DNA of 64,000 nt from Tubulanus polymorphus. Its lineage: Eukaryota > Animalia > Nemertea. The stretch is from contig NC_134034.1 in assembly GCF_964204645.1 (NCBI RefSeq), positions 7,476,914 to 7,540,913 of the forward strand, given 5' to 3'. Both the position numbers and the translations under genes were made by a program. The notes below the pieces were generated by a model. That model ran no database searches. It saw nothing but the letters and a program-made list of their open reading frames with translations, and had not been told where the DNA came from. Positions 1 through 64,000 of the stretch are shown here, in pieces. Position 1 is the first letter of the stretch. Every line of letters begins with the position of its first letter.

Positions 1-109
1 TATTCCTGCAATAGATTTTAATAAAGATATTCTATATAGAAATGAAGTTTTAGATTCATTAATTAATTGATATATTTATGTTACTGAAACTAATAATTTT
101 AATGCAAAG

Positions 110-1337
110 ATGGAAAATATATTTCATGTATATTTAATTAATTTAAAAAAATTGAAAGATGAAAAACAATGGCTATTAAAATCTAATATGAAGTATTGGC
201 AGAACCAATTAAATTTTGCAGTTTGTTGTGCAACAACAGGTTGTGGAATTAATTGGAATGATCATTTGAATAATTCTAAGTATAAATTAATTCAAAGTTT
301 ATTTAGATTCCATACATACTTTCAAAAAAGATTATTATTAAATGAATTAGAGACCCCTTTACCAGGATCTAGATATTTTAAAGAATTAGATAATAACATT
401 AATTCATCAAAGTTTTATAAAATTTGTAATGAATTTGATATAGATATAAATAATTCCGATTTTAGAACAAAAATTGGAACAATAAGATCAATTCCTTGTC
501 CTGAAAATATTTTACAATATTGTGCACTTTCCATACCATCTAATAATTTTTATAATATCTATAATAATAAATTAGGTTATGGTAAGATAGAAAACATGGA
601 TTTAGATACATTAAATTTCAATAAATTACCGAACTTTTATGATCATTTAAAACAAGAAAACAATAATTGTTGGGTTTATTTTATTTTAGAAAATAGTGAA
701 CGTTTTACTAAATCAGGTATACAAAGAATAAATCAATCAATTAGAACTTATTTGATATGTATTATAGGTGCATAAGTTGAAACAAGATCCCCAATAATTG
801 GAGATTTAAATACATCATTTGATACACAAAAAATAATTTAAAGTATTATTTGAAGATTAAATTTATAATGATAAAAATAGATCGATTCCAGAAAATATAG
901 TTAGGTACCAAAATTATTTAGATAAATCTCATGTAAGATTTAATTATTGTATAGGCCCTAATTTATTAATTATTTCTAATGATTTAGTTTTAAAAATGGG
1001 AAATATAATTGGTTATAATAATTTAATTAAGACTGCAACAATAAATAATAAGTTTGGGTTAAATGACATAAATAAAAAGATTATTACTGCTCCAAAACTA
1101 ATGGAAGGTGGAAAAATTAAAAAACATATTCAATCACCAGAAACTTAAACTAAGAATATCAAATTGGATACCGATTCTAAAATAAAAGATTACCATACAT
1201 CAGAAAATATAAAAACTGATATTATTCAACATGATATAATTAAAAGTAATAATGATAATAAATCCCATGAAAATACTAAATTAGCTATAACTTGTATAGG
1301 AATTGTAATAGGAGGAATAATATATTTTTAATTTTAA
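110..1337 (+). pseudogene. Conserved Polinton protein (MKYWQNQLNFAVxCATTGCG motif, C-terminal TM), copy A
   Basis: Near-identical to intact 36120..37346. Premature stop at 773-775 and later frameshifts. Confidence 0.85.
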
Positions 1338-1353
1338 TTTTTATAAGATATGA

Positions 1354-1860
1354 ATGGATGTAGAAGGTGGAGAAGCTTATGAAATGGGAGAAATGGGAAA
1401 TAATAATGACGGATATAATGATGAACCGCAACCTCATTTTAATGAAACTAATATCGATATATGATGATGGATCAGCATATAATTCTAATTTAGCAGATAG
1501 TGGTTCTAAAGCCCCGTCAACAGACGAGTTTGATAAAGAAAACTAGATCGAGAATAAATGCTGAAAACGAAAATCCAGATTTAGTAAAACAAAATTTAGA
1601 AAATAATGAATATTTTTATAATTTCAAACCTATATTTGAAAGATCTGAATATACTATCAATGATAGAGGTGCTAGATATTTAGTTAGATAATTAAAATCT
1701 TTAGATGGTGAATATTACTATCATTTGAAAGATGATTATTATATTAATATCACTTATAAAAATCAAATATTAACTTTGCTGCTGAACATATAATCTTATT
1801 TTTAATTACAGTTGTAAGTGCTATTATTTTTGGGTTAGTGAATATGATAAAAAATAAATA
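1354..1860 (+). pseudogene. Remnant of the acidic/coiled-coil membrane-protein paralogue pair, fused by a ~2 kb deletion
   Basis: Matches 37363-37777, then jumps at ~1765 to the sequence found at ~39768 (INFAAEHIILFL). Confidence 0.8.
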
Positions 1861-1881
1861 ATTAATTTTTTTGTTAAATAA

Positions 1882-3130
1882 ATGACTGGGAGTTATATAA
1901 ATCCTTCTAAGAGTTCTAGAATATCTTATGCTATTAAAGCAGAAAGATCTCATCATATAATTACTCATAATCCTTCTAATATTAATCCTGATGAACCTTT
2001 ACATGTTAGAATCCCGGGATTGAATCAAAATACTTTTTATGTTCCAGATAGTATTAATTTATCGGCTGATATAAATGTAACTGGTCATGATAATAATTAT
2101 GTTGTTGATAATGTTGGATGATATTTGATTGAAAAATTAATAGTAAAGATTGGAACGAAACAGTTTTTTCATGAGATGATTATAATTTATTTATGCATTA
2201 TAAAGATTTATGGTTAACAAAAAAAAAAATAGAAAAAATATGATATTTCAAGGCATCCAATCCTTAAATCAAAATAAATTAAGATCAGACGCTGATAACG
2301 CAATAGTAGCTAATGCTGTAGATAATTTAATAAAAAAGATTTATGGTAGTAAATATAAATTTCCATTAGATTTTGAATTGATAAATAATAATGCGCCTTT
2401 ATATAAATATGCTATACAAGAAGATATTATATTTGAAATAACATTTGCTTCGGTGAATGAAATTGTATTATCTAGCGTTGTTAAAGATATGGATTATAAA
2501 TTGTCAAATATATTTTTAGAATATGATACAGTAACTGATGAAAATATTGCTAGCATAATTCAAACTCAATATAATCAAGGAATTTCATTATTCTATGATT
2601 ATATTGAAAAATTTAAAATTGTAACCATTAATGCAAATGATGAAATAATTAATGAGAATATTAACTTCCCAAGAAGATCTATTAAAGGTATATTAATATT
2701 TTTTACCATTGCTACATATTCTAATGGTGCAATAAATGTTGATAATTATTATAATCCGGAAATATCAAAAGTAGAAATAACTATCGAAGGTATAGCAAAT
2801 AAAATATTCTGTTAAGGAATGAGAATGATAGATCAGTGCCCAGAAATTAGAAAACATTTTATGAATGAACAAGTAAAATCATCTGAAGATTGTAATATTA
2901 ATCAAATAGATTATTATACCGGTAATAAATGTGCATTATGGTTAGATTTTAGAACATCAGAGGATAATTCATTACATGGTTCTGGGAAAAAACTACAAAA
3001 TACTAAAGATGGAATACAATTATTCATGAAAAAGAAAAAAGGAGGCAAAAATTTCAAAATGCGCATTTATATTATATCCGACGCACAATTAAATATTGTA
3101 AATTCACAATTAGATAGTATTATGTTTTAA
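1882..3130 (+). pseudogene. Major capsid protein (double jelly-roll), copy A
   Basis: ORFs 1882..2121, 2210..2815 and 2819..3130 are colinear with 39924..41172, broken by stops and frameshifts. Confidence 0.8.
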
Positions 3131-3447
3131 GTGAAAAAAAGTTAACTTTAGTAAAAATCTATATAATAAATGGAAGGAGGTAAAGTATATAAACATATTC
3201 CATACATCGATACACATGAAAATAATGATGGCTTATATTATGTAATACCTTGTAATATAGCTTTGATATTTGATGGTTAGATTTTAGAACCACGGAAGAT
3301 AATTTATTACAATGGTTCTGGGAAAAAACTACAAAATTACAAAATGCACATTTATATTATATCTGACGCGCAATTAAATATTATAAATTCTCAATTGAAT
3401 GGTGTTATGTATTAAAATTTTAATTTTAATAAAAAATTCTATAATAA

Positions 3448-4228
3448 ATGGAAGGAGGAATATATGAAATACAAAGTCCAAGTGAAATGATATCAGATAT
3501 ATATTATATAATACCTTATGATGAATATAATAAGTATTTTGGAGAATACTTTAAACAATTCAAATATAGAATAAGTAAAATAGATAATAATAAAAGTGGT
3601 GTTGTTGATATTTTAAGTAATGAAATTGACAATAATGTTTTACCTTCTACATCTGGAATTGTTTTACCTTCTACATCTGATAATGTTTTACCTTCTACAT
3701 AAAATAATGAAATAATATTAAATTATAGTGAAAATAGAAATTATTGTGGTTATTGTAAAGGTGAATTTTCAAACAGTCCATCAAATTGGAATAACCATAT
3801 GAATACAACTGTACATATTACTAATGTTACAAAAAACGCGTTGGTTTAAGAGAATTTATAGAGCACCCATTTAGATATGTAACAAAGTTTGTTTCAAATA
3901 AAAAAGTAAATGGTAAAGATTTATATAAAGATTTATTAGGCGAATTTTTATCAAAGGAACCTGAACTCAGTAAAGATGAATTAGATTTAACTGATGCTAA
4001 TAAAATATTAGGATCGAACATTGTTAATAATATCCTAAGGTCAAACATTAAGAAAGAGGATAAGGAAAATATAGTTACTGGAAAGCATATTGATAATGAA
4101 GATTATATAGATACAGATTGGACGAAACGGAATGTAGTAACTATTGATGATGCGGTAGATAGGATGAAAAAGGATTATAATGAAGAAACTTATGATGACC
4201 CGGTAGATAGGTTGAATAAAATGTTAGA
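3448..4228 (+). pseudogene. MEGG-start zinc-finger accessory protein, copy A
   Basis: N-terminus matches 41206 ORF. CxxC...H..T.H finger (YCGYCK...WNNHMNTTVH) after stop at 3700; the rest is divergent. Confidence 0.6.
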
Positions 4229-4327
4229 GTCTGATGATGAATTGGAGGATGGTGATGAAAATGATGTTAATTATTACAAACTCACGTAATATATTAGTTG
4301 AAAATGGTATAAAATAATAGTTAATAA

Positions 4328-4600
4328 AAAAGGGGTTTTAAGTATTTAGGTATCTAATACGTATTTAATACGTATTAAGGTATCTAATACATATTTAAGT
4401 ATCTAATATGTATTAATTTATATAACTTCTATTATTTTCAAACTTATTCATATATTAGTTGAAAAATAAAAACATATCAGTTGAAAAATTAAAATGAATA
4501 ATATAGATTTTAAAAAAGGGGTTTTAAGTATTAAGGTATCTAATACGTATCTAATACGTATCTAATACGCATCTAATACGTATTAAGGTATCTAATACAT
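4328..4600. repeat. Duplicated block of 11-bp GTATCTAATAC tandem repeats between convergent gene arms of A
   Basis: GTATCTAATAC units at ~4350-4410 and 4536-4600, each block preceded by AAAAAGGGGTTTTAAGTATT. Confidence 0.8.
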
Positions 4601-4615
4601 AAATGCTTAAATACC

Positions 4616-5219
4616 TTACTTCATAAATTTATATTCATAAGGAAATTGTAGTCTCAGTAATAATTTTGAACCTTTTTTAATTTATTCATCTATTCATCAT
4701 GTAATTCAGTAGGTATAATTTGATTTTCTTCCAATGATTGATGCATAGATTTCCTATCTTTATTGTAGAATAAAACTAGAAATCTAATGTTTTCTCTAAA
4801 ATCTTTAACAATTGAATTATATTTTTGATTTAAAACCCATGTTGTTATCCAAAAATGTCTCCCAGACAATGCTAAATTGCATAATTCACTTTCACTAACT
4901 TTTGAATCATGTAAATTTGCACAATCATCCACAGTGAATAATGTATTTGAACCTTTATAAATATCAATTGCTATTTTTATACAATTATCTAAATTTTCTT
5001 TTACTGTTTTAGGATCTAATATATAAACTTTTTTATCTCAACTATATCCCTATTATACGTTTTATTCATTTCATAAGTAGGACAGAATAATTTAATTTTA
5101 TCAAAATGATTCTTATAAATAGTTTCTAACAAATCTAATATGAAATGCGTTTTACCACAGTTGGTTACCCCAGTAACTAACATATTATGCAGTTCAAATA
5201 TAAATAAATCTTTATTCAT
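4616..5219 (-). pseudogene. A32/FtsK-HerA packaging ATPase, copy A
   Basis: Walker A GVTNCGKT, Walker B TVDDC, GRHF motif. Frameshift near 5020. Confidence 0.85.
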
Positions 5220-6495
5220 TTATTCTTTTAATTTTACTAGATAAAATCCATTCATTGAATTTATCATCATACGTTTTATATTTCACCAGAGAATACTTTT
5301 TTCCTTTAAGAGTTTTTGTTTTTAATACCTTTTCTCTCTTATATTCTATTTCATCCGGATTTGGTACAAGTGATAATTCTTGTTCATAGAAATAACGCAA
5401 TATATCTTCATCTTTAAAATCTACTTATTTATAAACAAAAGGTTTAGTTAATATTATTTTTTTTAATTTTAAATATTTCTTCAGTAAAATTTGGAGTATA
5501 ACCTTTATAAAATGTTTTTCTATATTTAGATATTCTAACGTGTTGTCCAATTTTAAATTTAGGTTCTCCAAAATCATGTGTAACAAATGCGCCATATAAA
5601 TTATTCCAAACTATTTCTGAATTATCTTCTGTGTTTCATATTTATAGAACTATGTTTGGAATTATTATAAACTTTCACTAAATCATCTAACACATCGATA
5701 TAGGCTAAACAAAAATGATACCTTGTTTCTCCGCAGCGGCCGGGTCATTTTTGTAAAATATGATAAAATTTATAAACAGTTCATTTCTATAGCGGCCGGG
5801 TCTGTTATGGTAAAATTGATCACGATTTAAAAAAAAGTAATGTATAGGGTAGATAGGCGGCCGGCCGGGTCAAAATTTAAGCTCAGCAGAGCGGAGAAAC
5901 AAGGTATCAATTTTGTTTAGCCTTATATGTTTCATTAGCAGTAAAATATTTCCACATTCTAGTTTTAAATGTTTTATTAAACCTTTCTATAATAGATGCT
6001 TTTTTATCTGAGTGTGTTGAAAAATACTCTATATCGTTATCAGATAATAATTGTTTTAAATGTTTATTATAGAGTTCCTTACCTTCATCGATTTGTATCT
6101 TACCTGGAATAGCTTCTTTAAATATTGATTTGAATGCATTTGTTACTTCTATACCAGTTTTATTTTTGATTGGTATACTCCATGCGTATCTGCTGAATAT
6201 ATCTATAATATTTAATATCCAGAAATATCCTTTGTTGTGTTCTTCTAAGTTCTTCATGTCAATCAAATCTGCTTGCCATTGTTGATGACACCATTACTTT
6301 TCTTGTTAAATAATTTCTATCCATTTTCTTATGGATTTGATACGTTGGTTGATTTTGTAACCATAATCTTAATTCAATATATTTTATATTTTCATTATCA
6401 AATTTTAATTTATGCCATAATTCTGAAACACTAGAATATGATACTTCACTCTCTGGATTATAATATAAATCTCTTAGATATTGTTCTTTTTTCAT
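5212..6495 (-). pseudogene. Retroviral-like (rve) integrase with C-terminal chromodomain, copy A
   Basis: IDIFSRYAW, D-EGKE, IIERFNKT motifs; LVKYK.YDDKFNEWI chromodomain. Split by the MITE at 5703. Confidence 0.9.
5703..5922. mobile_element. 220-bp MITE (Harbinger/Tourist-like)
   Basis: ~32-bp TIRs GGCTAAACAAAAATGATACCTTGTTTCTCCGC. Second copy at 21572-21791 has a TTA TSD. Confidence 0.85.
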
Positions 6496-6509
6496 CTTAT
6501 TTTAATCCA

Positions 6510-6607
6510 TTAATAATAATCTTGATTTATTTTCAATGACTTTGATTTATTTTCTGGTATAATAGGTTTATCATCATCGTCGTCGTCGTCTTCGCCGTCG
6601 CCGTCGC

Positions 6608-6648
<41 letters not shown>

Positions 6649-6938
6649 TCGTCGTCGTCGTCGTCATCATCATCTTTATCAGATTTATACTTAGATTTAT
6701 ATATCACACCTGAAAATATTATTACTGTGATTAACCCAATTGTAATATAAAAGTAATTATTTCTTCCAGTATTAGAAGAATCAGGTGGATTATCATTCGA
6801 ATTAATATCAGGTGATTCATTTATATCAGTTAATTTCTTTTTCTTAGCTCTTTTTAATTCTGAAGATCTTTTACCTAATTCCCTTGCCCATATGATTTGT
6901 TTCTCAGATCTAGGCTTCTTCTTAATATCATCGCTCAT
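6510..6938 (-). CDS. Basic N-terminus, single-TM Polinton protein with poly-D/DG microsatellite expansion
   Basis: Homologue of 44786..45154 and 62229..62594. TCG/CCG-rich repeat at ~6570-6675. Confidence 0.75.
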
Positions 6939-8258
6939 TTATTTTAGTTAATTTTTGTTCTGATTCAATATCTCCTGATTTATCTGATTCGATATTATCT
7001 GGTTTATTTACTGTAGGTTTGAAATTAGAAAATGTTATTACGCCAGTAGAAATTAATATCATTATTCCGCCCTAATCGGAATGAAGCGTATCCAACCCAT
7101 TTTTGTAATTCTGTCATAACTAAGTAATCATTCTTTAAATCACTATATAATTTATTTTCATCATCAATTGGTATTACTCAGTTACATAACTTAGAGTAAC
7201 ATTTAACTATTCCATCAATTATAGAATCGTTTATTCGGGCAAATCTAGCTTCTTCGTATATTTTGAAATATTTTATTACTTTATCTGGTTTCATATTATC
7301 TAATTCTTGAAAATTTATAATTAGGGTTTTCTGTGATGTAAGAGAAAACCCTAATTATAAATTTTACTTTTGAGATTCGCGAGTTTCTTATTATTATTAT
7401 TTTATGTCACACTATTTTCGCTAAAAGAACTAAGGCTTTGTTACCTTGCCGCTGTTGTCGATACAATCCGTATGATATCGTTCAGCTCACTGAGATCTTC
7501 AAATACATCGCGTGTTTTTTCACGAATCATCTTTACAAAAGCACTGTCGGGCCGTAAACATCGTAAATTTAGCCCCATTAAATGGGGCGACATGTTTTTC
7601 GAGTCGTCATCCCGAAATCAACCCGCGTCCGATTGTCACTTCGATTATCAATTCAAGTATAAATGAACGAATTTATTGCCGCAGACTTCACATTCAGCCG
7701 CGGTCTTCAAACAGTAATTTTAACAATAGCCCATTTTCCTCATCAAATCATATTACCGATACACAGGAAATTTACTACTTTAGATTAAAAAGCACTGTCG
7801 AGCCGTAAACATCGACGAATCGACGTGAGTCACTACATCGTCGTTCCGGGGACCAGCTGCGAGTTTCTCCTCATCATGAGAATCAAATCGAGTACAAATT
7901 AATTTATTACTGTTTATTACTCTATTACCAGTTACCAGTGATTTGGCTGCGGGTTTCAAGGAGTTAGTTTAACAATACCTATTTTTCTTTACTAAATTAA
8001 CCGTGTATTTACTAAGATACATCTTTAGTGTACCTGGGAGTCGTAGGCCTAAACTAAACACGCCGAAGAGATATAGCGGAGAAAAGCTGTTGTGTCGACG
8101 AGGTATCAAAATAAAAGAATATATTACTTTATTCGGCCGCGGGCTTCAACCTCTATATCAATACCATCAATACTCTATATTTCCTACAGTACATACCGAT
8201 CATTGTCAAATGCACAAGGTATTTACTAAATACCAGTATATAACAAACTCCTATCCGT

Positions 8259-8448
8259 TGTAATGTTCTTTTGCTGGTATTTATAAGCGAGTTCCCCTTC
8301 TCCGACTAGTTTTAAAAAAGCATCAAACTCGGACGATCATATTTTCTGTTGGTGGGATTTCTCCATCTTTATTTCGAACACAAGACGCCAGATGGCGCTA
8401 CCGTGTAGTACACTGTTTAACATTATTAATTTTCAAACATTTCTTACA
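8259..8448 (-). repeat. Bel1 3' LTR (190 bp)
   Basis: About 4 differences from 15227-15417. Preceded on the minus strand by PPT ...GATGGGGAG. Confidence 0.95.
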
Positions 8449-9553
8449 CTCCCCATCTTGGGACAATACTGTTCCAAAATTAAATTAATCTAAGTTATCT
8501 AAATAAATTCTCTAATCAAGTCAAAAAATAGATTCAGAAACAATCAATAAAATCTCTAAAAGTTTATAGCAATCCTACTTATCCCTAGATTAGACTGAGT
8601 TAAGTTACAATTAGTTTCGCAAAGAAAATTATATAAAATATTCAGCTAATATATAATTAACTATTTTAATGATTAAACTAATTAAAGAGGACTTAAAACC
8701 TCGAACGTTAAGCAAATTCACTACAACTAAACTTCTCTATAATAGTTAAAGTATTAAGTAACTAAACCTAACTTCTGTTTATCAACTATAATATGAAGAT
8801 AGTTCACTTAATAATTTTGCACGTTTAAAACAAAATACAACTATATCAAACTATATTAAATTGTATGTTTATCTTAATGAATCACTTCGTGTAATTAAAA
8901 GTACGTAACCGATAAAGTTCCGTTAAAGTTCTAGGTAAATTAACCGAGTCTTCGCATAATATGATAACCGCATCTTGGTACAACCAGATATTTAAGTTTA
9001 TCTTCTCGTCTATACGCAACAGCTGAATAGTAACTTTAGAGTCTGGTTCACTGATGTAAAATAATCGTTCACTTCATATTCCATTAACTGGATGAGTTCG
9101 TTAACTTATAGGGTACGTAGAGTTCTAATTTTCCAATTAACCATCGAACTGATAATAGTAGATTTCCGATTACATATGACCTTCACGGTCAATTAAGAGA
9201 GGGCGCTAGGCTCACCTCCTCTGATATTAATCACAATAATGTCAGCGCATATCGCATAAATTGAAGAGTTAATCACAAATGATAAATGCAAGCTTCGGCT
9301 TGTAACATACGAATCACTGAGACCTTCACGGTCTATAAAGAGAGGGCGCTAGACACACCTCCCATAAATATATATTTAATCACTACACAAATCATTATTC
9401 GTTTCGATGATATTGTTCACGCAAGTGTCGAAATGTTGATATATTCACAAGTATCCAATTACGATTCCATCAGTAACACAAATGTTCATTATTCGCAAGT
9501 TCGCAATAACAGGTTCGATCAACACTTTGTAGAAACGTTAGTCAGTTCACATA

Positions 9554-11527
9554 CTAACAATCGTCACTTAATTCGAGTTCGTTAATCCATCCAGATAAAC
9601 GCTTTTCGGCATTTTCTTTTGATTTTCTCTTCGGACGAGATTGACACACTACTTCAGATGGACGTGTGACGACATCTAGGCCTATAGGTCTCCGAACGTT
9701 TTCTGCTTGCGCATCCCTGGTTAATTCGGGCGAGTCTTGAACTTCTAATGGATACAGCAAGTTGAGTGGCCTTCTAAGAGTTGTTGACTTCTTATCGCGA
9801 ACTCCTAACTTCAAAAAAGCACCTCTCGGGTTGTCATCACTACCAGTTATTAACTCTGTGATTTTTCCAAGTCTCCATTCACCTCTCTGCTTCCCTTCAT
9901 CGTGTACAAGAACTATTTCACCAATTTTTACTTTTCTTCGGTCAGAATTTTCTTTATTCTGTTGCCGATGAGATTCTCTAAGTTCGAGCAAGTATTCGCT
10001 GGACCATCTTTGCCAAAAGTGATCCATCAACGTTTTCAGATGTCTCATTCTTCCACTCATAGCTTTTCTATCCATTTCTGGAACATATTCTTCAGAACAA
10101 GGATGGGTATCTGGTGTTCCCATGAGACGTCTTCCATACACGAGATGTGATGGTGTAACAGGTTCATCAAAATCATCAGAGGCTATGTAGCTCAAAGGCC
10201 TACAATTCAAAACTAATTCCACTTCAGTGAGGACTGTATTATATTCTTCAATACTAAGCTTCGTGACTCGAAGGATCTTCTTCAAACAACGTTTCGCCGA
10301 CTTAACTAGGCGTTCATAAAACCCTCCCCACCATGGGGCTTTCTCCAAAATGAACATCCATTCAATTCGATTTCTTAGAGCAAATTCCTTGAGTCTCGGG
10401 TCTGATAAAAATTTTGCTAACTCTGTTGATGTTTTCCTATAAGTCTTAGCATTGTCAGAGATCATTTTTCTAGGCATTCCACGACGTGCTGCATATCTTC
10501 TAAGACATCGTAGAAAACCGTCTGTTGTAAGCTCTAATACCAATTCTAGATGAACAGCTTTACTTGTAGTACAAGTAAACAAGCAGATCCAAATCTTCTT
10601 TCTTCCCTTCACATACATAGGTCCGGCAAAATCTACACCAGTCGTTTCGAAAGGGTGTGACCTAGTCACTCTGAATTCAGGTAGTGGTGGAGGTAGTGGC
10701 AGCTTGTATGGTAATGCATCAAGTTTTTTACATAAATAGCATTTGGCTATCAATTTCTTCACAATCTGTCTTTCTCTAATTATCCAGAATCTGGAGCGCA
10801 CTTCACCAAGCGTAGCTTTCACCTTCTGGTGCATAACCCTCTCGTGTGCATCCCAGATGATTATTTCAGTGACATGATGATTTACGAGGACGATTGGATT
10901 TTTCTGACTAGATTTCAAGGTAGAATTCTGCAATTTACCAGCACTTTTGATAATACCATCTTCTTCAAATAACTTAAGTTGCAAACGCCATACATTATAC
11001 AGTCTATGTATCTTTAAACACTTCTGAACCACTGTTAACCACAACTTTTCAGCATCATTCAAGTCATTTATTGACAGTTCCCAATCACGGGTTTTTCTTC
11101 TCCAAACTTTAAATGCCTTCATTACTGCAGAAGTCACCATTACTAGTTTTGTAAAGCTACTGTATTTCTTACAGTCTATGATTTCTTCTATAACTATCTC
11201 TCTTTCTGAGACAGTACCGACTTCAAGACACATCATTGATGTAGATGAAATTAGATTACGCTGAGCAATTTTCATCTCTACTAAACATTCTTCAGGCAAA
11301 GCGTCATCAATTTTTTCGATCTTACTTGGTAGCGACTTCTTTAGCAACCAATCTGGTCCGGTGAGCAACATTTTGTCAGACATTAGTTCACTGAATCTTA
11401 TACCTCTAGATGGAATGTCAGCTGGATTTTTAATACCAGCACAGTGTCGCCATGCTTCAGGTTTAATCAATTTTCTTATCACTCGTTTCCAGTCTTTTGT
11501 CACTCCCTTAATCCAAGCTAGAGCCAC
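9554..11527 (-). CDS. Bel1 pol C-terminal part: RNase H end, integrase (HHCC, DDE), DUF5641-like tail
   Basis: NPADIPSRG, H..VMH...C..C, TGVDFAGP, ISDNA, WWGGFYERLV motifs. Separated from the upstream ORF only by an in-frame TAG. Confidence 0.92.
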   Translation of the reverse strand: MALAWIKGVTKDWKRVIRKLIKPEAWRHCAGIKNPADIPSRGIRFSELMSDKMLLTGPDWLLKKSLPSKIEKIDDALPEECLVEMKIAQRNLISSTSMMCLEVGTVSEREIVIEEIIDCKKYSSFTKLVMVTSAVMKAFKVWRRKTRDWELSINDLNDAEKLWLTVVQKCLKIHRLYNVWRLQLKLFEEDGIIKSAGKLQNSTLKSSQKNPIVLVNHHVTEIIIWDAHERVMHQKVKATLGEVRSRFWIIRERQIVKKLIAKCYLCKKLDALPYKLPLPPPLPEFRVTRSHPFETTGVDFAGPMYVKGRKKIWICLFTCTTSKAVHLELVLELTTDGFLRCLRRYAARRGMPRKMISDNAKTYRKTSTELAKFLSDPRLKEFALRNRIEWMFILEKAPWWGGFYERLVKSAKRCLKKILRVTKLSIEEYNTVLTEVELVLNCRPLSYIASDDFDEPVTPSHLVYGRRLMGTPDTHPCSEEYVPEMDRKAMSGRMRHLKTLMDHFWQRWSSEYLLELRESHRQQNKENSDRRKVKIGEIVLVHDEGKQRGEWRLGKITELITGSDDNPRGAFLKLGVRDKKSTTLRRPLNLLYPLEVQDSPELTRDAQAENVRRPIGLDVVTRPSEVVCQSRPKRKSKENAEKRLSGWINELELSDDC

Positions 11528-14038
11528 CTAAGAGTCGGTCCAACAGTATACTTCATCGATTTTTGTCACCGATGATAATTCATCATAAACAACCTTCATT
11601 AGTTTGGCCAGTGTAACTGCAGACAGCAACTCTAGTCGTGGGATGGATACTTGTTTAGTTGGTGCCACTTTGGTCTTGGATGCTACAAAACTTGAGTTCG
11701 ACTGATCTTCTGATCGAGCTACTAAGTATATCATTGCCCCGTAGGCCTTACATGAAGCGTCACAGAAGCCATGGAGTTCAAATGAATCAATTCCACCATT
11801 CAACCCAGCTGAATAGCATCTTGTCAGATGGATTGTCTCAAAATTCTTCATATCCTCGACAATTTGCTTCCATTGCCGTTCTAAATCAGCGTCTACGATT
11901 TCATCCCAGCCGATTTCTGATCTACATGTGTCTTGAAATAACAGTTTAAACTTCAACACTGCTGGTGCTATTACTCCTAATGGGTCGAAGAACCTTGCTG
12001 CGACTCCTACTATATTCCTTTTAGTCGGTGTCAGATCTTGAATGTAATTTATAATATCAGTAAGATCGAACATGATTTCATCAGTGCTGTAGTTCCAGCA
12101 GACCCCAAGAATTTTTATCATATCAGATTCTTGCACCCTGGCATTCATGCCCAAAGTCTGCTGAGCATAGGATTCATCAACGTGGCTTCCGTTTGTAGTG
12201 TTTGAACTATCAGCTTCCTGTTGAAGTATTAAATCTCTGAGCTGTACTGAATTTGTGTGTATTTTTCGCCAGTTGAATCCAGCTTTCTTTAAATATGATT
12301 TCGTTTCTCGGTAGAACTCAAAACTTTCACCGACGGTATCAAAACTCGAACTTGTGTCATCAACATATGCTGACTGTAGAAACTTTTCAGCAAATTTCTG
12401 ATCTTCGTGACTTTCCATGTGGAACTTCAGAGTAGCGTTCAGCAAGTACGGGCTGGATGTTACACCAAAAACTACTCGTTTGAACTTCAAAACGATAACA
12501 TCCGAATTTTCATCATGAGTATCCTTCACCCATAAGAATCGTAGAACATCAGTATCATCTTCATCAACCATTATCTGCAAAAATGCCTTTTCGATATCTC
12601 CTGTCAAGGCAACAGGTTTCATTCTTAATCTAAGCAATATATGCAAAATATTGTTAGTCATCACAGGTCCGGCATGCAGTAACTCATTTAATGAGGGTCC
12701 ATCAGCCTTACACGATGCGTCATACACAATTCGGAGTTTCGTAGTTGAATGACCACTTCGTATTACTGCATGATGAGGGATATAGTGCACTTTTCCTACT
12801 TCACCGATTTCCGGACTTTCTACTAGCTGAACTATGTTATTGTCAAGCTGTTCTTTTATTACGCTGTCATACTCTGATAAAATGTCAGGTGATCGTCTCA
12901 GTCTTGTCAGTAAATTTATAAGTCTCTTCTTCGCGTGCTCATAATTATCCGGAAGAATCAAGTCATCCACGTCGCGCCATGGCAACTTAACATGGTATCT
13001 ACCATCCTTAAACTGGACAGATTTCTTGAATTCTTCAAATAATGGATCATCAGTATTTTCTTCAAGACCAAGATTTTCGATCGACCAAAAATTCTTGAGC
13101 TTAGTTTCCAGCTGATGACAGTCACAATTCCGTTGTTGTGTGATCAATAAATTATTGTGTTTATCATCATCATGGTTGCTGTAGGTAGATTTCTTAGCTG
13201 TTTTCTCGTTAATAAAATACACCATTGATGATTGATTCGTTTCAGATTCTCCGATTGGACCAGACAATGTCCAACCAAATTTGGTTCCCAGTGCCACAGG
13301 ACCTCTGTTACTCCGCCTGACTTCGCCAGTCATCACCGACCAATAGAAGTCAGCTCCGATTAAAATATCCACATCCACCGATCCGTCTTTGTAATAAAAT
13401 TCTGAAAAATGTACTCCTCGCAGATGTGGAAACATTTTCTTGCAATTTGACAAGTCACATACTGAGAGACCAGTGCATATGACGGGTATTACCACTAGTG
13501 GAAAAGTCATTGCCGTGCCGTTTGTATCCAGTAATCTTGATTCTACTATGGGATACTCCTCAAACTGACCATCTGTGTCTGAACCAAAAACTTGAATGTT
13601 CATACGATGATTGCCCAGTACCTGTAGGTGTAATCTATCAGCCAGTCGTTTCGTAATATATGATTTCTGACTTCCGGTGTCAAATAGGATTCGGACTTTC
13701 ACTGGCCCATCATCACCTTGCATTATTGCTTGAGCAGTCTGTAAGAGTACTTTCCGAGAACTCGTTGCTGATAAACAGACTCCTGAGATAGCTTTCTCTC
13801 CAGCTGATTGGTCAGGACTAGGTGTTTGGTTTTCTCTCGGACTTGACTGTTCGCCATTACTAGATTCTTTCTTCGAGCCAAATTCACATATAGTCACATG
13901 GTGTCTACCATTACACTTTTGACACCTCATGTTAGAACGACATCTTGAAGCAATATGATTCCTCTTTATACATATAAAACAGTAGCCACCTTTCTTCAAA
14001 ATGTCTTTTCTGACAGAATCGCTGTAACAGTACGACAA
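11528..14038 (-). CDS. Bel1 zinc knuckles, aspartic protease, reverse transcriptase, RNase H
   Basis: CFIC..NH...C knuckles, LFDTGS, LRIVYDAS, GDIEKAF, YVDD, GFCDAS motifs. Confidence 0.93.
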   Translation of the reverse strand: MSYCYSDSVRKDILKKGGYCFICIKRNHIASRCRSNMRCQKCNGRHHVTICEFGSKKESSNGEQSSPRENQTPSPDQSAGEKAISGVCLSATSSRKVLLQTAQAIMQGDDGPVKVRILFDTGSQKSYITKRLADRLHLQVLGNHRMNIQVFGSDTDGQFEEYPIVESRLLDTNGTAMTFPLVVIPVICTGLSVCDLSNCKKMFPHLRGVHFSEFYYKDGSVDVDILIGADFYWSVMTGEVRRSNRGPVALGTKFGWTLSGPIGESETNQSSMVYFINEKTAKKSTYSNHDDDKHNNLLITQQRNCDCHQLETKLKNFWSIENLGLEENTDDPLFEEFKKSVQFKDGRYHVKLPWRDVDDLILPDNYEHAKKRLINLLTRLRRSPDILSEYDSVIKEQLDNNIVQLVESPEIGEVGKVHYIPHHAVIRSGHSTTKLRIVYDASCKADGPSLNELLHAGPVMTNNILHILLRLRMKPVALTGDIEKAFLQIMVDEDDTDVLRFLWVKDTHDENSDVIVLKFKRVVFGVTSSPYLLNATLKFHMESHEDQKFAEKFLQSAYVDDTSSSFDTVGESFEFYRETKSYLKKAGFNWRKIHTNSVQLRDLILQQEADSSNTTNGSHVDESYAQQTLGMNARVQESDMIKILGVCWNYSTDEIMFDLTDIINYIQDLTPTKRNIVGVAARFFDPLGVIAPAVLKFKLLFQDTCRSEIGWDEIVDADLERQWKQIVEDMKNFETIHLTRCYSAGLNGGIDSFELHGFCDASCKAYGAMIYLVARSEDQSNSSFVASKTKVAPTKQVSIPRLELLSAVTLAKLMKVVYDELSSVTKIDEVYCWTDS

Positions 14039-15090
14039 TTTGAAGAATCATGTTTTTTCTTACAATATACACAAATAGGATCTGTTGACCACCTACTATT
14101 ATCTCCGGTATATAACGTTCTAGCATTCTGATTCTGCCTATAAAAATTTCGATCTCTGTTTGGAGTACTCAAATTTCCCGCTCGTTCTCGAGCACTTATT
14201 TCTTCAAATAATGTCTCCATCAACGCATCCATGATCCAGTTTTCTTCATTACTAATTTTTCTTGATAAAATCAGCCGAAGTCCAGCAGGTAACTTTTTTA
14301 TGACGACAGATGTTAGCAGTTGTCCGTAAGAATCCGATTCTATCCCCAATGCCTTAAGACCTCTAACATGGCTCTCAATTTTGTCATACAGTCTTCTAAG
14401 GTCGACGTGATTTGACGAGCTAACTTCATCAAGATTCAACAGCATTGCCATATGACGATTTATTATTTGTTGCTTGTTGCCGAAACGGGACTGCAAAATT
14501 TCTATTGCATGAGGGTAATTTTCTCCGGTGACTGTTAATCCGCTGATAGCATCGGCTGCAATTTTTGAGAGAATTGAAGAAAGATACGCAAATTTTTCTA
14601 TATCTTCTATGTCGTTCCGTTCATGAATTGCTGATTTAAAGCAACTCCAAAAGGGTAACCATTCTGTAATATCTCCGTTAAATTTCTTTAATTCCAGCTT
14701 CGGTAGTCTCACAGCTGCTGTAACCCTTTTCTCAGTTACAGGACTACAATTGGAGACCGCAGATTGTGGTTTTACATTGGTTGCAAGTGTTGAATCAACT
14801 TTCAAAATATATTTTCTCAATTTAAGTGTCCACTCATCCGCTGCTTTTATTTCAGCCTCCATATCTACAAAGCTGTCCTCTCCACTCATTAAATCTAGGA
14901 CTTCTGCGTCAATTCTTTTAAGAGTGGCCATCTTTTCACCAAGCATGGTGCTCAAGGATGCGAGAGCTTGGACCTTTTCAGGATCTGATGTTTGAAAATC
15001 ACTGATGATTTTGTCGGCATCATTTAATAATTTTGTACTTGAAGCCCTTTGACCTCCTCGGGTTTTTATTTTCTTTCTAATTTCATCCAT
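13996..15090 (-). CDS. Bel1 gag (DUF1759-like)
   Basis: RLPKLELKKFNGDITEWLPFW...F motif typical of Bel/Pao gag. Frameshift to the next ORF at ~14020. Confidence 0.9.
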   Translation of the reverse strand: MDEIRKKIKTRGGQRASSTKLLNDADKIISDFQTSDPEKVQALASLSTMLGEKMATLKRIDAEVLDLMSGEDSFVDMEAEIKAADEWTLKLRKYILKVDSTLATNVKPQSAVSNCSPVTEKRVTAAVRLPKLELKKFNGDITEWLPFWSCFKSAIHERNDIEDIEKFAYLSSILSKIAADAISGLTVTGENYPHAIEILQSRFGNKQQIINRHMAMLLNLDEVSSSNHVDLRRLYDKIESHVRGLKALGIESDSYGQLLTSVVIKKLPAGLRLILSRKISNEENWIMDALMETLFEEISARERAGNLSTPNRDRNFYRQNQNARTLYTGDNSRWSTDPICVYCKKKHDSSNCRTVTAILSEKTF

Positions 15091-15208
15091 TTTTCAACTT
15101 AGTTTCACTATTGAAGGTCAAGGTCACATAAATTCTTCGTCAGCGTGTTCGTTCTACTAGATGCAATTTTTTCTCTGGTTCAATTTATTTACTCACTTTC
15201 TCACAGCA

Positions 15209-15226
15209 ATCCGGTTCGAGGGACCA
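15209..15226 (-). promoter_or_regulatory. Primer-binding site (tRNA-Tyr-like)
   Basis: Minus strand TGGTCCCTCGAACCGGAT directly after the 5' LTR. Confidence 0.75.
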
Positions 15227-15417
15227 TGTAATGTTCTTTTGCTGGTATTTATAAGCGAGTTCCCCTTCTCCGACTAGTTTTAATAAAAGCATCAAACGCG
15301 GACGATCATATTTTCTGTTGGTGGGATTTCTCCATCTTTATTTCGAACACAAGACGCCAGATGGCGCTACCGTGTAGTACACAGTCTAACATTATTAATT
15401 TTCAAACATTTCTTACA
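15227..15417 (-). repeat. Bel1 5' LTR (191 bp)
   Basis: Direct repeat of 8259-8448. Confidence 0.95.
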
Positions 15418-15934
15418 TCCGTATGCTGGACTCACACTTAACATTCGGAGTAAGCGTTCGCTGTGGGGGAAAGGAGATCGTTCGCTGTGTCGCTTGAAGT
15501 GTTTTACACGGCTTTAGACCTACCGGACTGAGCTTTACTGTCTCAAACAAACACAGTATAATCGTTGCGTTTATTAACGGACTCATTGGATTGAACTTCA
15601 AAACAAAATTTCCGATATTTAGGAGGGTTCAATAGGCCTTCGACCAATCTGTCCAGATGTTAGGCCTACGCATATACATAGGCCTACATAGGCTAGTAGC
15701 CTCTACTAGGTTAATGCTAAGTTCAGTGTAATGGAATCAGATTTATTAAAATGCATGTTAATTAGTGATTAACTGGTTCTGACCAGTTCAATCACAATTA
15801 TCAATTTTATTGCCAAAAATGAAGATTTTGTTTTTGAAAATTTCGTCTGAGCAGACAGCTTTATAAGCCAGACTTTTCATTTGAGTTTTTTCATCATAAA
15901 TGAAACTGGTATTTCATTAATTCCTAATGACTTA

Positions 15935-16262
15935 AGCCGGGCGTAGGTCGGCCTTGCGACGGCTTGTGACTCCTTGCGACGCCATTCACTACGACCGCCA
16001 GCGACGATTGTGTCGCAACGACTCATCGACCTACACTCCCTTGCGACGGGTTGCGACTTTCGGCAACGCCAGTCACAAGGAGTCGCAATTGTTCTACTTT
16101 CTGCGACGCGACACTACTGTCACAACCGACCTACGCACTCTTGCGACTGGCAGAAACTAGTCGCACACAGTCGCTGACAGTGGTATCGCAACTGACTTGC
16201 ACCGAAACTTGCGATGCAATGCGAGAATCGCATCGCGTCACAACGCCGACCTACGTCTGGCT
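15935..16262. mobile_element. 328-bp MITE, Harbinger-type
   Basis: TIR AGCCRGRCGTAGGTCGGC, TTA on both sides, many internal TGCGAC/GTCGCA motifs. Confidence 0.75.
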
Positions 16263-18039
16263 TTAAGTTACTGCGGAGCCCCAGAAATATCTTTTTTTCG
16301 TTCATGAGACCTTTTGCTTAAAAATTCTTTCGTCGGAACAAAATTTATTTCGTTCTAACGAATCATATTCTGTTCGATTGATCCAATTTGAAAGAAATCG
16401 TTAGAACGAAGTTGAACAAACTTCTTTTTGTCGAAACGAAAGGTTTTTCGTTCGATCGAACAGAATCGTTTTAATTTGAACAGAATTTTCTTGTCAGAAC
16501 ATTAAGTTTTTCGTTCGAACAAGTATATTGTAAAAAGCTTTTTCACCGAACCAAAAGTATAAAGTATTTTGTTCAATCGAACAGAATTGTTTTCATTCAA
16601 ACATTCGTTCGAAAAAATTGTTTTCGCTCAACCAAATTTTTTTGCCCGGAAAAAAAGTTTTTCATTTCAACAATAACATAGCTTTCAGAATGAAGAAAAG
16701 TTCAAAGAATGGTTCAAACAAAAAGTGTACAAGATTTTCTTGTCGTATCATTAAGTTTTTTGGTCGAACAGCGTGTTAAGCTCGTTTTGGAAATTTACTC
16801 GGTCTGGTATATTTTGGATTACTGTGTATGTCATTTGTCAGGACATTTAACAGAAGACGACTTAGGATACTACCTTGCGTGACTCCACTAGTTTGACCGA
16901 CTTATTCCAAGATGAGGCGCTCCATTGATTTCGGCTACAAGTTTTCGTTCAGAGATAATGCTGAGCCATTTCGGCAACCTATCATTGATACTGTTTCCTA
17001 ATAGCCTTGTTTAGTAACGGCTGATGTTGAACCTTATCAAATGCTTTGTCGAAATCATAAAGAGTAATTATCGCCTAACAGTCGATTTTCCAGAGTCAAA
17101 TAGGACATCTGTTCCAGTTGTCCATGGTTTCAAGTAGGTCTAATTGACTGTTTGTCGAGCTTCCACTTATAAAACTGTGTTAAACATTGAACAGGATTCT
17201 AAGCCTGTGCAGAAAACCCAGTATCGCTGCTTTGCAGCTATATTTCTATTTAGGAATTCGTTACACTTTCCGATAATTCTAGATGATGCTTACATGTTAA
17301 ATAGTATTTATAATCAATGTTATTATTTTGAATACAATTAGTAGTAACAACTGTATCATTATTATCTGTAATACCTAAATCCTCAATTGTCTTATCAATA
17401 CTATTTTTACTCGATTTCTTTGACATTTATATTAGAGAAAAAGCGAAAAAATATTATAAGTATTCTTCAAATGATACTATTTAGTTAAAGTTAAAGGATT
17501 CTAGTATTGACCAAGAATACTAGCTATTTGAAGATATGTAATTTTTATTCAAATCTATTCAAAATCTATTTTTAATCTAGTGTTAATTAGAATGCAAAAG
17601 AAAATATTAAAAATATAATCGAATTCACTAGCTAGTTGAAGTTATTGTTTTTTTAATACTTTTTATTTAAATTAGGATCCAATATCTCACTACTTTGGTC
17701 TATCTATAGGAGCGGTAACTATAACCGTCCAGATAAGTCATTTCGGATCCTCGATAAATAAATCCTCAAACTGAAAATCAATTTAACGAAAACGCCGGGT
17801 GGAATTACTATTTCATAGACACATATATTTTGTTCTACAGTCAGTATCGATTATAACATTCCATGCCGGGCGTCAGAGGCCCGTTAAGGTATGCGCGGAA
17901 TGCAGGAATCAATAAAGTATAATACAACATCTGTCACTGCGACATTAACAACAGCTGAACATAGAATAATAGAAAATGCAATTAGGGTAAATATAATACA
18001 TTAAAAATATATGTAGTATGAAAAACAACTGCTGTTACA

Positions 18040-18769
18040 AATCATCATTGGGATTATCTAATTTCGACCAGAATTCTTTGATTTCGGCGTAATTTTCCAA
18101 CATTTTTTCAATTTCGTTCAAATGACTAATGACGGTAGCAAGTGGCAAACTCAATAATTGAAATTTGTTAAAGGAGTATAATTTTCCAATTCATCTAAGT
18201 TCTCTTTCATTCTCAACACTAATATGTATATTTTCTTTAACCCAATTAGCCCATGAAATATTTACAGTTTGGGTAGAATGAAAAAGAACAAACCCTTTAT
18301 TTAAAGAATTCCCAGAAATTATAAAATCCCAAAGATGATTTGTTTGTTTTGTTAACAATGTTCCATACTCGGTTATCAATAAATCACCAATTTCTGAAAA
18401 TAAATGCGTGTCTATTACTTTAATGTTTGATAAATCTCTATAAACCGTTAATTTTGATTTCAAGTATTCGTGTAGTTCATAACTGCTCAATTTGCTTCTA
18501 TTTTCTTTAAGTCCTAATAATGTTTTTAAACTCGGAGTTGGTATTTTCGGCAATTCTTGTATCGTTGATTGTTTAGTTGTAATTACTTCGTCCAAAATTG
18601 TTACTAATTGTTTATAATAATCCAAATGTTTCTTGAGTTTTTCGATATTTTTGTCGTCTATTTCTTTTACGGTCTCTTGGGATGGTGTATTAATATCCAT
18701 CTTTTCTGGTTCCTCACTATCTGGCGTTTGACTTGAAATAGATGGTTGACTTCTTGATGTGTATGACAT
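18040..18769 (-). pseudogene. Variable accessory protein of A (acidic N-terminus, LPKIP..LK.LLGLKE motif)
   Basis: ORF 18191..18769 plus downstream remnant. Homologous to 60323-60788 in C. Confidence 0.6.
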
Positions 18770-19230
18770 TTTCTTTACTAAATATCTAGAATGTAGAATA
18801 AAACTTACTTGAAGTTGTAGTTGTCGAATATGAATTACAGCACTTAAACATGTTTAACGTTTCCCGACGTCTTAATAACAACAAAAACGGTACTTACATT
18901 TAGAACTGTAACTCCTAATTGTGTTTCGAGAGAGAATATCCTATGCGTTCTGTATATGCCGTCTGTTCGGTTCGGGTGCACGTTCCAGAATGATCTGCGC
19001 CTTCGGTAATTCACTATGACTCAATACATCCAGGCACTGTCCGGTGCCATTCAGCGCTGGTGACAGCTGTTCTTTTATAGGCTTAATGAAATTAATTAAT
19101 TCTTTACAATTGAAATGTAAGCTGGTAACAGATGTTTACCAAACTAGAGCTAATACGACCAGCTATATAGCTGAGTATTATCGGGCGTTTATAAAGATTC
19201 AACGTATTTTTCGTTCTGTGGAAGACTATT

Positions 19231-19920
19231 TCATAATTCAACAAATGTCTTTGCTTTAACCAACTGGTCTAAATACAAGTCTAAATCTAGTTCATTTCCT
19301 TTCATAATATTTTCCTTCTTTTCAAGAGGTCTCAGGTTTTTCCAATTCCAGATTATCTTTTGATTGTATTCATCATTCATATCAAATATCGATATTGGTA
19401 ACACGTGATGAATATGAAAGTATTCACCATAATTATCTATATTCATTTTATCATCGTATTGATATATAAACCGTGATTTGAGAAATTCATCTGAACACCC
19501 CAATAAATTAGATAGTGTAACTGAATGCGCTTCTTTACTGAATTATTTTGTTAATCTAGAACTTAAACATTGTTGCATTTTAAAATTAAGATCCGCTTTA
19601 TATCTTTCTTTATTATATTCATTAAAATGTTCATGATTATTATCCCTCCATTCTCTCATATATTCGGGGTGATTTTCTCTCCATTCCTTTTGTTAATCTG
19701 GGTTATTTGCTCGGTATTGCTTATTAATTTCCTTAACAAAAGTTCTACAATAATTTTGCTTACCATCTTTCTGAGTTTTATAATTATAGTATTCCGAGAA
19801 TTGTTTATTCAATTCACATTTTGAACATTTCTTGTAGTAAATATTTATAACCCCGGTATTATTTGTAATATCTTTGGTTTGTGGTTGTTCTGACGGACAG
19901 AAGTACTTCTTATTTGCTTC
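19231..19920 (-). pseudogene. HNH endonuclease (NCLDV/phage type), copy A
   Basis: KKCSKC...YC zinc motif and FHIHHVLP...NWKNLRPL..KENIMK. Confidence 0.8.
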
Positions 19921-19993
19921 AATTTTAATATCAAATTTTTTATCAAAATTGATTTTAGAAGTTATTCATATTCATATATATGAATATTTTAAG

Positions 19994-20106
19994 AGTAGTA
20001 GGGATAATAGGGGTTCACATCAAAGGTCGAAAAATAAATTCGAGTGTGCGGAATTTATTTTTCGACCTTTCGACCTTTGGCTTGAACCCCTATTATTCCT
20101 ATTACT
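19994..20106. repeat. Terminal palindrome of A (113 bp)
   Basis: AGTAGTAGGGATAATAGGGGTTCA...TGAACCCCTATTATTCCTATTACT around loop TTCGAGTGTGCGGAA. Confidence 0.85.
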
Positions 20107-20928
20107 ATTGTAATCCTCAGTTGCCAATCCTTCTGTAAAAAAATATATATGGCGTCAAGTAAAACAAGATGAATTGAATAAGATGATCCCGCAAAATTAA
20201 GTTAAATTTTAAGATATAAATGAATTTATATGAGAACAACCATACATAACACGTAAACAAATTGTAAGAAAATATTGAACTCGTAAAGCTATGGTTAGTT
20301 ATGTAGATCAACAATGGCAGGGAGATTTAATTGATATGAAAAAATCTTTAAAAAGATAATAACCATAATAATTGATATATTTGGTCGTTATGTATGGAGT
20401 TTCCCACAATCCCGAAAAGATGCTGTACAAATATCAAAAGTTTTAAGAAAATTTCTTTCAGGGACAGTGAAACCAGAGAGAGAAAAATACAATTTGATGA
20501 TGGAAAAGAATTTGATAATTCATTAGTCCATGGACTCTTCGATTATCATAATATCAAATATTTTTCAACAAAATCGGATGAAAAAGCAGCAGTTGTTGAA
20601 CGATTTAATAAAACATTAAGAACAAGAGTGTGGAAATATTTTACAGCAAATAATACTTTTAAATGGAATGACATTTTACCAAAATTAATAGGTTATAATA
20701 AATCTTATCATTCATTGGAATGAAACCTATTGATGCTAGAAAACCTGAAAATGCCGAAATTGTTTGCAATTATTTTTATGAAGAATTTCTTTTAGATGAT
20801 TTTTGTAAACTTAAATATAAAATTGGTCAAAATGTTAGAATTTTTAAAATATAAAAGATATTTCATAAAGAATACGATCTTAATTTTACTAGAGAAATAT
20901 ATAAAGTTAAAAAAAGTAATAACAACAA
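20107..20928 (+). pseudogene. Degraded integrase of an older, divergent Polinton (D)
   Basis: MVSYVDQQWQGDLIDM, IQFDDGKEF and AAVVERFNKTL motifs with many frameshifts. Confidence 0.8.
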
Positions 20929-21571
20929 ACTGTTCACCTGTTTGCAATTAACCATGCGTTCTAAAATCGGAATTAATATTCCGATTTGGTGTGAAATGTG
21001 TGCAGGATCGTCCATTCGTAAAGATTAATAAGGTCTCGAAAGGCGGTCGTCATGCGTGACCGCGTTCAGGACCGTCGATTCAATCGTCGAATTCTCGGTA
21101 TTTTTAGGATATGAATGTGCCGAAATCATCTACTGGATTTGTAATATTGAGGATTATATAAGGACGTTAACTTTGTGACTAGAAATTAGGGTGATAACTT
21201 ATAATGATAGCCGTAAGACGTCGGTGCTCGTACCGGAAGTAAACAAACCGGCGAAATCGGCTCAACTGATAAACTACAGCTCGTGTCGCCTAAAAACGAT
21301 GAATTTCGTAGATACTTTCACCGAGTCAAGACTTTTTAACCCGTTTCAAACGGTATCGTACATGATAGCTTTTGATAATTATTTCGTGTGTAAAAGGCGA
21401 GATAAATACGGCGGCGGTACTATTTACCACCGGGAACAATTTCGGGACTAAGCAGCCGCGGTTATCGCCGGCGCTGGAGTAAGGGGAAAGGTATCTTCTG
21501 CAAGGTCGCTAATAAACAAAAGGCGTTTTTGTGAGCTGAATAGATTAGGTTTTGATTAGCTAGTGCGATTA

Positions 21572-21791
21572 GGCTAAAAAAATTGATACCTTCTTTTTCC
21601 GCTCTGCTGAGCTTAAATGTTGACCCGGCCGGCCTCCTATCTTCCCTATACATTACTTTTTTTAAAAATCGTGATCCATTTTACCATAACAGACCCGGCC
21701 GCTATAGAAATGAACTGTTTATAAATTTTATCATATTTTACAAAAATGACCCGGCCGCTGCGGAGAAACAAGGTATCATTTTTGTTTAGCC
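21572..21791. mobile_element. 220-bp MITE, inverted copy of 5703-5922
   Basis: Same TIRs; TTA TSD at 21569-21571 and 21792-21794. Confidence 0.88.
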
Positions 21792-21872
21792 TTAGGCACA
21801 ATTTTGATTTGATTAGCTTTGGTCCACAAATGAGCAGTTTAGTTACTACGATTAGGTAACAAGGCTGCCTCC

Positions 21873-23192
21873 ATGGACAACAAGAAAAAGAGTTCAGCGC
21901 TTCTTATTATCAATGAGCTGCTGAAAACTGACAAATACCCATACCAAAATAAAAATGGGAAGATTACAGCCGTCAGAAATAATCTGTTATGCCCTACGAG
22001 TTCCAGTATATTTCTTGAAACAGAAGTAATGAAACATACAAAAAGTATCTATAAAAAACCGCGGATTACTGATTATGTTGAAAAAACTGTTGAACAATAT
22101 AACGAAGAAGAATTCAGACGAAGTTTCCGCTGTGAGAAGACAACGTATGCTGTAATGATTGAATATATTCAACCATTTATCGACGAGTTGTATATAAATT
22201 ATGTCGAAATAAGCGCTGAAAAACAGTTACTGATATTTCTATATTATGCTTCATGCTAACTTCCATTGATACGTATAGGAGATGTGTTTGGTGTGTGTGA
22301 AGCTACTGTTTTCAAAATTGTTGGTAAGTGGCTGAGTTTTTACCGGCACGGTACAGTTAATTTTTGTTGGGGCTGTGTGCGTCGTGACATTACATAATAG
22401 GCAAATGGACGTCAAAGCATTATTTTTATTTCTTTTTAGGTCTGATGTCAAAGATATTGGTGAATCATGTGCTACCCAAAGTTATTAGTTGGCAATCTGG
22501 GGACAGACAGCGTGAAATCATTGAAGGGTTCAAAGAATTGCAAGGTTTTCCGGGTGCAATAGGAGCCTTAGATGGCACCCACATTCCGATAAAAGCACCG
22601 AAAGAATATCCTGAGAACTATATTAACAGGAAAAAAATTCACAGTATTAATGTGATGGCTGTGTGTGACCATGTAGGCTTTTTCACATCTGTTCATTCGG
22701 GTGGCCTGGTTCAGCACACGATTCCAGAGTTTTTCAAAACTCTCCTCATACATAGATTCAGGGGATGTCGCAGTTCGACGGAAATTATTCCTAGATAATT
22801 CTCACCTTGTAGCTGACTCGGCTTATGCCCTAGAAGAGCATGTTTTAGTGCCTTATAAAGATTTCGGTAATTTGTCAAACAATCAGAGAAATTACAATTT
22901 CAAACATAGTTCAACGCGAATAGGCATCGAGCATGCTTTCGGTACTCTGAAGGGGCGGTTCAGACGGTTGAAATATATTGACATGCATGACCATAATCGG
23001 CTAATTAACTTTTTAACCAGCTGTTTTGTTTTACATAACATCTGTCTACAGCACGAGACATCACTTGACGAATATCTGCGTGATGGTTTAGGTGAAGAAG
23101 TGGCTGGCGATAAAAACGAATATTTTGGAGATTATCCTCAACCCAATGGTGAACAAAAGCGTAATGTCATCAGCTTGCTACTTTCTTTGTAA
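21873..23192 (+). pseudogene. PIF/Harbinger (HARBI1-like) DDE transposase with one intron (22324-22439)
   Basis: F...FR, GALDGTHIPI, ADSAY and IEHAFGTLKGRFRRL motifs. GT..AG intron. Stop at 22257 and frameshift at ~22700. Confidence 0.88.
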
Positions 23193-24363
23193 ATTCCAAA
23201 TGTTAATACAGTTATCACCCTCCTCTGGCTTAATTATCTTCATGCATGTTTGTTTAAAAGTTTATGCATGTTTGTCTAAAGGTTTTATAAATCAAACTTT
23301 TCCAGTACCGGTTCTACCAACCACGTGTATGTAGTTCCATCTTTTTATTTTGTCTATGAAAAAATGCTTATCAAATAAATGTACATATATAGTTCAGAGA
23401 AAGTGAAAATTTTCAGATTTTGGCTATGATTGACAAGTTCAGCACCCAGTACCAACCAGTATATATTTGTGAACAATGATCTGATAAAACCATTGATTTG
23501 AAAACTTCAATAAAGTGTCCGTCTATAATTGTCAGAAGAAAAAGAATTGTTCTCTCTCTGTACTTCTCTATTGATTAGGACTAGACCACAGTTCATCATG
23601 GTAAATTGCTGTCCAAAAGTTATTGAAAATTGCATTGGTGACGAGTATGGTAAACGGAGAAAAATCATCAGTCCCGATCTTGCCTTCTTGTTTTCAAATA
23701 AACTTTCCTCTATAACTCAGATTTCCTCAGTCAGTATCGTCCAAATTGTAGAAATTTTTCTGGTCCCAAATTGGCAATTCTATTAAAACCACTTCTTGTA
23801 AAGTCTAAGTAAATCATCTGTAACGAAGTTCACTTAAACACATGAGTACGCCGACAACGACCTTTCTAGTCACCAACTATTAAGTATGTGGATGAGTCCA
23901 AATGCACTAGCCATAGTTCCTTACTACTTATACCGGTAGGTGGAAAGGTTTTATCTATGCCATATACATACAAGTTGCACACTGCTGCAGTCAATAAGTC
24001 AACAACTCTATATCTAAATGTATAGAAGCTTCAATAACGGTAATAAACTTCCTATTAAAATACCAATTAAGAACAAAAGCTTAAAAATTACAGTGATAAA
24101 ATAACATAACGAGACAATCGTCTTTTTAAGTCTTTGAGAGATGATAAATTGCTAAATTATTTTGTTAAAACATAAACAAGAAAAATAAAGCTTATAAAAT
24201 AGATTTCTCGATTGTCAGCAACTACAAGAATTAACGATGAACTCAATCATACAGCTGCTGACAATCGAGAATTGACTTACTACAGTAAACTATACAAGGT
24301 CTACTATTTAAAATCAAGAAACGGGACCTGTGATTTACTCCTGACTACTGAGACCAATCCAAA

Positions 24364-24840
24364 CTAGGTAGAATTTACTGTAATTTTATGCACATCAACC
24401 TCTTCACGAGTCTGGGACTTCTGAATATTGGAAAACGACGACGACGATGACGACAGAACTACACTTGGTCTTACGAATGGCCGACACCCAATATATTCAT
24501 CAAGATCATCATAGTACTTGCAATATTTAGGATCAACTCCCGTCTTTCTGTTGTGTTTTACGCAATTCTTGTACGGCGTTAGAATATTGTTCCACTTCAT
24601 TTTGAGTTGAATCCACGTGTAACAATATTTTATATTTAGTTTCTGCATATTCGAAGCTATTAATCCCCACACATACATGTTTTTTTTAAATAGTTTTCTT
24701 GTCGTTCATTTTGCTGCTATACTTTTTGTGAAGTTTAATAATAACGATTATATAATAACGAATAATAACAATTAATAAACGGACAGCCCCATCAGGCATT
24801 TCTTCTTTCTTTTTATTTGCAGCTTCACATGCACCACCCT
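24364..24840 (-). pseudogene. Myb/SANT (trihelix) DNA-binding partner gene of the Harbinger
   Basis: VWGLIA..M......T..Q...KWNN....YK...HN.KTG......YYDDLD motif, convergent with the transposase as is usual for Harbinger. Confidence 0.75.
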
Positions 24841-24987
24841 CTGAAAGACAACAATGCGGTTTAAATGAACATGTACATGTATGAAACAGGGTGACTGAAG
24901 CATAATTAATTTCAGTAAGGAATAAGTACCTCTATAGTCTATCCCAGTAGTTATGACCGCGGTGCATCAAAGAGTTGTTACACTAAC

Positions 24988-25212
24988 TGTCAGGAAGGCA
25001 TAAATAACTAACATATAACGAATTCCATTCAACGTATATACGTACAAGGTTTATTAGAGTAATTTCATACACTTCCACCCTGCTTGCGAGAGCTCTAGCA
25101 CACACACCATACAACGCCCTCTACAACACAACCGCGCATGTCACGCGGGAAAATAATAATAACGCGAAAATAATAATACAATATAATTCGTGGCGGGAAA
25201 ATATTCCCGACA
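24988..25212 (-). repeat. Bel2 3' LTR (225 bp)
   Basis: Both ends match the 59-bp shortened 5' LTR at 50395-50453. Confidence 0.85.
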
Positions 25213-25481
25213 TACTCCGGGCACTTAAGGTAATCTACATACATCAACTAACAATTATAACTAAATATTAATTAACCAGCAATAAGTAAATTCCAAATCT
25301 TATCCGTTAACACATCACATAATACGATTAATACAACGAATAATCACAACATTATTTAATACACAAATTCAATACAAGAATACTTCAGAAAATACGCAAA
25401 ATTATAAACCAAAACAGCGGTATGTGTGGTGCCTAAAAAGGCTCCACGATTGACTTATAACACAAGACACAATAATCGCAA

Positions 25482-26640
25482 CTAATCGCTTTCGCTTTCA
25501 CGGTGCTCCGCGGTTTGTCTGATCCTCTGACGTGCTATTTCGGCAGCACGGCGCTGCGGGCGCGGCGAACGTTCCTCACGTACACTATCGTCATCCTCCG
25601 AACGGTTTTCTAAATTAAACGATCGGTCGGCACGGATCTCCAACGGATATGATTTTATGAGAGGTCTGTTGGTGACCCCTGTAGCCATTTTAAGTTGTAC
25701 AGAACGAACGATGTTATCGGCACCGAAATTAAGTTTAGTTACTGTCGCAAGTTTCCACGCGATTCGCGGTCCATCGTTATGAATCAGAACTACGTCCCCG
25801 ATTTTCACTGAAATTTCTCTAGTTCCTGACCGTGCGTGAGATTCGCGCAAAGCGGTCAAGCACTCCTGTTGCCACCTTTTAACGAAGTGTTGACGGTGTT
25901 TAGCCCTTGATCGCGTAATATCTTCGTTGAAATCTGCATCTCGTATATCCTCAACATCTACAATCGGATACGGTACCGTGGATATGCGTCTTCCCTGGAA
26001 CAACTGAGACGGAGTAATTGGATTGGGTTCATTTATCTCGCTTGGAACATACGTTAAAGGTCTATCATTCATAATGGCTTCGATTTCGACGACCAAAGCG
26101 GTTAATTCATCACGATCTAATTTATTTCGGTTCAACATTTTTTTAAATAAGCGTTTTGTCATGCCGATTAAACGTTCGCATAGACAGCCAAACCAAGGGG
26201 CTCTTTTCGGTATAAAACGCCACTCACATGATTTAGCTGATAAGTAATTCACAATATCATCACTTTGACATAATTTCTTTAAAATACTAGCACTACACTC
26301 AAATGTTGTGGCATTATCAGATAACATAAGACTAGGGACTGATCGACGGCTACAAAATTTTCTAAAAGCCAACATAAACGAGTGTGTTGATAAATCAGGT
26401 GTAACCTCTAAATGAATGCGACGCGTCAAAGCGCACGTAAACAAACAAATGTACGATACAGTATTCATTTTACAATAGATAACTCCCGTGTAGTCAACTC
26501 CCGTAACCGAAAAAGGTGGAGCATCTTAAACCCTATAGGTTTGTAACGGAGGAGGGTCAGGATATAAGTAAGGTTTACCCTGGTCTCTCTTACAGGTTAT
26601 ACACTTACTGAGTACTTTCTTAGTTAACTGTCTTAATTTG
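25482..26640 (-). pseudogene. Bel2 integrase
   Basis: TGVDY, YICLFTC, LSDNA, APWFG..ERLIG motifs. Confidence 0.88.
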
Positions 26641-26680
26641 GGAATCCAAACTCCTTGTCTTACTCTTGTCATAGTATCCG

Positions 26681-28263
26681 TCATCTGGCTATGTATTTTT
26701 TTCGATCAGCGTCATAAGTCAAAAGGTCCTCGCAATAATCATAAACTGCCGAGGTTTCAGGTGAGTCATCGGGATGCTGTATGCCTAGGGATTCAAGAGT
26801 CCAAAAATCATGGTACTGGGTCGCCTCAGTGTCATCTAGCGTTGTTAACGTACTGAGAAATGAAGAAATGCTAGTTTGAGAAAAATCCGCCACAGGGCCA
26901 CTAACAAAATACCCAACCTTGGACTCTAACGCAATAGGACCATAGCTTATTATCCGGGCGGATCTGATACTCCATAACAAAATCGTAATAAAAATCACAA
27001 CCTATCAATAAATCAATTGAAAATGTCTCATCATCATCAATAGGATGAGCTAAGATTAAACCTTGTAGATAATTGTAATCTTTAAGTATGGTTCTATCAC
27101 CAAGACTAATAGGTTGTGCTATTTGTGGCACCACTAAAGCTTCAATGTTTATTATGGATTGATCGGTACGCTTGACCTTTAAACTGACGACGTCCAGACA
27201 ACGGATTTGTGGATTTGAATTGACACCACCAAAACCAGTAATATTTATCTGATCAGCTCGAATGGGTTTCAAGCCTAAAAAATCAACCAAAGATCTATTG
27301 ACAAACGTCCTCTGAGAACCGTCGACAAATAAAGCGCCAATTTCAGTTGAATAATCTTTGCTAAAAACATGAATAACAGCCGTTTTTAAAGGAACACAAT
27401 TATTAAAACGCTGAGAACATTGAGTCGATCTGTCAACCTTTGGCGTTGAATAAACATTATTTCGTTGAGGACCAACTTTATGTAGAGAACTATTGTGGCC
27501 TTTATGATTCTGGCTACGCGCCGGTGAACCCAGTTGCAAATTTTGAGTATGTTTATGATCGTTCGAGCCTACCGAATTAGAATTATTAGAAACACAAATA
27601 CTGCTATGATGCTTTTTCCTACAAAATTTGCACCTAGTTTCTGATTTACAGTTAAGGGATATATGTCCTGTAAGTAAACAGTTGAAACGAAGACGATTTT
27701 CTCGTATAAATTTCACCTTGGCTTCTACATCATATTTTATTCATTTTATAGATGAGTGTTTCGCTCCACAATATACACAATTTCGAGAAGAAAACGGATA
27801 TTTATCCACCTGCCCTGATGCAATAAACACAGAGGCTTCAAAATCAGGCTTTACAGAGGTTTTGTTAAATTCAAGTATATCCAATTCATTCTTTAAGCAT
27901 ATTAATAAATTCGGGAATGACCAAATAGTCGAATTCCGACCCCGGGTCATATTTTGTACTAATGTGACTGGCAACCGTTCAAGCAAGACCAGAATCAATA
28001 ATTCACCATAACTGTCTGGAGTTTTTCCAAGACCTTCGAGCAATCGGACATATAAAATAAGCTTATCGTAGAATGCTCGAATGCTAGCTGCGGTATTAGA
28101 TGGCTCGGTTAACTCTAATAGAGCTTTCATATAGGCTGATATTAAGCGCGAAGTTTCCCCAAATCGTGACTTCAGTAGATCAACGGCAATTGTGTAGTTA
28201 TCGGCGGAGGTCGATATACAAGAATAAGCTTCATCGGACAAACATGAACGCAAATATATATCG
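26681..28263 (-). pseudogene. Bel2 gag C-terminus, zinc knuckles and protease
   Basis: ORFs 27741..28253, 26901..27716 (VDGSQRT, IDLLIGCD) and 26681..26998. No RT follows. Confidence 0.82.
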
Positions 28264-29026
28264 GAATATTATGGAAGACCTCAGACGACATACGAGATAT
28301 GAGATATAACATACGAGATATGAGATGCAACATACGAGATACGACATATGACATGCGAGATACGACTTATTTACAGTACGGGTGTCCGTCCGCTAGCGCC
28401 ACCGCAGTGTATGTTTTTTCAATATTTACTGCATATAAATCGTTTAATACGGTGACTCGTACAGTCATCGTCAATTATATGAAACCAACATAGTCAACAT
28501 TTTATTCAAACCAGAAATATATTTCTTTTGGATAATGGACACCTGGACCGGACACAACGATATTAGGCCATACTGTGAACACCCTGGACTAGGCGCGCCG
28601 GCCGTTCCTCTCCCGCAGGCGACAAAGTTTTTCAAATCAAAAGATTTTCAAAAGATATCAAACTGTTCAAGTTCATAATATTATGCTATTTCTTGTCTTC
28701 CTTTGGTCTGAAAACGGCCTGGTGTTCAGGAGCCGGAGTTCCGGTTACTCACTGCAGAAAAAATAACTATGTTAACCGCCCGCTAGATCGCCGGCTTTTC
28801 TGCATTAGAAATCAAAATTCTAAAAAAAAACTCCGCAGCCGGAAATCCCGGCCCTCTAGTGTACGCCTCGGCTGTTTGACACCCCTGCCTGAGTTCTTGA
28901 ATCCCAAACAACCCGGGAACCCGTACATCGCCCTGGTATCCAGATTAAGAACTCCCGTGCTCTCTCTCAAGGTTTGAAATCCCCAGCTAAATTCCATCCC
29001 TATCGAGCTACCGGGGCTGACTGGTG

Positions 29027-29393
29027 AGTAATAGGGAATATCTTGTTTCATACCAAAGGTCGAAAGGTCGAGCTCATAAAAAATGAAAAATATGAAAATA
29101 ATAATAATTTCTATTTGAATTAGGAGTGAAACTCATATAAAATGAAAAATAAATTCGAGTGTGCGAACCTTTGATATGAAACAAGATATTCCCTATTACT
29201 CTTAAAATATTCATATATATGAATAAAATATAAATGAATAACTTCTAAAATCAATTTTAATAAAAAATTTAGTATTAAAATGGAAGCAAATAAGTACTAC
29301 TGCCCAACATGTAATATCAATATAGATAAATCCCAAAAAGCAAGACACAATAAAACGAAAACACATTTAGAGAATAAATTGAAACTAGAATAT
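29027..29393 (+). repeat. Left TIR of B (367 bp) including a 174-bp partly deleted terminal palindrome and the first 38 pPolB codons
   Basis: Reverse complement of 48247-48708 apart from a 95-bp deletion and an inverted palindrome centre. Confidence 0.92.
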
Positions 29394-32300
29394 AAAGATG
29401 ATATATTAGAAACTAAATTAGATGAATTAAAGAATGAAAAAGAAACATACAAATGTGATACATGTAATCAATCATTCAGTGATAAAAGATATTATAAAGA
29501 ACATTTAAAATCTAAAAGTCATATTAGAAATAAGAATAATGATATTTTAGGTGAAGATTATTTTGATAAAGATAATGATAAGAAACAGAAGACAATTAAA
29601 AGCATAAAAAATAAATTAAAAAATAAAAGACCATACATGGAAGATGTAAGAAATTATATTAATTCATTAGATAATAAAAAAGATATAGAGATAACCGAAG
29701 CATTTAAAAGTGATATTGGCCCAGCAGCTATCGAGTTTAAATTTCATAAAGGAAAAACATTAGAAGAAAATAAAAAACATTTAGAAAATATGAAAAATAT
29801 TATAAAAATAATTACTGATGTTGAATATCCTAAAATAAGTATATCAGTTAAAGTAAAGTTTATAAAATCTGAAGATAAACCAATATATAATATAAATTCT
29901 CATTCACAACATATTATATCTAAACAACATATAGATGATAAATTAGATAAATGTTATAATGAAGTAAAAACTAAAATAGAAGAGAAATATTTTGAAGGAT
30001 CTGGTTTAATATTTGATGAAATAATATTTATGACTTTACATGTTTATAACACAAAATATAATAAGTTAACTAAATCAAAACCAATTGATGAAAATAATCT
30101 ATCATATTATAAAGAACCAGATATTGAAGCATCGAGTTATATTAAACTACCATTTAAAACTAATGCTGTAATAAATGTACAAAATGAAGATGATAAATGT
30201 TTTCTATGGGCAATTATAAGTTGTTTACACCCAGTTATAGATTATAAACAACATAGTTTTAGATTAACTCATTATAAACCATTTGAAAATAATTATAAGA
30301 TAGATAAGTATCCTGTTATAATTAAAAACATCCCAAAAATAGAAAGAGATAATAATATAAAGATAAATGTATTTGATTTAATCAAATTTCCAAATACAAA
30401 AGGTAACAATATAAAACATTATACATTAGAACCTTTATACCTATCAAAAGATTATGATTCAAACGATGTTATAGATATACTATATTATGAGAATCATTAT
30501 ATGTGGATTAAAAGAATCGATTTATTTTTTAGATCAGAAAATGGTTTCGATAATAAAATATATCTATGTCGAAAATGTTTACATAAATTCAGAACTGAAA
30601 GTGCATTATTAAATAATAAACAATTATGTGAAAATCATGATTATTGTAAATTAGTTTTACCAAATGAAAAGGATAAAATATTAGAATTCAAAAAATATGA
30701 TTACAAAAATAAAGTACCATTTGTAATATATGGAGATTTTGAATCATTCAATAAAGAATTAACTGATCAAGATAGAAAAGAAATATATTATAAAAGAAAA
30801 AAATTAAATTCTAATGAAAATGATTTTTCAGATGAACCACCAAAAACAATACTATCAAAAAGATTCATCAATCAGCTGCTGCTTTCGGGTTATATATTAA
30901 ATCTGATTATCCAGAACTAATTGAAAGTGAATATTATCATTACAGAAATGAAAATGTTATCAATCATTTTTGTGACTTATTAATTGAATATGAAATAAGA
31001 TTTAGTAAATTATTGAATACAAATATAGAAATTATAATGACAGAAGAAGATAAAGAAGCATTTGAGTTTGCAGATAAATGTTTTTATTGTGAAAAGATAT
31101 TTAATTATAAAGATAAAAAAGTAAGAGACCATGATCATTTGAACGGAAAGTTTAGAGGCGCTGCACATGAGAATTGTAACTTACAAGCTAAGAAAATTAA
31201 CTTTGTACCAGTTATATTTCATAATCTATCAGTATATGATGCACATTTATTCATCAAAAAGTTATGCCATAAAATAGAAGAAATTAATAATGAAATAGAA
31301 AGATTAAATTCAAATAGATCAAAAGATAAAATACCAACTTATAAACTTAGAATGTTAGCTAAAACATCTGAGAATTATATATCATTCCAATTTGGTTGCC
31401 TAAGATTTAAAGATTCATATAGATTTTTAAATAGTTCATTAGATAACTTATCAAAATCATTAGTTGATGATGAATTAAAAATATTAAAGCAACATTTACC
31501 AAATAATGATGATTTTCAATTAATGAGATATAAAGGAGGAATTCCATTTTCATTTCATAAATCACATAATGATTTTAACATAACTGAATTATTGAAAGAA
31601 CAATTCTATGATGAATTAAAAAATGAATATGTTAAAGATGAAGTATATAATAGAACATTGAATATTTGGAATCATTTCAAAATAGAAAATCATGGGCAAT
31701 TAGTAGATATATATTTAAAATCAGATGTATTATTATTAACCGATATATTCGACAGGTTTAGAGATGTAAACCTAAAATATTTTAACATTGATCCTTGCCA
31801 TTGTTATTCATCACCAAGTTTAACATGGGATTGTGGATTAAACTTTACAGATCTAAAAATGGATTTGTTAACAAATATAGATCAATTACTATTATTTGAA
31901 AAATCTATAAGAGGAGGAGTTTCAGGTGTATTAGGTGATAGATATTTCAATGTAAATGATAACCCTGGATATAAGTTATTATATATAGATGCAAATAATT
32001 TGTATGGTTGGGCAATGATGGAACCTCAACCTTATGGAGTATTTGAATTAACTGAAGTTTTACAGAATGAAAATAATGATAAATTTGATTGGAAGAAAAG
32101 AATTCTAGATATTGCAGATGATTCAGATACTGGTTACTTCTTTGTTGTAGATTTAGAATATCCTGAAGATAAAAAATTTAAATCTAGAAATCTAGCATAC
32201 TGCCCCGAACATAAAACTGTAACTCATGAAGAATTATCAAATTACCAAAAAAGAATTAAACCCGAAAATCATATTCATACAGAAAAGTTAATGGTAACTC

Positions 32301-33323
32301 AAGAAGATAAATATAATTATGTAGTACATTATAGAATGTTAAAGTTTTATCTAAAACAAGGAATGATCCTAAAAAAAGTACATAGATATATTTCATTTAG
32401 TCAATCTAAATGGTTAGAAAAATATATAGATTTTAACACCAAACAGAGAACTGAAGCTAAAACTGATTTCGAAAAAGATTTCTTCAAGTTAATGAATAAT
32501 GCATTCTATGGTAAGACTTGTGAAAATATTAGAAATAGAAATGATATTGAGTTAGTAAGTAATGGTAAAAGAATTAGACATTTACAATCATATGCTAAGT
32601 TTTTAGGTAACAGAATATTTGATGAAAATTTAGCTGCAGTTAAGATGAGAAGAACATCTATGAAATTTAATAAACCAATCTATGTTGGCGCTTCAGTTTT
32701 AGAATTATCAAAATTACTAATGTATGAATTCTATTATAATATATTACAACCACTTTTTGGAGAAAAACATATAGAAATATTATATTTTGATACTGACAGT
32801 CACATATTAAAGATAAAAACTGATAACATAACTGATGATTTAAAAACATTAAAACATCATTTTGATTTCAGTAATTATCCTAAAAATCATGAATTGTTTA
32901 GCAATGATAATAAAAAAGTTCCCGGGTAAATTCAAAGATGAATTAGGTGGTGAAGAAATGATTGAATTCATTGGTATTAGATCTAAAATGTATTCATATA
33001 AAACTAAAGAACATGAAGCTAAAAAGTTAAAAGGAATAACAAAAAGTGTAGTAGAAAAGAATATTCATTTCAAAGATTACATCAATTGTATATTCAATGA
33101 AGAAGTTAGAAAACATAAGATGAGATGTTTAAGATCTGAAGATCATGAAATGTTTATTGAAGAAATTGAAAAGATAAGTCTAAACCCATTTGATGATAAA
33201 AGATATATTTTAGATGATGGAATTCATACAGTTGCTTATGGTTGTAATTTAGATGAATACTTAAAATTTAAAAGAGAAGAAACAAAAGAGAACGAGATAA
33301 TGAAAATAATTCTAACGTGTTAA
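29280..33323 (+). pseudogene. Protein-primed family B DNA polymerase with N-terminal zinc fingers and an endonuclease VII-like Zn domain
   Basis: YGDFES exo I, CFYC..VRDHDH..G.FRGAAH..CN, FHNL..YD, YIDANNLYG, KLMNNAFYGKT, YFDTDS motifs. Frameshifts at ~30860 and ~32925. Confidence 0.95.
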
Positions 33324-33352
33324 TCAAATTTTAATAAAAATATGTATTATAA

Positions 33353-33708
33353 ATGGAGAGTAAACAAGCACACAGCGAGAACAACAAAACATTTCTAGAT
33401 AGAATAAAAGATACTTCAAATGTCAAATCAGTAGATTATAAATTTAAGAAGTTAAAAGAATTAATAATCCATAAGAAATATCTAATTACAAATATCGATA
33501 CAGTTACTAACAAATATGGAGATAAATTAGTTATACACTTAGAATATGAAGGATTAAAAGGAAAATACATATAAATTCAGAACATATTTACCGGATAGAT
33601 TTCATAGATTATCAAGTGAAGATTTAGAAGAATTATGTTCTGGAGATTTCTATTTCGTATACAAAGGTAAGAATGAAAAAGGGCATCATGAAATAGATTT
33701 CGAATAAG
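33353..33708 (+). pseudogene. Small beta-rich protein (KYG...LP.RF family; possible ssDNA-binding OB fold)
   Basis: ORF 33353..33574 continues past the stop as ...LPDRF...FVYKGK. Function is a guess. Confidence 0.45.
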
Positions 33709-33724
33709 AAAATATGTAAAATAA

Positions 33725-34480
33725 ATGGTAGAATTAAAAGAATACAGAATATTTGTTGATTCAAGAAAACTTACTAATTATAAATCTCATAATTTACTAA
33801 TACAATTAGATAGAGAATTCAAGAATTGTGTTGATTTAAAATTAGTTAATATAAGTTTATGTAATTCTTTTCATAATATATCGAATAAAAGTCTTGATCA
33901 TTTAGCTTTTAAAATTTATGTTAGAAATTTGAATAAATGGTTTCATCTTTATCTAAAACCAGGATTATATAATTTAGGAACATTAGCGCAAGAAATTAAT
34001 AAAAGAGCTCGTTTAAAAATGGGTGCAGCTGCTAGATCTGAAATTAGATTTATTAAAAGTGATAGTTCTAATAAAATAAGAATAAAGTTAACTAATGAAC
34101 AACATAGATTTCTAGTAAGAAAACCTTTAGCTAAACTGTTTGGAATTCTTCCGGATAGACATTATTCAAGTGTTGAAACTTATACAAATATAATGACTTT
34201 TACACACTTTTATATTTATTGCAATTTAATTAATCCTACAAAAACATTTGAAGCAACTAAAGATACAATTTGTAATTCTAGTATATTAAATATTTTACCA
34301 TTAAAAAATGTTAAACAATTTGGAACGCAAATAAATTATAATTTAGCTGAATGTGATTTTAAACCTTGTATTCCACATTTCAATAATTTTAAATTAGAAA
34401 TAAGAAATCATTATGGATATTTAATTGATTTGAATAACTTTCCTGTGATATATGAATTAGTTATAAGATGTAAAGAGTAA
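33725..34480 (+). CDS. Minor capsid (penton, single jelly-roll) protein
   Basis: FVDSR...I.L......LV.ISL.NSF.NI, PG.Y, YIYCNLI and IRN..G.LIDLN pattern typical of Polinton pentons. Confidence 0.75.
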   Translation: MVELKEYRIFVDSRKLTNYKSHNLLIQLDREFKNCVDLKLVNISLCNSFHNISNKSLDHLAFKIYVRNLNKWFHLYLKPGLYNLGTLAQEINKRARLKMGAAARSEIRFIKSDSSNKIRIKLTNEQHRFLVRKPLAKLFGILPDRHYSSVETYTNIMTFTHFYIYCNLINPTKTFEATKDTICNSSILNILPLKNVKQFGTQINYNLAECDFKPCIPHFNNFKLEIRNHYGYLIDLNNFPVIYELVIRCKE

Positions 34481-34496
34481 TTTTTTCACTATATAG

Positions 34497-34830
34497 ATGA
34501 ATATAACTGTTGGACCGAGTATATGTTTTGGATTTGATTTTAAACGTGAGAAAGAAATGAAATTTAACGTTAATGATGAAATTACACATATTAAAAATAT
34601 TGCATTTTCTAATGAAACAACATTTGAGTATGAAACAACAATAGATAAAGAAACTTTAAATGTAGAAAAGATTACTAATTTAATCTTTAAGATTTTATGA
34701 ATTAGATGAAGATTTTATCATCGATGATATTAAAAAAATAATAATTGAAATATATACAAATGAAACTAGTAATGAAATAAATGTTGAATTAACCATGAAT
34801 AAGATAACTAAATATTTTGATGATAGTAAT
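34497..34830 (+). pseudogene. Small acidic protein of unknown function
   Basis: ORF 34497..34700 with a probable frameshifted continuation. Confidence 0.4.
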
Positions 34831-34844
34831 TTTTTGATAAATAA

Positions 34845-35070
34845 ATGAGTGATAATAAGTGGATAATAACTGGATTATATAATGGCGCATTACTATCAGT
34901 TGGAACTGTTGGTTATTCAATGGTATTAAAAAAAGTATTCAAAATGGGAAGTGTTAATGTTGATAGATTTGATATAAATGATATTTTAAAATTAACATTA
35001 GCAGTTACTTTAATTTAACTATTGATTATTTAGAAAAAACAAAAATATATTCCTCCCATATAAATGCATA
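34845..35070 (+). pseudogene. Small hydrophobic (two-helix) protein
   Basis: TAAATG start; reads ...YNGALLSVGTVGYSMVLKKVFKMG...ILKLTLAVT with frameshifts. Confidence 0.55.
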
Positions 35071-35088
35071 ATTTTTTTTGCTAAATAA

Positions 35089-35483
35089 ACGGCTTCTGCA
35101 ATTATAACTATTATAGGATCGGCAATTGTTAACGCTTTAGCATTTATTGGTGGTGGTTATTTATTCAAGCATATTGATAAAAATAGTTCATTAGGAGAAC
35201 AAAGAAGACATAATTTAGCATTAGAGAAATATAATAAAGCAGCAGAAGAATATAGAGAAAAGAGGCAAAACTATATGGATTATATTAACAAGGAATTATA
35301 TGATCAGAAGATTTCACACGGAGATTTTCAATCAGTTGATGATGCAATGAGTTTATATAACGCGGTAACCAAAAAAGAAAAATTACATCTATACAAACCT
35401 TAATTATCTGATTATTATACTTGATAATTTGGATTTTAGGAGGAACTGTTATTGTTATATTTGTTGCTTATAAGTTTACTAAT
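35089..35483 (+). pseudogene. Hydrophobic N-terminus plus coiled-coil virion-type protein (start codon mutated to ACG)
   Basis: (M)ASAIITIIGSAIVNALAFIGGGYLF...EQRRHNLALEKY follows TTTTTTTTGCTAAATAAACG. Confidence 0.6.
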
Positions 35484-35511
35484 TAATTATCTATTATTTT
35501 TTGTTAAATAA

Positions 35512-35946
35512 ATGGATGATAAAGTTAATAATATTGATATTATTCCTCATGATATAAATAAAACTAAATTAAAAACATATTTAGAAAAACAAATATTAGA
35601 ATTTGAAAGTGACTTAAAGATAAAAAAGAAAAAATATTTAAAAAGTAGAATTATATATTATCTTATTATAAGTGGTTCGGTTACAATTAGTTCTGTAATA
35701 ACATTTCTAGCAATATTCAGTCCATTAACACCTTTAGCTATATCAATTGGTGTATTAGGATTAAGTTCAAGTGTTTTAACCGGTATAAGTTCAAAATTAA
35801 ATATAAAAAGAAATAAAGAAAAAATTAAAACTAATATAAAAGAAATTAATAAATTAAAGAATACACTAGATTATATAATAAGTTTAAATGGCCATATAAC
35901 AGTTGAAGAACAAGATAAATTATTAAAAGAATTGATAAATTATTAA
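35512..35946 (+). CDS. Two-TM membrane protein flanked by basic coiled coils
   Basis: Two adjacent hydrophobic stretches in an intact 144-aa ORF. Confidence 0.7.
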   Translation: MDDKVNNIDIIPHDINKTKLKTYLEKQILEFESDLKIKKKKYLKSRIIYYLIISGSVTISSVITFLAIFSPLTPLAISIGVLGLSSSVLTGISSKLNIKRNKEKIKTNIKEINKLKNTLDYIISLNGHITVEEQDKLLKELINY

Positions 35947-35962
35947 TTTTTTAATTATATAA

Positions 35963-37346
35963 ATGGCAGATAGTTTTCCAAAAGCTTTCCAATATAATAA
36001 ATCAATTAAATATAATATTCCAGCAATAGATTTTAATAAAGATATTACATATAGAAATGAAGTTTTAGATTCATTAACTAGAAATTTATGTTACTGAAAC
36101 TAATAATTTTAATGCAAAGATGGAAAATATATTTCATGTATATTTAATTAATTTTAAAAAATTGAAAGATGAAAAACAGTGGTTATTAAAATCTAATATG
36201 AAGTATTGGCAGAACCAATTAAATTTTGCTGTTTATTGTGCAACAACAGGATGTGGAATTAGTTGGAATGATCATTTGAACAATTCTAATTATAAATTAA
36301 TTCAAAGTTTATTTAGATTTCATACATACTTTCAAATCAGAATAATATTAAATGAATTAGAGTGCGCTTTACCAGGATCTAGGTATTTAAAAGAATTAGA
36401 TAATAATATTAATTTATCAAAGTTTTATAAAATTTGTAATGAATTTAATATAGATATAAATAATTCTGATTTTAGAACAAAAATTGGAACAATAAGATCA
36501 CTTCCTTGCCCTAAAAAGATTGCAGAATATTGTGCACTTCCCATACCATCTAATAGTTTTTATAATATCTATAACAATAAATTAGGTTATGGTAAAATAG
36601 AAACAAAGGATTTAAGAACATTAAATTTCAATAAATTACCGAAATTTTATGATCATTTAAAACAAGAAAACAATAATGGTTGGGTTTATTTTATTTTAGA
36701 AAATAGTGAAGGTTTTACTAAATCAGGTATAGAAAGAATAAATCAATCTATTAGAACTTATTTGATATGTATTTTAGGTGCGCAAGTTGAAACAAGATCC
36801 CCAATAATTGGAAATTTAAATACATCATTTGATACACAGAAACAATTCAAAGTATTATTTGAAGATTCAATTCATAATGATAAAAATAGATCTATTCCAG
36901 AAAACATTGTAAGATATCAAAATTATTTAGATAAATCACATATTAGATTAAATTATTGTATAGGCCCTAATCTATTAATTATTTCTAATGATTTAGTACT
37001 AAAGATGGGAAATATAATTGGTTATAATAATCTAATTAAAACTGCAACAATAAATAATTCATTTGGATTAAATGATATAAATAAAAAGATTATTACTGCT
37101 CCAAAATTAATGGAAGGTGAAAAAAATAAAAAACATATTCAATCAACTGAAACTAAAACTAATAATATTAAATTAAATAATGATTCTAAAATAAAAGATT
37201 ACAATACATCAGAAAATATAAAAACTGATATTATTCAACATGATATAATTAAAACTAATGATGATAATAAATCCCATGAAAATACTAAATTAGCTATAAC
37301 TTGTATAGGAATTGTTATAGGAGGAATATTATATTTTAAATTTTAA
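35963..37346 (+). CDS. Conserved Polinton protein (YWQNQLNFAV.CATTGCG) with C-terminal TM; true start probably 35963 with a frameshift before 36120
   Basis: 408-aa ORF; upstream TAAATG-MADSF segment is conserved in copy A. Confidence 0.75.
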
Positions 37347-37362
37347 TTTTTATAAGATATAA

Positions 37363-38370
37363 ATGTATGTAGAAGGTGGAGAAGCTTATGAAATGGGAGA
37401 AATGGGAAATAATAATGAAGGATTTATACCTGATGAACCACAACCTGATTTTAATGAAACTAATATTGATAATGATGATGGATCGGCATATAATTTTAAT
37501 TTAGCAGATAGTGGTTCTAAAGCCCCTTCAACAGACGAGTTTGATAAAAAAACTAGATCGAGAATAAATGCTGAAAATGAAAATCCAGATTTTGTAAAAC
37601 AAAATTTAGAAAATGATGAATTTATATATAATTTCCTACCTATATTTGAAAGATTTGGATATAATATAAATGATAGAGGTGCCAGATATTTAGTAAGAGA
37701 ATTAAAATTTTTAGATGGTGAATATTATTATCATTTGAAAGATGATTATTTTATTAATATCACTTATAAAAATCAAAACAAAATAATAGCAGAATCGACT
37801 TTGAGTAATTTAGAACCATCTAGAATTAAAAGAATAAGTAATAGTAATGAAATAGAAAATGTTACCGAAACAGAAATAAATCAAAATAAAAGAGTATTTA
37901 AACAAAGAATTAATGAATTATTTGAAATAATAAATGATAATTTAGAAACAGAAACAACTTCTGAACAGAATGTAACTTCTAAAACTAGTTAATTTAAATC
38001 AAATAAAGTTCCAATTGAAAAACTTTTACCGAATGGAATAATTGATGCAACGGATCAAGAATTAGAAGATTTAAATATATTTTCTGATAAAGCAATTTGA
38101 GAAATTATTAGTACAAGAAATGAAGCTGATAAATTTGCCCTTGAAAAAAGTTAAAGAGATTTTAAAATAAGAACATTAAAAAAAGAAAAAAATGATAAAT
38201 TTAAAGAAATAGAACAATTAAAATGAGATGGAGATAATAAAGTTATTGAAGAAATTGAATTTAAAAACATAAATGCATATTAAAAAAAAAATTGATGATT
38301 TAGAATATAACATAGAATTTCAGAAAGAAGAAATTATTATTAAAATCATATGATTATAATATTAATAGAG
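37363..38370 (+). pseudogene. Degenerate tandem paralogue of 38437 gene
   Basis: Aligns with 38437 ORF (EGGE.YEMGEMGNNNEG...); stop at 37990 and decay after it. Confidence 0.8.
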
Positions 38371-38436
38371 TTATTAGTTATAAGTTATTATTTAAATAAG
38401 AAGGTATCACAATACCATCATTTTTTTATAATGTAA

Positions 38437-39903
38437 ATGGCAGAAGGTGGAGAAGATTATGAAATGGGAGAAATGGGAAATAATAATGAGGGATATATTG
38501 ATGATGATTATAATGATGCAGAAACTAATATTGATGATGGTAATGAATCAGCATATAATTCTAATTTAGCAGATAGTGGTTCTAAAGGCAAATCAACAGA
38601 TGAATTTGATAGAAGAACTAGATCGAGAATACCTATTGAAAATGAAAATCCAGGTTTATTAAAGGAAAATTTAGAATATAATGAATTTATTCATAATTTC
38701 AAACCTATATTTGAAGAATCTGGATATAATATAAATGCCAGAGGCGCCAGACTTTTAGTAGAAGATTTAAAGTTTTTAGATGGTGAATATTATTATAGGT
38801 TGAAAGATGATTCGGATTATTATATTAATATCTCTTATAAAAAAGAAGAAAAAATAATAGCAAAATCAACTCTGCTTAAGTTAGACCTATCTAGAATTAA
38901 GAGAATAATAAATAGTAATGAAATAGAAGATGTAACACAAGAAGAAATAAATCAAAATAAAAGAGTATTTAAACAAGGAATTAATAAATTATTTGAAACA
39001 ATCAATAATAATTTAGAACCAGAAACTAGTAGACCTAATTCAAGAGAAGTTCAAACTGAAAAAATTTTACCGAATGGATTACTTGACGCAACAAATCAAC
39101 AATTAGAAGATTTAGATATATTTTCTGATAAAGCAATAAGAGAAATTATTAGTATAAGACTTGCAACTGATAAAATTATGCATGATAAAAGTATAAGAGA
39201 TAAAATTAGAACTTTAGAAAAAGAATTAACTGATAAAAATGAAGAAATAGAACAACTAAAGTCAGATCTTGATCGTAAAGCAATTGATGAAAATGAATTT
39301 AGACAAAGACATGCATATTTAGAAAAAGAAAAAGATGATTTAGAATATAACATAGCATTACAAAAAGAAGAAATTAAATTATTATTAAAATCATATGATT
39401 ATAATATTGATAGATTAAAGGATGTTTTTAAAAGATATCTAATAAAACCAGATTCTAGAATATCATTGAAAGATAGAATAAAATTATTATTTAAGTTTGA
39501 AAGAATAACAATTCTTTCAATTCTAACAGCAGTAACTATGTTATTTACAACAATAGGTTTAGCAATATCAAATGCTTTGAAATCTACTCCTACTCCAAAT
39601 AAACCAGATAAACCCCCGAATGATAATAATTCTATACAAGATAAAGTTAAAGATGGTTTAAAGAAATTAGCAAAATATTTATGGGAACTATCTAAAAAAT
39701 CTGCTGCAGCATTGCCAGGATTTATTGCATCAATTGTTGGTTTTATATTGAAATCTGCAGGAAACATTATTAACTTTGCTGCTGAACATATTATTTTATT
39801 TTTAATTACAGTTGTAAGTGCTATTATTTTTGGGTAAGTAAATATGATATCAAAAAATATCAAGAAAAAATAATAAAAAATAAACATGATAAAAAATAAA
39901 TAA
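38437..39903 (+). CDS. Acidic/coiled-coil protein with TM and amphipathic C-terminus (candidate membrane-penetration protein)
   Basis: 466-aa ORF. TAA at 39835 corresponds to TTA in copy A, so the natural end is slightly downstream. Confidence 0.7.
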
Positions 39904-39923
39904 TTAATTTTTTTGTTTAATAA

Positions 39924-41172
39924 ATGGGTGGGAGTTATATCAATCCTTCTAAGAATCATAGAATATCTAATGCTATTAAAGCAGAAAGATCACATCATAT
40001 AATTACTCATAACCCTTCTAATATTAATCCTGATGAAACTTTATATGTTAGAATTCCGAGATTAACACAAAATACTTTTTGTGTTCCAAATAGTATTTAT
40101 TTATCAGCCGATATAAAAGTAACCGGTAATAATAATAATTATGTTGTTGATAATGTTGGAAGATATTTGATTAAAAAATTAACTATAAAGATTGGTCCAG
40201 AAACAGTTTTCTCATTAGATGATTATAATTTATTTATGCATTATAAAGATTTATGGTTAACTAAAGAAAATAGAAGTAATATGATATTTCAAGGAATCCA
40301 ATCAGAAAACCAAAATAAATTAAGATCAGAAGCGCATAATGCAATATTAACTAATGCTATAGATAAATTGATAAAAAGTATATATGGAAGCAAATATAAA
40401 ATTCCATTAGACTTTGAATTGATAAATAATAATGCACCTTTATATAAATACGCAATTCAAGAAGACGTTATATTTGAGATAACATTTGCTCCTGTTAATG
40501 AAATTGTATTATCTAGCGTTAATAAAGATATGAGTTATAAATTATCGAATATATGTTTAGAATATGACACAGTAACTGATGAAAATATTTCAAGTATAAT
40601 TCAAACTCAATACAATCAAGGATTTTCATTATTATATGATTATATTGATAAATTTAAAACTGTAATTATTAATGCAAATGATGAAATTATTAATGAGAAT
40701 ATTAACTTCCCAAGAAGATCTATTAAAGGTATATTAATATTTTTTTACCATTGCAACATATACTAATGGTGCAATAAATGTTGATAATTATTATAATCCT
40801 GAAATAACAAAAGTAGAAATAACTATCGAAGGTATAGCAAATAAAATATTTTGTCAAGGAATGAGAATGATTGATCAATGGCCAGAAATTAGAAAACATT
40901 TTATGAATGAAAAAGTGAAATCATCTGAAAATTGTAACATTAATCAAATTGATTATTATACCGGTAATAAATATGCATTATGGTTAAATTTTAGAACAAC
41001 AGAGGATAATTCATTACATGGTTCTGGAAAAAAACTCCAGAACACTAAAGATGGAATACAATTATTCATGACAAAGAATAAAGGAATCAAAAATTTTAAA
41101 ATGCACATTTATATTATATCTGACGCGCAATTAAATATTGTAAATTCTCAATTGAATAGTGTTATGTATTAA
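39924..41172 (+). pseudogene. Major capsid protein (double jelly-roll), copy B
   Basis: About 415 codons of beta-rich sequence (HNPSNINP..L.VRIP, LEYDTV, PRRSIKGIL, ALWL.FRT, ISDAQLNI). One frameshift in the T-run at ~40740. Confidence 0.85.
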
Positions 41173-41205
41173 AATTTTTAACTTTAATAAAAATATATAT
41201 AATAA

Positions 41206-42387
41206 ATGGAAGGTGGAATATATGAAATACAAACTCCAAGTGAAATGATAACAGATATATATTATATATTACCGTATGATGAATACTGTAAGTATTTTGG
41301 AGATTACTTTAATCAATTCAAATATAGAATAAGTAAAATAAAAGATAATATTGAAACTAAAATAGAAAATAAAATTGAAACTAAAATAGAAGGTAAGAAT
41401 GATATTGAATATAAAATAGAAGATAATATTGAAACTAAAATAGAAGATAGTAATAATATTGAAACTATAATAGAAGATGTAACAGCATCTACATCTTATA
41501 ATATACCCTCTACATATGATATTGAATCAAAAAAGACAAATGAAAAATATTGTGACGTATGTAAACAGTATAAAAGTTATAAGAATTGGGCAACTCATCT
41601 TAATTCACTCAAGCATAAGAAAAATAAGAATAAGACTATAAATGAATTGAATAATGATAGTGAAATTGATAATGATAATGTTAAAGAAGATAAATATTGT
41701 GAAGAATGTGATAAATATATAAGTCGTAGTAATTTTTCAAAGCATAAATTAACACAAATACATTTGGATAATATAGAAAGAAATATATGTGAAAAGTGTA
41801 ATGTTGTTGTATTACCTAAAGATAGAATTAAACATGATAATTCTTTTGAACATACAATAAAAGCTGCTGATTCAAATAACCTTTATAGAGTACCAACTGT
41901 ATTTTTTGATATCGAAAATAATTATCATAGGAAATTATATAGATCAATTTTTATCGATTATGCAAGAAATAATCCAAAACAAGTATTATCAGATATTGAA
42001 ACTGGTCGGACGCATATAAAAATTGATCTATATAATTATTGGGGTATACATTATTTCATAAAATTTAAAAATATAGATTTTTTAACAGAATTGAAAAAAG
42101 TTGCTGCTAATGATAATATAAGTGATAACTTTGATGAAATAATTCAATACTACAGTTATGAAGATTTTTTACAGGATGTTATAAATAAAATAAGAAATGA
42201 TGCAAAAAATAAATATAAAAATATAAGTGAAGACAAATTAAACCAATACATTTATTTAACTTATGAATTGTTTGCTAAGGGTTTGAATAGTATTGGTTAT
42301 CATACTAAACTATTAGGCGAAAGAAAATCACAAGAATTAAAAGATGCATGGCTCAAATTGTTTTCAGAATTAGAATCAGAAAAGTAA
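41206..42387 (+). CDS. Multi-zinc-finger (C2H2/U1-like) accessory protein with IETKIE repeats
   Basis: Three CxxC...H.....H fingers in an intact 393-aa ORF. Confidence 0.75.
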   Translation: MEGGIYEIQTPSEMITDIYYILPYDEYCKYFGDYFNQFKYRISKIKDNIETKIENKIETKIEGKNDIEYKIEDNIETKIEDSNNIETIIEDVTASTSYNIPSTYDIESKKTNEKYCDVCKQYKSYKNWATHLNSLKHKKNKNKTINELNNDSEIDNDNVKEDKYCEECDKYISRSNFSKHKLTQIHLDNIERNICEKCNVVVLPKDRIKHDNSFEHTIKAADSNNLYRVPTVFFDIENNYHRKLYRSIFIDYARNNPKQVLSDIETGRTHIKIDLYNYWGIHYFIKFKNIDFLTELKKVAANDNISDNFDEIIQYYSYEDFLQDVINKIRNDAKNKYKNISEDKLNQYIYLTYELFAKGLNSIGYHTKLLGERKSQELKDAWLKLFSELESEK

Positions 42388-42404
42388 TTTAAAATATGAA
42401 TATA

Positions 42405-43012
42405 ATACCCCCTTGTGTCTTTATTATCTTTAGTAGGCTTAGTACTTTTAGTACATAAAGAATAAATCTTTATTTTATTAGTAGTGAATAAAATTATCTT
42501 TAAAACTACTAAACTACTAAAGACAATAAAGACATAAATATATATATATTACTGTTTCAATAATTATATTTATTCATCTGATGGATTTTATATATTACTG
42601 TTTCAATAATTAAATCTATTTATGGCGCATATTTATTATATATTACTGTTTTAATAATGATAAAAATCATAGATTTATCATATATAAAAATTATTTATAT
42701 ATCTATTTTTCTAAGTACTAATAAAATAAAGATTTATTCTTTATGTACTAAAAGTACTAAAAGTACTAACGATAATAAAGACATAACAAACACATATAGA
42801 TGTAATAAATATCATAGAATTATCTATCTCACAGATTTATTATATATATTTGATTCAGTAATGATAAATCTATGTGTGTTTGTTATGTCTTTATTATCTT
42901 TATTATCTTTAGTAGTTTAGTAGTTCTATTTTATTTTTAAAGTATTAATAATATGAAGATTTATTCTTTATGTACTAAAAGTACTAAAGATAATAGAGAC
43001 ATAAGGGGGTAT
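42405..43012. repeat. Inverted-repeat cluster between convergent gene arms of B
   Basis: ATACCCCCTTRTGTCTYTATTATCTTTAGTA arms at both ends, plus further internal inverted copies (e.g. 42721-42786). Confidence 0.75.
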
Positions 43013-43062
43013 CAGGTATTAGGGTATCTAATAGGGTATCTAATACATAGATATATAAATAG

Positions 43063-43674
43063 TTATTTTATAAATTTATATTCATAGGGAAATTGTAGTC
43101 TGAGTAATAATTTTGAACCTTTTTTATTCTTTAATTTATTCATATATTCATCATGTAATTCAGTAGGTATAATTTGATTTTCTTCCAATGATTGTTGCAT
43201 AGATTTTTTATCTTTCTTATAAAATAAAACTAGAAATCTTATATTCTCCCTAAAGTCTTTAACAATTGAATTATATTTTTGATTTAAAACCCATGTTGAT
43301 ATCCCAAAATGTCTCCCAGAGAAAGCTAGATAACATAACTCACTTTCTCTAACTTTTGAATCATGTAAATTAGCGCAATCATCTACAATGAATAATGTAT
43401 TTGATCCTTAATAAGTATCAATTGCTATTTTAATGCAATTATCTAAATTTTCTTTTACTGTTTTAGGATCTAATATAATAAACTTTTTTATCTTAACTAT
43501 ATCTCTATTATATGTTTTATTCATTTCATAAGTAGGACAGAATAATATTATATTATCAAAATGATTCTTATAAATAGTTTCTAACAAGTCTAATATGAAA
43601 TGTGTTTTACCACAGTTGGTTACTCCAGTAACTAACATATTATGCGGTTCGAATATAAATAAATCTTTATTCAT
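43063..43674 (-). pseudogene. A32/FtsK-HerA packaging ATPase, copy B
   Basis: GVTNCGKT, FIVDDC, SGRHF motifs. Single premature TAA at 43408-43410. Confidence 0.9.
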
Positions 43675-44779
43675 TTATTCTTTTAATTTTACTAGATATA
43701 ATCCATTCATTAAATTTATCATCATATCATTTATATTTCACCAAAGAATACTTTTTCCCTTTAAGAGTTTTTGTTTTCAATACTTTTTCTATTTTGTATT
43801 CTATTTCATCTGGATTTGGTACAAGTGATAATTCTTGTTCATAGAAATAACCTAATATTTCTTCATCTTTTAGATCTTCTAATTTATAAACAAATGGTTT
43901 AGTTAATATTATCTTTTTAATCTTGAATATTTCTTCTGTAAAATTTGGGGTATAACCTTTATAAAAGGTTTTTCTATATTTAGATATTCTTACGTGTTGT
44001 CCAATTTTGAATCTAGGTTCACCGAAATCATGTGTAACAAATGCTCCATATAAATTATTCCAAACTATTTCCGAATTATCTTCTTTTCTAGCGTGTATAG
44101 GTTTCATATTTATAGAACTATGTTTAGAATTATTGTAACCTTTCACTAAATCATCTAATACATCGATATATTTATATGTTTCATTAGCAGTAAAATATTT
44201 CCACATTCTAGTTTTCAATGTTTTATTAAATCTTTCTATAATAGATGCTTTTTTATCTGAGTGTGTTGAAAAATAATCTACATCGTTATCAGATAATAGT
44301 TTTTTGAAATGTTTGTTATAGAATTCCTTACCTTCATCAAATTGTATCTTATCTGGAATAGCTTCTTTAAATATAGATTTAAAAGCATTTGTCACTCCTA
44401 TTCCAGTTTTATTTTTGATTGGAATTGACCATGCGTATCTACTGAATATGTCTATAACATTCAGTATCCAGAAATATCCTTTGTTGTATTCTTCTATGTT
44501 CTTCATGTCAATTAAATCAGCTTGCCAATGTTGATCGATATATGAAACCATAACTTTTCATGTTAAATAAGTTTTATCCATTTTCTTGTGGATTTGATAT
44601 GTTGGTTGATTTTGTAACCATGATTTTAATTCGCTATATTTTATATCACCGTGTGGGTGCCGTACGGCACCATTTTCATTATTAGATTTAATTTTATTCC
44701 ATAATTCTGAAACGTTAGAATATGATACTTCACTTTCTGGGTTATAATATAAATCTCTTAAATATTGTTCTTTTTTCAT
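43667..44779 (-). pseudogene. rve integrase with chromodomain, copy B (two in-frame TGA)
   Basis: WQADLID, FDEGKEF, IIERFNKTLK motifs. TGA at 44558-44560 and 43727-43729. Confidence 0.92.
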
Positions 44780-44785
44780 TCTATT

Positions 44786-45154
44786 TTAATCCATTAATAT
44801 TAATCTTGGTTTATTTTCAATGACTTTATCATTTGACTTATTTGGTATGATAGGTTTATTGTCATTGGAATCATTATTGTTATAATCAGATTTATACTTA
44901 TATTTATATATTACACCGGAGAATATAATAACTGTTACTAATCCAATTGTAATATATAATTTATAATTACTTCCAGCATTAGAAGAATCAGATGGATTAT
45001 TATTTGAATCAATATCAGATAAAGTCTGTGATTCATTTATATCAATTAATTTCTTTTTCTTAGCTTTTTTTAATTCTGAAGATCTTTTACCTAATTCTCT
45101 TGCCCATTTAATTTGTTTCTCGGATCTAGCCTTTTTCTTAACTCCATCACTCAT
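44786..45154 (-). CDS. Basic N-terminus, single-TM protein
   Basis: Intact ORF conserved in A, B and C. Confidence 0.75.
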   Translation of the reverse strand: MSDGVKKKARSEKQIKWARELGKRSSELKKAKKKKLIDINESQTLSDIDSNNNPSDSSNAGSNYKLYITIGLVTVIIFSGVIYKYKYKSDYNNNDSNDNKPIIPNKSNDKVIENKPRLILMD

Positions 45155-45749
45155 TTATTTTAGTTAATTTTTGTTCTGATTCATTTTCTGTTTCAGCGTT
45201 TGGTTGTAGTACATCTGTTTCGTTCTTACCTGATTTATATTCCATAGGCTTAATGTTCGAAAATGTTATGACGCCAGTAGAAATTAATGTCATAACCGAT
45301 CCTAATTGAAATGAAGCATAACCAACCCATTTTTGTAATTCAGTCATAACTAAATAGTCATTTTTCAAATCACTATATAATTTATTTTCATCATCAATTG
45401 GTATTAACTGGTTACATAACTTAGAATAATATTTGACAATACCATCTGAAATAGAATCATTTATTCTAGCTAATCTAGCTTCTTCATAAATCTTAAAATA
45501 TTTTATTACTTTATCTGGTTTCATAGAGTCTAGTTCTTGAAAAGTAATGATTCTATTTAAAAACTCATTAGTTTTTCCACCGGCAATCAATAGTTCTATA
45601 TGATGCTTACAATATAAATAGTATTCATAATCTATATTGTTATTAACTTGAATAGAATTAGAAACAACTGTATCTTTATTATCACTTATACCCAAATCAT
45701 CTAATGTTTTTTCAATATCAATACTATTCTTACTCGATTTCTTTGACAT
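45147..45749 (-). CDS. Conserved helical Polinton protein with C-terminal hydrophobic segment
   Basis: Intact 200-aa ORF conserved in A, B and C. Confidence 0.75.
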   Translation of the reverse strand: MSKKSSKNSIDIEKTLDDLGISDNKDTVVSNSIQVNNNIDYEYYLYCKHHIELLIAGGKTNEFLNRIITFQELDSMKPDKVIKYFKIYEEARLARINDSISDGIVKYYSKLCNQLIPIDDENKLYSDLKNDYLVMTELQKWVGYASFQLGSVMTLISTGVITFSNIKPMEYKSGKNETDVLQPNAETENESEQKLTKINE

Positions 45750-46926
45750 TTATATTAGAGAAATTTAATAAGAAAAATATAATAAGTATTCTTCAAATGA
45801 TACTAGATAGTTAAAGTTAAAGAACTCGATATTGACTACTGATACTAGCTATTTGAGTTTAAAGAATTTCTATTTGAATCTATTCAAAATATAAAGTATT
45901 CTCTTTTGAAAAGAAAGTATTAAAAATATAATAGAATTCACTAGATAGTTGAAGTTATTGTTTTTTTATTATATTTTATTTAAATTAGGATTTAGATTAT
46001 CTCACTACTATTGTTTATCTATTAGGAGCAGTAATTATAACTGTCCAGATAAGTCATTTCGGATTCTTGATAATAAATCCTAAAACTGAAAATAAATTCA
46101 AAGAAACGACTGGTGGAAATACTATTTCATAAACACACGTATATTTTATTCTACAATCATTATCGATTTCCACATTCCAAGCCGCTCCTGAGAGGAGCGG
46201 TAAGGTATGCGTGGAATGCAGGAATCAATAAAGTACAATACAACATCTGTCACTGTGTGTCATTAACAACAGCTTAATGACGCAATTGAAATTCCGGCAA
46301 ACGTAATGCATTGAAAGCCTATACAGTGAGGCTAAACTGCTACAATCTCATGAGTTGAAATATCCATAATTTCTGATTCCACATCCATCCATCTTCACTT
46401 TCTTGGTTCAAATAGCAATGGTCTTCTTGTTACGCGTAGCATTTTGTTATCTAAAAGATAAATATCTAGCGTAGAATAAAACTAACTTGAAGTTGTAGTT
46501 TTCAAATAAGATTAATACACTTACACATAACCATTTGTGGCGCATCTTACCAGGATAAGTTTTACATGTTTAACGTTTCACAACGCCTTAATAACAACAA
46601 AAACAGTACTTACATTTATAACTGTAAACTCCTAAAATTGTGTTTATAGAGAGAATATCCTATACGTTCCTATGCTTATGTGCTGCGCGTTTATAACTGC
46701 CAGTTATTCACTAGCTAAACACCGTCTGGTGCAACAGATGTTCCTTCTTTTGTAATATAATTGATTAATCCTTTTCAACTGAAATAGCACGTTCGATCAA
46801 TATTCAAATGAGGTGCACCCTATTCAACTGAATATGAAATGCGGCACAGATGTTTTTGTAAACAACCTAATATAATTACATACAGGCGGTTTGACATAGA
46901 TCGAGAGTAACCGGTTTTCTAAGCGT

Positions 46927-47568
46927 TTAACATTCAACGTATTTTTCTTTATGTGTTGAGTTCCATAATTCAACAAATGTCTTTGCTTTATCCAGTTGAT
47001 CTAAATATAACTGTATATTTAGTTTATTAGATTTAATAATGTTTTCCTTCTTTTCTAAAGGTCTTAAATTTCTCCAGTTCCAGATTAGCTTCTTATTATA
47101 ATCATCACTCATGTCAAATTTAGAAATAGGCAACACGTGATCAATATGAAAGTATTCACCATAATTATCTATATTCATTTTATCATCGAATTGAAATATA
47201 ATCCATGATTTAAGAAATTTATCTGTACAACCCAACAAATTAGATTTAGTGTTTCTGAATCTGTTTCTTTGTTGAATAATTGTGTTAATCTAGATCTTAA
47301 GCATTGTTTCAATCTAAAATTAAGATCTGTTTGATATCTTTCTCTCATATATTCTGCCATATAATAATTATAATGTTCTATATTATCTTCTCGGTATTGT
47401 TTGGTATATAGTTTTACAGCAATATTGAAAACCATCTTTGCTAATCTTACGCTTACTAAATTCTGTTAATGATTTATCTAATTCACATTTAGAACACTTC
47501 TTGTAATATATATTTATAACACCAGCGTTATTTGTAATATTGATAGTTTGTGGTTGTTCTGATTCCAT
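46927..47568 (-). pseudogene. HNH endonuclease, copy B
   Basis: Three frameshifted ORFs; KKCSKC..YCCK and FHIDHVLP..NWRNLRPL..KEN motifs. Confidence 0.85.
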
Positions 47569-48246
47569 TTATTATACATATTTTTTACTAAATTGGTTAA
47601 TATTTTAGAATCCTCTTCCATTTCTTCGACCAACGTCATCCTTTTTCATTCCTCGCTGCTTTTGATTAGTCGTTTCGATTCCTTTATATCTAAATCATAC
47701 CACTGGGCTAAACCGCGCATTCAGGCGCGCTTTTGCTTAATGCGCATGCGTTAATCATAATTATATATTCATTCTATAAATTCTGTAAAAAAGAAACAAC
47801 ACATGCGTTACATGCGTCACATGCGGCCATTGATGTCCGGTTTTGCTTAATGCACATGTGTTAATCATAATTATATATTCATCCTGTAAATAGAAACAGC
47901 TGAACACAGAAAATTCAAACGCATTCATGTCTGCATAGTAACAGCTGTAACAGCTGAGAATTTATAGATTTATTCCATAGCTCTTTACATGGAATGTATA
48001 TAGGCTCAAATAGAATCATGTTCTAGTATATACAGCTATGCATTTTTTAAATATATTTTATTTGAATTCTATTTGATATCTCACTACTTTTGTTTATCTA
48101 TTAAGAGCAGTAATTATAACTGTCCAGATAAGTCATTTCGGATCCTTGATATCAAATTCCTCAACGTATTGTTCATTATTTGGATCATTGTTCCATTGAT
48201 CAATAAATTTCTTTGCCTTTGTTAACTGTTCTGAATATAACTGTGA

Positions 48247-48708
48247 ATATTCTAATTTCAATTTATTCTCTAAATGTGTTTTAGTTTTATTGTGTCTTGA
48301 TTTTTGGGATTTATCTATATTGATATTACATGTTGAACAGTAGTACTAATTTGCTTCCATTTTAATACTAAATTTTTTATTAAAATTGATTTTAGAAGTT
48401 ATTCATTTATATTTTATTCATATATATGAATATTTTAAGAGTAATAGGGAATATCTTGTTTCATATCAAAGGTCGAAAGGGCTAGTGAGTAAAAAATGAA
48501 AAATATGAAAATAATAATAATTTCTATTTGAATTAGGAGTGAAACTCATATAAAATGAAAAATAAATTCGAGTGTGCGAGAATTATTTTTCATTTTATAT
48601 GAGTTTCGCTACTAATTCAAATAGAAATTGTTATTATTTTCATATTTTTCATTTTTTATGAGCTCGACCTTTCGACCTTTGGTATGAAACAAGATATTCC
48701 CTATTACT
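48247..48708 (-). repeat. Right TIR of B (462 bp) including a 269-bp terminal palindrome (48440-48708)
   Basis: Arms pair around loop TTCGAGTGTGCGAGAA centred at ~48574. Confidence 0.93.
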
Positions 48709-49917
48709 CTGGTGAGTCCACTAGACCAGCCGTTGAGAGTCGAGACTGGCCAGTTTTCGCTAACCGTCAGGGCAGTATGCGGCACTGTCTTTTTGAAGCC
48801 ATAGTCTGGGGTCCTTCCCTGAAAATTTGTTCAATTTATTCTGAGGGCTTTTTGGCTATCTTTCTTTTCTGACATCTTTCATGAAAAGGGCTAATGGCTG
48901 AATCTGAATAACTTTCATAATCGGAGAATCCAATTTAAGATCATTCTTATCAATTATCATGGCCAGTTTTAAAACTGTTTATTGACAAAACTACAGGAAC
49001 CACATAAATAATAAATCTTCAGCAAAACACAACAGCTCTTACATTTGTAAAGATGAGAGATCCATGGAAATATCAAGTAACATTTTTTTAGACAGGGAAT
49101 TAGCGGAACACCGGAACGTTGCTTGTATGGTGCGTTTGCACCCGTCGCAAAAAACGTCGTGATAAACGAAATCAGCTGGACTAGGGCCAGGAGCTGAGAG
49201 TGATACAATGGAACTCCATTCTGATATTTAATGAATAATTCATTCACTAAATTTATGTTATCTTTAGTATTTTTAATTCATGTCCATGTTTCAATTCATT
49301 CGTTGAAATCATAGTACACTAAACAGATTCCGCGTGTGTCGGACTTTTTTTTAAACTCTTTGGTAATCGGCATTCGTAATATACATACATCTATCATTCT
49401 TCATCGAAAACCCTAGATCGAACGCGAAGTTTAAACCCTTGACTAGCGCGATTCTTAGCACCACCAATTTGAAGGGGCCATGGCTAACTCTTTTTGAGGG
49501 ATTTTTGTACACTCAAAAATGGATTTTGGAATTTGAGGCGTTTTTGGTGGATTTAGGGGCTGTAGCCCCGTATTTGGAGCCAACTCGAATCACCGGACCA
49601 TCGGTGTCTCACACTAAGAGTGGCCCACTGACCGTAGCGAGAGGCCGGTCCCCGGTAGCGGTTGATCGAATATTTTTCGTTTCAAATGAAACGTTTTTCG
49701 CATATCGATATTCATAGTTAATGTATACGCCACTGCCTGCGCTCGTGTCGTAGTATACGCCGATGTTGAAAAATATACACTGCGGTGGCGCTAGCGGGTG
49801 GACACCCGTACTATAAAACAAGTCGTATCTCGTATGTCATATGTCGTATCTCGTATGTTGCATCTCATATCTCGTATGTTATATCTCATATCTCGTCTGA
49901 GGTCTTCCATAGAATAT

Positions 49918-50360
49918 CGGTTCTATGAACACCTGTTTCGAAGCTATCCCAAAAACTGCTCCACTCCAAAAACGTTACCAGAAAATTTCGGAAGTTGTAA
50001 AACTGGTAGTTTAATTGGCAAAGTTCTGGGATTTGTTGAACTGAACGAGGGCTGTAAACTTTCACCTTTACCATTTGTATACTGCAAAACTTTGCATTTA
50101 GTTTCAGCGACGGAACGTGCATAGTCGTCGTGTGTCATGAATTCTTTCTCAATTTCATCGTCTCCGGCGAGGAGTGATACAATTTCGTAGTGGCACGATG
50201 TTAATTCTGATAATTTTTCGTCGACATATTTTGAATGATCAATGAGTGCCTGGTAATCGGTCGTGCAGGCAGATATCAAAGCGTTAATGTCATTCACGTA
50301 CCTTGTTATGACCGAACGTAACCCACGACGAGTTCCAGTAAATCTCATCAAATCCTCCAT
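49918..50360 (-). pseudogene. Bel2 gag N-terminus
   Basis: KLPVLQLPKFSGN...W..FWDSF motif; continues across the GAATAT TSD into 28263. Confidence 0.85.
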
Positions 50361-50789
50361 GATTCTTTTCTTAGGCTCCGAGGGACCAATTTTATGTCAG
50401 GAAGACATAAATAATAATACAATATAATTCGTGGCGGGAAAATATTCCCGACACTAACATATCGGGATCCCTGTGGTTTCTATCACTCAGCCTTACGAGT
50501 AATTGAGGTCTACGACTACTGCATTCAAGAGTGAATAATATACCATCAACTGGACATTCATTAAAGGATATAAAATTCAAATTTTTATAATTTTACAAAA
50601 TCCTTTCTTGAATTTTTGAAGTTTTGAAGTTCTTAATATACTAAAGTCAAGTAGAAGTATGGTAAAATAGAAGGTACCGGTACCATGTACGGCGGTAGTA
50701 ACACAGACTACTCTGTACTGCGCATAACTATCAAAATCAATCAGGCTGAGGGTCTATGACATTTCAGACGTAGTCTAACACCTATTTTA

Positions 50790-51174
50790 TTTATTGAATT
50801 ATCTGACTTCATTTTTATTTTATTAGAACTATTACTTTTTAAAAATTTAATATCAAATCCAGCATCACTACCTAATTGGACTCGAGCTCTTCTATTAATT
50901 TCTTGCGCTAATGTTTCTAAATTATATAATCCTATAATCCTGGTGTTAGAATAAGACTAACCCATTTTTGTACTTTTAATATAAACTGCAGAGACTCCAT
51001 GTTCAATAGTTTTATTCGATATATTGTAAAATGAGTTACATAAACTTATATATACTAATTTTAAATCTACACAATTTTCAAATTCTCTATCTAATTGTAC
51101 TAGTAAATTATGTGATTTATAATTTGTAACTTTTCTGGAATCAACAAATATTCTATATTTTTTAATTCAACCAT
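50790..51174 (-). pseudogene. Penton-like gene fragment of old Polinton D
   Basis: MVELK..RIFVDSRKVTNYKSHNLLVQLDREF matches 33725. Confidence 0.75.
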
Positions 51175-51229
51175 TATCTTTAACACAAAAAATTACCTCG
51201 AACAACTAAAAAATAATTTTAATAAACTT

Positions 51230-52470
51230 TTCCCTTAATAAATAGAAGAGAAGATACCATGCGAAATTTGTGGTAAATTGCAAGCTAAAAGTCACATAGC
51301 TAGACATATGAATAAACATGGTGAAAATTATAAACCCAACAAAATAAACTGCCCAAATTGTAATACAACATTCTCTAGAAATTATTTCAAAAAACATTCA
51401 GAGAAGTGTAAAAACAACGACTTAATAGTTAATGTTGATAGTAACGAAAGTAATAATAACTCTGTTGAAGTTGAACCTGAAATTATTTGGAAAAAAACCT
51501 TTCTTTTTCTATTATCAGAATAATATAAAAGATCATTTCTGTGAGCATTGTCGAATAAAATATTGAAACATAAATTTGAAAAAGAATTTGATGAAAGAAA
51601 AAAATAATCTATTAGAAAAAATAAAATAAGAGAAAACGTTACCAGATAATAAAGAAACACTTGAAAAGTTCGAAAAACAATATAATGAATTAGCAAGAAA
51701 AACATATTATTGTAAATATTGTACCTTGATTATTACAACAAGTAATTCAAATCTACATAATAAAACATAAAGAAAACGTAGGAAAATACCAAGAACTTAA
51801 CGAACATCTATCACCAAGATTTGATAGAAAAAATGCCCACAATGTATTTATGAGTACTTAAGACAAGAAGATTCTGTGGTATTTTGTAATGAATGTGGAT
51901 GGCAAATGAATTTATGGGGTGACGAAAAAATTAAAGATTTTCTCATACAGCCAAAATTAAAATATCTAGATGAAATTTTTAAAATATTTTCTATAGAAGA
52001 TCATACACCAGAATATAAGCAATGGCTTGAAAAAATGAAAATGATAGAAAATAAAAATGGTAAAATAACTATGAAATATATAATAAAAAGAATTATTCCG
52101 TCAACATGTAACACAAAAGAAAAGAAAATGTATTTATATTTATTATTTAACGATTATCATAAAAAACCTAAATTAACAGAAGAAGATATGGAAAATATAA
52201 AAGAAATATATCAAAATATCATGCGGTTAATAAAATAACAGATTCAATTAATTATGAATTCTTTTTGAATAAGATTGTAAATTTTTTAAACATCGATATA
52301 ATAATTCCATTTGATGAATTAACTAACAAAAAGAAACAAAAAGAGAGCGAGATGAAATGTGGTACAATATAGACCTTTATTTAAATGAGAAAAATGAAAT
52401 GGAAGAACCTTAACAATTCAATGAAAATGAAGAAGCCAATAGTGATTTCGAATATGATGATATTGATTTT
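51230..52470 (+). pseudogene. Decayed zinc-finger accessory ORFs of Polinton D
   Basis: CEIC..H...H, CPNC, CEHC and CNEC motifs in AT-rich broken frames. Confidence 0.5.
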
Positions 52471-52475
52471 ATGTT

Positions 52476-53230
52476 TTAATAACCATAAGGTAATGTTTTT
52501 ATTCCATCATCCAAAATATATCTTTTATTGTCGAATGGATTTAAGCTAGTTTTTTCAACTTCATTAATGTACATCTCGTGATCTTCTGATCTTAAATAAT
52601 TCATTTTATGTTTCATTACTATTGTGTTATATAAATACTTTATATGATCTTGAAATTCTATATGTTTATCAACCACATGCTTTGTTATTCCTTTTAACTT
52701 TTTTGCTTCGCGATCTTTTGTTCTGTGACTATACATTTTACTTCTTATCCCAACAAATTCAATCATTTCATCACCTCCTAATTCATCTTTAAATTTACCA
52801 GGAATTTTCTTATTTTCATTGCTAAATAATTCACGATCTTTTGGATAATTGCTTAAGTCAAAATGATGTTTTAATGTTTTTAAGTCTTTTGTTATGTCAT
52901 TAGTCTTGATTTTTAGTATGTAACTGTCGGTATTTTTCTTGGATTAATGGATTTGGATTAATAATTTAGATTATTTTTTAATAATTCTTGTTTTAAACTT
53001 TTGATTCTTTTTTAATAATTCTTGTTTTAAACTTTATATTTTCAGGATAATCTAAATCAACTACAAAGCAATAACGAATTGGAGCATCATCTTCTAAACT
53101 CATAATTGCGCTTTCCCAAATAGTTTTATCATCATTTTCAACCTCTGTTAATATATAATTTTTATATGGTTGGGGTTGCATCATTGCCCAACCATATAAA
53201 TTATTGGCGTCAATATATGATAATTTATAA
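52476..53230 (-). pseudogene. pPolB fragments of Polinton D
   Basis: YIDANNLYGWAM, DSY, PGKFKDE and SLNPFDNKRY motifs; internal deletion. Confidence 0.88.
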
Positions 53231-53734
53231 AGGCACTGTCGAGCCGTAAACATCGGAAATTTGGCTCCGTTCAATTAGTAGCCATGTTGTGTTTTCTTTC
53301 CGACATTTCTCTCTTCTTTTTGAGGAAGAGCTATCGAATCATTTCCTCTCTTCTCCACAATCAATTTCAAAGTCAATTTTATGAATTCATCGCAGAAAAG
53401 TATCAGGTGATTATCGATAGCCTACTACGGAAAACACAGTTGACAAACAGTGTTAGGCCTGTGCCGGTTGGTGCGTACTGGGACTAAATATACTGTTTGG
53501 TCAGTTGGTTCGGTTGTGAAGTGTGGAATCTAAGGAAGCCTACCGGGGTATGCCTGCAGTTTAGGTGGCTCAGAGGAGCATGTTTATTAGGTAAAATCAT
53601 GGAAATGGAGAATGTTGATTTTGTGACACATAAATAAAGTCTCATTGTCATTGAATTGAATTTAGCTTATTAGCGCCACAAAATCGTGTACATAGACTAG
53701 TAAGTGTAACTCTGCCTGATACCTTACTGTGTTA

Positions 53735-53921
53735 TAGTAGACTTTGATTTTAGTGTAGACATCGTGGACAGCGTCAGCGTGAATAGGTGTATGTAATGGG
53801 GCTAAAGTAGACTTTGATATTAGTGTAGACATCGTGGACAGCGTCAGCGTGAATGGGTGTATGTACGGGGCTATAGTACACTTTGATTTTAGTGTAGACA
53901 TCGTGGACAGCGTCAGCGTGA
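53735..53921. repeat. Tandem repeat, 69-70 bp unit x ~2.7
   Basis: ACTTTGATWTTAGTGTAGACATCGTGGACAGCGTCAGCGTGA at 53741, 53811 and 53880. Confidence 0.9.
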
Positions 53922-54313
53922 TCGAACGGTCAGTGTACTGTACTGGGTTATAGAAGACCGCTTCTGTCATCTTCGACTCACTGACCATTTGTCGATAACC
54001 CACTAATTTTTTACAGCAGGATCGTGTGTTGTAGAACCCTTACTGTGGTCAAAGTTGTAGGTCGAAGGATATTCCGTGTAAGGTATAGAATAAACCAGTT
54101 GTAACATAACATTCGAACTTCCCCTTCCGTACTGTACTTTGTAATTTATGTAAGAACACTTATCGAAATTTCGTTGCATGATTTCAGTTCCGAATGTCAT
54201 CAGGGGATTAACAGTTATAGAAACCACTGTCAAAGAATGGACAAGTTGCCTTTTAACAATCAAGTGCACATATTTATTTTGAAGTAAAAATTAGAAAATA
54301 GCTATATACATCG

Positions 54314-56265
54314 TTATCTTTTCTTTTTAGAAGCTCCTCCAACGGCAGCGCTCGCTTTCTGGCGTTTCTGCCTGTGCCGGGTTCCACAGCTGGATGAAGG
54401 TTGTGGTTCGACGGTTTGGGTCGGTTGCGGGTCCTGGGTTTCCTTCCGTTCTTCCAGAGGTTGTTTAACATCCTGCGTAACTTCATTTCCGTACAAATCG
54501 GCTAATAAATGCGCATGCGGATGGTGCGCTGTAGCGATTTGTTTTAGTGATTGCTCAGTATTTCCGAAGTTGTTGAAACGTTCTCTGTACCGATCGTGGT
54601 TAAAGTTTGTATTTAATACAGCGGCGTGGGTAGCATCGAAACTGTCGGGGTGTGGCTTGTAGAATACCTCGCGAAATGTTCGGCCGCGTTTTAACCTTAC
54701 CCACTTCCCAAAGCACATCTGTTCACACATGATCGACAATTTGACTGCAATGAGAAAGGTATTTAACATGAATATTAACAGAATCTATTCTGAATTGATT
54801 AGCATGGTGTATGAAAACATTTGCTTACTTTTAAGTGTGAGCGCTGTACTACCTCGAATTCTCTTCTGTATAGCTCTTACAGGTATAATCGGGCCGTCAC
54901 TTTCCAAAATGACATTAACCACCTTCTGTTGGTATGTAAAAACACGAGGTGCATTGATGGTGGCCTTGGAAAGGGAAGATACTGCCTGAAAGTAAATGAA
55001 ACTGTTAGTTTAGCAACTTAAAAAATCACTGACAACAAAAAGGTGCATACATATTTGTGTGAGTATATACCTCTGTGAACACTGCCTTTTGCTTTATAGA
55101 CCCGTGCAGTAATGACGTTGCAACGCTCCACATCTGTTCATTAATGACTAGTGGAATGTCAACTCCAGTTTGTGCCGAACAAAACACATGAAGCACTGCT
55201 GCAAGTTTAACCACGTGCATCGGGTCTTTCGTGGACATCAGCGATGCCTCCATTTTCGGAGTTTCCGTTTCAGTATCTACACCGTCTGAAATAATGTAAC
55301 GTAACACGTTAGATTGCCTGCAAATTGTATCAATAAATAACGTGAACTGTCATTAAAGAAAGAATTGTACTTACCGTCTGATGAGTCGAATGCATATTTA
55401 GCAGCCATATATGCAGCAAAGTTGTTTTTGAGGGTAGTGTACATTGTCGATGCTGCTGCATCGAGGGTGTAAACCCTCGGCCGGCTGTGTGTATTGTATA
55501 TCATATCGTATATATCATTAATAACATCAGCTTTATAAAGAGCAGCGTTTTCGTTGTTTATTTCGGCCGCAAAATATTTTGGCTTGCACACTATGCAAAT
55601 CAACCGGTCATAAAAACAATCTGCCGTTCCTTGAATCTGCACCAATTCAGTCAGATAAGTGTCTGGTTGAGTTATGATGTGCATGGAGATTTGTCAAATC
55701 CACGTTGTCCTGATGATAGATTAACGGTATCTCCTTCGCCCCCTCCCCATAGTTTACAAAGTAGAGCTTGCTCAGACTCCCCTTTGCTTTGTTTTTGGTT
55801 GATTGCTTTAAGGATTCGTCCTCCTTCGTCTGATGTAGTAAAGCCATAACCGCCGGAACGCTGTTGGTGACTGTGAATACCTGTATTAAGAAAATATATA
55901 CACATCATAAATGAATACAAGATCCATCGAATCGTTCGATACTGTGCGAACATGCTGCATTCACCAATTTACCTGCTGTAGAGTACGTCTCGATTTGCAG
56001 ACTCGTGTTTCACAGCTTGAAAAGTATTAAATGCCGGTTTCATTAACTTGTCGAAGGCAATACTTTTGCCCGCCCCCGATGCTGCAACTGTTGTCATATA
56101 TATATTCGGTGACGTCGACAGGTGTGGTCCAACTTCAATCGTTGTATTGGGCCCCATTAATGCAGCTGTGGCGGATATAATTACCGACAAACTTAATGCC
56201 TTGCTGACGTTAAAAGCCCGTTCGAAAACTTCTAGAAAGTGCAGAGTTTCATCCGGCAGAGTGTC
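54314..56265 (-). pseudogene. DUF3987/YfjI-like P-loop ATPase/helicase with probable C-terminal winged helix; four introns; 5' end cut by Polinton C
   Basis: PNIY..VAASGAGKS Walker A, TSDEG Walker B, LCKLW.G, TQP, FYDRL and KLAAVLH motifs. GT-AG introns at 55881-55972, 55286-55374, 54986-55070 and 54745-54828. About two frameshifts. Confidence 0.72.
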
Positions 56266-56534
56266 AGTAATAGGGAATATCTTGTTTCATACCAAAGGTC
56301 GAAAGGTCGAGCTCATAAAAAATGAAAAATATGAAAATAATAACAATTTCTATTTGAATTAGTAGCGAAACTCATATAAAATGAAAAATAATTCTCGCAC
56401 ACTCGAATTTATTTTTCATTTTATATGAGTTTCACTCCTAATTCAAATAGAAATTATTATTATTTTCATATTTTTCATTTTTTACTCACTAGCCCTTTCA
56501 ACCTTTGATATGAAACAAGATATTCCCTATTACT
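56266..56534. repeat. 269-bp terminal palindrome of C
   Basis: One visible difference from the reverse complement of 48440-48708. Confidence 0.93.
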
Positions 56535-56622
56535 CTTAAAATATTCATATATATGAATAAAATATAAATGAATAACTTCTAAAATCAATTTTAATAAAAA
56601 TTTTAGTATTAAAATGGAAGCA

Positions 56623-58862
56623 AACAAGAGCCCCAAGGGGCACAATGGCCAGCCTGTCAGATTTGCTTTTTATAAATGATGTAATCTGTGGGTTATATTT
56701 ATCAATATACACTCCCTGCTCAATATCATTTACATAGTAAAATCGTGTGTTAACACAGACAGCAGGAACGAATGTAATATAGAAATACTAAGTTATTGTA
56801 TTGTTCAACGCCCCCTGGTGGCCATAAAAAAAACCAATGAGCTTGAAACTCACCTCGATATCATAGAACATGTCATGAGCTACAACTTTCCAATTGATTA
56901 TAGTAGCAAAATATGCTTAAGTATCAATTATGATGTGGAAAAACTTTTTTTCCACCTACGAATTAGTACTGATGACCCCAAGATGGCTGCCAAGTGCGTC
57001 ATAATTGCCTGGTCAAAAATACCCTCTCGGATTTAAAAGATCCCTTTCCAAAGAATACCCATTACAAATTTCAATGAAACATGGCGCACCATTAGAAAGC
57101 TACAGTACTCAGAATTCAGGCCAAAATTGACATTTTTGGGAACAAAAAAGGTCACAGTACGGCCATCTCGAGTCCGATCGACTCAATTTTTCTCATGCCG
57201 ATGGGCCCTCGGGGGATACAAATATATACGAATGATCAAGGTTATTGATAAAAGTGTCTTCAAAATTTCCCTCGAAAACTTCAAAAATTTGTAAAAAGTG
57301 CTGATTTTGGCGAACAACAATGGCTGCCAGTCGGCCATCTTGAATCTGACAGGGCCAGTTTTTGGCCTGAAGATGTGTCTAGGGTAGATACACGTATAAA
57401 ACAAATATCAAGACATTACCTTGAAGCGTCTTCAAAACTTTGGAACTCTCACGAACTATCTAGATGGTTATCTCTCGACCTCAATAGCTTCAAGACCCAT
57501 CTCAAAACAACTTTGTTCCATGCAGCATACCATTAACTCTCGGAAAGCGAATTGTATTTAACATTTTTTGGCAGAATAAAATTTGATTGAATTTGCAATT
57601 CGGGCACATGGCTAATTAGCATATCAAGGTCATACACCCGATTTGGTAAAACCTTTTTTTCGCGAACCTTGCGCAATTGTCAAGGATGAATTTTCTGTAG
57701 AGCAAATAAAAATTCCTCCCAAACACCAAATCAACTAAAGACTTCATAGAAATCGATCTTGAAATACAATTTTAAATCTTAAAATAAAACCCGGAAGTAA
57801 AACAGTAGACGATACCGCGGATTCACGTGAACACCTGATTTCTGTAAACGAAATGTTGGTTGTGACAAAATTGTTCAGACGGTTTTAGGTGGTAATAAGT
57901 ACGGAAACGTAACGACCATGGTCGACTTATTCGATGAACTCAGGCCTATGTGATATCCAAATTTTGACTTTTTTATTCTCCAGACCTCCCTGATATAGAA
58001 ATAAAAAATTTTGGTGGTACGAAAGTGCAATCACAGCGCCGACGGGGACAGAGCCGTGTCAGAGATCGGCGGAGTGAAAATTGAGGTGGACGAACACGAA
58101 GAAGTAGGCTATTGCGCTACTTGAATCACGAAAACTCCTGGCGCGGCCCCGACGCTTTTCGTTGATTAAGTAATACAAATATCATGCAATGGGTTTTCAC
58201 AATCTACCGCTGGTATTTACCGGATTTCAATATCACTCCAAAATTCAAAGAAACCTCGAAATATCGAACCGGAACACTTCCGGTAGATATCCGCGGCTGC
58301 CCAACCGGGAAACTTATTTGTTTCAATAGATATTGATAGGATCCATCATTTTCACCCGTCAAGGGATTCGAACCCACTAAGCTAAAGCCATGCCAGAATC
58401 GGGTCGGGCCAATCACAGCGCTTGTAACAAACCACATTAGGCTTCTGTGGAATTTCCCAGTAAATGGGCCAATCAGCGAACACGTAGCGAACGCGGAAGT
58501 ATTGTCGCGTGTTGATACATGACGTCATGCGCAAAAGCGCCAGTAATGAAATCGCGATAATTCACGTGAACAGCTGCTGATATTTTCGGATAAACCAATC
58601 ACAGGGAAGACACAACTTCCTGATTGGCTGATAAAAATTGAAATTTTCCCGATTTAACTTTCGTGAAAAATGCAGAAAACATTTTTATGAGACCCTATTT
58701 CAAAATTCTGCTCGCTACGATTCCGAGAATGGATTACGCTTAAATACGTGATTTGTTCGAATATGCCCTCACTTGGCAAGCAAAAGAGCCTTTTGTGTGG
58801 AAACCATGTCATTTAAATTCGCTCCATTTGTATAGTAATAGGCTCAGCCTACGGCTGGCCTA
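56623..58862 (-). mobile_element. Non-autonomous Helentron/HINE inserted in the TIR ORF of C
   Basis: Minus strand: 5' TAGGCCAGCCGTAGGCTGAGCCTA hairpin, 3' subTIR GGCTGGCC, stem-loop GCCCC-TT-GGGGC and TCTTGTT end. Removing it restores ATGGAAGCAAATAAGTAC; no TSD. Confidence 0.75.
57436..57595 (+). mobile_element. 3' end fragment of a CR1/L2-type LINE
   Basis: LWNS...SFKTHLKTTLF..AYH* followed by a short UTR, AATAAA and a TTGA-like tail. Confidence 0.6.
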
Positions 58863-59315
58863 ATAAGTACTACTGTCCAACATGTAATATCAATATAGAT
58901 AAATCCCAAAAAAGCAAGACACAATAAAACTAAAACACATTTAGAGAATAAATTGAAACTAGAATATTTACAGTTATATTCAGAACAGTTAACAAAGGCA
59001 AAGAAATTTATTGATCAATGGAACAATGATCCAAATAATGAACAATACGTTGAGGAATTTGATATCAAGGATATGATTTAGATATTTCATGTCGGTTGTT
59101 TCTATTTACAAAATTATATATAATTATGATTAGCGCATGCGCATTAAGCAAAACCGCGCACGAATGCGCGGTTTTGCCCAGTGGTATTATTTAGATATAA
59201 AGGAATCGAAACAATTTATCAAAAGCAGCGAGGAATGAAAAAGGATGACGTTGGTTGAAGAAATGGAAGAGGATTCTAAAATATTAACCAATTTAGTAAA
59301 AAATACGTATAATAA

Positions 59316-59973
59316 ATGGAATCAGAACAACCACAAATTATCAATATTACAAATAACACTGGTGTTATAAATATATATTACAAGAAGTGTTCTAAATGTG
59401 AATTAGATAAATTAGCTTTAACAGAATTTAGTAAGCGTAAGATTAGCAAAGATGGTTTTCAATATTGCTGTAAAACTATATACCAAACAATACCGAGAAG
59501 ATAATAGAGAAGCTTACAATGATTATATGACAGAATATATGAGAGTAAGATATCAAACAGATCTTAATTTTAGATTGAAACAATGTTTAAGATCTAGATT
59601 AACACAATTATTCAACAAAGAAACGCATTCAGAAACACTATCTAATCTATTGGGTTGTACAGATGAATTCTTAAAATCATGGATTATATATCAATTCGAT
59701 GATAAAATGAATATAGATAATTATGGTGAATACTTTCATATTGATCACGTGTTGCCGATTTCTAAATTTGACATGAATGATGAATACAATAAAAAACTTA
59801 TTTGGAATTGGAAGAATCTAAGACCTTTAGAAAAGAAGGAAAACATAATTAAATCCAATAAACTAGATTTACAGTTATATTTAGATCAACTGGATAAAGC
59901 AAAGACATTTGTTGAATTATGGAATAGTATTTCACAGAATCAACCGCATTCTGAGGTTTTGATCAGTGGTTAG
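59316..59973 (+). pseudogene. HNH endonuclease, copy C
   Basis: Two overlapping ORFs; FHIDHVLP...NLRPL..KEN motif. Confidence 0.85.
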
Positions 59974-60322
59974 AAAGCTGGCAATTCTATTTGAGCTTTG
60001 TATGTATATAATACATAGCTTTTGCTTACTACTAAAACATATATATTGCCAAATATATCATGTTTTCAATTCTAAAGAATTAATTAACTTCATCATAAAG
60101 AACATCTGTGCAGAAGTAATTAGTTTGGTCGAACATGCGCCACGTCGGCAGTTAGAAATCAACTTTCACATACATAGAACGTATTGGATATTCTCTCTCA
60201 AAACACAGTTTACAGTTCTAAATCTAAATGTAAGTACCTTTTTTTGTAGTTATTATGAATTAGGGAAACCTTTAAACATATTTAAGTACAGTAATTCATT
60301 TTCACGATATCTTTTAGATTAA

Positions 60323-60788
60323 AATGGAATACAGAGCAACCAGAAATTCCAAGCCAACCAACGGATGAGGAACCAGAAACGACGGATAGTGAAACTCAGG
60401 AATCAATAGAAATGGAGGATAGAACTCTCGTAATTGACGAACAAACTTCACAAAATTACAAGAACATTTGGATTATCATCAAGAAATGGTGAAAATTCTG
60501 AGTGATGTAATACATAATAAACAATTACCGCGCGAACTACAATTACCAAAATTACCAGCAACGCGACTTAAATTGCTGTTGGGACTCAAAGAATCGAAAA
60601 CTAAGAAAATGAGTGGAGATATCAGTGCCGGTTTTGAAAGAAAACTGAGAAGAGTAGGTAGATTAATAAAATATGAAAAATTCAAAATATTAGGATTAGC
60701 ATTTAGTGAAGTAGTTAGATATTTACCAGAAATTGAAGAAATGATTGGAAACAATCCAGTAATTAAAGAATTCTGGACAAAATTATAA
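60323..60788 (+). pseudogene. Variable accessory protein of C (internally deleted relative to A 18040-18769)
   Basis: LDYH......L..VI, LPKLP...LK.LLGLKE and IKEFW.KL motifs shared with A. Confidence 0.6.
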
Positions 60789-60881
60789 ATTATAACACTC
60801 TGTCTTTGTAATATAGATATCAAAAAATGTAATCTCGATTGTATATATCTGTTTAAATATTGTATTGTTTACTGTTAACAG

Positions 60882-61218
60882 TGTATTGCGCAATAACCGG
60901 TCCGATTGAACCGTTTTTCTATTGTTCTCCATTGTTCTATTATTGATCGTTGTTAATGGCGGCGGTTGTTCTGTATTGATTGTTTACGTGTGTAACTGTG
61001 TATTGCGCAATAACCGGTCCGATTGGACTGCTTTTCTATTGTTCTCCATTGTTCTACTATTGATCGTTGTTGACTGAAACAGCTGCTCAATATTGATTGG
61101 TTACAGTTCTATGTTTGAATGTTGTAGTTTACAGAATAAAAATATAACTTTGTATTGCGCAATAACCGGTCCGATTGGACCGCATTTCTATTGTTCTCCA
61201 TTGTTCTATTATCGATCG
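60882..61218. repeat. Three 68-bp direct repeats with 49- and 84-bp spacers
   Basis: TGTATTGCGCAATAACCGGTCCGATTG...GATCG at 60882, 60999 and 61151. Confidence 0.9.
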
Positions 61219-61627
61219 CTAAAATTTACATAATAAATATATGTGTTTATGAAATAATATTTCCACCAGTCGTTTCTTTGAATTTATTTTCAGCTTGAGG
61301 ATTTATTATCGAGAATCCGAAATGACTTATCTGAACAGTTATAGTTACCGCTCCTATAGATAGACAATAGTAGTGAGATATTAAATCCTAATTTAAATAA
61401 AAAGTATTTAAAAAACAATAACTTCAACTAGCTAGTGAATTCTATTATATTTTTAATATTTTCTTTTGGTAATTCTAATTGACACTAAATTGAATAGGTT
61501 TTGAATAGATTTGAATAGAAATTCTTTAACTTTAACTAACCTAGTCAATTTAGTATTTACCCAAAGAGATACTAGTATCATTTTATAATACTTATAATAT
61601 TTTTATTATTAAATTTCTCTAATATAA

Positions 61628-62236
61628 ATGTCAAAGAAATCGAGTAAGAATAGTATTGATATTGAAAAAACATTAGATGATTTGGGCATAAGTGATAATA
61701 AAGATACAGTTGTAACTAATTGTGCTCAAGTTAATTGTAATATAGATTATGAATACTATTTATATTGTAAGCATCATCTAGAACTATTGATTGCCGGTGG
61801 AAAAACTAAGGATTTCTTGGGGAAAATAATAACTTTTCAAGAATTAGATGCTATGAAACCCGATAAAGTAATAAAATATTTTAAGATTTATGAAGAAGCA
61901 AGATTAGCCTGAATAAATGATTCTATTTCAGATGGTATTGTCAAATGTTATTCTAAATTATGTAACCAGTTAATACCAATTGATGATGAAAATAAATTAT
62001 ATAGTGATTTGAAAAATGACTACTTAGTTATGACTGAATTACAAAAATGGGTTGGTTATGCTTCATTTCAATTAGGATCGGTTATGACATTAATTTCTAC
62101 TGGTGTCATAACATTTTCGAACATCAAGCCTATGGAATATAAATCAGGTAAGAATGAAACAGATGACGCTGTACTACAACCGAACGTCGAAACAGAAAAT
62201 GAATCAGAACAAAAATTAACTAAAATAAATGAGTGA
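61628..62236 (+). pseudogene. MSKKSSKNS protein, copy C
   Basis: One TGA at 61910-61912 where A has CGA and B has AGA. Confidence 0.8.
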
Positions 62237-62594
62237 TGGCGTTAAGAAAAAGGCTAGATCCGAGAAACAAATTAAATGGGCAAGAGAATTAGGTAAAAGA
62301 TCTGCAGAATTAAAAAAAGCTAAGAAAAAGAAATTAACTGATATAAATGAATCACAGACTTTATCTGATATTGATTCAAATAATAATCCATCTGATTCTT
62401 CTAATGCTGGAAGTAATTATAAATTATATATTTCAATTGGATTAGTAACAGTTATTATATTATCCGGTGTAATATATAAATTAAAATTCAAATCTGATGA
62501 TAATGATTCCGATGATAATAAACCTATCATACCAGAAAATAAGTCAAATCATAAAGTCATTGAAACTAAATCTAAATTATTATTAATGGATTAA
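62229..62594 (+). CDS. Basic N-terminus, single-TM protein, copy C
   Basis: Intact homologue of 44786..45154. Confidence 0.75.
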   Translation: MSDGVKKKARSEKQIKWARELGKRSAELKKAKKKKLTDINESQTLSDIDSNNNPSDSSNAGSNYKLYISIGLVTVIILSGVIYKLKFKSDDNDSDDNKPIIPENKSNHKVIETKSKLLLMD

Positions 62595-62600
62595 AATAAG

Positions 62601-63725
62601 ATGAAAAAAGAACAATATTTAAGAGATTTATATTATAACCCAGAGAGTGAAGTATCATATTCTATTGTTTCAGAATTATGGGATAGAATTAAATCTGATA
62701 ATGAAAATGGTGCCGTATGGCACCCACATGGTGATATAAAATATAGTGAACTAAGATTATGGTTACAAAATCAACCAACATATCAAATTCATAAGAAAAT
62801 GGATAAAACTTATTTAACATGAAAAGTTATGGTTTCATATATCGATCAACAATGGCAAGCAGATTTAATTGACATGAAGAACTTAGAAGAATACAACAAA
62901 GGATATTTCTGGATATTAAATGTTATAGACATATTCAGTAGATACGCATGGTCAATTCCAATAAAAAATAAAACTGGTATAGAAGTGACAAATGCTTTTA
63001 AATCTATATTTAAAGAAGCAATTCCAGATAAGATACAATTTGATGAAGGTAAGGAATTCTATAACAAACATTTCAAAAAACTATTATCTGATAACGATGT
63101 AGAATATTTTTCAACACACTCAGATAAAAAAGCATCTATTATAGAAAGATTTAATAAAACATTGAAAACTAGAATGTGGAAATATTTTACTGCTAATGAA
63201 ACATATAAATATATCGATGAGTCTATAAATATATTCGATGATTTGGTGAAAGGTTATAATAATTCTAAACATAGTTCTATAAATATGAAACCTATACAAG
63301 CTAGAAAAGAAGATAATTCAGAAATAGTTTGGAATAATTTATATGGAGCATTTGTTACACATGATTTCGGTGAACCTAAATTTAAAATTGGACAACACGT
63401 AAGAATATCTAAATATAGAAAAACATTTTATAAAGGTTATACTCCAAATTTTACTGAAGAAATATTCAAGATTAAAAAGATAATATTAACTAAACCATTT
63501 GTTTATAAATTAGAAGATTTAAAAGATGAAGAAATATTAGGTTATTTCTATGAACAAGAATTATCACTTGTACCAAATCCAGATGAAATAGAATACAAAA
63601 TAGAAAAAGTATTGAAAAGAAAAACTCTAAAAGGAAAAAAGTATTCTTTGGTGAAATATAAATGATATGATGATAAATTTAATGAATGGATTTTATCTAG
63701 TAAAATTAAAAGAATAAATGAATAC
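62601..63725 (+). pseudogene. rve integrase with chromodomain, copy C (two in-frame TGA)
   Basis: Same motifs and same two TGA positions (62820-62822, 63663-63665) as B. Confidence 0.9.
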
Positions 63726-64000
63726 AGATTTATTTATATTCGAACCGCATAATATGTTAGTTACTGGTGTAACCAATTGTGGTAAAACACATTTCATATT
63801 AGACTTGTTAGAAACTATTTATAAGAATCATTTTGATAATATAATATTATTCTGTCCTACTTATGAAATGAATAAAACATATAATAGAGATATAGTTAAG
63901 ATGAAAAAGTTTATTATATTAGATCCTAAAACAGTAAAAGAAAATTTAGATAATTGTATAAAAATAGCAATTGATACTTATAAAGGATCAAATACATTAT
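63718..64000 (+). CDS. Packaging ATPase, copy C (partial)
   Basis: MNTDLFIFEPHNMLVTGVTNCGKT, open to the window end. Has AAA where B has the premature stop. Confidence 0.88.
   Translation, partial: MNTDLFIFEPHNMLVTGVTNCGKTHFILDLLETIYKNHFDNIILFCPTYEMNKTYNRDIVKMKKFIILDPKTVKENLDNCIKIAIDTYKGSNTL

Follow-up and report, generated by a model that had tools for sequence, protein, structure and literature searches.

The mode of expression of animal Polintons and their possible dependence on a helper virus are standing questions. They bear on a locus of the nemertean Tubulanus polymorphus (NC_134034.1) where most genes begin with TAAATG, which the original prediction read as poxvirus-like promoter grammar. 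Within the 64,000-nt stretch analysed (the window), the locus at 29027..48708 (copy B, 19,682 bp) is a degraded, integrated Polinton. It has the Polinton/Maverick feature of terminal inverted repeats (TIRs; 29027..29393, plus strand, and 48247..48708, minus strand) with AG...CT ends and a 6-bp target site duplication, CTGGTG, at 29021-29026 and 48709-48714. The window also holds a partial copy A (1..20106, plus strand), interrupted by Pao retrotransposons, and a partial, inverted copy C (56266..64000, minus strand), both with promoters as in copy B, as well as fragment D of a sister subfamily (50744..53274), with three gene pieces that include a polymerase piece and a minor-capsid-like piece, both on the minus strand. 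Degradation was seen in all of them. Among the element frames scanned, Pfam reported no RNA polymerase gene and no adenain (adenovirus-type protease), for which its sensitivity is uncertain.

We picked 17 starts of copy B by hand from the list of open reading frames. The frames at 31037, 32889, 36120, 40861, 44551, 47178 and 47435 were set aside, being taken for fragments within broken genes, a reading of the breaks that tblastn with intact relatives backs. On the plus strand, a protein-primed DNA polymerase B with an endonuclease-VII-like insert (29280..33323; DNA_pol_B_2, PF03175, 4.7e-17; Endonuclease_7, 1.9e-4) is broken over three frames. It is followed by a small broken gene (33330..33701, start 33353) and a putative minor capsid gene (33702..34480, start 33725), both with an A-run promoter and TAAATG. 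The minor capsid assignment is tentative, as the best PDB match of the family is a PBCV-1 P1 chain at E 0.08, and its Atlas neighbours are unnamed viral proteins. T-run promoters precede a group of small and membrane-type genes (34481..39849) with starts at 34497, 34845, 35089, 35512, 35963, 37363 and 38437, the 37363 gene being a truncated duplicate of 38437. The major capsid gene (39900..41172, start 39924, T-run promoter and TAAATG) has a frame break near 40740; its product is a double-jelly-roll protein as judged from the fold model of an intact relative, 78% identical (pLDDT 86), which aligned with the PBCV-1 capsid over 346 residues (Z 27.4, rmsd 3.2). A zinc-finger protein gene (41183..42387, start 41206, A-run promoter and TAAATG) closes this plus-strand block, and an AT-rich imperfect palindrome (42405..43012; self-inverse score 150, maximum 42 in 30 shuffles) separates it from a convergent one. 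The latter, on the minus strand, comprises an A32-like packaging ATPase with an internal stop (43066..43697, start 43674, A-run promoter and TAAATG; Pox_A32 in two pieces, 3.6e-5 and 3.5e-5), a broken retroviral-type integrase (43673..44779; rve, 1.1e-9), two conserved genes with TAAATG starts at 45154 and 45749 (44786..45773), and a broken HNH-like gene (46927..47591, start 47568, A-run promoter and TAAATG), named from a weak HNH match of a homologue in a related locus.

Each of the twelve TAAATG coordinates listed originally points to the first base of an ATG that TAA immediately precedes, and the minus-strand start at 45749 adds a thirteenth. The start at 34497 is a near miss, TAGATG, and the TAAACG reported at 35089 is present, copy B having lost the start codon of this gene. 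TAAATG thus occurs at 13 of 16 ATG gene starts of copy B vs 28 of 418 internal ATGs on the sense strand (Fisher p 3e-12), with 14/275 at antisense ATGs and 4-9% in Markov controls. The predicted enrichment over shuffles and start context was therefore borne out: the motif is far above chance and anti-Kozak. Both promoter classes exist as described, A-runs preceding the polymerase, ATPase, putative minor capsid, zinc-finger and HNH genes, and T-runs the major capsid and membrane-type genes. Also as described, the polymerase lacks the exact motif, having TAAAATG after an A-run, and the integrase start has no TAAATG in copies A, B or C. The claim that the motif recurs in A and C held for 9 of 12 mapped orthologous starts (the major capsid gene, 41206, the ATPase twice, 45154 twice, 45749 twice and the HNH gene) and failed for three, the 37363-type start in A and both integrase starts. 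In fragment D, the putative minor capsid start has no TAAATG.

Among relatives, TAAATG marks one capsid clade, which had 16 entries and an SH-aLRT support of 98 in a quick tree. The motif was found at 41/49 core-gene starts within the clade vs 0/62 outside it (0/7 in the sister group, 0/55 in the outgroups). Base composition does not track this pattern: AT-rich loci outside the clade had it at 0/14 starts, AT-rich viral controls at 48/499, and clade members of 32-44% GC (L006-L010) at 16 of 18 listed starts. Within the clade it persists over rearranged and divergent gene orders and over capsids about 50-80% identical. It also precedes lineage-specific genes (a deoxynucleoside kinase and a VLTF3-like gene), and recently gained genes of one locus, L005, bear the full promoter. 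Clade starts carry T at -3, the opposite of a Kozak context, with a purine there at 7/49 starts vs 47/62 outside the clade; the sister lineages, which share the capsid and membrane genes, have an ordinary Kozak context and no TAAATG. One locus of a distant Polinton lineage (L040, 38% GC) has TAAATG at 6/6 starts, which fits an external driver. In AT-rich outgroup loci, T-A(3-8)-ATG was found at 6/9 starts, so that either a related initiator may extend beyond the clade or an A-rich Kozak context can mimic one; AATAAA is likewise retained there.

The original prediction had compared these promoters with vaccinia late promoters, and the likeness extends upstream of the motif. We counted over 62 starts, which are phylogenetically non-independent, with 122 internal TAAATG sites as controls. 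The position 9 nt ahead of TAAAT is a T at 56/62 starts vs 39/122 controls (best of 5000 shuffles, 44), and at 16/17 starts of copy B. At -10, the published vaccinia position, one base off this best-conserved T, it is found at 46/62. The vaccinia group-I late consensus (PMC11423596, Table 1) matched 20/62 starts vs 1/122 controls, with at most 13 in shuffles. The motif is clade-specific, and its position-specific upstream part fits the published late architecture, a T-core 5-7 bp ahead of TAAAT (PMC5294985). As in vaccinia late and intermediate promoters (PMC11980589, PMC11423596, PMC5294985), TAAAT overlaps the ATG with a T-rich core a few bases upstream, and the T-run class precedes membrane-type genes; the vaccinia resolution sequence, itself a late promoter, has the same spacing, T7-N8-TAAAT (PMC8956199, Table 1). 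The equation of the A-run class with vaccinia intermediate promoters was not supported as put forward: TAAAAA-N14-TAAA (PMC11423596, Table 1) occurs at 0/62 starts, and TAAAAA stands instead 10-11 nt from TAAA (11/62 vs 0/122 controls). The T at -9 is common to both classes, so the A-run promoters may represent a variant of the late type.

Signals of other transcription phases were also scored. TTTTTNT after stop codons had been offered as separate evidence, but the sites at 35072, 35498, 37347, 38421 and 39908 are the T-runs of the following promoters, and the signal also occurs within the polymerase gene (30967, 31081). It is under-used in coding regions (17 vs 44), as in other groups (O/E 0.5-0.8). 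The poxvirus early core AAAANTGAAAANNA was found in 0/62 upstream regions, and a poxvirus early transcription unit was rejected on these two grounds; the core is present in the terminal palindrome arms, and the left TIR matches the vaccinia early consensus at 29079. AATAAA occurs in coding regions at 3.3 per kb (155 observed vs 165 expected), and its retention is awkward for RNA polymerase II (Pol II).

The ends had been called poxvirus-like. They are imperfect palindromes, and inspection by eye revealed no convincing concatemer resolution sequence there; a T4-N5-TAAAT noticed in this way, which faces outward some 70 nt away from the palindrome, is shorter than the vaccinia T7-N8-TAAAT. The right end of copy B (48440-48708) is a 269-nt imperfect palindrome with 128-nt arms, identical at 268/269 positions, mismatches included, to the left end of copy C (56266-56534, 269 nt). 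The end of copy A is a shorter palindrome of 111 nt with the same loop, its outer arms differing yet staying paired. The left end of copy B (29027-29200) is shortened, with the inner part and loop in flipped orientation; such flipping was seen at one of four ends, accompanied by deletion.

Fragment D contains a broken gene (51242-52372, plus strand) that is probably VLTF3/A2-like, and a close relative also has such a gene; copy B has none. This assignment is moderately supported: one piece matched Pfam (E 0.011), the alignment is collinear with a score attained by 0/1000 shuffles, and six of the best 50 Foldseek matches were VLTF3 entries, with cowpox A2 at rank 2 (E 0.011; model pLDDT 39). 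An intact homologue had no Pfam match, and profile-profile comparison was not significant. Read depth over the gene is roughly 70-310x vs about 1x on the neighbouring flank. VLTF3 is known already in some polintoviruses (PMC11131425).

From these sequence patterns, we consider it probable that the TAAATG sites, which follow an AT-run ending in a fixed T, are promoters used by a poxvirus-type helper's RNA polymerase and that the element is a virophage-like parasite. Such a helper is the likeliest reader because the element has no RNA polymerase, and the presence of TAAATG starts in the element and its close relatives, and not in sister lineages, makes it a likely parasite of a poxvirus-type virus. 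Whether excised or newly arriving, the genome would reach the helper's cytoplasmic factory, where post-replicative machinery would start within the AAA of TAAAT, slip, and add a non-templated poly(A) leader, putting A in place of the unfavourable T at -3. A-run and T-run promoters may differ in timing or strength. The element would be packaged by means of the capsid and ATPase that it encodes, and its integrase would take it back into the germ line. The VLTF3-like genes of some copies could adjust the helper's late machinery or compete for it.

A helper would be dispensable if host Pol II in the nucleus were redirected by a VLTF3-like factor from family copies, together with host TBP or YY1. 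The probable VLTF3/A2-like gene and its read depth speak for this, as do the description of small viruses with VLTF2/3 and without their own polymerase (10.64898/2026.06.19.733378) and the nuclear entry that integration requires. We nevertheless find it unlikely, given that copy B lacks such a gene, L040 belongs to another lineage and AATAAA is not avoided. The A-run, moreover, is too near the ATG for a Pol II TATA box, which is spaced at 25-30 nt. Initiation at TAAAT would also leave transcripts almost leaderless, with T at -3 a poor context unless slippage adds A's, as shown for poxvirus and yeast-plasmid polymerases (PMC6211774). An element of about 76% AT with TAAATG common inside its genes could suggest that the motif at the starts simply reflects AT richness, coupling of stop and start codons or the Kozak context of the host; all three were excluded, by composition-matched outgroups and shuffles, by a TAA ending a long in-frame upstream frame at 4/62 starts only, and by the T at -3, and we give this explanation next to no weight.

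Alternatively, the helper may be some cytoplasmic element outside Poxviridae that brings an RNA polymerase of its own, for instance a poxvirus-related large virus or a pGKL2-like linear plasmid. We think this improbable, even though the spacing is 1 nt away from that of vaccinia for the late type and 3-4 nt away for the A-class. The yeast plasmids pGKL1/2 are protein-primed, are not known to have a capsid or integrase, and need an upstream element, ATNTGA, which is found at 1/62 starts here. They do offer a TAAAN initiator with poly(A) leaders, and among them one element depends on the polymerase of another for its transcription (PMC6211774). TAAATG over the start codon, on the other hand, is a described signature of poxviruses and entomopoxviruses (PMC11980589, PMC3061580), from which the ASFV initiator differs (PMC7163114). 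The degradation of every window copy would suit a disused relic of a helper-dependent ancestor. This is very improbable, as the motif is kept across divergent capsids, rearrangements and lineage-specific genes, the family is young by its near-identical terminal palindromes, and the newly gained L005 genes carry full promoters.

A poxvirus-type helper would have counterparts in the virophage-helper pairs Mavirus/CroV and Sputnik/mimivirus, where promoters are common to both partners; Mavirus, like our element, has an integrase and a protein-primed polymerase. Virophages that share promoters with a giant-virus helper (PMC11464507) likewise lack their own RNA polymerase and have one motif before nearly all genes. 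The element differs in its animal host, Polinton-type capsid and poxvirus-type motif, and its helper dependence is a proposal. A precedent exists in the Polinton-like viruses of entomopoxvirus occlusion bodies (Barth et al. 2024, PMC11296320), also small elements proposed as poxvirus parasites. Those were found physically in occlusion bodies, whereas here the link is the promoter grammar of a germ-line family; 4/4 of them encode an adenovirus-type protease, whereas our element has a retroviral-type integrase and no protease detected. Poxvirus-associated Polinton-like viruses are thus already known, without promoter analysis: 'promoter', 'motif' and 'transcription' have no occurrence in that main text, and we found no paper on a TAAATG promoter grammar in Polintons.

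It is conceivable, if somewhat short of an even chance, that whole germ-line Polinton lineages of invertebrates are endogenous 'poxvirus virophages' that stay silent up to infection by a poxvirus-type virus and are then activated by its late polymerase, possibly as an inherited antiviral defence, the grammar having been gained at least twice (the clade and L040). Virophage-style parasitism would then reach the animal germ line. Start-codon context alone would predict helper-dependent Polintons, and poxvirus-like viruses would be expected in hosts with none known. A clade-specific promoter could also serve as a genome-scale classifier of likely helper-dependent vs likely host-transcribed Polintons.

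Animal Polintons/Mavericks (Polintoviricetes; 'adintoviruses', PMC8502044; coral polintoviruses, PMC11131425) share with the element the TIRs, 6-bp duplication, protein-primed polymerase, rve integrase, A32-like ATPase and double-jelly-roll capsid, with VLTF3 reported in a subgroup; promoters have no occurrence in either paper, and the long palindromic ends set the element apart. Coral polintoviruses were transcribed in the sampled colonies (PMC11131425), an observation that may count against helper reading.

At the gene starts of copy B, the main Polinton of the window (29027-48708, flanked by the 6-bp duplication CTGGTG), TAA stands directly before the ATG in 13 of 16 cases (17 starts were chosen by hand, 16 of them with an ATG). 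The same holds for 28/418 internal sense ATGs (p 3e-12 versus the starts), 14/275 antisense ATGs and 4-9% in Markov controls, so that the enrichment stands against composition controls. The TAAATG starts located by the original prediction were all real, and one further site (45749) had been missed; as it had also stated, the polymerase (TAAAATG) and the integrase are without the exact motif, and so is the start at 34497 (TAGATG). By Pfam, copy B encodes a protein-primed polymerase (E 4.7e-17), an rve integrase (E 1.1e-9) and an A32-like ATPase (E 3.6e-5). Full-length relatives exist for its major capsid gene. The closest, P0001, is 78% identical, and its model (pLDDT 86) has a double-jelly-roll fold that matches the PBCV-1 capsid with Z 27.4; a special closeness of this fold to the poxvirus scaffold was rejected (Z 20.9 vs 27.4 for other large-virus capsids). 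Copy B is a fossil: stops or frame changes interrupt its polymerase, capsid, ATPase and integrase genes as well as several small ones. The window also contains two partial copies, A (1..20106) and C (56266..64000), and fragment D (50744..53274), which belongs to a sister subfamily.

A capsid search of metagenome contigs yielded 37 related loci, 33 of which were counted (L033 and L035-L037, degraded or marginal, were excluded); the same search of viral_contigs gave no match. A quick capsid tree of 31 rows placed the window inside a clade of 16 rows (SH-aLRT 98); two loci outside the tree, L026 and L032, were placed in groups all the same. Among all homology-supported ORF starts, antisense shadow frames counted, TAAATG was found at 66/90 in the clade, 0/10 in the sister group and 4/160 in the outgroups, and in eight core orthologue groups at 41/49, 0/7 and 0/55, respectively (p 1e-22). 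It persists in the clade despite rearranged or divergent gene order, and clade members of 32-44% GC have it at 16 of 18 listed starts. AT-rich viral contigs served as a control; these were matches to a motif scan of viral_contigs, chosen for holding the motif and so biased towards it, and among the matches listed TAAATG occurs at 48/499 starts, with no poxvirus-like positive control in the same list. We conclude that the TAAATG feature is real, selected and lineage-specific. The distant Polinton L040 (719-8745, 38% GC) has TAAATG at 6/6 starts; its ATPase lies on a very long branch, its integrase has a chromodomain, the N-terminal part of this integrase seems to resemble a protease (no Pfam match), and a search with this locus returned no additional loci. 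The AT-rich outgroups L017, L019, L029, L030 and L034 show T-A(3-8)-ATG at 6/9 core-gene starts, which may be an A-rich Kozak context or a related initiator. In L009 (360-409), L010 and L011, divergent TAAATG promoters lie back to back within <50 nt, resembling the bidirectional promoters described for poxviruses (PMC3185747).

The motif is neither a Kozak context nor a trace of gene coupling. With sister Polinton lineages standing in for host genes, a purine at -3 was found in 7/49 clade starts vs 47/62 non-clade starts, TAAATG itself placing a T at this position, and only 4/62 starts have a TAA that terminates a long in-frame ORF upstream. TTTTTNT after stops, which had been put forward as a signal, did not hold up, as these sites form the T-run of the promoter that follows, and the motif also lies inside the polymerase gene. 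Clade coding regions under-use TTTTTNT (17 observed vs 44 expected), other groups do so less strongly (O/E 0.5-0.8), and L040 shows no under-use.

To the upstream analysis, from which the near-duplicates L002 and L013 were removed, the clade contributed 62 starts, compared with 122 internal TAAATG. A T nine bases before TAAAT is present at 56/62 starts vs 39/122 internal sites, and in 5000 shuffles of the 25 nt upstream no position exceeds 44; the T is kept in 33 of the 38 starts without a nearby upstream stop, and in 16/17 starts of copy B. The vaccinia group-I late consensus, taken second-hand like the other vaccinia strings from Table 1 of PMC11423596, matched 20/62 starts and 1/122 controls, with at most 13 in shuffles. 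The T-rich late-type promoter proposed originally is supported, and by comparison the TAAATG sites are well supported as putative late promoters of the poxvirus type. TAAAT overlapping the ATG is given as a late signal of poxviruses and entomopoxviruses (PMC11980589, PMC3061580), and the clade starts share their spacing with the vaccinia resolution sequence, itself active as a late promoter, in which a T-run, 8 nt and TAAAT follow one another (Table 1 of PMC8956199). Promoter class tracks orthology, with a T-run at 9/12 major capsid genes and an A-run at 4/5 ATPase, 3/3 zinc-finger and 2/2 putative minor capsid genes. This split by gene type echoes that of vaccinia, where late genes are described as mainly membrane and morphogenesis genes and intermediate genes as including DNA-binding and packaging proteins (PMC5294985). 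Of the two classes predicted, the A-run class is real, with a spacing of N10-11 at 11/62 starts vs 0/122 controls; its likening to vaccinia intermediate promoters failed, and it should not be filed there, because the spacing TAAAAA-N14-TAAA fits 0/62 clade starts.

Frame sets of 30, 28 and 44 (the last chosen from 120) were scanned for transcription genes of the helper type; no poxvirus RNA polymerase subunit was present, and in the frames scanned the element is without an RNA polymerase gene. Judged from sequence, the element is likely to depend on a helper virus, and a helper of the poxvirus type would be the probable reader. The poxvirus polymerase is reported to slip at the TAAAT initiator, adding a poly(A) leader (PMC6211774). 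Such slippage could repair the poor -3 context of the clade starts, and G at +4 would fit, although it is not distinctive (31/49 in the clade vs 32/62 outside). A satellite genome would be able to use post-replicative transcription, not core-bound early transcription, and the lack of vaccinia early cores upstream of the starts (0/62) matches such access. AATAAA is not avoided in clade coding regions (155 observed vs 165 expected; the AT-rich outgroup is alike), as might be expected with a reader other than Pol II.

That last count also bears on the leading alternative, in which host Pol II together with an element-encoded factor reads the promoters; the VLTF3-like gene described below could supply this factor, and we regard the alternative as unlikely. 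Another polymerase-bearing cytoplasmic helper seems less likely still, the initiation motif given for ASFV being different (PMC7163114). We hold it very improbable that the promoter grammar is a relic of former use, and slightly more so that TAAATG arose by chance, for which 41/49 core-gene starts in the clade against 0/14 in AT-rich non-clade loci leaves little room. The poxvirus-type helper has a published setting, as poxvirus-associated Polinton-like viruses are known (PMC11296320); the main text of that paper, in its available part, has no promoter analysis, and its supplement holds two TAAATG matches, in repeat tables rather than at testable gene starts. A published account of the promoter grammar in Polintons was not found in a search that lay outside most subscription journals and preprint supplements.

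Fragment D contains a broken, probable VLTF3/A2-like gene (51242-52372; Pox_VLTF3 E 0.011, weak) between polymerase and minor-capsid-like pieces of the sister subfamily; a read depth of about 70-310x places it in many copies of the family. An intact homologue, P0061 (45% identical), matches an open frame at the end of the clade member L005, which opens with TAAATG behind an A-run. The alignment of this domain with three giant-virus VLTF3 proteins is collinear, and its score lies narrowly above 1000/1000 shuffles (20.4 bits vs a shuffle maximum of 20.3). A low-confidence model had six VLTF3 entries in its top 50; cowpox A2 ranked second (E 0.011), and no E-value was <0.001. Pfam and profile-profile comparisons were negative for P0061, PDB sequence searches gave no match, an Atlas search gave one lead below 0.9, and no further loci were found. 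We consider the fragment D/P0061 gene probably VLTF3-like. As VLTF3 was already reported in polintoviruses (PMC11131425), it is context rather than novelty. A VLTF3-like identity of the zinc-finger product at 41206 was also considered and was not supported. Divergent from the VLTF3-like gene, L005 carries a deoxynucleoside kinase gene (10343-10981; Pfam dNK 1.7e-31) whose promoter is TAAATG behind a T-run.

Imperfect palindromes of 269 nt form the right end of copy B and the left end of copy C; the two agree at 268/269 positions including the mismatches, which are therefore inherited. At the left end of copy B the inner part and loop are flipped and one arm is deleted, and the terminal palindrome of copy A (111 nt) has the same loop with outer arms that are different yet still paired. 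Poxvirus telomeres are described as flip-flop (PMC8956199), and the element ends are compatible with a similar hairpin-based replication or resolution, on the strength of one flipped end. A clear resolution sequence was not seen at the element ends. Seven vaccinia early consensus matches occur in the window, five of them in the terminal palindrome arms of B and C (29079, 48492, 48656, 56318 and 56482), which amounts to essentially one event, and two elsewhere (46082, 52031); by eye, each arm has two more near-matches. At 48584-48664, reads reveal that the palindrome arms are shorter or different in other copies of the family. Imperfect palindromes also lie in long intergenic gaps of TAAATG-type Polintons (window 42405-43012, L004 3183-3255, L005 9082-9359, L040 4657-4840), possibly as terminators or origins.

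In an independent DNA run, depth was several hundred over most of the element vs about 1 on the neighbouring flank; the family probably numbers hundreds of copies, a rough figure. A single RNA run gave 4 partial contigs only, with no bearing on expression. BEL/Pao retrotransposons, a family with a range in animals, lie at 9554-15090 and 25482-26468, one of them inside copy A, and point to an animal host. In run X5, 103 reads bridge both flanks without the element at 29020-48709 (short side, 21 nt), reflecting either an empty site or insertion into a repeat. At 37347-39414 the 466-aa membrane-type gene has its promoter and 5′ part duplicated in tandem (79% identical), and low read depth suggests that few copies share this duplication.

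Follow-up and report, generated by a model that had tools for sequence, protein, structure and literature searches.

We analyzed a 64,000-nucleotide stretch of Tubulanus polymorphus DNA (contig NC_134034.1, hereafter the window), which contains three related Polintons, A, B and C. Polinton B is present with both of its ends (Table 1) and shows terminal inverted repeats (TIRs), a repeated end motif (AGTAAT/AGTAGT, set against the motifs given in part of PMC8097293) and the 6-bp target-site duplication (TSD) CTGGTG on both sides. Polinton A ends at 20106, and Polinton C starts at 56266 in the opposite orientation. Pfam matches identified a retroviral-type integrase, a packaging ATPase and, with a weak match, a major capsid protein in Polinton B. 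In its 17 scanned reading frames, there was no Pfam match to an adenain-like maturation protease and no HUH Rep/NS1 nickase. A 608-bp AT-rich fold-back within B (42405-43012, z -18) has ends unlike those of the Polinton and is probably a separate MITE insertion. A Bel/Pao LTR retrotransposon with 97.9% identical LTRs lies inside Polinton A (8259-15417), a fragment of a more distant Polinton polymerase region lies between B and C (50798-53229), and a 2.2-kb insertion is located just within the end of Polinton C (56630-58861).

Table 1. Polinton B and the Polinton ends of the window (window positions)
Feature	Positions	Strand	Description
Polinton B	29027..48708	+	19,682 bp, both ends present; TSD and TIR; pPolB, capsid (weak), ATPase, integrase
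Left TSD of Polinton B, CTGGTG	29021..29026	.	
Right TSD of Polinton B, CTGGTG	48709..48714	.	
B left end	29027..29200	-	174 bp, running from an outer-type base through an inverted centre to an inner-type base; one arm lacks 95 bp
Switch-point interval of the B-left inversion	29077..29104	.	28 bp identical in both arms
TIR of Polinton B, ordinary part running into the body, left copy	29201..29393	.	97% to right copy
pPolB, first piece	29280..30920	+	frame-broken gene; zinc fingers, predicted terminal-protein domain, vOTU triad
pPolB, second piece	30836..32929	+	exonuclease with HNH/endonuclease VII insert, and polymerase
pPolB, third piece	32853..33323	+	called C-terminus by position and overlap
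Major capsid protein, two frames	39924..41172	+	Capsid_N E 0.003 (weak); tblastn matches in relatives
A32-type packaging ATPase, partial	43063..43407	-	PF04665 (Pox_A32) E 3.5e-5
rve integrase	43727..44557	-	PF00665 E 1e-9
TIR of Polinton B, ordinary part running into the body, right copy	48247..48439	.	
B right terminal palindrome	48440..48708	+	269 bp, with the loop between an inner and an outer arm; each base carries the end motif
Conserved asymmetric loop (TTCGAGTGTGCG) of B-right	48566..48582	+	outward orientation on the strand with its 3′ end at the terminus
Integrase-side end of Polinton A	19994..20106	+	short 113-bp palindrome, z -13; loop orientation as in B-right
Integrase-side end of Polinton C	56266..56534	-	269-bp fold-back; same isomer as B-right

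The pPolB gene of Polinton B is spread over three overlapping frames, and the pieces were analyzed separately. The second piece matched PF03175 (E 6e-17) and, just under the cut-off, PF02945 (E 8e-5), and its best fold match was the phi29 polymerase (E 6.5e-12). The Pfam scan of the third piece gave no informative match. In the first piece, a terminal-protein domain was predicted at about 29685-30047. The predicted fold of this piece (mean pLDDT 76) follows the strand-helix order described for terminal-protein domains, with the predicted linking serine, Ser241, in the loop before the last strand. Its best PDB matches were Y-family little-finger domains, weak by E-value (about 0.01) with a probability of 0.97-1.0, and a passage of PMC11161782 relates terminal-protein domains to these little-finger domains. 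Ser241 is conserved in 58 of 62 aligned proteins, and the vOTU triad (Asp304, Cys307 and His406) in all 62. Because the terminal-protein fold, the predicted linking serine and the OTU triad are conserved, protein priming likely persists, and its replacement is not supported.

The second piece also carries an HNH/endonuclease VII insert (about 31040-31186), for which a comparison with PDB sequences returned nothing relevant. The cysteines of the insert, Asp98, His99, His101 and Asn115 are invariant in all 28 aligned polymerases, and we take them to match the catalytic residues of T4 endonuclease VII. Nucleases of the HNH/endonuclease VII and VSR types cut mismatched or branched DNA. HNH inserts in Polinton polymerases are already known, as stated in part of 10.1101/2023.08.22.554363, and polymerase nuclease inserts are treated as possible intein relics in a section of PMC11161782.

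As originally predicted, every Polinton terminus in the window folds back (Table 1), and all four do so far better than shuffled sequence; z is -26 for the right end of B, with 0 of 200 shuffles as good, and -12 for its left end. The predicted conservation of the loop between differing arms was also borne out, since the loop word TTCGAGTGTGCG is common to all four ends (at 20039, 29154 and 48567 on the + strand and at 56396 on the - strand), and so was the double occurrence of the integrase end sequence, with the end word at both bases of every palindrome. The arms of B-right are asymmetric at arm positions 27, 42-50, 79, 98 and 101. The arms of each palindrome evolve in mirrored fashion: both arms of the Polinton A palindrome differ from those of B in this way, and over the first 39 positions, 6 of the 11 columns that differ between A and B changed alike in both arms, with one asymmetry shared. 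The end of Polinton C is not a second isomer. It matches B-right as a reverse complement (99.4% over 359 bp), which reflects the opposite orientation of the element itself. Therefore, A, B-right and C represent one isomer of the integrase-side end. In the predicted folds of these three ends, the last base is paired with the first, giving a 3′-terminal fold-back. In the window family, the strand with the 3′ end folds better than the other strand (-113.6 vs -103.4 kcal/mol; G.T pairs 6 vs 0).

The left end of Polinton B is an inverted copy of B-right at arm positions 1-78 and a direct copy at 51-140; its centre is therefore inverted, with the switch within the 28-bp interval listed in Table 1. 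The opposite orientation of this centre, as originally noticed, is thus confirmed. However, the end is not a full palindrome, as 95 bp of one arm are gone and only about 34 bp, at the base, are paired. The polarity of the base is normal, with the outer type outside and the inner type inside. Among the four window ends, the centre is inverted only in this damaged one, and the base asymmetry is inverted in none (normal in 4/4).

Raw reads from a DNA run of another study (X5, about 12% of the run) were aligned to half of the B-right palindrome and then to the whole of it. The half-palindrome alignment, which also took in contigs of X1, X2 and X4, failed to phase the arms, as outer-arm reads aligned too, and the whole palindrome was therefore taken as the reference. 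Read depth was about 1,480 in the loop compared with about 1,410 in the TIR body, the loop and both arms were covered by hundreds of read starts, and 339 reads departed from the reference at 48708 into heterogeneous flanks. The reads thus show a high-copy family whose members normally end in the palindrome. The right flank of Polinton B is itself repetitive (depth about 200), and read depth can therefore not be converted into copy number. Among the 40 listed of 137 variants, 6 of 12 inner-arm variants had a complementary mirror variant (0 of 100,000 shuffles), a count that reads aligned to the wrong arm could inflate (48 of 5,690 reads fit two places). With the loop covered as deeply as the TIR and with mirrored variants in the reads, the palindromes are not the mis-assembly against which the original prediction had cautioned.

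Three length classes were seen among the read joints: besides the long class, there was a medium class shorter by 58-60 bp and a short class shorter by about 80 bp, with the shortening in both arms. Against the whole palindrome, a normal end aligns cleanly, and an inverted centre has to differ from the reference. In the long class, the markers 48518, 48537, 48540, 48608 and 48630 were absent from a variant list reaching down to a share of about 18%, and the sixth, 48611, had a share of 18%; inverted or arm-converted centres thus account for less than about 18% of reads in the long subfamily. In the medium class, 130 + 27 reads continued from the loop into the outer-type arm; another 33 reads, with 19 different starts, continued into the inner-type arm according to our reading of the opposite-strand mirror joint 48505-48584. 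This corresponds to an inner-type share of 33/190 (17%, 95% interval 12-24%), in which the 33 reads may be inverted centres or arm-converted ends, the joint direction is not given, and mapping may favor one arm. The joint evidence comes from the 15 of 83 joints and the 6 of 191 loose ends listed. Centre inversion is probably not unique to B-left, but a minority form. Uniqueness to one end had been named as grounds for abandoning the flip/flop idea; the 33 reads suggest further inverted ends, but the reads strongly favor one form. Other opposite-strand joints, at 48552-48560 (78 reads) and 48536-48541 (35 reads), may come from ends in which the centre is deleted or of another type.

Polymerase searches yielded 148 loci, and the same end architecture was found in distant Polintons whose polymerase is about 35-42% identical. 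Of the 15 strong fold-backs in the first 100 loci, 7 were located upstream of the polymerase, in a zone that makes up 8% of the bases (p 8e-5). This is a rough enrichment, as the statistic takes in low-complexity repeats (L021, L081 and L110) and misses true ends before truncated polymerases (L074 and L080). Upstream fold-backs occurred in 7 of 42 loci with enough sequence compared with 0 of 120 control loci, namely viral-contig loci matching the end-motif pattern. An 18-letter arm pattern was found at four loci in viral contigs, all without palindromes. Ends were scored when the Polinton end motif, with a conserved word near +19, lay upstream of the polymerase. Of the 8 scorable polymerase-side ends, 7 (L052, L074, L080 twice, L237, L238 and L272) were palindromes of 104-186 bp in which each base carries the motif; palindromic ends thus occur beyond the family, in distant Polintons. 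L243 is interrupted by a gap. In L239, both the end motif and the HNH insert are present but the palindrome is missing, and the palindrome is therefore dispensable in this element.

Two relatives are complete. One (G001:C67:3805-23212) has 159-bp palindromes, is inserted in a TTA repeat and has ends that are identical at 158/159 positions as an inverted repeat; the other (G001:C9:291-15427) has 174-bp palindromes, a 6-bp TSD and ends identical at 173/174 positions. Neither is flipped. The polymerase of G001:C9 lacks the endonuclease VII insert and has an insert motif that we presume to be VSR-like (no Pfam call). We rejected the endonuclease VII insert as an obligatory partner of the palindromes, as G001:C9 has a palindrome without it and L239 shows the reverse. 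The loop word CGAG reads outward on the 3′-terminal strand in 10 of the 11 ends carrying it, with B-left as the exception, and is absent from L237, L057, L007, L075 and both G001:C9 ends. Of seven relatives folded, L080a, L080b and L007 favor the other strand and the remaining four differ by 3 kcal/mol or less; a strand bias from G.T wobbles was thus rejected as a general feature, as it holds for the window family and fails across the relatives.

Solo palindromes flanked by TSDs, which the original prediction had proposed as a check, were not found among these loci, and both candidates were explained otherwise. L315 (G001:C19:134867-135365) is a non-coding 499-bp element with a Polinton-type end motif, ordinary 73-bp TIRs and no terminal palindromes, and the second palindrome of L283 is the end of a complete element. 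Three more end-motif matches in G004 showed no fold-back. The complete element of G001:C9 (L321:291-15427) is inserted 8 bp from the palindromic end of another element (L283:169-282), and two ends lie close together in L080; it is possible that Polintons prefer inserting beside other Polinton ends. In the viral contig L007, a single branched palindrome (4657-4840), each base of which carries the end motif, lies between the protease-integrase and polymerase genes and thus has element genes on either side; it may mark the junction of a circle or concatemer, or may stem from an assembly join. In a larger viral contig, inverted palindromic repeats (L108:6410-6532 and 13728-13836) bound a polymerase and integrase module. 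Additionally, 48 contigs filed under bacterial or archaeal genomes (L233-L280) encode the polymerase family of the window Polintons, and the ones examined resemble eukaryotic Polinton DNA that was binned with prokaryotes.

From the architecture, polarity bias, mirrored arm evolution and conserved polymerase residues that we observed, we propose a putative mechanism in which the Polinton ends, imperfect palindromes of 110-270 bp with mostly fixed polarity, serve as fold-back origins on a protein-primed linear genome, a proposal that we consider about evenly balanced between right and wrong. The terminal protein would prime at the outermost repeat, and the palindrome would be copied as an ordinary duplex, so that its polarity is kept. 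On the displaced single strand, the 3′ end would fold back and rebuild the duplex end locally, which would spare the pairing of two termini 19 kb apart. Template switches of the polymerase within the fold-back would homogenize the arms and occasionally invert the centre; B-left would reflect a switch in the 28-bp identical stretch together with another near the base. The conserved differences between the inner and outer arms would distinguish the real end from its inner copy. Fixed polarity, seen in three of four window ends and in the two complete relatives, and the conserved priming module are in keeping with duplex copying of the ends from a protein primer, and intermolecular template switching is documented to homogenize arms and invert spacers (PMC8604942, in part). 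However, the 33 reads (19 starts) exceed one accident, unless one inverted copy was amplified. Moreover, a phi29-type polymerase can also use the 3′ fold-back as a primer, and the fold-back-origin model names nothing that stops extension. Fixed polarity also results from asymmetric hairpin resolution, as described in part of PMC1185569.

The strongest rival of fold-back origins is a hybrid replication, in which the 3′ fold-back self-primes, protein-primed copying rounds the hairpin and the integrase or the polymerase nuclease insert cuts the resulting dimer junction asymmetrically, sparing all but the outer-type site; polarity would be preserved, as happens at the left terminus of minute virus of mice (MVM). 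We consider this unlikely but deserving of serious attention. It would give a role to the base asymmetry, which is kept in A and B while the arms otherwise homogenize, and to the nuclease insert, whose endonuclease VII-type residues are invariant and which is replaced in G001:C9 by the presumably VSR-like type, both types acting on mismatched or branched DNA. The better folding of the 3′-end strand in the window family points the same way, as does the single palindrome of L007 between integrase and polymerase genes, which is expected of a junction, although it may be an assembly join. Both asymmetric resolution and a left end that exists in the flip form only have been described (PMC1185569, in part). 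On the other hand, no outer-arm-to-body junction was seen among the 15 listed of 83 joints, the strand folding bias is not general, the 17 scanned reading frames of B contain no HUH nickase, and the inserts may be the intein relics mentioned above. It is improbable, in our judgment, that a widespread Polinton group combines protein and hairpin priming, with the outer end as the only site at which the HNH/endonuclease VII or VSR-like insert, or the integrase, cuts the mismatched fold-back or the dimer junction. If it did, the outer-end cut would also give an integration-ready end without the terminal protein.

Alternatively, the palindrome may be a by-product of snap-back synthesis that doubled the end, with template switching keeping the arms alike without selection. 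Template switching would suffice for this, the arms vary freely in sequence and in length (113, about 150 and 269 bp in one family, besides the range in relatives), and L239 lacks a palindrome. Nevertheless, we find this account rather improbable, since palindromes occupy nearly all scorable polymerase-side ends and accompany two different polymerase inserts, the loop word and polarity are conserved across unalignable arms, and the base asymmetries are retained rather than erased. The model of the original prediction, covalently closed hairpin telomeres with symmetric cruciform or terminal resolution and equal flip and flop as in poxviruses or AAV, agrees with the inverted centre of B-left, the mirror joint in 33 reads, the AT-rich arms with mismatches and the endonuclease VII-like domain in the polymerase. 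However, both telomere forms of vaccinia occur in equal numbers (PMC8956199, in part), whereas inverted centres made up 1/4 window ends, 0/2 complete relatives, 33/190 medium-class reads (inverted or arm-converted) and less than about 18% at the long-arm markers. The ends of the relatives are strictly inverted, the reads are biased, the base asymmetry never flips, the terminal protein is retained and G001:C9 has palindromic ends without the endonuclease VII insert. Equal flip/flop is therefore largely refuted for the integrated copies, and we regard this model as very unlikely. That short-read or chimeric mis-assembly made the palindromes has almost no chance of being right: palindromes are hard to assemble and the B-left junction is known from the assembly alone, but raw reads of another study cover the loop and both arms, the same architecture occurs with TSDs in unrelated assemblies, and the arms carry conserved asymmetries and mirrored changes. 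For the family as a whole, an artefact is refuted.

To our knowledge, Polinton replication has never been observed, and its description rests on a long-range pairing model of simple TIRs. The long oriented palindromic ends are a real, conserved architecture, and the oriented palindrome with its doubled motif occurs in elements with different end motifs and polymerase inserts. Standard TIR annotation can set Polinton boundaries at the inner motif. The terminal palindrome provides a defined substrate for studying second-strand priming, the role of the nuclease insert and the removal of the terminal protein, which is called unclear for the step before integration in a passage of PMC11161782. Our literature searches did not turn up long terminal palindromes with a doubled end motif for pPolB Polintons, which the founding papers of 2006-2007, Repbase or supplements may mention. 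The words "palindrom" and "hairpin" are absent from the main text of the nematode and vertebrate Polinton surveys (10.1101/2023.08.22.554363 and PMC8097293), and the portions of PMC11296320 and PMC12721341 consulted contain nothing on palindromic Polinton ends.

The window Polintons resemble the Polintons/Mavericks with pPolB2 (HNH or VSR insert) described in parts of 10.1101/2023.08.22.554363, PMC8097293 and PMC11161782 in having a pPolB with terminal-protein and vOTU domains and an HNH insert, an rve integrase, an ATPase, a capsid protein, TIRs, a 6-bp TSD and a short repeated end motif. Unlike in these elements, their TIR starts with a long palindrome in which the end motif occurs twice. 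Terminal palindromes have been reported, and hairpin priming proposed, for virophages of the protist Halocafeteria and one PLV subtype (10.64898/2026.07.28.741278, a 2026 preprint, in part). There, too, the palindromes lie inside TIRs adjoining the TSD in elements with an rve integrase; however, these are protist elements, with 52 nt in the example and preferentially non-pPolB replication genes, whereas the window Polintons and their relatives have palindromes of 104-269 bp and a complete protein-priming module. Poxvirus telomeres, as presented in part of PMC8956199, share the AT-rich imperfect palindrome, the conserved mismatches and a nuclease that might resolve cruciforms. In contrast to them, the Polinton ends, studied here in integrated copies and short reads, showed no equal isomers, are integrase substrates with a TSD and occur together with a terminal protein. 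As in parvovirus termini, the predicted 3′ fold-back would be able to prime, and the asymmetric bubble near the stem base and the single dominant orientation resemble the left end of MVM (PMC1185569, in part). Unlike parvoviruses, the window Polinton is a double-stranded integrating element with its own polymerase, and no HUH Rep was found in its scanned frames. The linear telomeres of Streptomyces (PMC4513846 and PMC5449611, in part) likewise combine a terminal protein with terminal palindromes and have a 3′ single strand that folds. Streptomyces, however, uses an internal origin, end patching and several short palindromes, whereas the window Polintons have one long palindrome and would replicate by strand displacement from the end.

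Follow-up and report, generated by a model that had tools for sequence, protein, structure and literature searches.

What does a spliced ATPase gene of the DUF3987 type do amid transposons, and does it belong to a mobile element or to its host? The question is raised by a minus-strand locus in the window, the stretch of 64,000 nucleotides of Tubulanus polymorphus DNA analyzed here. An earlier note on this DNA, made from the letters alone, had offered two origins: a horizontally acquired gene that had gained introns, or the replication gene of an undescribed element. Our analysis points to another reading, which we consider probable. The locus is a dead copy of a multi-copy, spliced animal DUF3987 gene, and this gene would serve a cut-and-paste DNA transposon as an accessory helicase and be no part of a self-replicating element.

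Structure, lesions and surroundings of the window copy

The gene runs from 56265 to 54314 on the minus strand and comprises five exons and four introns (Table 1). All four introns are of the GT-AG type, and they are richer in AT (66-71%) than the exons (52-57%). This confirmed the five-exon structure with introns of 84-92 nt described in the earlier note, and the exon and intron limits are as placed there. An alternative intron 1 (84 nt, donor 55964) was rejected; it leaves an in-frame stop, whereas the 92-nt intron was chosen because it restores the YxxAG junction of the family. Walker A (SGAGKS, 56079-56062) is encoded by exon 1, and Walker B (SDEG, 55833-55822), a TQP motif (55672-55664) and a DRL motif (55609-55601) are encoded by exon 2. 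From AAA+ anatomy, we take TQP to be the sensor and DRL the arginine finger. The presence of these four motifs had been recognized before, but two frameshifts had been overlooked, and the motifs do not share one reading frame.

The first frameshift lies near 56010, and only in the shifted frame does exon 1 finish with the family's ETYxxAG junction; at the second, near 55690, other copies carry 13-15 extra letters. A contig from X2 (contig 14, 55921-56059), a sample that may be the source of the window, spans the first frameshift and is identical to the window, and this frameshift is therefore no assembly slip. With the insertion of Polinton C at 56265/56266, the copy carries three lesions and is dead. 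Inactivation by Polinton C had been proposed on the first inspection of the sequence; the insertion into the gene was borne out, but it is not the only lesion.

The letters AGTGTC directly precede the terminus of Polinton C (56266), which is the same in kind as the terminus of the complete Polinton B. In X6, 22 reads continue beyond 56265 and share a single sequence there that is not Polinton (agreement 0.99); Polinton C is therefore present in the window copy and absent from most others. The 30 letters beyond 56265 in these reads, when read by hand, were open in the frame of the gene and resembled the matching part of its relatives. By comparison with the starts of the relatives, the missing 5' part of the window copy amounts to only about 25-45 codons. 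Within Polinton C itself, the terminal repeat is split at 56625-58861 by a very high-copy insertion, with read depth of up to about 16,000 versus about 30 on the gene. A 183-aa frame of the same element (59422-59970) had no Pfam match at 1e-4 and contains a HIDH motif, which in our view resembles HNH endonucleases.

Pfam matches elsewhere in the window were all of mobile-element type or weak zinc-finger matches, and no host gene was detected there, in support of the transposon-only setting reported previously. The gene was ruled out as a Polinton/Maverick gene, as Polinton C is inserted into it and nothing in the complete Polinton B matched it. Further Polinton copies were located at 1-7300, 17300-21000, 50750-53230 and 56266-64000. 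A BEL/Pao retrotransposon (8259-15417) has end repeats that are 98% identical and long frames with few stops, and BEL/Pao remnants were also found at 25482-28418 and 49769-50396. A Harbinger-type pair (21843-24705) consists of DDE_Tnp_4 transposase pieces on the plus strand and a Myb/SANT frame on the minus strand.

Table 1. Features of the DUF3987 gene and its neighborhood, in window positions.
Feature	Position	Strand	Description
Exon 1	55973..56265	-	N-terminal helices and Walker A; 5' end truncated by Polinton C; frameshift near 56010
Intron 1	55881..55972	-	92 nt, phase 1; follows the YxxAG motif
Exon 2	55375..55880	-	Walker B, TQP (sensor-type) and DRL (arginine-finger-type); second frameshift, near 55690
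Intron 2	55286..55374	-	89 nt, phase 1
Exon 3	55071..55285	-	Lid helices of the AAA+ module; matched by mussel proteins (E about 8e-8)
Intron 3	54986..55070	-	85 nt, phase 0; L002 agrees in column and phase
Exon 4	54829..54985	-	Predicted winged helix, first half
Intron 4	54745..54828	-	84 nt, phase 1; L002 agrees in column and phase
Exon 5	54314..54744	-	Predicted winged helix, remainder; a conserved HHPH motif and a basic tail up to the stop codon
Polinton C	56266..64000	+	Inserted into the gene; extends past the window edge
AGTGTC	56260..56265	+	Expected 6-bp target duplication of Polinton C; one side only within the window
Polinton B	29027-48708		Complete but decayed; CTGGTG (6-bp target duplication) on both sides; polymerase, integrase and A32 ATPase matches
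70-bp tandem array	53733..53953	.	3' flank, common to other copies; joints differ among reads
Candidate element end	53230..53600	+	Insertion boundary in a Polinton polymerase remnant, then high-copy sequence reached by other gene copies

Family, predicted fold and shared introns

Exon 1 matched Pfam DUF3987 (PF13148) above the family cut-off (E 7.6e-8, 32.4 bits, cut-off 27), in support of the DUF3987/YfjI assignment made in the earlier note. The match of exon 2 was weak (E 0.0018), and four of the six exon pieces had no match in the Pfam scan. The full-length relative P0004 scored 83.9 bits for DUF3987 and had no other domain in Pfam. PHROGs gave only weak helicase matches, to exon 1 (E 0.004 and 0.007), and the nearest Atlas clusters were DUF3987 (score 0.97).

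When exon 1 was searched against 1.84 billion representative proteins, 25 matches were obtained, 24 of which carry Pfam DUF3987; the remaining one was a repetitive false match. Twenty clusters were looked up, and 17 of them had no name; the named ones were from Mytilus, Argopecten and Mercenaria, the closest named relatives being bivalve proteins. Full-length relatives were 29-38% identical to the window protein, and mussel proteins matched exons 1 to 5 in order. Mussel loci of the family include XP_071130400, XP_071169766, XP_076109844 and CAG2210289. The Walker A lysine, the Walker B glutamate, Q214 and R234 were invariant in 18 of 18 relatives, and the catalytic residues are predicted to be kept across the family. 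Four Mytilus edulis records named RAD54 or RAD54L (P0004, P0030, P0037 and P0046) are DUF3987 proteins, and a domain scan of one of them, P0004, showed no SNF2 domain; the DUF3987 assignment flags the RAD54 names in the mussel annotation as false.

The fold was modelled for the mussel relative P0037 (pLDDT 78.6), which stands in for the broken protein of the window. This structure prediction, suggested in the earlier note as a check, gave an MCM-like AAA+ fold followed by a C-terminal winged helix. The best solved-structure match of residues 46-391 was MCM (Z 14.6, rmsd 4.1, 272 aligned), and residues 410-487 matched winged helices, in agreement with the winged-helix tail suspected from the outset. 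Identity to MCM chains was 9-16%, and the N-terminal zinc-finger/OB domain of MCM is absent; in the relatives, no more than about 45 residues precede the AAA+ match. The model matched phage DUF3987 models at E 4e-15 and MCM at E 6e-7, values that come from different libraries, and its best viral fold matches include primase-helicases. The gene belongs to the DUF3987 (SF6, MCM-related) ATPases, and an AAA+ fold with a winged-helix tail is predicted for its product.

The relative L002, encoded on a metagenome contig and 29% identical, has introns at the same alignment column and in the same phase as introns 3 and 4 of the window gene. Its intron 2 has the same phase as that of the window gene and lies two columns off, in a variable loop where the acceptor was guessed; a phase-1 donor is found at the place of intron 2 in both L002 and the mussel-like L001. 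L002 has no intron 1 and has one intron that is absent from the window gene. In the genomic ORFs of three further relatives (P0002, P0005 and P0025), homology ends at the position of intron 1. Judged from these comparisons, the agreement of intron positions with the relatives exceeds chance, and the introns are real and old because positions and phases are shared with L002 and the three ORFs stop at intron 1. Since the positions are common to distant animal relatives, a recent, local horizontal acquisition, the first of the origins named above, is unlikely. The window protein fell into no supported group in a tree of 29 rows.

Animal relatives start about 25-45 residues ahead of the point at which the window copy is cut, and they have no fused primase. 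Related loci were limited to three short metagenome contigs (1.1-1.8 kb) out of 537 candidate stretches, with none found in viral contigs or prokaryotic genomes, and tblastn against 50,697 phage records gave no match to the gene family. A word-based search found no longer proteins containing exon 1, and a weak test for fused forms of 983-2805 aa found none.

Copies, selection and flanks

The 701 X6 reads on 53600-56288 comprised 107 at 99% identity or more, 191 at 95-99%, 316 at 90-95% and 87 lower, and the contig depth classes were about 3:1 to 4:1 in X1, X2 and X3 (X2 and X3 being one sample). These differing classes of read identity and contig depth point to several paralogues in this genome, unless the samples are pools. 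Another copy, seen in X1 and X6, is without 122 nt over 55872-55995, i.e., intron 1 and both exon edges; as both edges are lost, this is a deletion and no clean intron loss, and at least one more copy is broken. In X5, a run labelled as a different organism, a 257-nt contig at depth 2 is identical to the window copy at 54756-55012, and contamination or diet is a more likely source of it than transfer.

Selection was assessed on 31 coding sites among the best-supported rows listed (240 further rows lay outside, and the cut-off of 0.7 was set post hoc): 5 of the 21 changes private to the window copy were synonymous (22.6% expected if neutral), against 7 of the 10 sites at which the other copies differ from each other (P 0.002; Fisher 0.02). 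The private changes of the window copy thus look neutral, and the differences among the other, uninterrupted copies look selected. In mussel, a single cluster held 22 members, the full-length ones 98-99.6% identical. One annotation series places these full-length copies on five scaffolds that differ in length, and another places them on two chromosome-length records; the scaffold counts may include haplotigs. The family is dispersed and multi-copy with neutrally decaying copies, as expected of a cut-and-paste transposon, and the near-identical mussel copies on several scaffolds, taken with the pattern of the window copy, fit a transposon gene. The outcomes that the earlier note had set against its own proposal, a conventional host ATPase or a single-copy gene, did not appear.

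On the 3' side, 18 reads pass from the shared flank into high-copy sequence below 53603, and read depth climbs towards the insertion boundary at 53230. At that point a Polinton polymerase remnant is interrupted by the high-copy sequence; other copies of this remnant go on differently. The high-copy sequence may represent the end of the element or else a miniature element that has nothing to do with it, and its link to the gene is putative. Stretches of 23-55 letters of this end recur at 7539 and 7790 (with 53231), all on one strand and after AT-rich, TTAA-like sites, and no inverted partner was found within the window. The candidate end at 53230 opens with two purines behind a TTAA-like site, a start that PMC9587614 reports for Kolobok, and the motif shared by 7539, 7790 and 53231 possibly marks Kolobok-type ends. 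A Helitron 3' end near 53700 was rejected by eye, with no GC-rich hairpin and only 9-bp inverted matches, and no Pfam match to an HUH Rep with a fused PIF1 (SF1) helicase, as in Helitrons, was obtained in the gene, its relatives or the window frames.

Among the 45 frames of 45 aa or more at 48700-54320, downstream of the gene, none encoded a transposase, primase or recombinase, and the 132 frames elsewhere in the window gave only Polinton, BEL/Pao and Harbinger genes in this respect. The sole DDE_Tnp_4 matches lie 30 kb from the gene.

Alternative readings and comparison with known systems

As the accessory helicase of a cut-and-paste transposon, the intact product would form a ring on DNA, and this ring ATPase would unwind or remodel DNA at the element's ends or target. 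A separately encoded transposase would cut and join, a division of labor like that proposed for AcademH and KolobokH with their RecQ helicases, and it is by analogy with these that a pairing with a transposase may be supposed for this subfamily. The window copy would have inserted, decayed neutrally and then been hit by Polinton C, which would have displaced the first 25-45 codons, and probably the partner gene too, out of the window. More broadly, the gene may mark a member of an old, undescribed lineage of animal DNA transposons with its own phage-type, MCM-like ring helicase, used for self-copying or targeting; this member would have tandem repeats near its terminus and an end like that of Kolobok. 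This we put forward tentatively, as a serious possibility. Being dead and without 5' context in the window, the copy is a marker of the family and not its best specimen.

The points against a helper gene are the absence of a transposase from the 45 downstream frames and of an inverted partner for the 53230 end from the window, the low copy number, and the conserved introns and selection, which suit a host family too. The locus could then be a duplicated pseudogene in a repeat dump, one of a small family of host genes (or passive cargo) that derives anciently from prokaryotes or a transposon; the intron positions common to distant animals, the purifying selection among the other copies and the lack of a transposase in the 45 downstream frames would all agree with this. 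However, the mussel copies are young and dispersed, the copies here share a non-coding 3' flank with the tandem array and high-copy sequence, and the window contains no detected host gene, and we regard a host family as rather unlikely. A conventional host ATPase, RAD54 or an MCM paralogue, is extremely improbable and already largely refuted: the automatic RAD54/RAD54L name sits on several M. edulis members and MCM chains top the solved-structure fold searches, but P0004 has only DUF3987 in Pfam and no SNF2 domain, the low identity to MCM comes with the loss of its N-terminal domain, and phage DUF3987 models outscore MCM, albeit in different libraries.

The earlier proposal of a replication helicase in a self-copying element, in which a primase-helicase module would be combined with a recombinase or integrase, is unsupported so far, and we judge it quite improbable. 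Animal relatives begin too close to the cut point to carry a primase, no partner of the primase, polymerase or recombinase type was detected, viral contigs and phage records had no match, and the weak test for longer fused forms found none. On its side are the primase-helicases among the best viral fold matches, the position of the upstream side beyond the window, and the prokaryotic DUF3987 proteins, which are replicative helicases linked to primases in the available portions of PMC4889955 and PMC11724360. The accessory helicase of a cut-and-paste transposon is the reading that we retain.

No description of a eukaryotic DUF3987 gene or element was found in a literature search outside supplements, Repbase reports and subscription journals, including the accessible part of PMC12730594, and an animal branch of SF6 helicases with transposon-like behavior is apparently undescribed so far. 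The papers found to use the term DUF3987 appear to deal with prokaryotes or phages throughout. Beyond the host replisome, SF6 helicases have been described from phages and prokaryotic elements; according to PMC4889955, DUF3987 proteins belong to SF6, possess a winged helix and are often linked to primases, and the survey reported there found them in phages and haloviruses and in no eukaryotic viruses. A spliced animal branch, still amplifying in mussels, would give eukaryotic mobile DNA a further class of helicase, and intact natural mussel proteins could show whether a transposon-borne MCM mimic unwinds DNA, targets forks or drives replicative transposition. If real, a transposon lineage with an MCM-like helicase would be a eukaryotic counterpart of the AAA+-driven transposons of bacteria.

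The animal gene shares its Pfam family, Walker A and B motifs, MCM-like AAA+ fold and C-terminal winged helix with phage and bacterial DUF3987 proteins (PF13148, YfjI-like; e.g., AgaPH), and unlike them it is spliced and has no fused primase or PriCT domain. For the bacterial member AgaPH, 5'-3' helicase activity is reported in PMC11724360, and ATP-dependent unwinding as an oligomer has been shown only for this protein. MCM2-7, MCM8-9 and archaeal MCM are alike in fold, as the best solved-structure match to the mussel model; unlike them, the family is multi-copy and decaying, has no N-terminal zinc/OB domain and is only distantly similar in sequence. IstB, TnsC and MuB are AAA+ helpers of bacterial transposons in which an ATPase acts beside the transposase; the product here is of a different AAA+ clade, and none of the three was among the best 50 fold matches listed. 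The helicase of AcademH reportedly also belongs to SF2/RecQ. KolobokH carries a RecQ helicase according to the available text of PMC9587614 and PMC10045372. Unlike both, the helicase here would be a ring motor of the SF6 AAA+ type, and no transposase that goes with it was found in the window; AcademH and KolobokH are alike to it in their proposed logic, that of a DNA transposon with an accessory helicase.
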